Shown: piece after piece, positions 1 through 64,000 of the stretch | Layout of the letters: each line of letters begins with the position of its first letter | Position numbering within the stretch: position 1 is the stretch's first letter | Assembly (NCBI RefSeq): GCF_009914755.1 | Contig: NC_060948.1 | Length of the DNA stretch: 64,000 nt | Source of the DNA: the human T2T-CHM13v2.0 reference genome, Homo sapiens | Strand: one strand, 5' to 3' | Translations under genes and position numbers: made by a program | Notes under the pieces: model-generated | What the model was told of the DNA's origin: nothing | What the model saw: only the letters and a program-made list of their open reading frames with translations | Databases searched by the model: none

Positions 1-9
1 TGCATAAAA

Positions 10-318
10 CTGGGTGGGCATTTTGGTTCACACCTGGAATCCCAGCATTTTGAGAGGCTGAGGGGGGTGAATCACTTGAGGACAGGAATTCGAGCCCAGT
101 CTGAGCAAACATTGTGAAACCTGGTCTCTAATAAAAATACAGAAACAAAAAGGTAGCCAGGATTGATCAGGATTGATGTCATATGCCTACAGTTGCAGCT
201 ACTCAGGAGGGTGTGACTGGAGAATTGCTTGAACCTGGCATGGGGAGGTTGCAGTGAGCCAAGATCATGCCACTGAACTCCACCCTAGATGACAGAGCAG
301 GATTCCATCTAAAAAAAT
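10..318 (+). mobile_element. Old, diverged Alu (AluJ/S-like)
   Basis: Dimeric Alu motifs (aatcccagcattttgagaggctgagg ... ggaggttgcagtgagccaagatcatgccactg) followed by an A tail; heavy CpG loss. Confidence 0.85.
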
Positions 319-419
319 ATCAAAGAGAGAAACAGAGATAGAGAAAAAAGAAAGGCGGGCGAGGGGAAAGATAGAGGGAGTGGGGATGGAGTGGGGAGGG
401 ATGGGGGAGAGAGTGAGAG

Positions 420-485
420 AAAATGGAAGAAAAGAAGGAAGGAAGGATGGAAGGAAGGAAGGATGGAAGGAAGGAAGGAAGGGGA
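420..485 (+). repeat. (GGAA)n purine-rich microsatellite
   Basis: Visible ggaaggaaggaaggatggaaggaagg runs. Confidence 0.9.
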
Positions 486-940
486 GAAAAGAAAAACAGA
501 ATGAATGGCATAAAACCCAAAGGAAATAAATAAAAATAAAAACTTGCCATTTTGCCCCTTATCCACATGAATTTTGAACTATGTTTAAAATAGTATTTAG
601 GTCTCTAATGGACTAATTGAAACTTTAAAATAAGCTGGTGTATATTGTCAAAATTACTCACATAACTATGGTGTTAACTAAGATTCTTGTAGTTTTCAAC
701 AACGAAATCTAATTGACATTTGTCATCAAATCACAAACTACCAAGGTCAGGGTAGTCTCTGTTATGCTGCCTAAACTATTCTAAATTAAAAATGAAATCA
801 AATCTGCAAGAGATTTTATAGTTACCTTTACCAGTAAAGACTCTTTTAAGTTTCCTGACTTGCGGAGGATTTTATTTCCACAGTTTTGATGGCTCTGGCA
901 GAAAGCCTTCTTGATCCAAACTCACCCCTTATCATCACAG

Positions 941-968
<28 letters not shown>
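941..968. repeat. (TA)n microsatellite
   Basis: Perfect tatatata run. Confidence 0.95.
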
Positions 969-972
<4 letters not shown>

Positions 973-1639
973 CAGGGATTAAGGGGAAAGAGCATCAAAA
1001 CCCATTGCTTTCCTGCACTGGTTCCCATGTACAAGCAAATGTGCTGTGTTACTATCAAATATTCAAATATTTGATGAAGGAAATTTGTGTTTCCAAACTG
1101 TAAAACAAAAATATTACTATCAGTTGTATTTTCACTATTTATTTACTTAGAGGCGGGGTCTTGCTCTGCCACCAGGCTGAATCACACATCACTGTAATAT
1201 CAGACTTTTGGGCTCATAGGCTCCTCCAACATCAGCCTCCCAAAGTACTGAGATTACAGACTTGGGCCATTTTACCCAGCCTCAAGTTTAGAGATAAAGG
1301 CTAAGGAATATATTGTAAACCATATAAATAAACATAATTGCAGGTTCTCTAGAGAGCTGTAAGAAACCACTGAAAAATTGCCATTGTGGACAAGGCTGCT
1401 GGCGACAATGTAATGAAAGCAAAGGAGTGGGTCCTTCCCCAGTGAGCCTTTAGATGATACCAGAGGCCGACTTGGCATTTCCACTGCAGCTTTTTGAGAG
1501 ACATGAAACCTAGATGTATGCAGTTTTTTTTTGTTTGCTTGTGTTTGTTTTTTATTTTGTGTGTGTGTGCATGTGTGTGTGTGTAAGCATGCATACATAA
1601 CCAGTTGAACAAACTAGGGTCACCCACACAATGGAATAT

Positions 1640-3020
1640 GATGCAGCTTTTTGTAGATCTTGTAGAATTCATCCTGAATCTATCAGTTCTTGTTTTTTTA
1701 TTTTTTTTGGCTGGTAGGTTACTTATTAGTAATAATTCCATGTCAGAAATTGAAATTGGACAGGCTGGAGCTGAGACTGGGTCCACTTAGATTCTGTTGT
1801 GGAACAGAGAATGGCATGCTTGTAATTTTGGTTGTGATGGTTACTGGAAGGTCTCTGAACAGATGGGCTAGTTCTGCCTGCAGCAAGAGAGCCTGGGGCT
1901 GACAATCAGCTCCCTTGACATCTGCTGTTGAACAGATCATTTAGAGCCTGGTCTCTGCTAAGAAAGTTGCATATTGCCCAGAAAGTTTCTCAAAGATATG
2001 GTTCCTTGACTAAAGTGGAAGGGCCAGAGCTGAGAGTGGGTCTTCCCCATAGTGGGCAGAGGCTGGAGAGTCTAGATTCATTTTCTGCCGGACAGAGCAT
2101 GGATAGACTACATTCATTGGCTCAGGTAGGCATGTTCCCCAGCACCATAGTTGCTTCCCAGTAGCACTGGGGGGGTCTGGAGATGAGACTGGGATTCTCT
2201 GTTTCTCAATAAGTCACATGCTCTAGAGATTCTAATCCAGTGATTTCCATTAGATATATCAGAAGTGATCTTCCTTCCAGGGGTACCAAGCCTTATTATA
2301 AAACTACTTGCCCACTGGGTCCAGGTGGGGCCAGAAACTTCATCCTTAACCACTAAGTTACCTCTGCTTTTCAGCCTGGGGATGGGTGGAGCACACAGGG
2401 CTAGGATGGTCAAAAGTATGGAACCTGGGATTGGGTGGGGTAACATGCCCCTTCCAATGTTTAATCACCAAGCTACCAAGCTACCTGTTTGTCACAGCTT
2501 TGGAAGTTTTGCAAATAAAACCAGGATGGGATTGGGCAATTGGCCAGTGATTTGAGCCTGGTAGACCCATCAACCATGTTTGGTTACTGCAGAATGATAC
2601 TGTTGCCTAGTTTGTCTGATGGTGCACGTCTGCTGGCTGGAATGCAAAGCTACAAGTAAGATTACTGTTACAGTCACTGTGAGCCCCATCCATGTACTTT
2701 GTTTCTAACTGAACCCAGTTGTCTGATAACCCCAATATTTCCCACAGGGTAAGACTAGAGAGAAAATCATGTGAAGAATTGCAAAATGGAAAAGAAAAGT
2801 CACCTTCAACTCTCTCCTCTGTGAAGAAACTGTGAGTCCAGGGAAATTTTTTGTATGCAACACTGTGCTGGCCTGGGGAGGAGAAAAAGCATCAAATTAA
2901 AACTGTTCTTTTATCCTGTGTGTGTGGCTATTCTCAGATCCACAGTTGAAAAATGTGTCATATATTCAATCCCAAGTTATAGAATTATTCACTAAGGTGT
3001 CCTTATCTAACAATAGTGTT
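1640..3020 (-). mobile_element. Old L1 fragments (L1M-type)
   Basis: 1640-1760 resembles antisense L1 ORF2 (gtagaattc...ttttttggctggtagg). The remainder resembles antisense L1M 5' sequence. Boundaries uncertain. Confidence 0.45.
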
Positions 3021-3154
3021 TTTTTTTGTTTTTTTTTTTTTGTTTTTTTTTTTTTTTTTTTTGTGGAGAGGGTGGGAATTGGCAGAATCACAGAATGCCT
3101 ATTCTGGCACATCGGACCCTAGAAACAGACAAGTTAAAATAGAAGACTGGTATA

Positions 3155-3462
3155 GGCTGAGCACAGTGGCTCACGCCTGTAACCCCAGCAGTTTGGGAGG
3201 CCAAGGCAGGCATATCCCGTGGTCAGGAGGTCGAGACCATCCTGGCTAACATGGTGAAATCCCCTCTCTGTTAAACACACACACAAAAAAAAAAAAAGAA
3301 ATAGTCAGGCCTGGTGGCACGTGCCTATAGTCCCAGCTACTCTGAAGGTTCAGGCAGGAGTATCACCTAAACCTGGGAGGTGGAAGTCAAAGTGAGCTGA
3401 GATCACACCACTGCACACCAACCTGGGTGACAGAGTGAGACTCGATCTCAAAAAAAAAAAAA
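3155..3462 (+). mobile_element. Alu (AluS-like)
   Basis: ggctgagcacagtggctcacgcctgtaa ... gacagagtgagactc plus poly-A. Confidence 0.92.
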
Positions 3463-3659
3463 TACTGGTCCTAATGGAGGAGTTTAAAAGGTTAGAGTGC
3501 TTCCATGGAGAAGCTAAAAGCTAGAGGAAGCCAAGGGCTGGATTTAAGGAAGAGCTCACGGGACCATTGAAAACCACCTCTTTGTTCTCTATGGAATGCA
3601 GGAAATAGTGAATGCTGATCTCCACTGCTTACTGATATAGGCAAGTTATCAGCCAGAGA

Positions 3660-4095
3660 AACATAGTCTGTTTGTGTTCCTATAAAAGAATATGAGACTG
3701 GAAAATTTATAAAGAAAAGAGCTTTCATTGTCTCCTGGTTCTTCAGGCTGTAAAAGATATGTGGTGCCAGCATCCACATCTGGTGAGAGGTTTCTGAGGC
3801 TTCCACTCAGTACAGAAGGAAAAAGGAAAACAGGCATGTCACATGTAGAGAGAGCAAGAGAGAGAAGGGGAGAAGGTATCAGCCTTTTTTCAACAACCTG
3901 TTTGGATGTAAGCTCCACTGTGGGAATCAATACAGTGGAAGACTCAATTATTAACCATGGCAAGGGCGCCAAGCCATTTATGAGGGATCCAGCCCCATGA
4001 CACAAACAAACACCCCCCACTATGCGCCATTTACAGTGTGGAGGACCACATTTCAGCCTAAGGCTTGGAGGGACAAATGTCCAAACTATATCAAT
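3660..4095. mobile_element. MaLR LTR (MST family)
   Basis: tagtctgtttgtgttcctataaaagaata...aatttataaagaaaagag at one end and ggagggacaaatgtccaaactatatca at the other are typical MST termini. Confidence 0.8.
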
Positions 4096-4419
4096 AGGCA
4101 AGTTTAAAAATCATGCAGAGTTATTGTAAAACAATCTCTTTTTTTTTCTTTTTAGAATCCTGGGACTACAAAAAACTGTGCTTCATTAGCTTCCAGAGAA
4201 GTCAGGGCCATAATTGGGTAGTTTTGGTACTACCAAAATTTGGTAATTTTACTTCTTGGAAGTAAAATTTAGAAGCTCTGTTTATTGCTAGAGTGAGTGA
4301 TGATGAAGACTGAAGAGAAATGCATATGTGCATGCTCTCAGAGGACCTTGACAGATCCAAAAGTCAGGAGGATTAGAAGCAAGATACCTGGGCAGAAGCT
4401 ATAAAAGTCAAGATATGGC

Positions 4420-5312
<893 letters not shown>

Positions 5313-6116
5313 GAAGTCAAGGCGTTAGATGTACAATCTAAGTTCTTCAAGGTACAAAGTGGGAACTGAGCTTTCTTGACTGCTTGAGATCCAGTAAGTG
5401 AGGAGGAAACAGTTTCAGAAGTGTTTGAATGTATATTTAAATCCCTCTTTTATTTTGGAGGTCCTAAGAGAGTTATGAATGCCAATCTGTGTTAGAATTC
5501 AGAGATAGGCAAGTTAGGAATCATTTCGTTGAGAAGCAGCTGTTAACAGATGGGGCATTACATAGGTGGTTTAGTACTTCAGTCCTCTGAGAGAAGCTGT
5601 GAAATAACAGTTCCCTGCTGATTCTAGGGCACTGGGTCAGACATAAACCCTAGAACAAGATCAGAATTCAGTTTTTCTTACCTCTTTTAAAGTGAGTATT
5701 TTCATAATTGTATGTGCAAGAGTATCCCAACTTCTTTCTGAGTTTATCTCATAGGGAATTGATGTGGGTGTGGCTTTTTATTTGTTGCATTTGTGGATGA
5801 AGGAACAAATTAGAGCCTCCTATTTTATCACCTTGTTGGAGATACCCTTTTTATTTACTTTTTACTTATTTAAAAAAATGTGTACATAACAATTGCAGAT
5901 ACTTTTGGCATACATGCTATATTTTGATACAAGTAACGTAAACTGGTAAGGAAGGGATCAAAGAGGGGTTGGGGTGGGTTCAATTATGGTTGCTTAGAAG
6001 GAATAAGATCTAGTGTTCAGTGGCACAGGATGAGAATACTTAGTAACGATTTATTGTATATCTCAAAACAATTAAAAGAGCAAAGGTGGAATGGCGCTAA
6101 CACCAAGAAATGACAT

Positions 6117-6423
6117 GCCAGACTCAGAGGCTCACAGCTATAATCACAACACTTTGGGAGGCCAAGGAAGGAGGATCAGTTAAACCTGGAAGTTTGAGAC
6201 CAGCCTGAACAACATATCCAAAGCATTGTCCCTACCACACACACACAAACACAAAAGCTGGGCACGGTGGTTGGTGTGTGTCTGTAATTCCAGCTACTTG
6301 GGAGGCTGAAATGGAAGGCTTGCACATTTGAACCCCGTGTTCAAGGCTGCAGTGAGCTATGATGGTGCCACTGCAGTCTAGGCTGGACAACAGTGTGAGA
6401 CCTTGTCTCTAAAAAAGAAAAAA
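6117..6423 (+). mobile_element. AluJ-like element
   Basis: ttcaaggctgcagtgagctatgatggtgccactgca is AluJ-type. Confidence 0.85.
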
Positions 6424-6491
6424 GAATCGACAAGTGCTTCAACTGAAGGATACCCTATTTATTATTTATATATTTGTTGATTGATATAATT

Positions 6492-6783
6492 ATTTTTGAG
6501 ATGGAGTCTCTCTCTGTCACCCAGGCTAACGTGCATGGTGCAACATTGGCTCACTACAGCTTCAGGTTCCCAAGTTCAAACAATTCTCCTGCCTGAACCT
6601 CCCAATTAACTGTAACATACTACAGGTATGCACCACCACACCTGGCTAATTTTTGTATTTTTGGTAAAAATAGGGTTTCATGGTGTTGGCCAGCCTGGTT
6701 TTCAACTCCTGATCTAAAGTGATCTGCAAGCCTTGGCCTCCCCAAGTGTTGGCATTAAAGACCTGAGCCATCACACCTGGACA
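6492..6783 (-). mobile_element. Alu (antisense)
   Basis: tttttgagatggagtctctctctgtcacccaggct... Confidence 0.88.
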
Positions 6784-7262
6784 GTAAGATAGCCAAGACC
6801 AGGGAGTTTTATCTTTTCACTTCATCCTCACAATCCTATGTTACAGGTAAATGAAAACACAACTTCATAAATGAATAACTCACTTGAAAATCAACGTTTG
6901 TAACTTTCCCTTTAAAATTATTTACACCCTTACCCTAAAAAAGTGATGATCTTCTCTAAATTTTCTCAAGAAAATACTTCCTTCTTGTAGATTAGTCTGT
7001 TAATTATAAGAATCATAGACTGTGAAACTTCTGGAACTACATGTATTTCTGGAACTTCATGAAAACACATGAATTAACCAGGACAATTAATTAGTTTAGT
7101 TATTTAGGTCCAAATCTTTTTATTTTTATCATTTGATGATTTCTTATACCTTTAAGCAATCTCATCTGAAACTTTATGCTGTTGTTTATGTTTTATACAC
7201 TTCACTTTCCCAAAAGTACGAGGTTTAAGTGTTTCCATTCATATCATCAATTAAATCTGATA

Positions 7263-7548
7263 GGCTGAGAGTGGTGGCTCACGCCTGTAATCTTAGCACT
7301 TTGGGAGTCCAACTAGGGTGGATTAGGATTTTAAGACCAGCCTGGCAAACATGGTGAAACACTGTCTGTACTAAAAATACACAAAATTAGCCAGCTGTGG
7401 TTGCACACATATCTAATACCAGTTACTCAGGATGCTGATGCAGGAGAATAGCTTAGACTTAGAAGGCGGAGGTTGCAGTAAGCCAAGATGGAGCCACTGC
7501 ACCCTAGCTTGGGCAACAAAGCTACGCTCCATCTAAAAAAAAAAAAAT
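7263..7548 (+). mobile_element. Alu (AluS-like)
   Basis: ggctgagagtggtggctcacgcctgtaatc ... poly-A. Confidence 0.88.
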
Positions 7549-9627
7549 AGGTAAAATCCCAACCATTCTAGATTTTTCCCATTTGTAAGAACTTATTACT
7601 AAACCATTACTTACAACAACCATTGTCAAAACTTTCATGAAAAAATTAACATGAGTACCTCCCAAGACAAAACACTTACTTTCCACTATTTAAACTAGGA
7701 ACATTTAATTTCATTATGCTATGCACTTGAGAAACTTAGCTGGTTCACTTTTGATTTAGGTAAAAAAGAATTTTCATTACTATTATCCTCCTTCAGTCAC
7801 AGAATGCTGCAAGTAGAATGTTCCAGATATCTTAAACTTTAGTATCAACCGCATCTAATTATTTCCTTTCACCTACACTATTCCTCTAAAAATAAACGTT
7901 TTATTGTGAGACAGATAGTTTTGTAGTCTTTCTGAAAACTTCTCAAACATTTTAAGCTTGTACGTTTTTAAAGAGAAACAGCCTAATTAGAAAACTTGTG
8001 CAGCTTGCAAGAAGACATAACATATGCCTAATTTTGTATCTATTCATGTTAAAAGAAACAAAGGAAAATATTCAACAACACAATTTACTCTCCTACTGAA
8101 TTTGTTTTTAAGCATGTGCAGCTAAGCAATAACACCAGCCATTTTGCATTGTAAAATTTTATTCTGAAAATTTTAATGTAGATATTACATCTAAACAGAT
8201 AGTTTTCAAATAGCATTAACAAGTAGGAAATTAATTTGAAAAAAAAATCCTTTTCCTTTGAATACTTCAAAAAATTCATGGGGGAAGTTAGTATCTACCT
8301 CTCTCCACAAAACCAACATGTTTCTTTTAGTAACACGCAGGTAACAATGCAGAAATAACATGTCAATTTTTGATTTGCAAACAAGGTTTGGTATGCAATA
8401 ACTATTATTTTGAATACTTGCTTTAATATCTGCTTCGGTCTCCTTTTTCAGATCAACTTTCCCCATCATCTCCTATAGATGCCACATAACTTGAGCTCCA
8501 TATGCTTCACGAGGAGCAGGGTGCAACCCATCCAGAGAAGATGGATTCCTTTGGTCTTTTCTACCAACATGCTCATGACCACAAGAATCAAAATCACCAC
8601 AGCTCCTTGAGTAACTCTCTGACTTTTGCCATATCTATCTCGTGTATTATTATAATCATGGCGGGTGCTTCCACCATAAGACATCCGAAGCCCTCGTGCA
8701 GGTGGTGCACCATGAGAGGTCCCTGCAGGGTTGATAAAATAATATGTTCGACTACATTTAAACATTTTTACTGCTATCACTAAAGCATGAATTAGTTAAA
8801 GTACTATTTGGAAATGTGTGCTTTCCTCTGCCTTTGTTGATAGGATATTAATTAAGCCTGCAATAGTAGGTCTTATTTAAAAGAAGTGTAAGTATAGTAT
8901 TTTGAAGCTGGACAAGTTTAATTCTAAAGTAAAGGTTGAGTCACATTTTCTAAACTTGAAATGAAGTTCTCACCTTCATATCGTTCCCTATGTTTTATAT
9001 TGTTAAGAATACTCAATATTTAAACACGTTATATTTGTCCTTCCTAACTTTCCTTAGAATTTCATTAAAATAACAATCTGGTCTATTAAATATAATTCTA
9101 TAATTTACAAATCCATCCAGGATCCTTACCATATCTCTGAAATGCATCTCTATAAGAACTTCCACTTAGATGTTCAGAATGATCTCTACCATAGCCCTCA
9201 CCGTAGCCACCACAATCACTAAACTAAAAAAAATAGAAAAGTTTTCTTAATGTCAGAATGAACAATTTAAGAAATCTATTTATTAAAGCCAGATGACGTT
9301 ATAGTACCTACATCCTCTAGAGGAATGTTCATCCCGACTAGAGCGACCATAATCACGATATGCATAGTCTCAAGGTGGTGGAGCATAATCCCTGGTTTCT
9401 CAGGAACTTGGATGATTTCTGTGTGCATAAGTTTAAGCAACCAATTTTGAAATTTCAACTTCTAGTATCCAAAACATCACTAAGTTACAATTAAAACCAA
9501 ATTAAAGGGCCAAACATCTAAATAAATTTCACTCCAAATAAAATAGGCAAATGCCCCAAAATCACATGGAACAGATACTCATAATCAGTGATGCAGAAAA
9601 ATCCATTTCAAATCCAGAATGAGATAC

Positions 9628-10189
9628 TGAGAGGTGACAGCGTACTGGCAGCCCTTGCAGCCTTCGCTGGCTCTCGGTGCCTCCTCGGCCTTGGTGCCCA
9701 CTCTGGCGGCGCTTGAGGAGCCCTTCAGACTGCCGCTGCACTGTGGGAGCTCCTTTCTGGCTGGCCAAGGCTGGAGCCGGCTCCCTCAGCTTGCGGGGAG
9801 GTGTGGAGGAGGGAGAGACGCCGACGGGAACCAGGGCTGTGCTCGGTGCTTGTGGGCCAGAGCGAGTTCCGGGTGGGCGTGGGATCGGTGGACACCGCAC
9901 TGGAGCGGCAGGATGGCCCACAAGCCCCAGGCAGTGAGGGGCTTACCACCTGGGCCAGCAGCTGCTGTGCTCCATTTCTCGCGGGGCCTTAGCTGCCTCC
10001 CCGCAGAGCAGGGCTCGGGACCTGCAGCCGGCCATGCCTGAGCCCACACCCCGGCCCCGCTGCCCTCCCCCTGCCACCCCGGGATCCCCTCCCCCCGCCA
10101 GCCCCGGCTCCCCTCCCCCTGCCCCCCCTCCGCCCTCCCCCTGCCAGAGACCACGAACCCACCAGAAGGAAGAAACTCCGAATACATCC
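9628..10189 (+). mobile_element. LTR12 (ERV9) LTR remnant, internally deleted and 3' truncated
   Basis: Starts tgagaggtgacagcgtactggcagccc (LTR12 5' end); CpG-rich U3; then jumps to gagaccacgaacccaccagaaggaagaaactccgaa (LTR12 3' repeats). Confidence 0.9.
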
Positions 10190-10437
<248 letters not shown>

Positions 10438-10927
10438 CTACACCAATTACCTGCTCTTTTGCTTGAAAACTAGGGGAAAAAAGAAATTATCATAGATTAG
10501 TATACATAAGTCAACATTATCTCCATACGTACCGCAAAGCCATGAACCAAAAGCTATTCTTGGTTTCTACCACAGCTTAAAACACTAATTTATAAGAGTG
10601 ACTACAAATGTACTTTCTGCTATGTGCCAGAAAGTGAGCTAGATGTAACAGAAAGAGAAGCAACTAGCAAGACTTAAATATGCACTATATACAACTTCAC
10701 AATCAATAGATTAATACATGGTACAGTGAGTACAAAATACCTATGTTATGCAATGAGGAAGAAAATATGAAATCTAAGTGGTTTTTGAAGCATAAATTTT
10801 ATTTATGAGACACACACAGGGAAGGATAATTCTCAAGAAGTCTAAAAAAGCACTTTGGGGATAGCGTGAAGACTAACAGGACCTAAAAACAGATTGGGAT
10901 GTTATTTATTATTATTTTTATTTGTTA

Positions 10928-11213
10928 TTTTTTTTAGATGGCGTCTTGCTCTGTCCCTAGCCTGAAGTGTAGTGGCATGATCTTGGCCACTGCAACCTCC
11001 GCCTCCCAGTTTCAAATGATTCCCCTGCCTCAGCCTACTGAGTAGCTGGAACTACAGACACACACCACCATGCATGGCTATTTTTTTTTGTATTTTAGGA
11101 GACGGGTTTTCACCATGTTGGCCATGATGGTTTTGTTCTCCTGACCTCATGATCTGCCCGCCTCAGCCTCTCAAAGTGCTGGGATTACAGGCATGAGCCA
11201 CCACGCCTGGCCT
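10928..11213 (-). mobile_element. Alu (antisense) in RBMY intron
   Basis: ttttagatggcgtcttgctctgtc...gctgggattacaggcatgagccaccacgcctggcc. Confidence 0.9.
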
Positions 11214-13067
11214 GATTGGGATAATGTTACACAGCAAAAAAGCTCTAAAGGGCCCATAATGGAATGATCTTGACTAAAGTGTAAAGGAATTCAATAGTTA
11301 CTTGAATTACATGAAAGTTTAAAGCTTTAGTAAACACACAATCCCAGATTTAAGACTCAGTAGGACAAGAGACCATTTGCTGGATCAAACAAGTCCTCAA
11401 CACACAGGGGAAATGAGTAATTAGGTATTCATGTTACATAAATCACTCTGGTGACAGGAAAAAAAAAATGTCCTTAGGAGAAAAGAGCAAGGATGGGGCA
11501 AAAATGCCAGTTACTTCTGTTATACAACTTCAAAGTTCTCATATTATTTTCTATTTTCAAGTACTTAACACTTCCTTAAATGTAAAGGTCTTATTGAAAT
11601 ATACTTTCTTAAGAATGTGTTTTCAGAAAATGGGAGACAATCTTTCTTTCTTGTGAGTCTGTCTAGATATCTATCCACAGTTTGACTATGCTATAGAAGT
11701 ATTTCCATGAGTTGGAAGTAATTACATTAATGGCATTTAATAAATGTTGACTTATCTCTTTCATTTACATGAGGGTTCCTTATAAGTTTTAAAGCTCTTT
11801 GAAACCTGTGAAAATCTATTTACACTCATATTGGAATACAAACATAGAAAAATGTTACCATATATTAATTTATGTAATGTTAATTCCAATACCCTTCCAA
11901 CTACACTCGCATGTATATAGCACAAAGAAGAGGATGGCTTCATATGGCATTCTACTATCTTCAAAATTTAGTAACATTAAAAAGACCTAGAAATACTGTT
12001 AATTGAAGAACAGAGTTAGAATATTATTAATAAGGGACACTTAACCTTTCCATTCATATCTTTGTCAGCATTCTTAGCATCTGCAGCGTTCTCAAAAGTA
12101 ACAAATGCAAAGGGTCTGGAGATTTGCTGCTTCAATCCTTTATGAAAAGAACTAAAATATATAAAAACATTTTACATTCATATAATGGACTCACCAAGGT
12201 AGTAACCATCTGAAAGTTACATGAAACCAAAAAATAATTGCATTTCACATCACTACTATGATTCTTAATACTAAGTCACCCCTATAGTCAGCCTATTTTT
12301 TCCAATTTGTTCCCTAACTCCATAACACATTTACTTTTTCTCATTTTCCTTTCTAAGTAGTAGGTGATCCTTACCACATACCCTTCACCTGCTGCTATGA
12401 GAATTTTCCAAAAATCAAATAGATACTTCAAGAGTTTAAATTTGATAAGGCATTTTAATGTATGTATAAAATGAACTTTAAAATATATATATATTTTCAA
12501 AATATATGTAACATACATATTTTAAATATACATATTGAAATATATATATATATGAAAATACAAACACACACACACAGTTTTAAGAGTTACCGTCTGATAC
12601 CAGACCATGTTTCACATCTTTTCATTCGTTTTAAGTATCTTTTCATTGGTTTTTCTATGTAGGCCACCAATGAAAAGCTTGCCAAGATGATCTGCTTTTA
12701 CCACTGTTGTGTAAAAGGTAAAAAAATTATCTATACTTAGATAAAAATAAATAAGCTAAAAAGATAAAATTTTATTACACACTGTGTTGAAAACTCAAGT
12801 AAAATTCCCTTTCAAAGGCTGACATCTTTTTAATATTTCTTATTTTCAATATGTAAAATTTGTAACACACAGAGCAAAAGGAGCACTGACTTCGTGAACA
12901 AATGCTGCATTTTAATATGTACCTGACAAAATCTTGTTTCTAAAAATTGGATAAGAAAAGCTATTGTAATTTTCCTAAGTTACAATATGAACGATGCCCT
13001 CATTTAAACAATTTTATTTGAAAACTACATATTTATGAGGTACAGTTTGATGTTTTGTGTATTTTCT

Positions 13068-13338
13068 TTCTTGAGATGTTTATCACCTGTTGCCAAAGTG
13101 CGTGGCTCACTGCAGCCTCCTCCACCCAGCCTCAACTGATCTTTCCACGTCTCATTTTCCCAAGTAGCTGGTACTACAGGGACTTTCTCCCAGAGCTGGG
13201 CAATATTTTTGTCTTTTTTAAAATAGACATGAGTTTCCTCATATTGCCCAAGCTGGTCTCCAAATCCTGCGCTCAAGTGATCTGCCGGCTTAGGACTACC
13301 AAAGTGATGGGATTTCAAGGGTGAACCACCATGACCAG
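13068..13338 (-). mobile_element. AluJ-like (antisense) in RBMY intron 1
   Basis: ggctcactgcagcctcc...ctggtctccaaatcctgcgctcaagtgatc. Confidence 0.8.
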
Positions 13339-14704
13339 CATAATATTTTGATAAAAGATTAAATCAAGCTAATTAAAATATTCTTGGGGAAGAGCATTTT
13401 AAATATTTTACCATATTTTAGTGTTCTGAAATATACAATAAGTCAAGGATCGCTAAACCTGGCCTTCAACCCGTACCTATCTGTGGCCTGAATGTAATGC
13501 CTGAGGATGACCTAAGGTGGTACATTTTCATCTGGAAAACATCCTCTCTATTCCCCCGCTGCCCCACCCTGCCCCTGTGGCAGCCCCGCAGCCCCACCTG
13601 TCCCCTGTCACACTGCTCCCACCAGAAGCCCCGTCCCACCAGTTGCCCCTCGGGGCCCTGCCACCAGCCCCCCACTGCCAAACGTGTCCATCTCTACACC
13701 TTCTTCCCCTGCACAACCCTTGTCTGAGGAAAAATTGTCTTCTACTAAACCAGTCCCTGATGCTAAAATGGCAATAGATTAAAGGAGTCAATTATGTTAC
13801 CAAGGCTGGTCTCCAACTCCTGACCTCAAGCCATACTCCTACCTCCACTTCACAAAATGCTAGAATTACAAGAGTAAGTCAGTGTGCCAGGTTAATGGAT
13901 AGTTAAGCGCATCTATTTTGTTCCCATTGTAGGCTATCTAACTCCATTTATCTCGATTATGCCCACTTATTCACTTTACGTTATTTACCGTGCTAGAGAC
14001 ATATGAAACATGTTTCAAATACTGTCATACAAGGAAGGAGACAATTACAGGCTTTACAGAGGCAAATTTAAACTGAGATTATTTATGGCCCCAGACTTCT
14101 ATATACACTGAAGTAACACAATTTATGTCAAAATTTGATAATTCCTGCCAAGCAAATCAGACATGTGACATGTGCTGACTAAAAGTATAAGTTTTTAATC
14201 ACAGTGGTTAAGTATATTGCCTGTATTTTGAATTATGACCACACTTACAGAGAAAAACTGCTTTAATAAAAAGTGCATATGAAAACAATGGCGCCTTAGC
14301 ACCATCTTCCACAACTTGCCCACATGTCGTACATGTCCGACAGCTAAAGGTAGAATCCTCAAGAAAAATCAATGAGTTTAACAAAAATGAGTTTCTTAAT
14401 AGCACTTAAGTGTTCTCTCCCCACTGTCTCCTCTCATAATTCGACACTCACACATAGAAAACCCATCCCCTTTTACAGATAAAATCCCAAACCTTTGCTT
14501 TCTATTCTTGCCGAAAGCAAACCTGTCCAGAGAAAAAGAAATTACAGGTGCTTTTCAGTAAGACAAACAACCTGAGGGTTGCCCGGCCCTCAGGTCACAT
14601 GCATCTGGCTTTGGGTCACCACAAGGCCAACTGCGGGAAGGACACCTGGAGCTGGCCTGAGCTGGAAGGACACTAGAAGCCATGCCCGGAAATCCCACCT
14701 ACTT

Positions 14705-15560
14705 CTAGCGGCCAATCATTGCCACGGCGGTGGGCTTCAGCCAATTATTGTGAGGGTGGTAGGTGTCTCCCGAGGTGCCCCACCCCTGGCTGGCCTGCAG
14801 CTCCATCCTTCCGTGGTTATAAGCATCAATACAGCTTGTGCAGGGCGGCGGTGGATTCAGGCACACGCGGACTGTGAGCCCTTTGGAAATGTGGGCATGG
14901 AAGACGTACACCCTAACTGGCATCCTGAGTGTGGCGAAGCATTGACCCACACGGAACACATGAAACATCTCACTACATTAGACGGGCTAGGCAGATAGTA
15001 CTGAATATTGCGATCCACAGGGGAGAAAGAGGGACCAGCTCTGCCTGCTTGGGAGAGGGCATTGGCGATGGCTTGGAGAGAGTGGGGCAGGGCGGATCCT
15101 TGGGAGGAAAGTCGACTGGTACGTTGCTGGGGTGGAATTCGTCTGCACCAGAAGATGAAAACCGCAACGACTCTTTAATATCTAGGCAAATACAGGCTCC
15201 GAGTTCCATGCTTCCTCCTTGAGGATGGTGTACTCACAGGGGCATTGCAAAGGACCTCTTATCCTCTGCCCTGGGCACACGGGAGTCCAGCCAACATACT
15301 CGCCAATCCAATGACCCTTTGCAGTGCCTTCTGGCGCAGAGGGTCCCTCAAGTGCAGCAGTGGCCGTGGTGCCTACTAGCAGGGCTCTGGAAGCACAGGG
15401 CCTCGGCTTCCGACTCCAGGGCTGCTGTGCACAGCTAATACTGCTGGGTATCTGGGCCCCATGGCGAGTGTGTGGCAGGCTGCAGGACTGCGGGGCTCCC
15501 CAGGAACCCTGCATTCACGTAGGTGTTCTCAGTAGGGCAAGCCCCGTGGGCCTCTCTGGG
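14705..15560. promoter_or_regulatory. Divergent promoter block between the RBMY pseudogene and TSPY-like copy A
   Basis: Two CCAAT plus GC-box modules (14712, 14741) just upstream of RBMY exon 1; locally CpG-enriched; collinear homology to the TSPY upstream block at 26300-27200. Confidence 0.7.
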
Positions 15561-17750
15561 AGCTGACCCAAGTGTCTAGGGGTGCTGGGGTGTGGGGTGG
15601 GTGGCACAGGCCTTAGTCTGTGGGAGGCTCAAGGAGGGCACTGTGTTAAGGCGGAGGCTCTGCAGGAGAAACTGTGCACAAAGCAGGGAGGCAACCCTGG
15701 GGGAAGAGGCATGCTACTTGGGGCTGACATCAGAGATGGAGGTGGTGGCCAAGGAGGAGGCCAATGTGGAGTGGTAGCAGGAGGACGAGCAGACATATCC
15801 TGGCCCTGGCCCTGGTACACCCCGGCCGGCAACGGAATTGCTGGACGTCCTTCACCTGGAGCTGGGCTCCGTGAATGCCACAGGCCACAGGGCATCCCCC
15901 GTTTCTGGGCCAGAGCCATATCCTTGAAGCTGCCAATTCAGGATGGCTGGCAGCAGTGGGTGGGCACCGAGCTCCCGGGAGCAGGGTTGGGGGAAACATG
16001 GTGGTCGGCACTGGGGGTCAGCCAGGATTCAGGACATGGGGGACAATGAGGGGAACAGAGGACAGGCTCATGCAGATAGAAGGGCAGCTTAATTGCAGGT
16101 GCCTTCAGGGCACATGGTAGGGACAGGAAGCCAAGCACAGCACTCACAAAGGTGAAGAGCAGCGCAAAGGACGGTTCATAAACGGCAGAAAGTTGAAGGA
16201 CATGTTTCACTGGGAAAGTTCCTGGAGGAAAGGGAGTCTTCATGCCCATGACAGCCATGGAACTACCCCCGCACCCTGTGCCTATGTCCAGCAGACTCAC
16301 CCCAGAAACACAAGGTGCTCAAGACTGGGGTTCACAATGTACTGGGCTGCCATGTCTTCTTCAAGGCAGTCACCAGCTCCCCAGACATGATTTCTTCCCT
16401 ATGCCAGCACTGCTCCCGAAGATGTTTAGGCCCTGAGCATATATAACCTCTGTTGAAAACACTTGAGCCCCATGGGGAGAGCCAGGCACAGCTCTGCAGC
16501 CACTTCTACATACAGCTGTTCCATCACGTGGACGCGCCCATCCCTCAGGGAGACCAGGAGAAGGGCAGACCACACACCCAGACAGCAGCAGAGCCTGTCC
16601 AGCACCCAGCACAAGAGGGCCTCCTGCAGCTCAGGAGCCCTGAGCAAGTAGCCATCTCACCCCACAACACCCTACCCCTGACCCCCTGCCCACTTCTTCT
16701 GTGCCCACCCTTGGTAAGAGCAGGCTGTTTGGGCCTGCCTCCATTCGCCAATAAGACCACCATAGCCGTGACAGTGCCGCGCACACCAGACAGAAACAGA
16801 GGACCTGGAAGTGAAGGTGCCAGGCCAAAGGCCTGGGGAATACCCTGCCCCACACTCTCCATGCTCTTGCAAAGTTGCAGCGTGTCTCCTTACACACCCA
16901 CTCAATCATCTAGTGGCTCCTTGACCAGAGGCAGATTGTGTGGCACACCCAAGCTGGCCGGGATCACAAATGATGATGAAGTCCTTCTAAGCTACATGAT
17001 GGATTTGCAGGTCAGGTTAAGGAAACTGGGTCTGTGGGAGGGTTCCAATGTCTGGGTCATGTTGAGGTTCCCTTGGGGCCTGGAGGTGTCTCAGCAGGAT
17101 TGCTGGGAAGGGGAAATGCATGCTTTACCCCAGCTAGCAGGTCACCTCAGCCTGGCTACATGAAATGGTCCTTTAAGTCCATCCTTTTTCTCCTTCTTGG
17201 CCAGGTAGGGGAAGGAAGTCACCCATCCCAGGTACCGGCAGCAGGATGAAGTTTTCTTTTCATCACAAACTATATTTCCACAATGACGTGATCATTCAGG
17301 AGTTGGCATCTTCAGTAAGGAGTGTCTCCCAGTGTGGTAGAGGAGGTTGTGTGTGGGTGGGTAGGTCTGGCATGAGCCTTCCTGACTCCTCTCTCTCCAG
17401 GACACAGGATGTCTCATTCCCTGCAGTCTAGTGGTCGTGGGATCATGAAGGTCAAGCCTCCAGCTGTAGGCAGTACAGCTCCTACCTGAGCTTCTTCAGC
17501 TGGTTGGCTGACCATGACTGCCCAGGTTCTAGCAGGATTGCTGAGGTGGGAGCCGAGGTAGGGCATCACGGGAAAGGATCTTGCTGCTCATTCCTTGGCC
17601 TCTGGGGAATTGGCTTTGAGCCATGACCTGAACTAACCTGTACCCACTTCTGCAGTCCGGCAGATCATCAGCCAGGGCCTGTGGCTCAATCTCTTGCAGT
17701 ACTTCCGGAGAGAGGGAGGCTATTAGAGAGCGAACAGAGAGCAGGCCCGG
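15560..17750 (+). pseudogene. Diverged TSPY-family pseudogene, copy A (FAM197Y-like)
   Basis: Exon 1 remnant (EMEVVAKEEANVEW*; PGPGT; LELGSVNA). Exon 2 ~16935-17010 (cacacccaagctg...agctacatgatggatttgcag|gtcagg). Exon 3 ~17205-17315 (YFHNDVIIQE). Exon 4 17401-17544 (SHS...W...LSFFSWLADHD...RIAE|gtggga). Exon 5 ~17664-17749 (IISQGLWLNLLQY). Many disablements. Confidence 0.88.
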
Positions 17751-18439
17751 TGAGAAGTCTAGGGCTGGGGATTGAGAGAGGCCTTTGATTCCTGAAGTTG
17801 TACCCCACAGGGAGAACCTGAGCCTCAGGAAGGCGACTGCAGTGAGCAATCCCAGGCCATCCATGGGCTGGCAGAGAAATGGCCATCAGGAAACTATAAC
17901 ACCACATTTCAGGATTAGGGATCCTTAAGCTGCCTAAGAGGCATAAGTGTCTAAGATCAGTGGGTGAGAAGCGAGGCTCAAGGAGTAGCTGTCTCATCAT
18001 CCCTTGATGGCTCCCCTCCCTGTCCTGAGGCTAGCTACCACTTAGGGCTCAGTTTGGGCTCAGCAAGGGCCCTCTCAGCCTCCATGCAGATGTCCTGCAG
18101 AGGCCTGCGTCTACGTCCTCCGAGAATGGCTCTCCCAGGCCCATCATTTTCTGTTACGATGACCCTGGGTTTCCCTGACATGCTTTCTCCCCTCTGCCAT
18201 CCTCATTCACTCAGGCCCTGCCTACCCCCAGAAAAGACATGCCAATGCACAGGGAATCTGGATGACCACACAGGGCTTACAGGGGAGGAAATGTGAACAG
18301 ATGGTAAAATGGAAGGGGACCTTCTGTGTGTGTCCAGGAAGGCAATCTGGCTGGGCATTAAGGCACACCTCACTATTGGTGAGGACACCCAGTGTCTCTT
18401 TGTCCAGAGAATGTGCACACAAACACACATATTGTCTAA

Positions 18440-20170
18440 ATGGGATTGACATCAGTACTACCTAGTGATCTACAGATTCCATACAATGCCTGTAAAAATA
18501 TCAATGACCCACTCTTCACAGAAAACCAATCTGAGAATCCTAAATTTGCTATGAAATGGCAGAAGATCCTGAAGACCCAGGGCAATCCAGTAAAAAGCAC
18601 AAAGCTGGAGGCATCACACTACCTAACTTCACAATCTACTACAAAGTTTTATGTACCAAAATAGAACAGCACTGGCAGAAAAACAGAGACCTGAGCTAAT
18701 GAAAAACAACAGAGGCCCAGAACTAAGTCACTGCATTAGTAGCTCATGACCTTTTCCCAAAGAAGCAAGAACACACAATGCAAAATCAAGTATCTTCTAT
18801 AAACTAGGTTGGGGAAAACCTAAATATCCACATGAAGGATCTTAAAAGTAGATTATTTCTCACCAAACTCCATTATCAGACCTGAAACAATAGAAATACC
18901 AAAAGAAATCACAAAGAAGAAGCTCCATGACATCAGTGTGGGCAATGATGGTATCAAAGTGACTGCAAGAGCACAGTAAATACCATCAAAAATAGAGAAT
19001 GTCATTATATCAAACTAAAGTGCTTCAGCACACCACAGGAAACTAAACAGAGGGAAGGGACATCCTACAAGATGGGTGAAATTATTGGATCACCATAGAG
19101 CTGTTAATGGGTGAATATTTACTGTACATGAGGAATTCCAACAACTCAATAGCATGAAAACAAATGGGCTAAAGATGTGAATACTTTTTGTGAAACAAAG
19201 ACATACAGCTGCCCAGAAGACACATTAAAAAGCACTCATCATCCTTAATACATTAGGAGAATGCAAATCAAAACCACAATGAGATTTCATCTCACTTCAG
19301 TCAGAATGCCTATTATCCAAAAGATTTTAAAAAAGCTCATTTCTGGTAAGCATGCAGAGAAAAGGAAATTCTTGCACACTTTTGGTGAGAATGTAAATTA
19401 TGGCAGGCATGGCAAGAAGCTTTAAGGCTTTTATTTAAGTAGAAAGAGGCTTCACAAATCTACAAGTAGAACCACCCACCATATGATCCAGCAAATCGGA
19501 ATACCGAGGAATACCCACAAATACACAAAACAGTATGTTGAAGCGGTGCATGCACCGATGCAATTTTTGCTGCACTATTTACATTTTTGCTGTAGCCAAA
19601 ATACAGAAGCAATCTGAGTATCCCTCAGTTGATGAGTGGATAACAAATGGGGCACATATGCCCAATGGAAAAATGGGCTGCTATAACAAAGAAGGAAATC
19701 CTGCCAGTTGTGACAATGCTTGTGAATCTGGTGAATGTGTGCATGCCATTTTGTTAAGTGACATAAGCCAGGTATCAGAAAGGCAAATAGCACATGACCT
19801 CATTCCTATATGAAATCTAAAAAGCAGACCTCACAGAGGTAGTGACTCCAACGGCTGGGGTGGTGTTTAGTGAAGAGGGTGCTGAGGAGATGTCGGATCA
19901 AGAATTCATATTTCTAGTTAGAATGGAGGAATAGGTTAAAAACCTTTTCTAAAGCATGCTGACTATAACTAGTGATAACACATTCTTTCTCTAAAAAATT
20001 CTAAGAGAGTTCATGTGAAGTTTTATCACCACAAAAATAACAAGTATATGAGGTCATGCATGTGTTGATTAGCTGGATGTATCCAGTGCATAACATACAT
20101 GACCTTTTGAACATCACCCTATAAGTTATACATATGTATCATTTCATATGTCAATTTAAAAAATAAACAT
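18440..20170 (+). mobile_element. Old L1 (L1M-type) ORF2 3' part and 3'UTR
   Basis: gatctacagattccatacaatgcc; ctggaggcatcacactacctaacttc; atgcaaatcaaaaccacaatgaga; ccctcagttgatgagtggataa. Confidence 0.88.
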
Positions 20171-20467
20171 ACAATTTTTAAAATTCCTTAAGAGAATCAA
20201 TGTTGATAAACTATTTTATTATAAAGAAGTGCTTTTCTTTTCTACCTGTATCAATGTCTTTTTCATGACACAGGACAGAATGCAACGTAGTTTGGTAAGT
20301 TAAAAAATATATATAAAAATAAAAATAAATCCCAATGTAGATGATCAATGAAAGATAGAAATCACAGGTCCATAGACTATATAGTACATGAACGGAAACC
20401 TTCACTGCATGTTTCAAAAGAAGACGTGAGCAGGCAGAAGGAAAAAGCAAAAAACTCAAAAAGCCAT

Positions 20468-20772
20468 TCCAGGGCCCTGGGTCACACCTGTAATCCCAAC
20501 ACTTTCAGAGGCTGAGGTGGGAGGATTGCCTACACTCAGGAGTTCCAACCCAGCCTGGGGCAACAAGGGCCCACGTCTAAAAAGTAATTAATTAGTTAAT
20601 TAATATGTCGCTGGGAGGGGTGGCATGCATCTGTAGTGCCAGCTATGTGAGAGTCTGAGTTGAGAGGATCACATGGGAGTGGGGTGTCCAGGCTGCAGTG
20701 GGCTGAGATCCTGGTGCTGCTCTCCAACCTAGGAGACAGAGTAAGACCCATTCTCAGAAAACAAACAAAAAT
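20468..20772 (+). mobile_element. AluJ-like element
   Basis: cacacctgtaatcccaacactt...ggctgcagtgggctgagatc. Confidence 0.85.
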
Positions 20773-23425
20773 AAGAGTCACATTATGCAAATTAAAACAA
20801 TGTAGTGTGAGGAGAATCAAAATAAACAAAGCATCATCAAAGGCTATATGATCCAATGAAAGAAACCAGCTTTCACATAATAACAGCCAAAGATGGGGAG
20901 AACAATGAGAAAGGGCAGAGAGAACATGTAAATAATAATTCACCAAACTCCCCAAATGAGTTAAAAGACATGAATGTACAAAGAGTACTTCCTTTGGCTT
21001 CCAAACCCTTAATAATAATTGTCTTTTCCTGAATCCCTGACATGCATTCAGCTCACCTGAACCTCTTGGTGAGGTTCTGAGACCATGATCTGCCCTTTTT
21101 TCTGTACACTCTCACTTTGTTATTTCACATCACTTATCTGTAGCAGGTCATAACGAATCATGATTCTTTGACATTGTTGACACAATGAAGAACTCAGATA
21201 TGAGTTCAATAAACAATAGTTTATGACATGTCATGAAAAAATGCTGTATACATGATGCTTGTTAAAAGAATAATACCAAATAAAAATGTAGGAAGAAGTA
21301 CATTTTCTTCATTTCATCATTGAGCTTGTGTTTACGAAACACTTTATCTGTGATCTATAGCTGCCTCCTGGAAAATGATCTGACAGAGTCTTTTGAAAGT
21401 TCCCATTCCACTTTGGAGACCACAGGCATAACCCACTTTTTCACTTTTCCACCTATTGGATATACTTAGTGGGATGAGTAGGATCCATGTGACTTTTCGC
21501 TTTGCTGTAATGCCCAGTTATTTTTTTTTTAACACTGTCTTTGCTAGATAAGGCTGAAATAAATGGTTCATTATGGCTCACAAAAAGAATTCATCTCCTT
21601 CAGCTGACATTCTTTATAAGAGGAATTTCATCCAGCCATGAAAACAATAATCTGATGCCACTGCTGACAGATTCAGAATTACAAACTAAATTCAGATAGA
21701 GGATTGGAAGATAGATGATGCAGATGGAGAGAGGGGGTTGGGGAAGGAAGGGAAGGATGAAAGGAGGGGTGTAAGGGAAGGAAAGGAAATAAGGAAGGGA
21801 GAGAGAGTGATAGGTTTTCAAAGACACAGATACAAAGTCTAGCATGGTTGTAGAGATAGGCGTGTACAAATTAACACAGGCAGTGTGGAAACATATCGGA
21901 CAGACAGAGACATAGGTGGAGTCAGAGAAAAGATACAAACCCACACAGAGAAATAAACATACACAAATACAGAGACACACTTGGCAGTTTAAACATTAAA
22001 AAACACCAAGACCCTGAAACTAGAAATGACAGAGGTGTTTCAGAGTTACTGAGACAGAATGCAAGTTCGTCAGTGACCTTAGCATCTGTGCCCCATGTGC
22101 ATGGATATTCAGTGGAAGAAGCATTGGACAGACTGTACGATTCAGCACGATCTCTGATAATACCTAAACAATGGAGCTTATGTTAAATCACTAGACTGAA
22201 CTGCATGTAGGATTCGAGGAAGAAGCCCAGTCAGCCATGTTCGCTCGGTGGGGTTGACAATATGGCTGAGCCACCAGCCCATGGCATGTCCATCCACTGT
22301 GGACAGTTGCTGGTTTGCTGCCTGCCTTGGGAAAAGCTCTTCCTGTACCACCATTTTAAAACAGCCTAGCTCCAAAACTAGCCCTGGCATTGACTTACAG
22401 TCTTTTCCTTATCATTTATCTCCTAGAAAAATTATTGCAAGATCCTTTCCTCAACTTTTTCCTATGCATTAAATTTGGGGCAAGACGTTTTCACATGACC
22501 TGATTACAGGCAAGTGCCCAGACATTTCCCAATCTGAGTAGCCCTGAGTGCAGACACCAATCTGCTTCTCCACTCAGACTCTTTACATTATTAACCTTAT
22601 GCAAAGTATGCTGAAAAGGCCACAGAAAGTAAAAGGGCCCTGGGCTCCAGAAACAGTCTGCAGTTGCAATCATTGGGGAGACTAGATCCTCATGATGGTT
22701 TACATGAGCACAAAATGCATTTCTAATGCTGTTAGCTACATACATTATTGAACTAAAGATGTAAACATCAACAACAGTGTCCATATCCTGGGTTATCATG
22801 TGACAGAGAGTCCATGCGTCGATCCCCCTGCAATCTTAAATTCCACAAATCCACCCCCTTTCCCCTGACTTCTGTATGTCTGTGTTTTCCCTTAGTCACC
22901 TATGACAGAAAAAAAGAGGTGTATCCTGAACGCCTTCCCACATGCCTCTGTAACCTTTTCCACAGTCCCTCCATAAACCTTACATGCCCATTTCTTCTCA
23001 CATTGATGGGACCCCTCGTACTGAGAGACTGATTGTCCCAGAAAAGGATTATGCATTCACCTTTAAAAAGAGAACATGTGAGAAAGTGAACTTTAAGATT
23101 TGCATCATCTTGTGCTATCTTAGTGTGTCTGATGATGCCCAAAATGAAGGATTTTGGAGGTACCTTATCCCAGCAAACTGGGCCCTGGATATCTTAGTGC
23201 CCATTAACCCCTTTCCTTGAAATACCTCTGCTTCCATAAGAAGTAGCCTATCTTCTCTTTCTTTTACCTCCCCAACTCTGTCTTGTAGGAAGAATACCAA
23301 AACATTCCACACTCATTCACTCTACAACTTTAGAGGCCCAGCTCCAACATAGACTGGTCATTTCCATGAAGAGAATGAAACATATGGATTGACCTATTCA
23401 TTATGACACCTGAATCCAGGGGATG

Positions 23426-23427
<2 letters not shown>

Positions 23428-23463
<36 letters not shown>
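23428..23463. repeat. (CA)n microsatellite just downstream of the TSPY pseudogene
   Basis: Perfect CA run. Confidence 0.95.
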
Positions 23464-23467
<4 letters not shown>

Positions 23468-23479
23468 CACATATCTTTA

Positions 23480-26221
23480 ATAGTGTTTATTTTTCATTCC
23501 ATACAATCCAAGTTTATCCCCTTTTCCTGTCTGCATTTTTTGTGACTGGGTCTGTTTTTCCTTTAGTTCCTGTGCATAAGACCATGCTGAGTACTGAAAT
23601 CCTGCATACCATAGTAACTTATTAGGAGTTGTGCTGTTTTAGTTAAAGTCTGATGCTCCATCACATTCAACTCAAAATCTGGATGTCCCCTAGAGAAAAA
23701 CAACCATATGTCAAAATGCACTTCTTCTGAGCCATACTTTAAAATGTTTTAATTTTAGGGCCTGCCTAGAAAAGACTATCCCTTCCCCATTTGTGATCTC
23801 TTAAACTTCCTCCTACCATGTGTTACAAACTGTTATCTGCAATATCTGCCACATTCCCAGTATTCTCTGTGATGGGAGTCAGCTAACAAGATGCATTGTA
23901 CACTAAAAGCAGACAGAAATATGTTGAGGCAATAGCTTAAGAAAATCCATTAATCTAAACAGTCTTGTGGTTTGCGGCAAGGATGACAAGGAGGCACATT
24001 CAGGGAGCCCAATCTTAAGGGGTTGGTAGGATGACTGCCAGTGGGGTTGATGGCCACGGAATCAAGTGCCACACATTGAAGTTAATTATTCAGCTTTACT
24101 TCTCAGTGAGTCTGGACATGTACTATGCTTCCCCGGGCTTTAGACTCCACAGCTATAACCTGCTTTGCAGTCCAGTGTCTAATGTGGCTTTTTCAGCCCA
24201 ATGGCCTGAATGTTCTGGATTTTGTCACTCTCTGTCTTCCTATCAAGGAATTTCTACTTGTATGAAGGGAGCCTCAACTTCTACATTTCTGAAATGAGCC
24301 CCCAGGCTCCCTAAATAGGGAGGTGTGTCAGACCCCTCATAGTGGCAATCAAACAGCTCCAATTACAACTGAATGGCTCACCTGAAATCTCTCTTCCCTC
24401 TTCAGATGGCTTTATCCTTATGTAGTATTGCAGGGGATTGCACCACAGTTCCTTACATAGGATCTATCAGGGGAATCAATAGGGAAAGGCCTCATCAGGG
24501 CTCAGAATGGTGACCCAAGCAACTGGGAACACACCGGGGTCATCCTGATGTTTCCCAGCGAGGACCCACCTCAGCAATCCTATTAGATCCTGTGAAGTTG
24601 TGGTCAGAAAACCAGTTGAATAAGTTAAGGCCGCTGTTGTAGTGTCTGTGGCCACAGGCCTCCACTTCATAATCCTCATACCACTGAATTGGAGTGGAAT
24701 GAGAAGCCCTGTATTTTACAAAGACATGATTTTGTGGGAAGGGGGCTGGATCACATTGGCAATGATCCACCCACCATCTTCCTTCCACTACCTATCTTGG
24801 GAGCCACCTGTACCTGTGACGTTCACGAGATATTCCTCGGTAATCACTTTATTCTGGAAGTAGGGGGCGTCAGAAAGAACAACATGATCTTGCAGAGATG
24901 AACAGGATGCTTCACTTCTTCCACCTGTCAGGACAATGTGGAGGAAGCTTAAATACCTTTTTGGGTGAGGTGCCCACTGTTGCTTACAGGAATGAATTAT
25001 TTCCCTTGCCCTTCCCACTCTACTCTCTAACCTCAGTCTTCCCGGCCTCAACTACAAGTTGATCATGTAGCTCAGCCTGTCTTCATCTTAGTCAGTGATC
25101 AGTGATGACATCTGGGGGTGGTTCGCAATCTGACTTAGGTCAAAGAGACTTTAGATGTGATGGGAGGTAAAGCTAGAAGCAACAGGGAAGAAGGCCTAAG
25201 AGTACCCAGAGGCGGAGGTAGGAGGTAGGGGATTTCTCAGATTTGCTTCCACATATGACCTCCGTTTCTCCTCTCCCTCCCCCTGAATTAAGTCCTGCTG
25301 GGTTCACGGAGGGTGTGTAATTCTGAGGCTAACTGCATTGACATGGAGAGGGGCGATTTGCAGAGAGGTGCTGGTGTCTGAGGAGTGGTAGAATCTGCTT
25401 ATACCTGAAGACGCCCAGTCCCAGATTGGATTGGCAAGGGGGAGCAATCACATTTCCTTAAAAATAGCTTGATTCACAGAAAAACCTATTCTGGTCTGAA
25501 CTCGCTTCTGCTCTTCAAAAAGATGCCGCAAATATCTGCTGCTAGGCATCACGAAGGGTTTCATTGCCACATGCAGGAAAACAGTACCCACGTCTGCTCT
25601 GGCTTTCCATGGTCACATTTGTCCATGGCAACTCACCGTTGGTCCCCAAATAGTCACGTCGACACAGAGCTGCCTGTATGTTACTTACACTTCCCCAAGA
25701 GCACCTCTCAACTAGAAAGGCAGAAGAAACACTGAAAAGGAATCACCATTGGCCCAGAAGCCAGGGATGCTCTGAATGATGTCGCCTCTCCGGCCCAGGT
25801 GGGACTTGCACCTCTCCTCCATCTTTTCCCTCTGCTGAGAAAACGCCTTCTTAGCTCGGGCATTAACCGGCTCCAGCTCCACCTGAACAGCCAGCAGCTC
25901 CTCCAGTGTAGATTCTGGAGTCATAGGCCCAGGGCCAGGCTGTGCCTACTGGTCCTCCTCCTACCACTCCACGTCGGCCTCCTCCTGGGCCACCACCTTC
26001 ACCTCCGCCATTATGTCATCCGCCACCTGCACCACCTCCTCCTCCAAGGCAGCCTCCTCGCTCAGCGCCCCGGGCGCCCCCTCCTGTAGAGCCTCCATCC
26101 TGAAGACGGTACCCTTCTTCGAACTCCCACAGACCAACACCTATGCTGCCCGACCCACGCGACAAGAACCCTGCAGCTACCTTTATTGAACCCCTTGGGT
26201 CAGCAGGCCCTCAGGGGGCAT
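23480..26221 (-). pseudogene. TSPY12P: TSPY pseudogene with canonical 6-exon structure (copy B)
   Basis: ATG at 26221 (MPPEGLLT); exon 1 to ~25745 ([38 protein letters not shown]...[10 protein letters not shown]); exon 2 25129-25052 (78 nt, IANHPQMSSLITD*DE); exon 3 24924-24814 (frameshifted); exon 4 24715-24570 ([11 protein letters not shown]...[16 protein letters not shown]); exon 5 24463-24382 ([14 protein letters not shown]); exon 6 23689-23667; AATAAA at ~23490. Stops and broken splice sites. Locus symbol recalled, not verified. Confidence 0.95.
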
Positions 26222-27200
26222 GCGCCGGGCTTCCAGGCGCCCCCTAACAGATTGCATGCAAAGGGCACCGGGAGCCACTCCAAGACTGCCTGTCTCCGCA
26301 GCACGGCCAATCAGTGCCAGGGCGGTGGGTGTCTCCCTGGGTGGCCTCACTCGAGGCTGGCCTGCAGTCCCAGTCTCCCGGGGTAAGCCTCCTCCGAGAA
26401 GCTCTCAGAGCTTGTGCCAGGTAGCGCTGCATCCAGGCACATGCGGGCTGAGTGGCCTTTGGAATTGTGGGCATGGAAGCCATGTGCCCTAAATGACATC
26501 CTGGGCGTGGCAAGCCATTGACCCACAGGGAACACATGAAACCTCTCACTTCATTAGGCAGGCCAGGTAGATAGTATGGAATAGTGCACATCCAGAGAAC
26601 TCTCTCTGGCTGCTGGGGCAAGGGCAGGGGGAGTGGCCGGAGGAAAGTGGGTCAGGGCGGGCGCGTGGGAGGAAAGTTGCCTGCTTGTGCTGAGGTTGAA
26701 TTCGTCTGCTCCAGAGGCCAGAACCCGGGCAAACACTCTCGCAGGTCTAGGCAAATACAGGCTCCGCATACAATGCTTCCTCCCTGAGGATGCTGTATTC
26801 CAAGAAGCATTCCAAAGGGCCTCTCATCCTATGCCCTGGGCATACCAGAGGCCAGCCAGCAGGGTTGGCCATAGACGGCCTGCGTGCACGCTATTGTGCA
26901 CTGCCTTGCCAACCCATAGGCTCCTGCAAGTGCAGCAGCGGCTGTGGTGCCTGTTGGTGGGGCTCTACAAGCCCAGGGCCTCTGCCTCCAGCTCCTGATC
27001 TCCTGTGTGGAGTTGACACTGCTGGGGACCTGAGTCCCAGGGTGAGTGAGGCGATCTGCGGGGGCAAGCAGGGGCTCATCAGGAAACCTGGGTCCACATG
27101 GGTGTGGGAATATGTTCTTAGCAGCTTGAGGCCTGTGGGTCTTTTGGGGAGCGGGCCTCCTGGGGAACGGCCCCCAGGGCCTAGGGGTGCTGAGGATGGG
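26222..27200. promoter_or_regulatory. TSPY upstream / divergent promoter block
   Basis: CCAAT at 26307 followed by a gggcgg GC box; CpG-enriched; lies between head-to-head TSPY copies B and C. Confidence 0.7.
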
Positions 27201-29403
27201 CTGGGCTGCACAGGCCGGGGTCTGTGGGAGCATCCAGGAGGGCACCATGTTCAGGCTGGAGGCTCTGCTGGACAGGACAGACGGGGCACAGAGCAAGGAA
27301 GTAGCCTTGGAAGAGGAGGCGGTGCTGACGGTGGAAGTCATAATGATTGATGTGGAGGTGGTGGTTGAGGAGGAGACCGACATGGAGTGGCAGAAGATAG
27401 ACGAGTGGGCACAGCCTGGCCCTGGACCCAGCACAACTGGGCCGTCAATGGACTCACTGGAGGTCCATCACTTGGAGCTGGGCTCCTTGAATACCCTATG
27501 CCACAGGGCATCTCCAGCTTCTGGGCCAGAGCCATATCCTTGAGGCTGCCCCTTTGGGATGGCTGGCAGCTGCGGATGGGCATCAGGCTTCAGGGGGGGA
27601 ATGGGGGCTGAGTCGGGGGAGAAACCAGGAGGGAGGCACATGGGGTCAGCCAGGAGGCAGGGGATAGGGGACAGGGTGGGAGCTGAGGCCAGGTTCCTGC
27701 AGATATGAGGCCAGCTTGCTTGTGGGAACCCTGGGACCGCATAGTAAGGACGGGGAGCCAGGCACAGCACTCACAAGGGAGAATCACGGTGCCAAGGTCC
27801 CTTCAGGCACAGCACAAAGTTGAAGGGCAAGTTTCCCTGGGAAATTCCCTGGAGGATGAGGAGTCTGCATGCCATTGCCAGCCATTGAACCACCCCTGCT
27901 CTCAGTGCCTGTTTCCAACAGCCTCACCCCAGAAACAAGGTGCTTAAGACGGCTTCGCGGTGCATGGGGCTGCTGACCTCCACAAGGCAGGCACCAGCTA
28001 CCCAGATACACTTTCTTCCCCTTGAGGTGCTGCACCCAAAGGGGTGTAGGCCCTGAGCATATATAACCTCCTTTGCACCCATGCAATTCCCATGGGAAGC
28101 ACCAGGCAAAACCCTACAGACCCTTCTATCTACAAGGCTTCCCTTAAGTGGACAGAACCACCCCTCAGGGAGACCAGGATAAGAGGACACCACACACCTG
28201 GACATCTGCAGAGCGTGTCCAGCACCCAGCACACAAGGGCCTCCTGCAGCTCATGAACCCAGAGGAATCAGCTGCCTCACACCACACTGCCCCCCGCCCC
28301 TTCAGCTGCAACCACCTGTCCACTTTTTCTGCCTCCTGTCTCTGGTCAGCCCAGGACATCTTGGCCGGGGTCCACCCCCCGAAAAAACCACCACAGTTGT
28401 GGCATTGCCTCCTTGCCAGACAGAGACAGAGGACCAAAAAAGGACGATGGCAGGCCAAATGTCTGGGAGATAACCCTGCTCCACATTCTCTGTGCTCTTT
28501 CAAAGTTTCAGGGTGTCATGAGGCTTGCCCACCCAATCAACTGGAGGCTCTTTGACCAAAGGTATATTGTTTGGCACACCCAGATCCTGTGTGAGAAACC
28601 ATGATGAAGTCCTGTTTTGGTACATGATGGATTTTTAAGTCAGGCTGGGGAGCTTGGGTCTGTGGGAGGGGTCTGGTATCTGAAGCAGTTTGAGGTCCCC
28701 TGGGGCCCGGGGATGTCTCAGTGGCAGAGCTACGAAGGGGAAACTCATGCTTCACTCCAGCTAGCAGGCCACCTCAGCCCAGCTAGATGAAATGGTGCCA
28801 TTGAGTCTGTCTACTTTATCCTTCTTGGTCAGGCAGGTGAGGGAACTCAGCCATCCCAGTTACTGGCAGCAGGATGAAGATTTCCTTTCGTCACAACCTT
28901 TACTTTCATAATGAAGTGATAATTAAGGAGTACTACCATTGGTATCCTCGGTAAGGAGTACCTCCCAGCATGGTAGGGGAGCTGGTGTGTGAGAGGGTCA
29001 GCCTGGCATGAACCTTCCTGACTCCTCTCCCTCCAGGGTACAGGGTGTCTCATTCCACTGCAGTCCAGTGGTTCTGGGATCATGAGGGTCAAGCCTCCAG
29101 CTGCAGGCAGAACATCACCTACCTGAGCTTGTTCAGCTGTTTGGCTGAACATGAGTGCCTGGGTTTTCGCAGGATTGCTGAGGTGGGAGTCGCGGTGAGG
29201 GCTGCGGTGGGGCATCATGGGAAAGGACCTCACTGGTCATTCCTTGGCTTCTGGGGAATTGGCTTTGAGCCATGACCTGACCTTTCCTGGACGACCTTCT
29301 GCAGTCCCCCAGATCATCAGCCAGGGCCTATGTCTCAATCCGTTGCAGTACTGCCCCAGGGAGAGAGGGATGGTATTAGAGAGGGAAACAGAGAGGAGGG
29401 CAG
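27150..29403 (+). pseudogene. Diverged TSPY-family pseudogene, copy C (FAM197Y-like)
   Basis: ORF 27187-27543 (EGTMFRLEALL...ALEEEAVL...EVVVEEE...PGPGP...LELGSLN) aligns with TSPY exon 1. Exon 2 ~28565-28640; exon 3 ~28836-28950; exon 4 ~29037-29182 (SHSTAVQWFWDHE...RIAE|gtggga); exon 5 ~29313-29403 (IISQGLCLNPLQY). Confidence 0.9.
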
Positions 29404-30627
29404 GTGAGCAGCCTAGGGCTAGGATCTGAGAGTCCTTTGAGTCCTGGATCTGTGCCCCACACAGAGAATCCAAAGATCATGGAGGAGACTGCAGTGAGCA
29501 ATCCCAGGCCATTTATGGTTTGAGAGAGAAAGGCCCATTAGGGAACTGCAACACCCACATTTCAGGATTGGGGAACCCTAATCCACCTACAATGCATATG
29601 TGGCTAAGGTCAGTGGGTGAGAAGCAAGGCTTAAGGGATAGCTGTCTTATCATCACTTGCCAGCTCCTTCCCCTGCCCTGAGGCTTGCTACCACCTGGGT
29701 CTCAGATTGAGCTCAACCAGGGTGCTCTCTCTCTCCACACAGATGTCCACAGGAGGCCCGTCTAGGTCTACATCCTTTCAGAATGTTTCTCCCAGGCCTG
29801 TCATGTTGTGTTTTGATGAAGCCGGGCTCCCCTGACATGCATTCTCATCTCTGCCATCCTCATCCCCACTGCCCTGCCTTCCCAGATGAGACAGGCCACT
29901 GCACAGGGAATCTGGAGGACCACACTAAGCTCCAGTGTGAGGAAATGTTCTATTTTCTTCATGCACATGTATTTTAGAGTTTCCTCCAGGGGAGGAAATG
30001 TGAAGAGATTGCAAAATGGCTGGGGACCTTCAGTGTGTGTCCAGGGAGGGAACCTGGCTGGGAATTAAGGCCCACCTGAGTAATGGTATGGACATCCAGT
30101 GTCAGTTATCTTGATGAAGACCTGCTTTCTTACATCACCTACTATTAGTATAAAAGTTAATTCCTTAGAATATTGAAAAAACAAATCTGTGTATGAGGAA
30201 ATATAATTTGTTCATAATTGTATGGAAAAAACTGCTGACTGATCCATTTTCCATTACAATTCTTATGTGAGACTTGAAGAGTTTATCAAGTTTTAAAAAG
30301 CATTTTTATTGTTCTACTCCTGGCAATTTTTATGATCATTTTTTCAATACAGGGACATAGATTCTAGAAAGTTTTTGAGGGACTTTCAGCTTCTTTAGAG
30401 TACTTACTTGTAAATTTTGATTTTTTTTCCTTGTGGTTCTTTTCAATTTACTATTTATATTTTATATGTGAGGTTTTAAATTTGTTTTCTTATTTGCCCC
30501 TTCTGGAACTTTTAAAGGATTTTTTTTTTCTGTTAGATATGTGCATTTGGCTGTGAGTACTTTCTCTACTACAGATTTTTTTTGTTGCTGTTTGTTAGTT
30601 TTTGGGGTGTGTGATTGTTTGTTTACT

Positions 30628-30915
30628 GGTTTTGAGATGCAATCTTGCTCTGTCACCCAGGCTGACATGAAATGGCACGATCTTAGCTCACTGCCACCTC
30701 TATCTTCGAGCTTCAAGCAATTCCCCTGCCTCAGACTTCCGAGGAACTGGGAATACAGGCACATGCCACCATGTCCAGCTAATTTTTGTATTTTTAATTG
30801 AGACTAGGTTTCACTGTATTTGCCCAGCTCATCTCACACTCCTGACCTCAACTGGTCTGCTCTCATTGGCCTCCCAGAATGCTGGGATTACAGGTATGAG
30901 CCACCACAGCCGGCC
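30628..30915 (-). mobile_element. Alu (antisense)
   Basis: ttttgagatgcaatcttgctctgtcacccaggct...gggattacaggtatgagccacc. Confidence 0.9.
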
Positions 30916-31521
30916 TCATTTGTTTGTTTATGTATTTTAATCATTGTTCTATTTTCTTCATGTACACATCTTTTAGAATTATTGAAATAAAATGTTTTAT
31001 TTGCTTACTCAATACTTTAGTAGGTTTTTAAAACTAATTTTTCATTCACTAAATACGGTATTGTGTATAAGTTAAACTTGCATAGTATTGTCATTCTATC
31101 TTTTACTCAAGAACTCTGATACTGTTTTTCTCCCATCTGAGGAGAACATGCACATAGTTATAAAAAATTGTGTGAATGGGTAAGTATGAAAATATAATTT
31201 GAAAGAATAGTAAAGTTCACAAATACAATTTCACATTTGTATTTTGCATCATTTTGAAAATTTTAGTTGCTGACACATGAAATTCTATAATCACCTTCAT
31301 GTTAAATGTATACTTTTGAATCAATTTCAACAATGAGAAAAATCCAAGGCCAAACGTTAGTTCAGGAAGTAGAAAGCAGTTGTTCTGTAGAAAAAAACAT
31401 ATTTATTGAAGGTATATTTAGAGAGATTTTAGAAGGCTTAAGTCAATATTTTTGTTTTTGTTGCTCTGGTGTTTTATCATACTGTGACCAGACTGTAGCA
31501 TCAGTAGTTATAGTTACTAGG

Positions 31522-34448
<2,927 letters not shown>

Positions 34449-36449
34449 CTGAGGAGAAAAATCAGCTAACTGTGTTAATTTGAACAGAATTGCCATCTGT
34501 AGACCATTTTTTTAAGTTTTAAATCACTCCTATTTGTGCTAACCAAGTCAGCATTGTTAAATATGACTAGCAAAGACAAACTTCTACCTCTACTGTGTTT
34601 ATGCATTTTTCTTGAAAAAAAGTGTTCCTCTTAATACCTTTTGAAGTTCATAGTTTCTTTTTGTTCTAGCTTAAGTTGCTTTAATCAAAATATTGGGAGG
34701 CATTCCAGCTTTCTCCCCCATTGAAACATTTATATAGCTATTATTTTAGCTCCTTAGAAGTCATTGAAGTAGATAGGCAACAAAAAATACAATGATTTGA
34801 AGATATTAGGTAAATAATGTAAAATTTGGAGATAAGGCACCTGTCTCTAAATTGGAGGGGCTTATCTTCCTAAACTTATAATCTTAGTGAGATATCAAAC
34901 AAATAGTTTAAATAGAAAATTCAAATTTGAGGTTCAGGAAAGAGCTCATACTTTTAAAATTATTTTAGAGTTCCTCAGAAAACTGAGTTGAAGCAATGTT
35001 CATTAATATATACAGAGAGATAAAAATGATGAAGATAACCTGTCTATAGAAGAGGTAAGGAAATATAGATAAAATTAGAAGCATAACTAAGATATTAAGT
35101 TTAGTTGTATTTGAATTAGTCTTTGGAGGATGTGAGCAAATAATTATGGCCTCCTTTATATTCTAAATGTAGCTATGGCAATAGGTGGTAGCTACAAAAA
35201 TAGCTGTGGTTAAGTGCACATTTAATAGATGAGACCAAAAGAGATCCCTCAATTTTCAAGGAAATAAGTGGAAGTACAGCAATATGAAACAACCATTGCT
35301 AATATCGTAATAGGTTTTCTGATAGCCAAGGGAAGGGGGAAACTGATAATCTCAATGTAATGCAGTCTAATACACCAGCACCTAAAACTCATTACTTACC
35401 AACTACTATGCTGTTTCCAAACATCATAATATATTTAACTTAAAATATACTTAATTTAAAATAACTCTATTACAAATATAAGGTACTGTGTGGTAGTAAA
35501 GAAATGTTTTTGTGTTAGGAGAATGTGTCTTAATGTTAGCCCTATTCATCTTCTGCCACGGGAACTTGATCAATCCATTCTACATAACTAGTGTCAGAAT
35601 ACGCATTTAAGATAACTATAATAATCATGTTACATAATCTACATCATAGAGTAATCTATAGGGATACTATGGAAATTGAATCATATATCAAGTATGAAAT
35701 GCCTTTGTAAGCCATAAGGAAAATAATTTCTATGATTTGGTAGATAAAAAACTCACGCATTTCTCAGGAAGAGCTTTCTCTCCCCTCTCCTTCCCTCTAT
35801 TCTTTTCTATTTCCATTCTCTTCTTCCTTTACTTCTCCTACCAAGTTTTTGAGACTTACTCTGAGGCTGTGGCAGAGAGATGTAGTGTGGCCGAATGGAA
35901 TTGGGAGTGGAGGTAAAAGCTGAGGCATTTGTAGAGGTAGAGACTGAAAGGGACATGGAAGCAGAGGCAGTCACGGGCCCTTGGTGGTGCCAGGATGCAT
36001 GGCTAGGCCATGTCACTTCCTGGAGCCAGAAAAGGAAAGGGTGCACTTGGCTGAAGACATAGGGCTTTGTGCAATGCTCCTCAAAGTGACTCAAGATTCC
36101 CACTTGCACCCAAGTGTCTTTTTGCTATAGATGGCACAACAAAGGTGCTCCCAGGTCACTCTGCAAGAAACAAGAGACAAGATATAATCAGTATTTTGAA
36201 GGAGGGCCAGAAGTAACTTTTGGTGTTCAAGATATTCTTTTTCTCCCTGGCATTCACATTCCATGAATTTGTTACCTTACAGCCAGGCTCCCACATAGCT
36301 TTCTTGACCTCCATAAAAAAAGTGAGTTCACTCAGCTTGGGGCCAAATTGGGCACAAGAGCTGACTAGTAGTATGCTCAGTTGCCTTTTTTTTTTTTTTT
36401 TTTTTTTTTTGCAGAATTCCAGGACTTCCTGATGGAAAACAGAGAAGAA

Positions 36450-36772
36450 GCCGGGCGCGGTATCTCACGCCTTGTAATCCCAGCACTTTGGAAGGCTGAG
36501 GCGGGCGGATCACGAGGTCAGGAGATCGAGACCATCCTGACTAACACGGTGAAACCCCGTCTCTACTAAAAATACAAAAAAAATTAGCCGGGCGTGGTGG
36601 CGGGCGCCTGTAGTCCCAGCTACTGGAGAGGCTGAGGCAGGAGAATGGTGTGAACCCGGCAGGTGGAGCTTGTAGTGAGCGGAGGGCGGAGGTTGCGCCA
36701 CCCCACTCACACCTGCACGACAGAGCGACAAAACAAAAACAAAAACAAAAACAACAAAAAAAAAACAAAAAC
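36450..36772 (+). mobile_element. AluY with aberrant 3' end, next to the exon 4 acceptor
   Basis: gatcacgaggtcaggagatcgagaccatcctgactaacacggtg; approximate TSD aaaacagagaagaag / aaaacaaaagaag. Confidence 0.9.
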
Positions 36773-37314
36773 AAAAGAAGTGTTTGTGTTTGTTTTCAAA
36801 TCAAATTTAGCCTAGATTAGAGGAAGAAGTATGGTGAAGAGAAAGACAATTTTTTTATTATTCAAGAGAGGATACTATTCTCTTTCCAAATATGCTTCTC
36901 TTCCATCCCAGTGTCTTCTTCTTTACTCCCCCCTCATAAGGGACCAAATAGGTAGCCAACAGTCATATAGTTGTATAAATTTCTCCTGTTCGAGACTTTC
37001 CTAAGGGCATAGAGGAAGGACCAGGGTTTGAAAATGTAGTGGCTGCTTCAGGAAGATCAACCCAGGTCCTAGAGGTGCCTTCGGACCTAGGTAGGGTATG
37101 ACATGTTCAATGCTGACAGTCTGAGCTTGGGCAGAATCTAGAAGATGATTATGCCCCAGTTGGACCAGGGACAGGGCTCCTGAAATTTTTCTGGGGAACC
37201 AAAATCAGGGAAAATTCTATTATTTCCACATTTCAATTTGAATAAAACCTGGAGGTGAATCAGATGAAGACCAGGTAAGCACTAAAGTACAAATACTACT
37301 TTAGAAACTATTTT

Positions 37315-37586
37315 CGAGGATCATTTGAGACCAGGTGGGCAACATGGTAAGACTTTATTTCTGTGGAAAATAATAAAAAAGTTAGCCAGATGCAGTGATG
37401 CATGCCTGTGGTCCCATGTACTCAGGAGGCAGAGGTGGAAGAATCCCTTATCTTGGTAGTTTGAGGCTACTGTGAATCATGCCACTGCACTCCAGCTTGG
37501 GCAAAAGAGCAAGACCCTGTCTCTATCACTCTCTCTCTGTCTCTCTCTCACACACAGACACACAGACACACATACACACACACACA
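37315..37586 (+). mobile_element. AluJ fragment with a (TC)n(CA)n tail
   Basis: tttgagaccagg...catgccactgcactccagcttgggcaaaagagcaagaccctgtctc, then a microsatellite. Confidence 0.8.
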
Positions 37587-38502
37587 AAGAGAAAGATATT
37601 CATTAACCATATCAATGTTGTGATTGCTCTATAATGATATCTTAATCTTGAAATGAATTATTTAGACTTATGTAAAATTGGCACATCTAACTGTGGTAAT
37701 GATCCACTGTTCATTTAGTATGGAGCCAGCACAGAAATGGGAGAAAGACAGTTGAAACTGGCACATCTAGCTGTGGTAAGGATCCACTGTTCATTTAGTA
37801 TGGAGCCACCATAGAAATGGAGAAAGACAGCTGCACAGTAACTATCCAACAGAATTCACCAATTTCTGACTCCCAGCCGTTGGGAAACATGAGGACATGG
37901 CCAGGGCATAATCCACACTCTGCAGAAGGAATAAACCTGTGGAATAGAGTGAGATTAGTATTACTACTCTCCCATTTCTGAAATCTAATTTTAGGTTTTT
38001 AGAAATATGCTTGGAAATTCAGTATCTTCAATTCTGAGAAAATACATGGAAATATACATCATCCTACAATTTTAGATATACTACAGTTGTTATCTACATA
38101 CTTACCCTTCAAATAATATATATATGTATATATGCAGTTATGATATATATATATATCTTATTATTTATATCCAAGATAATATACTATTATCCAATAGTGT
38201 GTGTATATATTCATATACGTCAAGTGGAATAATAAACTATTTCTAAGAAGTAAGACTATCTTTAAAATACTGTTCTCTGAATAGAATTGTGTTTATAAAA
38301 CATAGCTCATAAATCCTATTTGGCAAAAATAAGATATTCTTCAATATTTAGACATCTCTGCTGATTCATACAATAACCTAAATTTCAGTCTTCCGAACTT
38401 CTGAGAACATAACCTCTGATGTTACAAATTCTGGTTTTAGGGTTCAACAAGAGTCTTCGTAGCAAGTATATTAACTCAAACATATGACTAGAGTAAAGGT
38501 GC

Positions 38503-39910
38503 CTGTGGTTTCATGAGAAATAACAGCTGTCTCGAAGAGCCAGAAAGCCTGGAAACTTTCTTTCCAGATCACAGATAGTTGACACTCAATCAGGGAAACG
38601 TTGAGTTCTGCATGCCTAAGAGGTTGTTGTCCAGGCTTGGGTCCAGATTGAGATCCAGGCATCAGGAGAGGTTGTTTTGTTAAAAGTGTGGCTGGAGCAG
38701 CATGCAAGGATGAAAAAGAAGGAGAAAGAATGGACTCTTCAGTAAATGTTGAGGAAGATATTTTCTGAAGAGAATTAGCAGAAGAGGCTATGGATAGGAC
38801 AATAGAAGAGGAGACCAGAGGAGAGGAGAAAAAAATGGAGCAAGGTGGGAAAATGCAGAATGAAGGGAATGTACAAAAATAAAAGACTGAACAAGAAGGG
38901 CACAGTGTTCACGGAGATTGAAGTGAACAAGAAAGAAAAAGGAGAAAGAAAAAGAGATAAGAGAGGTACATGGGACATCAGGGTTTTCTTTTATCTGGAT
39001 AATTTTTAATTTCCTGCCATAGTGCTGGTAAACAACTCTTCCAGGAAGCCAAATGCTTGTAAGCTGGCTTGGGTGGACAGAATTGATTTTTATCTTGGCT
39101 TTCTGTGGCAGTTATCTCAGTTAACAAAACTATAATATACTAATCTGGGAAAGGCACAGTTTTTACTGGCAAAAAAGGGTACATGTTTGGACAATGAGCC
39201 AAAATGACTGATTAATAGTGTTTCTCCATTAGGCTCAATTTCAGGAGGAGAAAATGATGCAATTATATCAGCCTTATAGTGGGTTCTGGGACTTAGTATT
39301 TCTGTTTCAGGCTGGATGCAGGTTCTCACTTTGCCAGCTTCAAAAACAGCAAAGGATTCAATAATATCAGCTTCAGACTGGATCCAGTGTGTGTCTGCTT
39401 TGGTTACAGGCAGTATCCAAGATATGAGTGTTCTTCCTGTAAGCAAGGTCCATGTTTTACTACTGGAGATAGAACCTTGGGCCAGAAACTTAGTAGGAAG
39501 GTTTCAGACTGCATAAAAGGGTGAATTATGTCAACTTCTGTCTGCATCCAGGGACTGACTATTTGAGATTTTGAATAAGCTCATGATCTGCCTTTATTTA
39601 TTGTAATGTAAAACAAAGATCTGACTACATCAGTTTTCTGCTTGATCCAGGATCTCACTGCTTGGGTTTCAGGTGGGTCCAGGTTTGAAATGTAGCAGCT
39701 CTTTGCTGAGTCCAGGGCCAAAATATACCAACTTCAGTCTGGGGCCAGGGAGAGAGTGGCTGATTTTCAGGATGAATCCAGGGTCTAACTGTATCACATT
39801 GAGTCTGTAAGCAAGATGTGACTGTATCAATTTCACTCATGTTTCAGGGTTTTATTCCTTGGCTTACAGTCCAAGTTTGGAATACTTCAGTTTCAGGTTG
39901 GTTCCAAACT
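38503..39910 (-). pseudogene. PRSSLY-like exon 1 remnant (11-aa Trp repeats, then a Ser/Phe/Leu-rich segment)
   Basis: PWIHPENQPLS/PWPQTEVGIFW/PWTQQRAATFQ/TWTH.ETQAVR/SWIKQKTDVVR and HWIQSEADIIE. Ends ...VISHETT G|gc, in phase with the next exon. Confidence 0.7.
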
Positions 39911-40302
39911 AACATCATCAAATAGGTTAAAGCATAAAAATAACAGGCCAAGAGGAAAAAGGTTTAAATCTCTGAGAAATAAATAAAACTCACAAACCTA
40001 CTGGAAACCAATCTGCATATTGAGGAAAAGTTTCTGAATAAATGTTCATCTTTCCTGTACTAGCTTGTTAACTCATAAATTTGACCTTTTTTGAATTAAA
40101 GAGAGAACTGTGTCCCTATTTTAGTTTGTAACATTGTCTTCCCCTGCAAACACTTCATATAGTATCCATTCACTTCATTTCCACATCAAGATCACAGTTA
40201 GCTTCAAAGGCTGAAGAAGGACACATCATTGGGGTAGTTTGCCTTCACCCATGTCATTCAATCACACATGACCACAGACATCTGGTGAGAGTGGCATCTG
40301 TA

Positions 40303-40488
40303 CTGTGGTTCTTAAAATGGAGTAAGCCTCAGAATCTCCCACAGGGTTTGCTAAAATGCAGACTGCCAGGCCTCACCCTCAGAGGGTTCAGCAGATCTGG
40401 AGCAGGCCCCAAGAATCTGCATTTCTAACAACTTCCCACATGATGGTGATGCTACCGGTCCTGGAGTCATACTAATTTTCAAGAACCA
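40303..40488. mobile_element. MER5A-like hAT DNA transposon fossil
   Basis: gtggttcttaaa...cagaatc...aaaatgcagact...aagaatctgcatttctaacaa...aagaacca. Confidence 0.8.
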
Positions 40489-41482
40489 TTCTATAAATGA
40501 TTTTGGATCACTGCCATCATGTCATCTGTTTTGACAAACCACAGAGCCCTAACTTAACAGCTATTTTAATATACAGACAGCAGGAATTTTACACACATCC
40601 CGATGGCCTGCCAATCACTCAGCACGGGCACATGTTTTGGGTGCAGCCATGCATCGCTGCAGTTAAAGCCAAATGTTACAGAGCAAACTGAATGCTGGCT
40701 GCTCAGTCCTTCAGATCCTCAACTCTTGGCATTTCATATTTCACCACCATCTGGAGCCTTCACTCTACCACACATGATGGGGCACGTGACTTGCTAGGCT
40801 TACAGTTGAGGAAGGGCAGGGTCCTAAGAAATGACAGGACCTGCCCATGCTTGCTTGGCATCTTGCTCTGAGCCTTATTTCCTCTGCATCCCATATCTAG
40901 TTAGGAGCATGGACGCTGGAGAGACCAGGGGCACCATGGTGACACAGGAGTAACTGGTGGAGCTGACCTCACACCAGGTTGTCACCTCGTTCCTTACTTC
41001 CCTCAGGACTTCTAGCCCCTATGCTAACCAGCCCTGGATGCTGTGATTTTCCATCTCCTGCTTCTGACTCCTCCAGCTCTTCTGGGTACTCCATTGCTAA
41101 CACACTTGCAATCAGTTATTTCCCATCCCTGTTCAGATTCAGGCATGCCCCAAACAGCCTTGCTCCCCAATTCACGCATGCTAGGAACCACTGCAGCTTC
41201 AAAGCTGAGTATAAGTGTCCTATGGGCGCATCCAACTTACTCCTAACCTCATCTTCACCTCAAAAAACAGGCAAGGGACTGCCTCAAGGCTGCAGATCTA
41301 GCAGGCACAAAGGTGTGGCAAGCACTGACTGTCTAGAGGATCCCAGTGCCCCACACTCCTCACAAGGTTGTATCCACCTCTGTCTTGCCTTGGCCTGGAG
41401 AGCCCGGTATGGCAGAGGCCCTCACAGCAATGCCAATCCTGTGTTCTTCCCAGGTGTTCAGAAATCAGTTGTCCATATCCAT

Positions 41483-41820
41483 GGCAGGGTGCAGTGGCTC
41501 ACGCCTATAATCCCAGCACTTCGAGAGGCCAAGGCAGGCAGATAACTTGAGGTCAGGAGTTTGAGACCAGCTTGGCCAACATGATGAAACCCTGTCTTTA
41601 TAAAAATACAAAAATTAGCCAGGTGTGGTGGTGGGTGCCTGTAGTCCCAGCTACTCTGGAGGCTGAGGCAGAAGAATCCCTTGAACCTGGGATTGAACCT
41701 GGGAGGCAGAGTTTGCACTAAGCCGAGAATGCACCACTGCTCTTCAGCCTGGGCAACAGAGTGAGACAAGATCTCCAAAAAAAAAAAAAAAAAAAAAAGA
41801 AAAGAAAAAAGAAAAAGAAA
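41483..41820 (+). mobile_element. AluS with a 12-nt internal duplication
   Basis: Full Alu containing ttgaacctggga-ttgaacctggga; long A-rich tail. Confidence 0.92.
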
Positions 41821-41823
41821 TTA

Positions 41824-47940
<6,117 letters not shown>

Positions 47941-48009
47941 AGAAATTACTTTTCAATGTCCAAATAGCTTCTCCCTTGTGTGTACAAGAGACTAGGCCAA
48001 AAAGTCCAT

Positions 48010-48976
48010 TGTGGAGAAAAGAAAGAGAGATCAGACTGTTACTGTGTCTATGTAGAAAGAAGTAGACATAAGAGACTCCATTTTGTTCTGTACTAAGAAA
48101 AATTCTTCTGCCTTGACATGCTGTTAATCTGTAACCCTAGTCCCAACCCTGTGCTTGCAGAGACATGTGCTGTGTTAACTCAAGATTTAATGGATTTAGG
48201 GCTGTGCAGGATGCGCTTTGTTAAAAAAGTGCTTGAAGGCAGTATGCTTGTTAAAAGTCATTGGCATTCTCTAATCTCAAGTAACCAGGGACACAATACA
48301 CTGCGGAAGGCCACAGGGACCTCTCCCTAGGAAAGTCAGGTATTGTCCAAGGCTTCTCCCCATGTGACAGCCTGAGATATGGCCTCATGGGAAGGGAAAG
48401 ACCTGACCATCCCCTAGCCCGACACCTGTAAAGGCTCTGTGCTGAGGAGCGTTAGTAAAAGAGGAAGGCTTCTTTGCAGTTGAGACAAGAGGAAGGCATC
48501 TGTCTCCTGCTCATCCCTTGGAATAAAATGTCTCAGTGTAAAACCTGATTGTATGTTCTGTTTACTGAGGTAGGAGAAAACCACCTTAGTGATGGAGGTG
48601 AGACATGCTGGCAGCAATACTGCTCTTTATTGCACTGAGATGTTTGTGTGTGTGCACATCAAGGCACAGCACATTTCCTCAAACTTATTTATGACACAGA
48701 GACCTTTGTTCACATGTTTTCCTTCTGACCCTGTCCCCACTATTACCCTATTGTCCTGCCAGATCCCCCTTTCCGAGATGGTAGAGACAGTGATCAATAA
48801 ATACTGAGGGAACTCAGAGACCAGTGCCTGTGCGGGTCCTCCTTATGCTGAGCACCGGTCCCCTGGACCCACTTTTCTTTCTTTATACTTTGTCTCTGTC
48901 TCTTATTTCTTTTCTCAGTCTCTCGACCCACCTGACAAGAAACACCCACAGGTTGTGGAGGTGCTAGCCCCCTTCA
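48010..48976 (+). mobile_element. Solo HERV-K(HML-2) LTR5 (older LTR5A/B type)
   Basis: TG...CA termini (tgtggagaaaagaaagagagatcag ... ccccttca), 967 bp, perfect 6-bp TSD GTCCAT at 48004-48009 and 48977-48982, AATAAA at ~48797. Confidence 0.96.
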
Positions 48977-49149
48977 GTCCATGCTTCCATAGTTAGAAAA
49001 CTGCCCTTCAGGTATAAACTAGTGAATCTTAGAAGTAAATTAGCTCCTCCAAAGCCCAGCAGAACATGGTTTGAGAAATTCCCCTGCCCACAGCAATTTG
49101 GTGGCATCATGAGTCAACATTTCTCAAATACATTCTTCAGCACTTAACG

Positions 49150-49270
49150 TGCAATCTTGGACCAGGGAGCTAACCTCTCTGTGCCTCATTTTCCTCATCT
49201 AAAAAACAGAGGCAGTAAGAATATTTACTTAAAAGCCTTACTGTGAAGATTAAGTGAGCTCATGTGCATA
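49150..49270. mobile_element. MIR fragment
   Basis: taacctctctgtgcctcattttcctcatctaaaaaa...ctgtgaagattaagtgag core. Confidence 0.75.
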
Positions 49271-50455
49271 AGTCTGAAGATAGCTGGCAGAGAGAGCCAC
49301 AGGGTCTGGCTCCGATAACGATGCTGCTCTGATTATTACAGAGGCCATAAATTATGTGGCCTCATTTATATCACTTAGAACTGTCAGTTATATGCAAATT
49401 AATGAAAGACAACTCTCCTTCCACCAAATGGCTAGGTACGTGCAAGGTGTTTTTCCCACAGAAAGGGAAGAGGAGGGCCAACCCCTATGCGGGGCTGGGA
49501 AAAGAGGAGAATAAAAGGACTAAGGGAGTTTAGGACCTACCAGGTCAACTCCGTCTCAGAAGAAAGCCACAACTGAGCAACAACCCGAAGGTCAGATTGA
49601 GGAGGGGGATACAACAATTGTCTAAACAAAAGCAGGGCTGCCAACCCCACACTTAGTTCCAGGACTGTCCATTGTTCAACCAAATAGCATTGAAGCCCTG
49701 TATGCTTTTGCTATCTTCTGTGGAAACAGCTTCAAGATGGCTTACGAGCTGTCAAGCCATGTAAGAAATCTGTGGAAAAAGAAAAAGGCCAGGGTGGGGT
49801 TTGTAAACCATCTGTGGCAGAAGTCTTCTAAGCAGCAAACATTTCCACTGTATTCATTAATAATGCCAATCAGAACATCTTTTCTGCATGTTAATTAAAG
49901 AAGGCACACACAGCCATAGAACCTATCTAGCCCTATCAGAATGAATGAGGCTAATTTTTCTCACAGTTTTGAATAATATCCTTGAGTTCGTGAGCTCAAA
50001 TTTCATTGTTAGCCATCACCATTTGATTTCAAGTGTTTATCTTCCTTTTAATGCTGCAGTGTCGGGATGCATTGGTGAGAACTTATCCAGGGTAAAACAC
50101 AGTCATTTAGAGACAGTTTTTAGAAGAAACTATTTAGGTGACAATTTTTTTTTTAATTAAAGGGAAGAGACACAACACACCAGATCTGAGCTTGTCAGAT
50201 GCATTCTAGATGTGTTAATTCTTGGAAGTTCTCATGATGAGGGCACTGTCCAGACAACATTTTAGGTAGCTCTTTTCAAGAGGTGGAATCTGGGGAAGGG
50301 TGGATTTTCCCAAATCTTTTACCACTGGAAATGCTTCCCTGGGCATTGCTCTAGTCAATGGTCCCAAGCTTTGTACAATTTGAGAAGTATACATGAAATG
50401 TATAGCATGATCAAGAACTGTCTTAGGAAATGAGGGTAAAAAGAAATATAGAACA

Positions 50456-50780
50456 GGCCAGGCTCAGTGGCTCATGCCTGTAATCCCAGCAGTTTGGGAG
50501 GCCGAGGCAGGTGGATTACTTGAGTTCAGGAATTTGAGACCAGCCTGGGCAAAACAGTGAAACCCTGTCTCTACTAAAATATAAAAAAATAGCCAGGCAT
50601 GTCCAGGTGTGCCTGTTATTCCAGCTATTTGGGAGCCTGAGGCAGGAGAATTGCTTGAACTGGGTTGGCGGAGGTTGCAGTGAGCAGAGATTGCACCACT
50701 GTACTTCAGCCTGGGTGACAGAGCGAGACTCTGTCTCAAAAAAAAAAAAAGAAAAAGAAAAGAAAAAGGAAAGAAAGAAA
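50456..50780 (+). mobile_element. AluS
   Basis: Full Alu; TSD-like aagaaatatagaaca / aagaaatacagaaca. Confidence 0.93.
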
Positions 50781-51052
50781 TACAGAACAGAGTCCCTGCC
50801 CCTGCAGAATACACTAAGGATAGCACCTTTTGCCCCTTTGTTTGGTGCATGGCTCCTAAAGGTCCAGGTTCACTTTGGTAAGGGATTTGGGGAAAGAAGA
50901 CTGGCTTAGAAGCAAGTGGTTTGGGGCTAGGCTTTACCATGAAAGGTGATGTGACTCTTTCAAGGGCTTGGTCTCTCATCTGTAAAATGGGATGATGGAC
51001 AGACAATGTCTCTTGGTTCCCAGATTCTATGCTATAAACAATGCTCAATCAT

Positions 51053-51478
51053 AACATTATGGACTCAATTGTGTCCTTCCAAAATTCATATGGTAAAGCC
51101 CTAACCCCCAATGTGACTATATTTGGAGACAGAACCTTTAGGAAGGTAATTAAGGTTAAATGAAGTCCTAGTTCTCCTTTAAATTAGTGTGGGATGGGGC
51201 CTTAGTCTAATAGGACTGGTGTCCTTATTATAAGAGGAAGAGAAATCAGAGCCCTCTCTCTCCCTCTCCTGGAGTGTGTAAAGATGAAAAGCCACATGAG
51301 GAAACAGCAGGAATGTGGCTGTCTGCAAGCCAGGAAGAGAGCCCTAGCCGGAAACTGAAGTTGCCAGAACATTGACTATGGACGTCTAGCCTCCAGAACT
51401 GAGAGAAAATAAATGTCTGTTGTTTAAGCCACCCAGTGTGTGGTATTTTGTTATGACAGTCCTAGCAAACTAACACAC
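51053..51478. mobile_element. MaLR LTR (MLT1-type)
   Basis: tatggactcaattgtgtccttccaaaattcatatg...ctagcctccagaactgagagaaaataaatgtctgttgtttaagccaccc...aaactaacaca. Confidence 0.88.
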
Positions 51479-51920
51479 ATACAAAGCACATTTCAATGAC
51501 ATGCTTTTCTAAAGGGACAATTTTCAATAGAACAAATCCATAATAATGTGACCTTTTTTTTTTTTTTTCCACAGAGAGGGAAGTGAGACAAATTCAGAAA
51601 GTCTTCTGAATCATGTTGGAGTTCCTGGAACTGCCAGTATCTAGAAGTCATAAAGAAAAAGACTGACAAATGTGAACATATAACAATTTTTCGCTTTTGT
51701 CTCCCAAAAGACTCCATAAGCAAAAGGTCATCAACATGAGAAAATTATTTGCAACAACAATAACAAAAATAAAGGCCAAGCTTAATATATTTATATATGA
51801 AAAGTTTTACACATAGTTAAAAATACTAAAACACCATTAGAAACAAAGGACTTAAACTAGGAATTAATTATTTCTCTTTCTCTTTCCATGGCCAACAAAC
51901 ATTGAAAAAAAATTGCCATC

Positions 51921-52215
51921 TTTTTTTTTATTTGTTTGTTAGAGATGGGGATCTCACTCTGTTTCTTAGATTGTAGTGCCATGGCACAATAATGGCTCAC
52001 TGCAGCCTCAAACTCCTGGGCTCAAGTGATCACCCCCATACAGACTCCCGAGTAGCTGGGAACACAGGCACATGCCACCACCCCTAGCTAATTTTTTATT
52101 ATTTGTAGAGATGGGGGTCACTATGTTGCTCAGGCTAGTCTTGGACTGCTGGACTCAAGTGATCCTTGGTCTCCCAGTGTGCTGGGATTACAGCCATGAG
52201 CCACTGCTCCAGTCC
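51921..52215 (-). mobile_element. AluJ (antisense)
   Basis: ggctcactgcagcctcaaactcctgggctcaagtgatc. Confidence 0.88.
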
Positions 52216-53049
52216 TCAACTTCTTTTTTATTTAGCAAGTTGACAAATTTTGAAAACAAAATTGTCACTGCTGGTAAAGGTACAGTGATATGGGAAAGTT
52301 TACAGTGCTTAAGGGAATTTTAACTGTACAAACTTTCTAGAAAGCAATTTAACAATCTTGCAGTAGCTTGCCACAAAAAGTCTACCCTCTTTCACCCAGA
52401 AAACTTACCTTTCTTTTCTGTCCTGAGGTAATAACCTCCAATGCTATCAAATATCCATCTACAAGCCTTACTTATAAAATTGCTTAAAAACTTAATGTTC
52501 AACAATCCAAATATTTAACCACAGAAAAACAGTTAAATTTAGAGATTTCTGTACAATTAATACCAGGCTGCCCCTAAAAATATCATGGGAATTTAGTGAT
52601 TCAGAAAAATACTTTTGATATAATATTATGGAGAAAAAAACTATGATATGAAACTGCCATATGAGCTCAATATAGATTTTTATGTTAAAACGGTTTAGAC
52701 AAACCTTAAGGAAATACACAAAATACTAGCAGCAGTTATAAGTGGTGGAATTACACACAATTTGAGTTTTCTTTTATATCCTTTTCTGTGATGTTATTAA
52801 CAAGTTAGAATGGGTGTAACAGAAGTAAATGGACAACACAGATGACAAAGAATTTCCTTTTTTCTCTCCTCTCCAAGGTTCTTGAAGGCATAACTAGAAT
52901 CAAATAGTTTTTTAAAACTATGGGGAGACAATTTTAGTATAATCTTAATGGAAAAACTTTCCTTAGAGGAGTCTAAAAATGTAAGATAGGGCCTCAGAAG
53001 CATGAGTGACATGTTACTGGAGTTCAAGTTTACTCTGAATAAACTTCCA

Positions 53050-53480
53050 GCCGTTCATTATGATACCTGCTGGGAACCTATTATGTACCAAGTACTCTTG
53101 TAAGTCACTAGAGGCCTCACAAGCAGTAAGACAAAGTCCCCACCACCCATTAAGCTTACCTTGCAGTGGAGGAGGAAGAAAGTAACATAATGTCAGATGT
53201 GATAAATGCTATAAAATGCCAAGTGGGCCAAGGGGAGAGTGTGAAGGTGGACACAGTGGTGGTAGCTATTTTTGAAAGATGCATCAGTGTAGGGCTCCCC
53301 AATTTCAGTGAACTAAGCAAGCAAGGGATACGGATCTGAGGTTTGAGAGTTCCAGGAGGAAGGGACAGACAGCCTGACATGCATAGTGAATGAGGGACAG
53401 ACAAGGATCAGGTGAGCAGCAGAATCAGGAAAGAAGGTGATTAAGACTAAACTGAGTATTGGGGAGGTCAGCGACTTAGG
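53050..53480. mobile_element. L2 fragment
   Basis: acctattatgtaccaagtactc...agacaaagtcc...agatgtgataaatgctataaa pattern typical of the L2 3' end. Confidence 0.6.
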
Positions 53481-53489
53481 GCTCTGTTC

Positions 53490-53812
53490 ATCTGACTTGT
53501 TTGGCCAATGGGATATTATCAGGTGTAATGCAAACAGAGGCCTAAAAAGCATGTGTGTGGTTGAGCTTGGCCTCTTTTGACTTTGCTATTATGTTGAGAG
53601 GGCATGCCCCAGCTAGCCAGTTGGTTCTAGAGGGATGAAAGACAAATGGATCAGAGCTGCCCCAGTGGAGCCCAGCTGAGACCAGGTCTGCCTCAACAGA
53701 GCTGCTCCAGCCAACCCCCAAATCTGCCAGAATAAATTGTTACCTTTGTAAGCCAATCAGTTCTGAAGTGGTTTGTTACTCAGCATTATTGGAGCAATAG
53801 CTGATAGACACA
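53490..53812. mobile_element. Old MaLR LTR (MLT1I/J-like)
   Basis: gaataaattgttacctttgtaagccaatcagttctgaagtggtttgttactcagcattatt...gcaatagctgatagacaca terminus. Confidence 0.7.
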
Positions 53813-54626
53813 ATGCTCAACCTAGACCTAAAAAACAAGACCACTGTAATTTGCTTAGCCTGGGTCCTTATTGAGAATAACAGTGTGGCCTAACCAGTTC
53901 AACAAACCATGATTGTAAGAGTAACAAGCACAGGAGCCTTATCCTAATATTATCCGAATGTAAGATAATTCTACATTTCAAGTAAGATAACTATGGGTAA
54001 ACCAATAACATGCTCCAGTTTCTTGTTTACTATACTGACAGTCTGTTATCAAATAGCCTTGGCAGGTTCTAAGTTTGCTTCTCTCATCTGTTTTGCCGAA
54101 AAATTTGTCCCAAGTGCTTATTCCATGGCCTCCTAAAAAGACATATTTCATAGGTGATCAGGGAAAAACAGCTGCTGTACAGCTAAATCACGTCAAAAGT
54201 ATTTTGGGGTTGAAGGCAAGCATGAACCACAATCCAGCTCACTTTTTAACTTCTGAGTAATATTCCAGGAGTCCATCTGGAGCCCCATCACAGTAGGGAT
54301 GCCGTAAGAGACCTTTTTGAGTATAGCCCTCCCAAATCCTGACCTAAGCATGCTTGAGACCAGAAGACACTCAATGAGCCCCTCAGGGTTATATCAAGAT
54401 GGCACACATTTCCTCAAGACTTCTACCAAAATATGTTACATCAAATTTCCAAAGCCTCTACCTACATATATTCTCAGTGGAAAACCTCCAGGCCCTTTAA
54501 ATGTGCCTGCCATGTGCTTTAAGTACTTATGGGCCTAATTCAACACAAATTATATGGTGATGTTTAGCCTGACCATGGTGAGCATGGCAGAACTGAGGTC
54601 CAGAAGAGGGAAGGGGACACTCACAG

Positions 54627-55055
54627 CCCATCCAGACTTCTTCTCTTTCCCCTGACAGGCTTCCTTTCTTTCCCCCTGAGTCACAGGCCTGGGAAGCAGG
54701 TTGTGCAGTCAGCAGGAAAAGCTATGGCTAGCTTGGGGGTATGAAGAAGGAACACACAGAGATCCTTATTTTCCACCCACCTCAACCACTGCCTGCCTCC
54801 CAGCCTCCCCACCTCAGCATAATGCTCCAGTATTCTGAATCCCATCCAGACTTTTTCTCCATTCCCTGCTGAGCTTCCTCTCCTTCCTCCTAAGTCACAG
54901 GCCTGGGAGAGGGGCTGTGTAGTCAGCAGGGAAAGCTACAGCTAGCTTGGTGGTATGAAGGAGGAACACACACGGATCGTTATTCACCACCCACCTCATC
55001 CACTGCCTGCTTCCCAGCCTCCCCACCTCAGCATAATGTGCCAGTATTCTGAATC
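54627..55055 (+). repeat. Two-copy ~214-bp tandem duplication
   Basis: Units start cccatccagactt at 54627 and 54841; both end ccagtattctgaatc. Confidence 0.92.
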
Positions 55056-56669
55056 CAGAGCACTGATTCACCTACTTAACCATGAGGCTGAAGTTCAGAA
55101 TGGCTGTCAAAATCTGGTCACCTAACAGCAAAAAAATCAATGAACTACAGAGAGCAGATAGCTAGGCTTTTAAAGATTCACTTGTTTTGATGGCCTTGTC
55201 ACTGCTTGTCTCCTCATTACCTTCATGGCTCAGCCTCACTGTAATGTGCACTGACTTGGGCATAAATAGGTCTATCTTAGAGTTAATGCTCTGATGTAAA
55301 AAGGGTAAACCACCCTCCATCTATGGAAAACATTCCATTATCACAGCATTTTTTATGAAAGCCAAGATGCTTCCCTACTGTCCACAAAAAGCTATTTGCC
55401 TTCATACTGTATAAATATTTGATGCTGGCCTTTTGGCAAAAGGCCACCTAAATATTCCAAGCTTATGATTTACAAGAAGGATGTGGGAAAGGAGATTTGT
55501 CATAGTATTTCAAGAGGTAAATTCTATGAGGCAACCATTCTTCTCCTGCGGACTCTGAGATACTAAGACTGTCTATCAAGCAAACCTTCAGGCTCAGCCC
55601 TAGGCTGCTGTGCTTCGCCAAAGTCTAGCCTGAATGTGCATGCCATGACAAGCGGTCAATGCATTTGGTCTATTTTTGCAGGGTTAAAAACAAAATATTA
55701 CTGTTGTCCTTTAAACAAACTAGACTGGACTAGATTGACTACGCTGGAATAGCTGGCCTAACAGATGCTCTTGGCTCTCTGAGAGTGCCTTCTCTCCATC
55801 AGAGGCTGCACAGTCCTCTTGGCACCACCTTGATTCCAAGATTGGCACTGGCCAAGTGCATAAGTGCAATTGCACATGTGGTCAATGGCATGTGATCCCA
55901 CGGCAAATATAATCACTGTTCAACCAATTCCAGATAAAGGTGCCATGTTGCTCCACAATCACACTGAAGCTAATTTGCTCTATTTACCAAAGAATAAGCA
56001 AGGCTGCTGCCGTTTCTTGTTTCTTGAACACTCTCTGCTGCTCTAGGCCTGGCTACCGTCCTACATTCTTAGTTTGATGCAATGAGTCATCTAGAAAAGC
56101 TATTACTCCTCTTTAGCTAGAAAAAGATTAGCTTGCAAGTTGCAGTGCCAATTAAATGAACAGATAGGGAAGAAACATTCTGATTCATTGGTTGATGGAT
56201 GTGAGGCACTCTGCCAGGTGCAGTTCAAGGCTTTTCATTGAATCCTCCCCCAAATTCTGTAAGAGTCATCATTCCCTTTTAGTGGATAGACATCTGAGTT
56301 ACATGATTTGTCCATGTTCATATGGAATACAAAGGCCAAATCAGATATGAAATATGATTTGTTTGACACTAAAACTTACCCCCTTTCAACAACAGACATT
56401 TATTGAGCTACTGCTATGATGAGGCAGACCCTGTTTGAGGAACTGGGGGTAGGTGCTAAACAGGCTAAGTTTCTACACTTGCAGAGCTGGTGTTTTCTGA
56501 CCAATGCACCATATTCTCTCTGCCTTGGTGGTTAGGATAAGATTTTAGTCGGGTCACAATGAGACTTAGGACTTCTGTTTGGGGCCACATCTGTGCAGAT
56601 GCCATGCTCTCCTATATAGGGCAGAAAAAAAAAAGAATAAAAATATGATTGTAAATGGCTGACTTATGC

Positions 56670-57152
56670 ATATAGCTGTGTATTTTGACACAATGGGTTA
56701 GCATACAGTGATGAAAGAAAATGGTCTGCAATTACATGTAAAAATGTAGACGAACCCCACAACAACAAGTGTGTGTATAAAGTTTGTATACAGTTCAAAA
56801 CTCATCAATGGTGTTTCAAGTAGGGACTGTGATTACCCCAGGGGGATAGAAACAGTGCAATTACATGTAAAAATGTGGAAGAATCCCACAATGACAAGTG
56901 TATAAAATTTGTATAAAGTTTTGTATAAAGTTCAAAACTCATCCATAGTGTTTCAAGTAGAGACTGTGATTACCCCAGGGGAAGAGAAACAGTGTGGGGC
57001 ATGCAGGGGCTTCTAGGGTTTTGATATGTTCTATTTCTTGATCTATGTGCTGGTGATGTGTGTGCTCACTTTGTGAAAAGCCACTGAGGTATATATCCTT
57101 GTGATCTGTACTATTTTTTACATGTGTGCTAAACTGCAATAAAAGTTTTTTA
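56670..57152 (+). mobile_element. Old L1 3' end (L1ME-like) with a ~130-bp tandem duplication
   Basis: tgcaattacatgtaaaaatgt...gaaacagtg appears twice (56727, 56856); ends ttctatttcttgatct...caataaaagtttttt. Confidence 0.75.
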
Positions 57153-58769
57153 AAGATGTCCCATGGACATATCAGAAAATGCATTTAATGGCATATGTGC
57201 AATTTAGCCCTTACATTATTAAGTGGCTATTCTGAAATAGAAGCCCTGACTATAACTCCTAGGCCAGACATTCCTGCAGAATAGTGGTCCAAGGGAGTGG
57301 CTATCAGAAACACGTGGTAAGGTTTCATTCTCCATCTTTTACCAGTCCCATGCTAAAACCTGCAGGTTCCTGGTGAAACACTCCAATATCAGCTTTTTCC
57401 CTCATCACCACTGGCATTATTGAGCATGATCCAGAACTCTCATTAGTCACCTTCTGTATGCAGGCACTGCAATATTAAGAAACTGCAAAAAGTAGGACCT
57501 GCCTTGGGGGTTCGTTGCAAGTATATCTGTATAAAGTATATTACCCACATATTTAATGTATATATTTTATTTAAAATATGTATATGTGTTTTACATATGT
57601 ATTTTGCAAATATATCATCATAGAGGATATGCTACGTGTCAAAAAAGGTGGTATAAATACCAAGTGTTACTTGGATTTACATGCCGCTGGGGCATCAGAG
57701 AAAGTCTCAAGGAAGGCCTAATCTTTTAAAATGGTGGGAGCAGAGAAACATCCGGGTGCAACGTGTCGCCTTTGTGATGCATCATGGAGAACACATTGCT
57801 TGGAATGTATTCTAGTTGTAATTCTTAATTTATCAAGGTCTTACAACTAACTTCCAGTTTACAGGAAATACAGGCTGGATAAATAAGATCAATGATGCCA
57901 TGAGCATTGACCAGATGAAAACATAATATAGGCCATTCTGCAGAATAAGAGGATAGGTTCCTTTTGAGCAGACAGGTAAAGGGAAAAGGGCTCTTCTAGG
58001 CAAAAACAGAAGTGAGGATACAGTCACCACAAACACTGACTGCTGCTGGAGTGGGTTCTGGTTTGGATGATCAGCTGCAAAGGCCATTTCTGAAACAAAG
58101 AGGTGGAGGACTGCTAGGGTAGGAAAGGACAAGGACAGGTCAAGGGCATAAGGAGCAAGGAGCAGGGATGGGCAGGGGGGTGGGGCAGGGAAGGCAGGGC
58201 AAAGAGAGTAGTTGGGGATGGGAGACAGGACAGAACAAGAGGAATGCAGGGCGAAGCAGGGAAAGACAGATGGTAGCAGTGGCAGCAGCCTCAGTGACCA
58301 GAGACGGCAGCAGTGATTCTGCAGGCCCAGAGGCCTTGTGAGAAATCAGCCTCCTCGCTGAGCCTTCAGGGGCAGACAGCCTCAATCTCACCCAAACTCC
58401 TGGCTCCCACCCAACTCCTCCTCAACAGCCAGCTCAGCTCAGATTCTCTCCTCCTGGTCTTTTCCATCCTCTAGAAATAGAGAACCTAGCCTGCATCTCA
58501 CAGGCTGACATGTTCCTGAGTGCCTGGCTACTCTGCTATGCAGTCCCTGGACTCATTCTTGCTTCCCATTGGGTCCTACCACCTCCCTAGAGTGACCCTG
58601 GAGTCCTCCTCTCCCCACCGGGAGAGCTACCAAGGTCCCGCTGGGAGCCACAACTCCTGCCAGCATAGACATGTCTTTTGTCTTCTATCCCACCCACCTC
58701 GTGGGTTCTTTTGGCTACCTACTCCCTTCTTTCTTCCTGCCATCTCCTTGATCTTACTAGCTGGTAACA

Positions 58770-58885
58770 TTGACAGTGACTTAATGTCTCTGTGCCTCAG
58801 TTTCCACAGCTATAACACAGGCATAACAACAGTACCTACTTCACTGAGGAATTATGAGGATGAAGTCAATGCTAAGTTTGAATTC
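58770..58885. mobile_element. MIR fragment
   Basis: gtgacttaatgtctctgtgcctcagtttcc...ataacaacagtacctacttca. Confidence 0.75.
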
Positions 58886-60479
58886 CTGAGACCAGCACCC
58901 ATACAAACCAACCACTAGGTGTTCATGGTCAGCAATATGCCCCTCCTCTGTGATCTAAGCTTGCCAAAGCCCATGGGCATTGCTCCCCCATCCCAAGACA
59001 CCCAGTCATTCTAAAGTTTAATGAATGACCCAGGGAGAGGAGTCCTAGACACTATGAGCAGGAGCCCAAACTTGAGGACTGTACAAGTGTTTCTACGTCC
59101 TGGGTTGGGAGGCATGGGGAAGGGAGTAATGCCTTGAAAACAGAAGCTCTGGAGTCTGCACTGGGGAATTCAGGCTGAAACATCACCTTGTTTATGGGAC
59201 AAAGTTCTCGTGAGTTTTATGACTCTGGAAAAAATTCAGGAGTATAAATTTATATTTAAGAGTCTTGACTGGTGGCTTTCCAGATGGCAAACAACTTAAA
59301 GATATGCTTCTAGCTCTGCCAGATTTATTTGTAAGGACATTAATTATCTCATTAGAAATAGGTTCCTCTTACAATTAGCTTGCTGTTTTTTTTAATTCTG
59401 GGTAAAGAACATACACATATTTCATCCCTGGCCAATGGACACCTTGGACTTTACAGAGCAGAAATGCCCTAACCCAGTAAGCATTACTCCCAGTCATACT
59501 CTCCCTCCCAACAGACATATAAAGGGTGAAACTGTGTTTAAAATCAGGGTGGTTTTCAATTCATTTTGTTTTGAGAATGTTGCAGCCCTCCCTGACATGA
59601 TACGAACAGCTAATGGTGGAGCTCTAAGATATTGGCTGCATATAGGGAGATGCCTGGGCTCTGTGGAGGACTTCATCATTGTGCTTGCCAGGGGAAAGCA
59701 CATGTTCTGTTTTCATGACAGGAAGAATGAATTTACTGTGGTAAATCCAAAGGAGGCTATGTCAAACACTCAAGTCAAATCTGAAGAAAAAGCTGTCTAA
59801 GTTGTCTACATTTGTGGACTCCAGGTTGAAGAGTGGGGTGACAGGGAGAAGAGGAGTCTAACTCAGCCTTGATTACCAAATCATAATGGTAGAGGACCAG
59901 TAAATGGTTTTGTGAATGTTCCAGGTGTACTTTCTAGGGGGTCTTAGGGTCCCTGATGTGCTCAGGCAGTGGGGAAAAAGAGAAAACCTTCCTTTTGATT
60001 CCATAATTTATCTAATAGCGGAAGAAATTCCAAGTGGCCACCTCTGTACCCACTATCTCCAGCACCTCCCTACACACTTTCAACAATTAATCATCAGTTT
60101 CCTGGGGAGGAATGTAAAACTATGTGTGGCCACAGAGAGCATCTATGGGCACTGAGAGGGGATGAAAAGAGTCACTGTTGCTGCAACCCAAGATGAGCAA
60201 TGGGGTGTCCCCACAGGAAAAAAGGAGCCAAAGCATTCCTTCCTGGTCTCTGCTGACACTGATAAGTCAGGCTGTAGACATCTGTCCCAAGTTGTCCCCA
60301 TGCATGTACCACCACTGGTGTTTTATGATGCATCTCAAACCAGACCATGAAAACCCCTGACTTTGAGGAACTTTGCAGGTACCCATGGAGGGCTTCCTTG
60401 TATAGAGGGAGGTTGCCCTCCTTGCCACTAGGGCACAGAAGTGACCCTACATTAGTTTTACTAAAGATATGTGTATTAT

Positions 60480-60715
60480 AGAACTGCACTGACCAAGTGC
60501 CACTGACCAGAGACACTAGCCACTAGCCACATACGGTTATTTAAACTTAAGTTAATGAAAGTTAAATTAATTTTAAAATTCAATTCCTCAGTAGCAGTAT
60601 CCACATTTCAAGTGCTCAGTAGCCATAGTCAGCTGGTGGCCGCCATACCGGACAACCCAGATACAGAACAAACACCTCCATCATCACAGGCACTTCTATT
60701 GGACAGCCCTGCTCT
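60480..60715. mobile_element. MER3/MER33-like hAT DNA transposon fossil
   Basis: tagccactagccacat...aattcctcagt...ccacatttcaagtgctcagtagcca...ttctattggacagc. Confidence 0.8.
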
Positions 60716-63700
60716 GGATAGCTCTCTGAATGTATTTGTAACAAGCCAATCACTTTCTTGTGTCACTCATGCATTCAACAAATGGTTATGGACCAATACA
60801 CTATACAACGCCTGCTGCTACTATGGTAAGATGTCAATATTAGACAATGGTGAGACTTTCATCCAAAATTAAGACCTGTCTGTGCTGTATCATGTTCTAA
60901 GGCTTTGGATGATTTAAAGTACATTCATTTAGAATTCAGAATGGTCTCTATTCTCAGGATGCTTGCTGGCATTTCAAGGATTGCAAACAATGTAGAATCC
61001 AAACTCTGTTCATGACTTTGCTAATTCTTGAGAGAAAATGGCTCAACAACAACACACAATACTGTTTATGCTCCCTGCCAGGTTTTGCTGGGATTGATAA
61101 ATTTGGTGTTATGTTTCACTTAGGGATCCTATGACTGGCAGCCCTCAGGATATGTACGTGTTTGCACATTGGTCCCATTCCCCAAATTGCCTCTTAGATT
61201 TGACACACCCTGGTGACTCAACTTGCCTTCCCATTAACCTAAAGCCCTTTCTTTGTTTTACACATTTTCCAACTATACATAGACCTTCTGCCTTAGGAGA
61301 GCTGACATTAATAGTGCTATTCCATGCAGCAAACCACTAGAGACAATACATTACTGGGGAGGGGGTACTGGGTGCTGGGAGACCTGGGAACAGTGAGTGT
61401 CTCAGTGGAGCTTACAGAAACCAGTCTGTTCAACTTATTTCTCTGCTGCTAATTTCAAGGTGCTGCCACTGCTACTTCAAACTGTAATAGTGTCTACAAA
61501 CAATTTGCACTTTGGAATGGCACACTTCCAACAGGTAATTAACAAATCCAGGGGACAATCTTTTTAAAAGGCTTTAAAAGCAACAGAGACTGAGGCCACC
61601 ATCAATGATATAGAATCATTCCGCTTTCTCTGTCATTTCAGAAGATACCTGGTTGACTGCTAGAGAGGTTTAGAGACTACAGGCCCTGGGCTTTATGGAA
61701 AGTTCCTCAAGATGTGTTAATTAGAAATAAAATTCAGCATGGTTATTGGCTGCAGTGTTTTCTCAATGAAATAGGCTATGAAGAGGGACTAAGATTTCAA
61801 TAGTTAGGAGCAGAGTTCACAAAGGGCCACCCAAGGACAGTGAATTCCATACCATTCACCATTCCAAGGCAGAACACTGCATTCACCAGCCTGCCTCCTT
61901 TCTGGAAGTGGTCGCTCGTGTGCCCTAACCGGTTGGTGTCCAAGCTCTCACTGTCTGGCCATTTTTGGAGACATGGAGAGGAATGGTGAGAGGGAAGTAT
62001 TGCTGGCCCTTCTGATGGCTATTCGGTTTGTTGAAAAGGGCTGAGATCTACATTTCTGCTGAGATTTGTAAAGGTAGTGGAGAGAGAAGAAGTCAACCAA
62101 AGATAAAAAGCTGCTTCGTCGGGTTTAGTGGAATCTCTCAGGAGCCTGAATAAATGATATGATGAATGCTGAAATCTCTGTGAGGCTGTATTGTTGTCAA
62201 ATAATAAAGCCTCATTCCAAGTAGTAAGGTGAGGCTGCCTTAAAGTAACATGGACCTCAAAGGTTGGGCTTCTAATGGGGGACTTAGGTTTTTAATCTGG
62301 AATATAATGAATACTTGTTATCTGGGATTAATGTGTACAGTTAGGTGGTTGAGAAAAGAACACAGCAGATGGTTCTAGAAATTCATACAAATATGTGTTT
62401 TGGAAACAAAAGCAGAATGTATTTGGGTCAGAGTGGTCTTTTAAAAAGTAAAGGTACAGAGACACATAAAAACAAAAATACTGCTCTAATGTCAGAAATA
62501 TTATATACTCCTGAACTCACTATTTATAAACTGGAATAGTGTTTCCTGGGGCTGAACCCATATTACTTAATCAAGTACATCAAAAATACATCATTGATAT
62601 GTAAAAATAAATATGTTCCTGTAAATGAGAGTTCCTGCCTGGAGTGGCAGGTCAGCCCAAACAGCCAAGAAGGCACTGGGGGTGAGGTGCTGAGCTTTCA
62701 GTTCCTTCATTTATAGCTCAGTTCTTAAGCAATCAATAATCACCACCACCCATCAGCTGAGCCAAGCCTGCCTATGTGCAGCTGGGCATGGGTTAGCAGT
62801 AGCAGCCTCCAGAAGCAAATATCTGGAATTTCAATCTAAGTCTGAAAGTCTATTTTTATGCTCCTCATTTAGTCAAGCAATCAGTTGACCCAGCTTAAAA
62901 AGTCTTGCTTACACAGGCTTGTCAGGAATATGCTTTGGTTTCCAAAAATATCTTTTTAAATCATAAGAAAATCCCCACCTTGTGTGAAACAAGAATTTAA
63001 AGGTCATAAACAATGGTTGACATTAGCAAGAAGGACAAAGCAAATTCATGCTCCCTGCATAAGCACTCTTTGATGCTGTTTCCCAAATTTCAGTACCTCA
63101 CAATGTTTTGTGGTATCCAAGTACTAGTTGACTTTTTCCTTTATTTAAATAAATATATTATTTTTTTTTTTAAAAAAAGAAACTTTCTTTCATGAGTATG
63201 AAGGCAATCCACTACCACTTGCCAAAAACAAGGGGTGATGATGAAGTACATTAACACCAAATATGTTCATCTGTCTAACACCTAAAATTATCTCACATAG
63301 GTCACAAAGTCTTCTCTCAGCCCCATCTGAGTGAGCACCAGCAGAGATCACTAGGTAGCAGCGCTGGGCCATGTTACTTCGTCATCAGCAACACCTGAAT
63401 GAGCAGAAGCCATTTCAGGCTTTCCATCCAACAGAACAATTATGAAAGGAAGGTGCCTATCTTTGGAAGTGGCCACTTGGATTTTAAACACCAACTCTAG
63501 CCTGTTCATTATCCCCATCCAAAGCTGCTTTTCTCAGCCCTCCTCCTTACTCAGAAGCCATCTCCAGCTAGGAGATACTTTCATACCAGAAATTAGGTCT
63601 TGGTGTATAGAGCTCGCAATCACTAGACTAGTTCATGACTGGAAAATACAAACTTTAGAAATGGAGCAACATGTAATGGAGTGAATCCAGCCATAAATTG

Positions 63701-64000
63701 GGGCTGGGGTGGGCAGGAGGTAAACTAGACAGTTGGGTGTTTTCCAGTCCTGGCGGCCAGGGGTTCAAATAAAGCTGCAGCTACCGAGGGCAAGAGGATA
63801 AACAAGGTTTTAGTTAGTTCTTGGGTTTATTTGGTTTCCTTTATAAGCAGACCCTGCAAGCTTTCCTGTAGAAGTAGTTTATTTGGGAAGTGATCCCAGG
63901 AAACAGAGGGAAGGAGTAGGAATGGAAAACACGGAGGAGATGGAGATGATGCCAGTGAATAAGTGCATTGAAGAGCATATTACCAATGGGGCAAGTAGGG

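What the first reader, a model, noticed from the sequence alone, without database searches (positions are those of the whole stretch)
14705..15560. RBMY and TSPY, two unrelated genes, sit behind the same promoter sequence
Seen: the DNA directly upstream of RBMY exon 1 is collinear with the DNA directly upstream of the TSPY ATG. Examples: gcggccaatcattgccacggcggtggg (14708) vs acggccaatcagtgccagggcggtggg (26303); ctggcctgcag; ggaacacatgaaac.tctcact.cattag; tctaggcaaatacaggctccg. Homology runs to within tens of bases of each gene's start. The RBMY side has the CCAAT/GC module twice (14712, 14741). Known: RBMY derives from the broadly expressed RBMX ancestor and TSPY from the TSPYL2 ancestor, yet both are germ-cell-specific. 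Inference: one gene captured the other's promoter, giving a shared germ-cell regulatory cassette that may explain their co-expression and co-amplification.
Basis: partly seen in the sequence, partly recalled or inferred. Interest (0 to 1): 0.8.

Follow-up and report, generated by a model that had tools for sequence, protein, structure and literature searches.

The report
RBMY runs on a TSPY-derived promoter
Human RBMY genes and TSPY genes really do share about 4 kb of upstream DNA, because the RBMY family carries a promoter and untranslated first exon that descend from a TSPY gene unit.

Summary
Window 14740-18396 aligns with 26306-30103 at 73% identity over 3.8 kb. The same block lies directly upstream of all six intact RBMY1 genes and of the TSPY array copies, so it is not an accident of two dead copies. 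It is not a transposon. It is a roughly 1 kb spacer plus a complete, degenerate TSPY-like gene copy (exons 1-5) lying head-to-head with the downstream gene.

Homology continues past the CCAAT box and the transcription start, through the TSPY start codon to about codon 11-12. Nearly all of RBMY's non-coding exon 1 is therefore TSPY-derived. RBMY exons 2-3 match RBMX, but its exon 1 and promoter do not. A tree splits RBMY-linked from TSPY-linked blocks on one branch with 100/100 support.

Best reading: one old DNA-level fusion replaced one arm of a TSPY inverted duplication with RBMY. Capture is supported, in the direction TSPY to RBMY. That the shared block explains germ-cell expression is unproven, and the cited literature places RBMY's testis specificity earlier. 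I found no open-access report of this.

The parts
14567..18396 (+). Block A: the whole stretch upstream of RBMY2HP that is homologous to the TSPY upstream block. It comprises most of RBMY exon 1, the core promoter, the spacer and the inverted TSPY-like copy.
   Evidence: 14740-18396 vs 26306-30103, 73.2%. extend it gene-ward to about 14567. One search shows window 10190-18395 collinear with an intact RBMY1 unit at 83.8%.
14546..14693 (-). RBMY2HP equivalent of RBMY non-coding exon 1 (148 nt). At least 14567-14693 is homologous to the TSPY 5'UTR, start codon and first ~11 codons. The GT donor lies at 14545/14544.
   Evidence: The hub annotation ends the pseudogene at 14693. The donor position was read (CAG|GTATTT in RBMY1). 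One search shows the RBMY1 ATG is in exon 2. One search gives the homology range 4-143 from the CCAAT box.
14711..14768 (-). Core promoter modules: the proximal CCAAT box with a GC-rich box, followed by its RBMY-specific 29-nt tandem duplicate (second CCAAT at 14741).
   Evidence: The proximal CCAAT is exact in 18 of 18 RBMY-linked and 9 of 12 TSPY-linked loci. The duplicate is in 10 of 10 versus 0 of 7 representatives. GCCAATCA is one of only six runs of 8 or more columns in which at least 16 of 17 copies agree.
14769..15579 (.). Spacer between RBMY exon 1 and the inverted TSPY-like exon 1. It corresponds to the proximal TSPY promoter region.
   Evidence: It is not palindromic.
15580..17711 (+). 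Degenerate TSPY-like gene copy lying head-to-head with RBMY2HP, with exon 1- to exon 5-like pieces in order and stops and frameshifts.
   Evidence: tblastn with a spliced TSPY array protein: 15580-15894 (aa 18-129), 16936-17025, 17432-17548, 17646-17711. blastn to TSPY12P exons 1 and 3 in minus orientation. There is a 1-nt deletion in the exon 4-like piece.
17313..17663 (.). Slow-evolving island in block A (inverted exon 4-like piece plus flanking intron-like DNA).
   Evidence: RBMY1 versus TSPY array 313/354 identical here against 2467/3485 elsewhere. Fisher P = 3e-14.
26189..30103 (+). Block B: the homologous stretch upstream of TSPY12P, running from about codon 11 of TSPY12P through the 5'UTR, promoter, spacer and inverted TSPY-like copy.
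   Evidence: One search shows window 23427-30731 collinear with a TSPY array unit at 83.2%.
25745..26266 (-). TSPY12P exon 1 (ATG at 26221), with five in-frame stops.
   Evidence: Hub annotation. (aa 1-161 at 26221-25748). (4 TAG, 1 TAA).
27184..29360 (+). Degenerate TSPY-like gene copy lying head-to-head with TSPY12P.
   Evidence: 27184-27510 (aa 18-129), 28856-29185, 29274-29360; 27197-27496 is an inverted repeat of TSPY12P exon 1 26157-25858 at 70.3%.
28947..29312 (.). Slow-evolving island in block B.

Best explanation
The shared DNA is one arm and the spacer of an ancient TSPY inverted duplication.

In a TSPY unit, the TSPY gene and a diverged TSPY-like copy lie head to head. A non-palindromic spacer of about 1 kb separates them. 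It holds the TSPY promoter, the 5'UTR and the first ~20 codons.

In the ancestor of all human RBMY copies that keep a 5' end, a DNA-level rearrangement joined a copy of this unit, broken at about TSPY codon 11-12, to an RBMX-derived RBMY gene upstream of its ATG-bearing exon 2. Since then RBMY transcription is inferred to start at the TSPY-type CCAAT/GC-box, TATA-less promoter. It would run through a roughly 150-nt exon that is almost wholly former TSPY 5'UTR and start-codon sequence, now untranslated, and splice to RBMY exon 2.

Shown: the homology, its extent, its presence in functional copies, the single origin, and the lack of similarity to RBMX.

Inferred: the direction TSPY to RBMY, that this is the working RBMY1 promoter, and that the inherited TSPY regulatory DNA contributes to RBMY1's germ-line expression. 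That DNA includes the region covered by the 2.9 kb fragment reported sufficient for testis expression in mice.
For: 1. Extent. Block A versus block B is 73.2% identical over 3836 columns. An intact RBMY1 unit versus a TSPY array unit is 73.6% over 4144 columns, with only Alu matches elsewhere.

2. Functional copies.
- The window's RBMY side is collinear with an RBMY1 unit and its TSPY side with an array unit.
- Six RBMY1 5' ends at 100% identity all carry the block.
- An inverted TSPY-like exon 1 lies next to 6 of 6 RBMY1 genes.
- 46 inverted exon-1-like matches accompany 45 array TSPY exon 1 matches.

3. Nature of the block.
- TSPY-like exons 1-5 lie in order on the opposite strand in all four sequences examined.
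- The TSPY gene and this copy form an inverted repeat: exon 1 arms 72.6%, the exon 3-5 zone 60.8%.
- The repeat arms start near aa 20. The spacer is not palindromic. The block's distal end falls at the end of the inverted arm.

4. Exon 1. Homology passes the CCAAT box and reaches about 32 nt past the TSPY ATG (alignment of 17 copies; consensus test 1/2000, z 5.7; nhmmer 9 of 10 real versus 0 of 500 decoys). Nothing is detectable beyond that point (684/1000 shuffles reach the score).

5. RBMX.
- RBMY1 exons 2 and 3 match RBMX at 79-80%.
- Both genes have the ATG in exon 2.
- RBMY exon 1, the start of intron 1 and the block show nothing against the RBMX 5' region.

6. Single event. The tree of 23 copies separates 13 RBMY-linked from 10 TSPY-linked copies on one branch, 100/100. 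All 30 loci classify cleanly as 18 RBMY-side and 12 TSPY-side.

7. Promoter activity.
- CpG observed/expected in the 400 nt around the CCAAT box is 0.70/0.85 (30 CpG) in RBMY1 against 0.27/0.52 (13 CpG) in RBMY2HP.
- It is 0.75/0.45 in the TSPY array against 0.55/0.31 in TSPY12P.
- PMC3954093 (passages read) reports 1.3, 2.4 and 2.9 kb TSPY upstream fragments, the last sufficient for testis-specific expression in mice. All lie inside the shared block.
Against: No transcript data were available here. The RBMY1 start site rests on the end of the RBMY2HP annotation and on a conserved GT donor.

The direction of capture is argued from parsimony (the symmetry of the TSPY inverted repeat), not from an outgroup. 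No other mammalian genome could be searched.

Gene-ward homology is weak for single pairs. RBMY1 versus the TSPY array alone is not significant (508/1000). It becomes clear only with consensus or profile methods.

The promoter-proximal spacer is not better conserved than the rest of the block (0.67-0.69 versus about 0.71), and only six short near-invariant runs exist. Selective constraint on a shared cassette is therefore not shown.

RBMY is reported to be testis-specific in mammals generally (PMC12154609 passage), so the capture need not be why RBMY is germ-cell specific.

Absence of similarity to RBMX is expected anyway after such old X-Y divergence.
Confidence: 0.75

Rival explanations
1. 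Reverse capture. The block with its inverted TSPY-like copy originally lay upstream of RBMY, and the TSPY gene later acquired RBMY's promoter, 5'UTR and a new start codon.
For: The homology itself is symmetric and no outgroup was available. The tree is unrooted with respect to this question.
Against: The shared segment contains the start codon and first ~11 codons that TSPY actually uses. In RBMY the same bases are untranslated.

The TSPY arrangement is a symmetric inverted duplication of a whole TSPY gene around the spacer. A single duplication produces that. The reverse path needs a TSPY gene inserted so as to recreate the symmetry.

In some copies the inverted arm matches TSPY from aa 7-15. 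TSPY N-terminal coding sequence is therefore native to the duplication.
Confidence: 0.06
2. Passive relic. The homology is only a trace of how the amplicon units were built. The inherited TSPY DNA beyond the minimal CCAAT/GC core has no shared regulatory role, and RBMY1 and TSPY are controlled independently.
For: - The spacer is conserved no better than the block average.
- Few invariant motifs exist.
- The RBMY side has its own 29-nt duplication and a 26-nt insertion at the core.
- In RBMY1 the CpG-rich zone is narrow (-200 to +200), while the TSPY array keeps raised CpG to about +1800.
- RBMY is testis-specific in species where this fusion is not known (PMC12154609 passage).
Against: Functional copies keep CpGs at the shared core that the pseudogenes have lost.

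A ~350-nt island evolves more slowly in every comparison: 0.83-0.93 between families and 0.84-0.95 within them. Counting RBMY1 against the TSPY array, the island differs from the rest of the block at Fisher P = 3e-14.

The island overlaps the distal 540 nt of the 2.9 kb TSPY fragment, which PMC3954093 suggests may hold germ-cell enhancers.
Confidence: 0.3
3. Independent insertion of the same repeat or transposon upstream of both genes.
For: The T2T-Y paper mentions new repeat annotations inside both composite units (passages read). Their identity could not be checked.
Against: - The block is a TSPY-like gene copy with exon- and intron-like parts.
- No stretch of 100 bases or more between 11218 and 32634 is in the hub's list of masked repeats.
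- All 40 scored matches of 76 candidates are on chrY.
- The junction with the gene is identical within each family, and the two families split once.
Confidence: 0.02

Closest known systems
Human TSPY promoter as used in transgenic mice (1.3, 2.4 and 2.9 kb upstream fragments; PMC3954093, passages read)
   Same: The TSPY-side block is this DNA. By the quoted lengths, all three fragments fall inside the 4.1 kb that RBMY1 shares.
   Different: Those studies treat it as TSPY's own promoter. The passages I read mention neither RBMY nor the inverted TSPY-like gene copy inside the fragment. The review contains no word beginning with RBM (0 occurrences).
CYorf16 / FAM197Y transcription unit in each DYZ5 (TSPY) repeat
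   Same: It is described as an antisense ORF or pseudogene transcription unit present once per TSPY unit (PMC6280758 and PMC3954084 passages). The inverted TSPY-like copy is likewise present once per unit, and in array units it has a 266-codon stop-free frame.
   Different: The RBMY-linked copies carry stops.
Composite repeat units of the TSPY (about 20.2 kb) and RBMY (23.6 kb) arrays in T2T-Y (10.1101/2022.12.01.518724, passages read)
   Same: These are the same arrays. The paper calls their composite structure similar (one unit per gene, comparable size).
   Different: The passages read do not say that the two units share a homologous 4 kb segment or a promoter. The supplementary tables could not be seen.
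Chimeric genes made by capture of another gene's promoter and first exon (for example Drosophila Sdic and jingwei; recalled, not checked here)
   Same: The 5' regulatory region and first exon come from one parent and the coding body from another, followed by amplification.
   Different: Here the captured exon has become wholly untranslated. The donor and recipient are both old Y-linked testis genes, and every family member with a 5' end descends from the fusion.

Membership tests
Chimeric gene formed by promoter / first-exon capture | The 5' flank and first exon are homologous to those of a different gene. | tested here: met
Chimeric gene formed by promoter / first-exon capture | The remaining exons derive from another parent gene, whose own 5' end is unrelated. 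| tested here: met
   RBMY1 exons 2-3 match RBMX at 79-80%. Exon 1 and the block show no match to the RBMX 5' region. The negative result is weak evidence given the age of the X-Y split.
Chimeric gene formed by promoter / first-exon capture | Transcripts start in the captured exon and splice to the recipient's exons. | not testable with these tools
   Only indirect support: the annotation end at 14693, the conserved GT donor, the exon 2 acceptor and CpG retention.
Chimeric gene formed by promoter / first-exon capture | One junction is shared by all members (a single event). | tested here: met
   All 10 RBMY-linked representatives align across the junction. One 100/100 branch separates the families.
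Transposable element inserted independently at both sites | Dispersed copies beyond the two gene families, a repeat annotation, and no genic content. | tested here: not met
   All 40 scored matches are on chrY and each of the 30 fetched loci is linked to RBMY or TSPY. The content is TSPY-like exons. The block is not in the hub's masked list.
TSPY / NAP-domain gene family (for the inverted copy) | Collinear homology to TSPY exons, with introns. | tested here: met
TSPY / NAP-domain gene family (for the inverted copy) | An intact reading frame. | tested here: not met
   Stops or frameshifts occur in the RBMY-linked copies and no long Met-initiated frame is conserved. It is a relic, not a working member.
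CpG-rich CCAAT/GC-box TATA-less promoter | A conserved CCAAT box and GC-rich box just upstream of the start site, with CpG observed/expected of 0.6 or more in active copies. | tested here: met
   Factor binding was not testable.
Bidirectional promoter | Two divergent transcription units sharing a short intergenic region. | tested here: inconclusive
   The geometry fits (about 1 kb between the TSPY ATG and the inverted exon 1-like piece). Transcription of the inverted copy was not tested.

The most novel reading that the evidence does not exclude
All human RBMY expression depends on regulatory DNA taken from TSPY. A ~350-nt slow-evolving island inside the dead, inverted TSPY-like copy, made of former NAP-domain exon 4 and its flanks, has been co-opted as a germ-cell enhancer that serves both RBMY1 and TSPY. 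This could explain their joint silencing by methylation and their joint ectopic activation in male tumours.
Probability: 0.2. Interest if true: 0.8.

Novelty: new variant of a known kind. Interest (0 to 1): 0.6.

Why it matters
RBMY and TSPY are two of the main multi-copy spermatogenesis genes of the human Y, and both are ectopically switched on in male cancers. If RBMY uses a TSPY-derived promoter and first exon, four things follow.

- The two array units share a common ancestor segment.
- A Y gene replaced its ancestral CpG-island promoter with that of a neighbouring testis gene.
- Promoter studies done for TSPY become directly relevant to RBMY1.
- About 4 kb upstream of every RBMY and TSPY copy contains a TSPY-like relic that the hub's gene table for this window does not annotate. 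This can confuse mapping, probe design and pseudogene counts.

It also gives a concrete comparative test of when and how a Y-linked gene rewired its regulation.

Tried and rejected
1. Palindrome idea. I asked whether the ~1 kb between the TSPY ATG and the inverted copy is itself an inverted repeat, meaning two copies of one promoter. It is not. Only the coding arms pair, starting near aa 20.

2. RBMX and TSPYL2 promoters. blastn with word size 7 and Smith-Waterman with shuffles found no similarity to the block or to RBMY exon 1. Only the 3' coding part of TSPY exon 1 matches TSPYL2, at 65%. This does not discriminate origins because of the age of the X-Y split.

3. Pairwise tests of gene-ward homology were weak or null for RBMY1 itself (508/1000 and 376/1000). 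Consensus and profile tests were needed.

4. Homology beyond about codon 12 into RBMY intron 1: none (684/1000).

5. Coding constraint as the cause of the conserved island was rejected as the sole cause. The intron-like flank is as conserved as the exon-like part (0.82-0.93 versus 0.87-0.90), and the RBMY-linked copies have a stop or a frameshift there.

6. My first splice of TSPY exons gave a truncated 216-aa frame. A second gave 345 aa by choosing the longest frame. The true isoform was not verified. The protein was used only as a tblastn probe.

7. The lookup of earlier findings was not open.

8. Literature searches and passages in ten papers gave no statement of RBMY/TSPY promoter homology. 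Older subscription papers on RBMY gene structure and the supplements of the T2T papers could not be seen and may bear on novelty.

Full report
**Observation**

A blastn of the window against itself gives one long collinear match, 14740-18396 versus 26306-30103. It is on the same strand, 73.2% identical over 3836 columns, E = 0. The shared DNA is therefore about 3.7 kb in this window, not 0.85 kb.

The same comparison showed two short matches in the opposite orientation. Window 15592-15813 matches TSPY12P exon 1, and 17404-17550 matches TSPY12P exon 3. This was the first sign that the block is itself TSPY-like.

**Is it only a rearrangement of two dead copies? No.**

- Searching the window's own genome with 14705-15560 gave 40 scored matches out of 76 candidates, all on chrY.
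- Copies at about 81% identity lie at 22.28-23.24 Mb, some spaced 23.5 kb apart.
- Copies at about 69% identity recur every ~20.3 kb from 8.96 to 9.69 Mb.
- I fetched one unit of each kind.
- Window 10190-18395 is collinear with the 22.4 Mb unit at 83.8%. Window 23427-30731 is collinear with the 9.12 Mb unit at 83.2%.
- The 22.4 Mb unit is one of six places whose 5' 2.4 kb is 100% identical. Each of these has an intact RBMY exon 2. They are the RBMY1 genes.
- The 9.12 Mb unit carries an intact TSPY exon 1 identical to most array copies.
- Compared directly, the RBMY1 unit and the TSPY array unit share 18046-21999 versus 13408-17499 (73.6%, 4144 columns). Otherwise they share only Alu-sized matches.

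**What the block is**

A TSPY protein spliced in silico from the array copy finds exon 1- to exon 5-like pieces, in order, on the strand opposite to the downstream gene. This holds in all four sequences:

| Sequence | Range |
|---|---|
| Window, RBMY2HP side | 15580-17711 |
| Window, TSPY12P side | 27184-29360 |
| TSPY array unit | 14204-16360 |
| RBMY1 unit | 18780-20748 |

In the whole-genome protein search, 45 array TSPY exon 1 matches are accompanied by 46 inverted exon 1-like matches. All six RBMY1 genes have one too.

Within a TSPY unit, the gene and this copy form an old inverted repeat. Exon 1 is 72.6% identical and the exon 3-5 zone 60.8%. The arms begin near aa 20, and there is simple sequence at both outer ends.

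The ~1.05 kb between the arms is not palindromic. It contains the first ~20 TSPY codons, the 5'UTR and the promoter.

The RBMY/TSPY homology ends distally where the inverted arm ends. The block is therefore the spacer plus one whole arm of a TSPY inverted duplication.

It is not an annotated repeat. The hub lists no masked stretch of 100 bases or more between 11218 and 32634.

**The gene-side edge**

RBMY1's ATG lies at the start of exon 2, as in RBMX. Exon 1 is untranslated.

An alignment of 10 RBMY-linked and 7 TSPY-linked copies shows homology continuing from the CCAAT box through the start sites and across the TSPY start codon. Single pairs are weak:

| Pair | Shuffles reaching the score |
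|---|---|
| RBMY1 vs TSPY array | 508/1000 |
| RBMY2HP vs TSPY array | 5/1000 |

Stronger methods resolve it.

- Consensus against consensus gives a score reached by 1 of 2000 dinucleotide shuffles (z 5.7). The hit is at the collinear position.
- A profile of the TSPY side, with the CCAAT box excluded, hits 9 of 10 RBMY-side sequences at 10-19 bits. The best of 500 shuffles reached 2.8 bits.
- The match spans RBMY positions 4-143 (to 156 in one copy) from the box and TSPY positions 4-116. That is about 32 nt past the TSPY ATG.
- Beyond that point nothing is detectable.

In window terms, RBMY2HP exon 1 is 14693-14546, and at least 14693-14567 is TSPY-derived.

The RBMY side differs by a 29-nt tandem duplicate of the CCAAT/GC module (10 of 10 versus 0 of 7) and a 26-nt insertion in exon 1.

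The base triplet homologous to the TSPY start codon is still ATG in 7 of 10 RBMY-linked representatives. There it opens a four-codon frame. It is lost in the three representatives of the RBMY1 clade (read).

**Ancestry of the two parts of RBMY**

RBMY1 exons 2 and 3 match RBMX at 79-80%. RBMX has its CpG island 0.75-1.45 kb upstream of its ATG. Neither blastn at word size 7 nor local alignment with shuffles finds any similarity between that region and RBMY exon 1, the start of intron 1, or the block. TSPYL2's 5' region also shows none. These negatives are expected for such old gametologues, so they carry little weight alone.

**One event, and its direction**

A maximum-likelihood tree of 900 nt of the block from 23 copies puts the 13 RBMY-linked and 10 TSPY-linked copies on either side of a single branch with 100/100 support. 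The stem lengths are 0.074 and 0.12. All 30 fetched loci classify cleanly by their gene-side sequence, 18 as RBMY and 12 as TSPY. The split is therefore older than the diversification of either family on the human Y.

It is younger than the TSPY inverted duplication. The inverted arms are 61-73% identical, whereas the RBMY and TSPY blocks are 71-93% identical over the same stretch.

I infer the direction TSPY to RBMY for three reasons.

- The shared bases include the codons TSPY translates.
- The TSPY layout is the direct product of one inverted duplication.
- In RBMY units the second arm is simply replaced from about codon 12 onward. No TSPY remainder lies downstream.

**Function**

Shown here: functional copies keep CpGs at the shared core that the pseudogenes have lost.

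| Copy | CpG obs/exp, -200..0 and 0..+200 of the CCAAT box |
|---|---|
| RBMY1 | 0.70 / 0.85 |
| RBMY2HP | 0.27 / 0.52 |
| TSPY array | 0.75 / 0.45 |
| TSPY12P | 0.55 / 0.31 |

This pattern is expected of a promoter that is unmethylated in the germ line.

From print: TSPY upstream fragments of 1.3, 2.4 and 2.9 kb drive reporters in mice. The 2.9 kb fragment was judged sufficient for testis-specific expression, and its distal 540 nt was suggested to hold germ-cell enhancers (PMC3954093, passages). By those lengths all fragments lie within the shared block.

A ~350-nt island is 313/354 identical between RBMY1 and the TSPY array, against 2467/3485 for the rest of the block (P = 3e-14). It lies at TSPY unit 15932-16285, which is window about 17313-17663 and 28947-29312. 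It is also slower-evolving within each family. It overlaps that distal 540 nt by about 216 nt. This overlap rests on applying the quoted fragment lengths to a different TSPY copy.

Against a strongly constrained shared cassette:

- The spacer next to the start sites is conserved at only 0.67-0.69.
- Only six runs of 8 or more columns are near-invariant in 17 copies. One of them is the CCAAT box.
- Rbmy and Tspy are said to have been testis-specific already in the therian ancestor (PMC12154609, passage).

**Comparison with what is known**

The T2T-Y paper calls the two composite units similar in organisation, but in the passages read it does not state sequence homology. A 2026 preprint analyses the TSPY and RBMY upstream sequences "separately". 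CYorf16 is described as an antisense or pseudogene unit in each TSPY repeat. It may or may not be the inverted copy.

Eight full-text searches found no statement that RBMY and TSPY share a promoter or first exon. The library lacks most older subscription papers, and supplements of the preprints were closed. Prior description therefore cannot be excluded.

**Verdict**

Promoter and first-exon capture by RBMY from a TSPY unit is the best-supported explanation (0.75). The regulatory consequences remain to be tested.

Noticed in passing
window 28594-30103; TSPY array unit C24:9118001-9139500 (L034-L036), reverse-complement positions 3767-5183: The distal part of the block has a second, partial copy elsewhere in each TSPY array unit (72.7%). 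It carries exon 3-5-like pieces, so a TSPY unit holds the gene, the inverted copy and a third fragment.
   Followed up: partly
window 9613-10190: Compared with an intact RBMY1 unit, RBMY2HP lacks about 8.4 kb of gene body. Unit positions 4901-13294 have no collinear counterpart.
   Followed up: no
C24 places listed (e.g. 26076963, 24456975, 23606414, 10268720, 7776162, 23224551, 23032338, 22185067): Eight RBMY-like places on the Y match only from inside intron 1 onward. They lack exon 1 and the block and are 5'-truncated copies.
   Followed up: no
TSPY array units, e.g. C24:9125007-9125312 (-): In array units the inverted exon 1-like piece sits in a 266-codon stop-free frame (104 codons from the first Met). 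RBMY1-linked copies have a TAG there. This may be the reported CYorf16/FAM197Y ORF, or just GC-rich chance.
   Followed up: partly
window 14590-14600 and homologous places in L002-L015: The triplet homologous to the TSPY start codon is kept as ATG in 7 of 10 RBMY-linked representatives, where it would open a four-codon upstream frame. It is lost in the three representatives of the RBMY1 clade (read).
   Followed up: partly
window 7330705 and 7342306 in C24 terms (this window); also C24 10.35/10.39 Mb and 8.93/8.94 Mb: RBMY-linked and TSPY-linked blocks recur as near neighbours at several places on Yp (coordinates). This suggests that RBMY-TSPY pairs were duplicated together.
   Followed up: no
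literature, PMC4815804: In testicular embryonal carcinoma the only Y-linked promoters reported as hypermethylated were RBMY1A1/B/D and FAM197Y2P, the latter lying in the TSPY repeat (abstract and table read). This would fit common control of the homologous blocks.
   Followed up: no

What the first reader, a model, noticed from the sequence alone, without database searches (positions are those of the whole stretch)
39910..40300. Junction between ancestral-Y sequence and an autosome-derived block cuts through PRSSLY-like exon 1
Seen: the Trp repeats stop at ~39910 with no start codon, signal peptide or promoter recognisable upstream. To the right, the DNA carries MER5A, MIR, L2, MLT and RFTN1 exons. 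The exon 1 remnant is only ~1.4 kb, whereas PRSSLY exon 1 is recalled as many kb in other species. Inference: a rearrangement joined an RFTN1 intron to the middle of exon 1, decapitating the gene. This may be the event that killed it or a later one. An acceptor-like tttatttatttctcag (minus strand, ~39990-39972) lies at the seam.
Basis: partly seen in the sequence, partly recalled or inferred. Interest (0 to 1): 0.7.

Follow-up and report, generated by a model that had tools for sequence, protein, structure and literature searches.

The report
Old break in dead Y gene
On the human Y chromosome, one of eleven broken copies of the sperm protease-like gene PRSSLY is cut off mid-exon and abuts DNA copied from chromosome 3, and this seam is most likely an old rearrangement scar in a gene that was probably already dead, so it records Y history but likely has no function.

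Summary
The junction is real and can be placed to the base. Ten other Y loci align with the window up to 39906/39907, and all ten continue into the same Trp-rich PRSSLY exon. Only this copy stops there, losing about 4.7 kb of the exon. Chr3 RFTN1 sequence starts at 40286 (87%, collinear, at least 100 kb of chr3). The 379 bp in between match nothing else in the genome. They are probably chr3 intron later deleted from chr3, because a chr3 LTR is cut off at this same point. The break did not kill PRSSLY: an in-frame TGA is shared by 8 of 8 uncut sister copies examined and by the published rhesus model, and marmoset PRSSLY is also a pseudogene. The 'exon 1' begins at a splice acceptor in the sisters, so it is likely internal. 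The acceptor-like motif is 65 nt from the seam and at chance frequency. Most likely this is a secondary deletion or rearrangement within the Y, about 30 My old or younger. The original landing edge of the DAZ-bearing chr3 block is not excluded (about 0.2). It is an ordinary scar that I did not find described.

The parts
39906..39907 (.). Breakpoint: last base shared with the 10 sister PRSSLY-like copies
38473..39906 (-). Remnant (about 1.43 kb) of the large Trp-rich PRSSLY exon, with private frameshifts and a TGA at 39846-39844; the 3' boundary is approximate
39907..40285 (.). 379-bp orphan with no match elsewhere in the genome; probably RFTN1-intron sequence later deleted from chr3 (inferred)
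39972..39987 (-).
40286..64000 (+). chr3-derived RFTN1 block, starting at C3:16356816; aligned to 57920 here; sampled matches reach Y 7,450,000 = C3:16457691
   Evidence: RefSeq row RFTN1P1
40303..40490 (+). DNA-transposon relic shared with chr3 (MER5A name recalled)
   Evidence: weak Rfam mir-544/mir-1289 hits
41825..47939 (-). Full-length L1 inserted on the Y, absent at the chr3 site, with a short flanking direct repeat
48010..48976 (+). Solo LTR inserted on the Y, absent at the chr3 site (LTR5-type name recalled)
49650..49769 (-). Last retained RFTN1P1 exon; it is followed by a GT donor, so the seam lies in the parent's next intron
   Evidence: RefSeq row
37676..37919 (-). PRSSLY protease-domain exon with an approximately 79-bp tandem duplication not seen in the sisters aligned; contains TTTY16 exon 1 (37860-37920)
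36930..37204 (-). Next PRSSLY protease-domain exon
36030..36160 (-). TTTY16 exon 2, behind a canonical acceptor within the PRSSLY unit
   Evidence: RefSeq row
34174..34422 (-). Further trypsin-like exon (TAAHC motif) downstream in the same unit

Best explanation
One of eleven broken PRSSLY copies on the human Y is cut at 39906/39907 and followed, after a 379-bp unmatched spacer, by a chr3 RFTN1 block, and the join is most likely a secondary deletion or rearrangement within the Y that hit an already dead pseudogene. Steps: (1) PRSSLY was inactivated early. A shared TGA is shown in 8 of 8 sisters and seen by eye in rhesus; an earlier simian loss is inferred from marmoset. (2) The chr3p24 block reached the Y in the catarrhine stem. 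The 0.102 divergence is shown; identity with the DAZ event is inferred from neighbourhood and age. (3) The dead PRSSLY unit was amplified into a family about 0.10-0.15 apart (shown). (4) In this copy alone, non-homologous end joining (inferred) removed about 4.7 kb of the large exon, everything upstream of it, and the chr3 DNA left of the seam. (5) Later, chr3 itself probably lost the LTR tail plus adjoining intron, leaving the 379 bp as a Y-only relic (inferred). The seam has no evident function.
For: 10 of 10 sisters are uncut. No stand-alone 5' half of the exon was found in the genome, including near the far side of the chr3 block, among 40 scored candidates. No Y homologue of C3:16347019-16354699 was found. 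Window-to-nearest-sister K2P without CpG is 0.102-0.107 against chr3-to-Y 0.102 +/- 0.003. For Y/autosome rate ratios of 1.3-1.75 this puts the sister split at 0.78-0.92 (+/- 0.06) of the chr3 block's age, so a break private to this copy should be younger than the block's arrival. The window nests inside the family. The TGA is in 8 of 8 sisters. The chr3 LTR's similarity to its best-matching copy ends at LTR position 349, while the Y/chr3 alignment starts at 348; five of the ten copies compared show the family's 30-40 nt tail running on beyond that point.
Against: The dating margin is only about 1.5-4 SE, rests on an assumed rate ratio, and is upset by gene conversion. Conflicting shared disablements point to conversion or homoplasy: the TGA at 39846 is shared with Y5.97 and Y10.24 but not with the tree sister Y22.33, and a 1-bp deletion at 39671 is shared with Y6.18 and Y9.96. 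The window has lost the segment holding the pan-copy TGA, so its former presence here is inferred. Only 1 of 10 LTR copies aligned right up to the cut. The orphan's chr3 origin has no direct match. The far end of the block was not located. No outgroup Y was available.
Confidence: 0.6

Rival explanations
1. The seam is the original left landing edge of the chr3p24 (DAZL-region) transposition: the block inserted into one PRSSLY repeat unit, the displaced 5' half was lost, and the remnant kept exchanging with its sisters for a while.
For: The adjoining chr3 sequence to the left has no Y copy. The sister distances are close to the chr3-Y distance. There are signs of conversion among copies. The block lies in chr3 orientation leading towards DAZL (position recalled).
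Against: The missing 5' exon half is not found elsewhere, as a clean insertion would predict. Rate-corrected dating puts the sister split after the arrival. The original block is recalled as at least 1.1 Mb and heavily deleted and rearranged since (Hughes 2012, not readable), so most surviving edges should be secondary.
Confidence: 0.22
2. The 379 bp is filler from a third source (old Y or X-degenerate DNA, or a captured fragment), so there are two seams, at 39907 and 40286, from one complex or two successive rearrangements.
For: There is no match to chr3 in 30 kb to the left or anywhere in the genome. A homologue at about 70% identity could be missed by the seed search.
Against: It requires the second break to fall within 2 nt of an existing LTR truncation on chr3. 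The sisters do not carry the sequence.
Confidence: 0.15
3. The rearrangement was the event that inactivated primate PRSSLY.
For: It removes most of the large exon and everything upstream in this copy. The majority reading of the remnant is nearly open.
Against: Ten uncut copies are also dead. The in-frame TGA is in 8 of 8 sisters and in rhesus. The marmoset copy is frameshifted, although New World monkeys lack the chr3-derived red amplicon (PMC2322974 passages).
Confidence: 0.03

Closest known systems
[quoted passage not shown] 2022, PMC9178871; read: main text parts 1-3 of 5, supplement 1, part 1 of supplements 2 and 3, part 3 of supplement 9, passages of 5)
   Same: Same gene family, exon layout and decayed state; low-level transcription is reported there.
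   Different: The paper's human model matches the Y 10.24-Mb copy. In the parts read it gives no copy count for human, no truncated copy and no chr3 junction. Fig. S1 itself could not be seen.
DAZ/DAZL chr3p24-to-Y transposition, AZFc red amplicon (Yu et al. 2008, PMC2322974, passages read; Hughes et al. 2012 BioEssays, recalled only)
   Same: chr3 donor with similar divergence (85% over 120 kb there, 87% here), catarrhine age.
   Different: This piece is on Yp, carries RFTN1 exons rather than DAZ, and appears single-copy. A common origin is inferred, not shown.
RFTN1P1 (RefSeq pseudogene)
   Same: It is the right-hand block.
   Different: The annotation covers exons only; the left edge at 40286 (or 39907) and the flanking PRSSLY copy are not annotated.
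TTTY16 (RefSeq lncRNA NR_001552.1)
   Same: Lies in the left-hand unit on the same strand.
   Different: Its exons use acceptors of this truncated PRSSLY copy, which the annotation does not state.

Membership tests
PRSSLY pseudogene | Trypsin-like exons similar to lemur PRSSLY | tested here: met
   By-eye match to supplement 5 lemur sequence; Pfam Trypsin at 34174-34422
PRSSLY pseudogene | Very large Trp-rich exon upstream of the protease exons | tested here: met
   1.43 kb retained; about 4.7 kb more in the Y10.24 sister, beginning with the lemur-like 5' motif
PRSSLY pseudogene | Disrupted reading frame | tested here: met
   Five frameshifting 1-bp or 7-bp indels and stops in the remnant
DAZ-era chr3p24 transposed block | Collinear intron-containing chr3p24 homology at about 85-88% | tested here: met
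DAZ-era chr3p24 transposed block | Present on catarrhine Y, absent from New World monkey Y | not testable with these tools
   No primate genomes are held
DAZ-era chr3p24 transposed block | Same divergence from chr3 as the DAZ amplicon, measured alike | not tested
   Only the published 85% figure was compared
Primary insertion site of a transposition | Both halves of the interrupted target flank the inserted block | tested here: not met
   No free 5' exon half among the matches; later loss remains possible
Primary insertion site of a transposition | Donor homology ends at the seam in all descendant Y chromosomes | tested here: inconclusive
   True for this one human Y over 7.7 kb; other species not testable
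Gene-killing rearrangement | No older disabling mutation shared with uncut copies or outgroups | tested here: not met
   TGA in 8 of 8 sisters and in the rhesus model
Homology-mediated (NAHR) junction | Long shared repeat at the seam | tested here: not met
   The orphan has no above-chance similarity to the sisters' continuation; microhomology at 39906 cannot be read because the donor flank is unknown

The most novel reading that the evidence does not exclude
The seam at 39906/39907 is the surviving original landing edge of the chr3 block that brought DAZ to the Y, inserted into an amplified array of dead PRSSLY copies, and the 379 bp beside it is the only surviving human copy of chr3 sequence since deleted from chr3 itself.
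Probability: 0.18. Interest if true: 0.55.

Novelty: new member of a known kind. Interest (0 to 1): 0.27.

Why it matters
As a secondary scar it matters little: it is a datable marker of Yp rearrangement. The side results are more useful than the seam. PRSSLY survives on this Y as 11 decayed copies with a stop codon shared back to rhesus, TTTY16 is a spliced piece of one of them, and the Y may preserve intron DNA lost from chr3. If the seam were the primary edge, it would show where and into what the DAZ-bearing block first landed, which ape and macaque T2T Y assemblies can test directly.

Tried and rejected
Search for a source of the 379-bp orphan: the genome-wide search found only itself. 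Local alignment against 40 kb of chr3, ten Y loci and the rest of the window gave scores at or barely above shuffles; the three marginal cases were AT-rich noise on inspection. Rfam gave nothing credible on it. The acceptor-like motif as a seam feature was rejected on frequency and distance. Mapping window 46700-64000 by genome search was swamped by L1 and LTR hits, and the first chr3-left search by MaLR hits; both were redone on narrower queries or locally. The first LTR end test used too lax a scoring and was uninformative; it was redone. In one search the second motif hit was used for some sisters, so I rely for the Y-Y distances; the Y6.18 row is unreliable beyond about 37290 (internal deletion) and was trimmed there for the tree. 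An apparent shared frameshift in segment A was an alignment artefact. The far end of the chr3 block was not found: the probe at Y 7.49 Mb is an interspersed retroviral-type repeat, and the probes at 7.468, 7.52 and 7.56 Mb were only compared locally, with no informative hit. A protein search with the remnant found one record, P0001, which matches the AZFc sister copies. Hughes 2012 (BioEssays), a second paper tried by a recalled PMC id and Bhowmick 2007 were not held.

Full report
What is there. The window is chrY:7,316,001-7,380,000 of the assembly. Left of 39906 lies a minus-strand PRSSLY pseudogene. Its exons at about 37676-37919 and 36930-37204 match by eye the mouse lemur protease-domain sequence printed in supplement 5 of Hughes et al. 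2022 (PMC9178871). A further exon at 34174-34422 hits Pfam Trypsin (E 4e-9; 1 of 6 stretches scanned had a hit). That paper reports PRSSLY as a pseudogene in human, chimpanzee, gorilla, orangutan, rhesus and marmoset (main text; supplement 3).

The left break. A genome search with 38000-42000 found ten other Y loci at 86-89%, all ending at query 1907-1908, which is window 39906-39907. In the 8 of 10 printed, the 50 nt before the break are nearly identical and the sisters then continue together while the window does not. A search with the continuation from the 10.24-Mb copy returned the same ten loci and no free-standing 5' half (40 of 9846 candidates scored). In that sister about 4.7 kb more of the exon, not counting two repeat insertions, lies upstream. 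It begins behind a pyrimidine tract and AG, with the same 5' motif as the lemur cDNA. So the window copy kept about a quarter of a large exon that is probably internal. The paper's human model matches the 10.24-Mb copy exactly at the motif tested.

The right block. Chr3 homology starts at 40286 (C3:16356816) and runs collinearly at about 87% to at least 57920. It is interrupted by a full-length L1 (41825-47939) and a solo LTR (48010-48976) that chr3 lacks. Sampled further stretches match chr3 at Y 7.431 and 7.445-7.450 Mb, reaching C3:16457691, so the block spans at least 100 kb of chr3. Its far end was not found. Divergence from chr3 is 0.102 +/- 0.003 (K2P, CpG excluded, 8615 sites). That fits the chr3-derived DAZ amplicon (120 kb, 85%, present in apes and Old World monkeys only; PMC2322974 passages). 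That both came in one event is inferred; I recall Hughes 2012 giving at least 1.1 Mb and about 38 My, but could not read it. The 7.7 kb of chr3 left of the adjoining MaLR element has no Y copy among 40 scored candidates.

The spacer. Bases 39907-40285 match only themselves genome-wide and show no credible local alignment to 40 kb of chr3, the sisters or the window. On chr3, the base where the Y homology starts is also where a MaLR-type LTR is cut short. The best family copy aligns to LTR position 349 against a join at 348, and five of ten copies show a 30-40 nt tail beyond that point which chr3 lacks; the others aligned too poorly to say. The simplest reading is a deletion on chr3 after the copying, with the Y keeping part of the lost DNA. 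This is inference (about 0.75-0.8); third-source filler is the alternative.

Did the break kill the gene? No. An in-frame TGA in the part of the exon lost here is present in 8 of 8 sister copies examined (2 of the 10, near-identical AZFc copies, were not fetched there). By eye it is also at the same codon of the rhesus model (supplement 9). The window nests inside this family (IQ-TREE, 7 rows; sister to the 22.33-Mb copy, support 92/92). Marmoset PRSSLY is frameshifted too; whether through the same mutations is untested. Against a tidy picture, the majority reading of the retained 1.4 kb is almost open, and the disablements the window shares with sisters conflict with the tree, which points to conversion or homoplasy.

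Primary or secondary join? The window differs from its nearest sisters by 0.102-0.107. With the Y evolving 1.3-1.75 times faster than autosomes (assumed range), the sisters parted at 0.78-0.92 of the chr3 block's age. A break private to this copy should therefore postdate the arrival, and no second half of the target flanks the block. This favours a later deletion or rearrangement within the Y by end joining (0.6). Gene conversion could have kept the remnant young, so the original landing edge remains possible (about 0.2). Only other primate Y assemblies can decide.

Novelty. PRSSLY pseudogenes, RFTN1P1 and the chr3-to-Y transposition are known. Nine full-text searches turned up no description of this seam, of the eleven-copy count or of TTTY16 as PRSSLY-derived. 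Most hits were seen as listings only. Figures, cut sequence runs in the supplements and the unavailable Hughes 2012 paper may hold some of it. The finding is a real, precisely placed but ordinary rearrangement scar in dead DNA, with a modest chance of marking the DAZ block's landing site.

Noticed in passing
G000:C24 5.97, 6.18, 9.96, 10.15, 10.24, 22.33, 22.79, 23.47, 25.30, 26.92 Mb: Ten further PRSSLY-like units on this Y (86-89% to the window), plus a copy of the 3' part at 8.551-8.557 Mb. I found no copy count for human in the parts of PMC9178871 read.
   Followed up: partly
window 36030-37920: TTTY16's two exons use splice acceptors of this truncated PRSSLY copy. Exon 1 starts one base before a protease exon and ends at an internal GT donor, so the cDNA may be a partial spliced pseudogene transcript whose promoter is unknown, since the copy's own 5' end is gone.
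   Followed up: partly
L011:9470-9818 (C3:16356469-16356817): A MaLR-type LTR on chr3 lacks its last 30-40 nt exactly where the Y homology begins, which suggests a chr3-side deletion; whether it is fixed or polymorphic in people is unknown.
   Followed up: partly
window 37676-37833: Approximately 79-bp tandem duplication inside a protease exon, not seen in the sisters aligned.
   Followed up: partly
window 26530-32750: The region between TSPY12P and the 3' PRSSLY exons is 82-86% similar to the TSPY array repeat unit at Y 8.9-9.86 Mb, so the array unit and the PRSSLY unit may share an ancestral layout.
   Followed up: no
L008-L010:1448-2328 (AZFc copies): A 296-aa database protein (P0001) matches the AZFc copies at 99% and 88% in two frames, which suggests a transcript of those PRSSLY remnants exists in public data.
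   Followed up: no
window 41825-48976: A full-length L1 (minus strand, pointing towards the PRSSLY remnant) and a solo LTR were inserted on the Y after the chr3 block arrived.
   Followed up: partly
L049:7128-7214 (Y 7,447,127-7,447,213): About 8.5 kb of chr3 (16,446,392-16,454,862) is missing from the Y block.
   Followed up: no
L020, L054, L018, L019 (5' end of the large exon): The large exon starts at an acceptor-like site (AG intact in two of four copies) and opens with what looks like the C-terminal end of a further degenerate trypsin-like domain, so published 'exon 1' is probably internal.
   Followed up: partly
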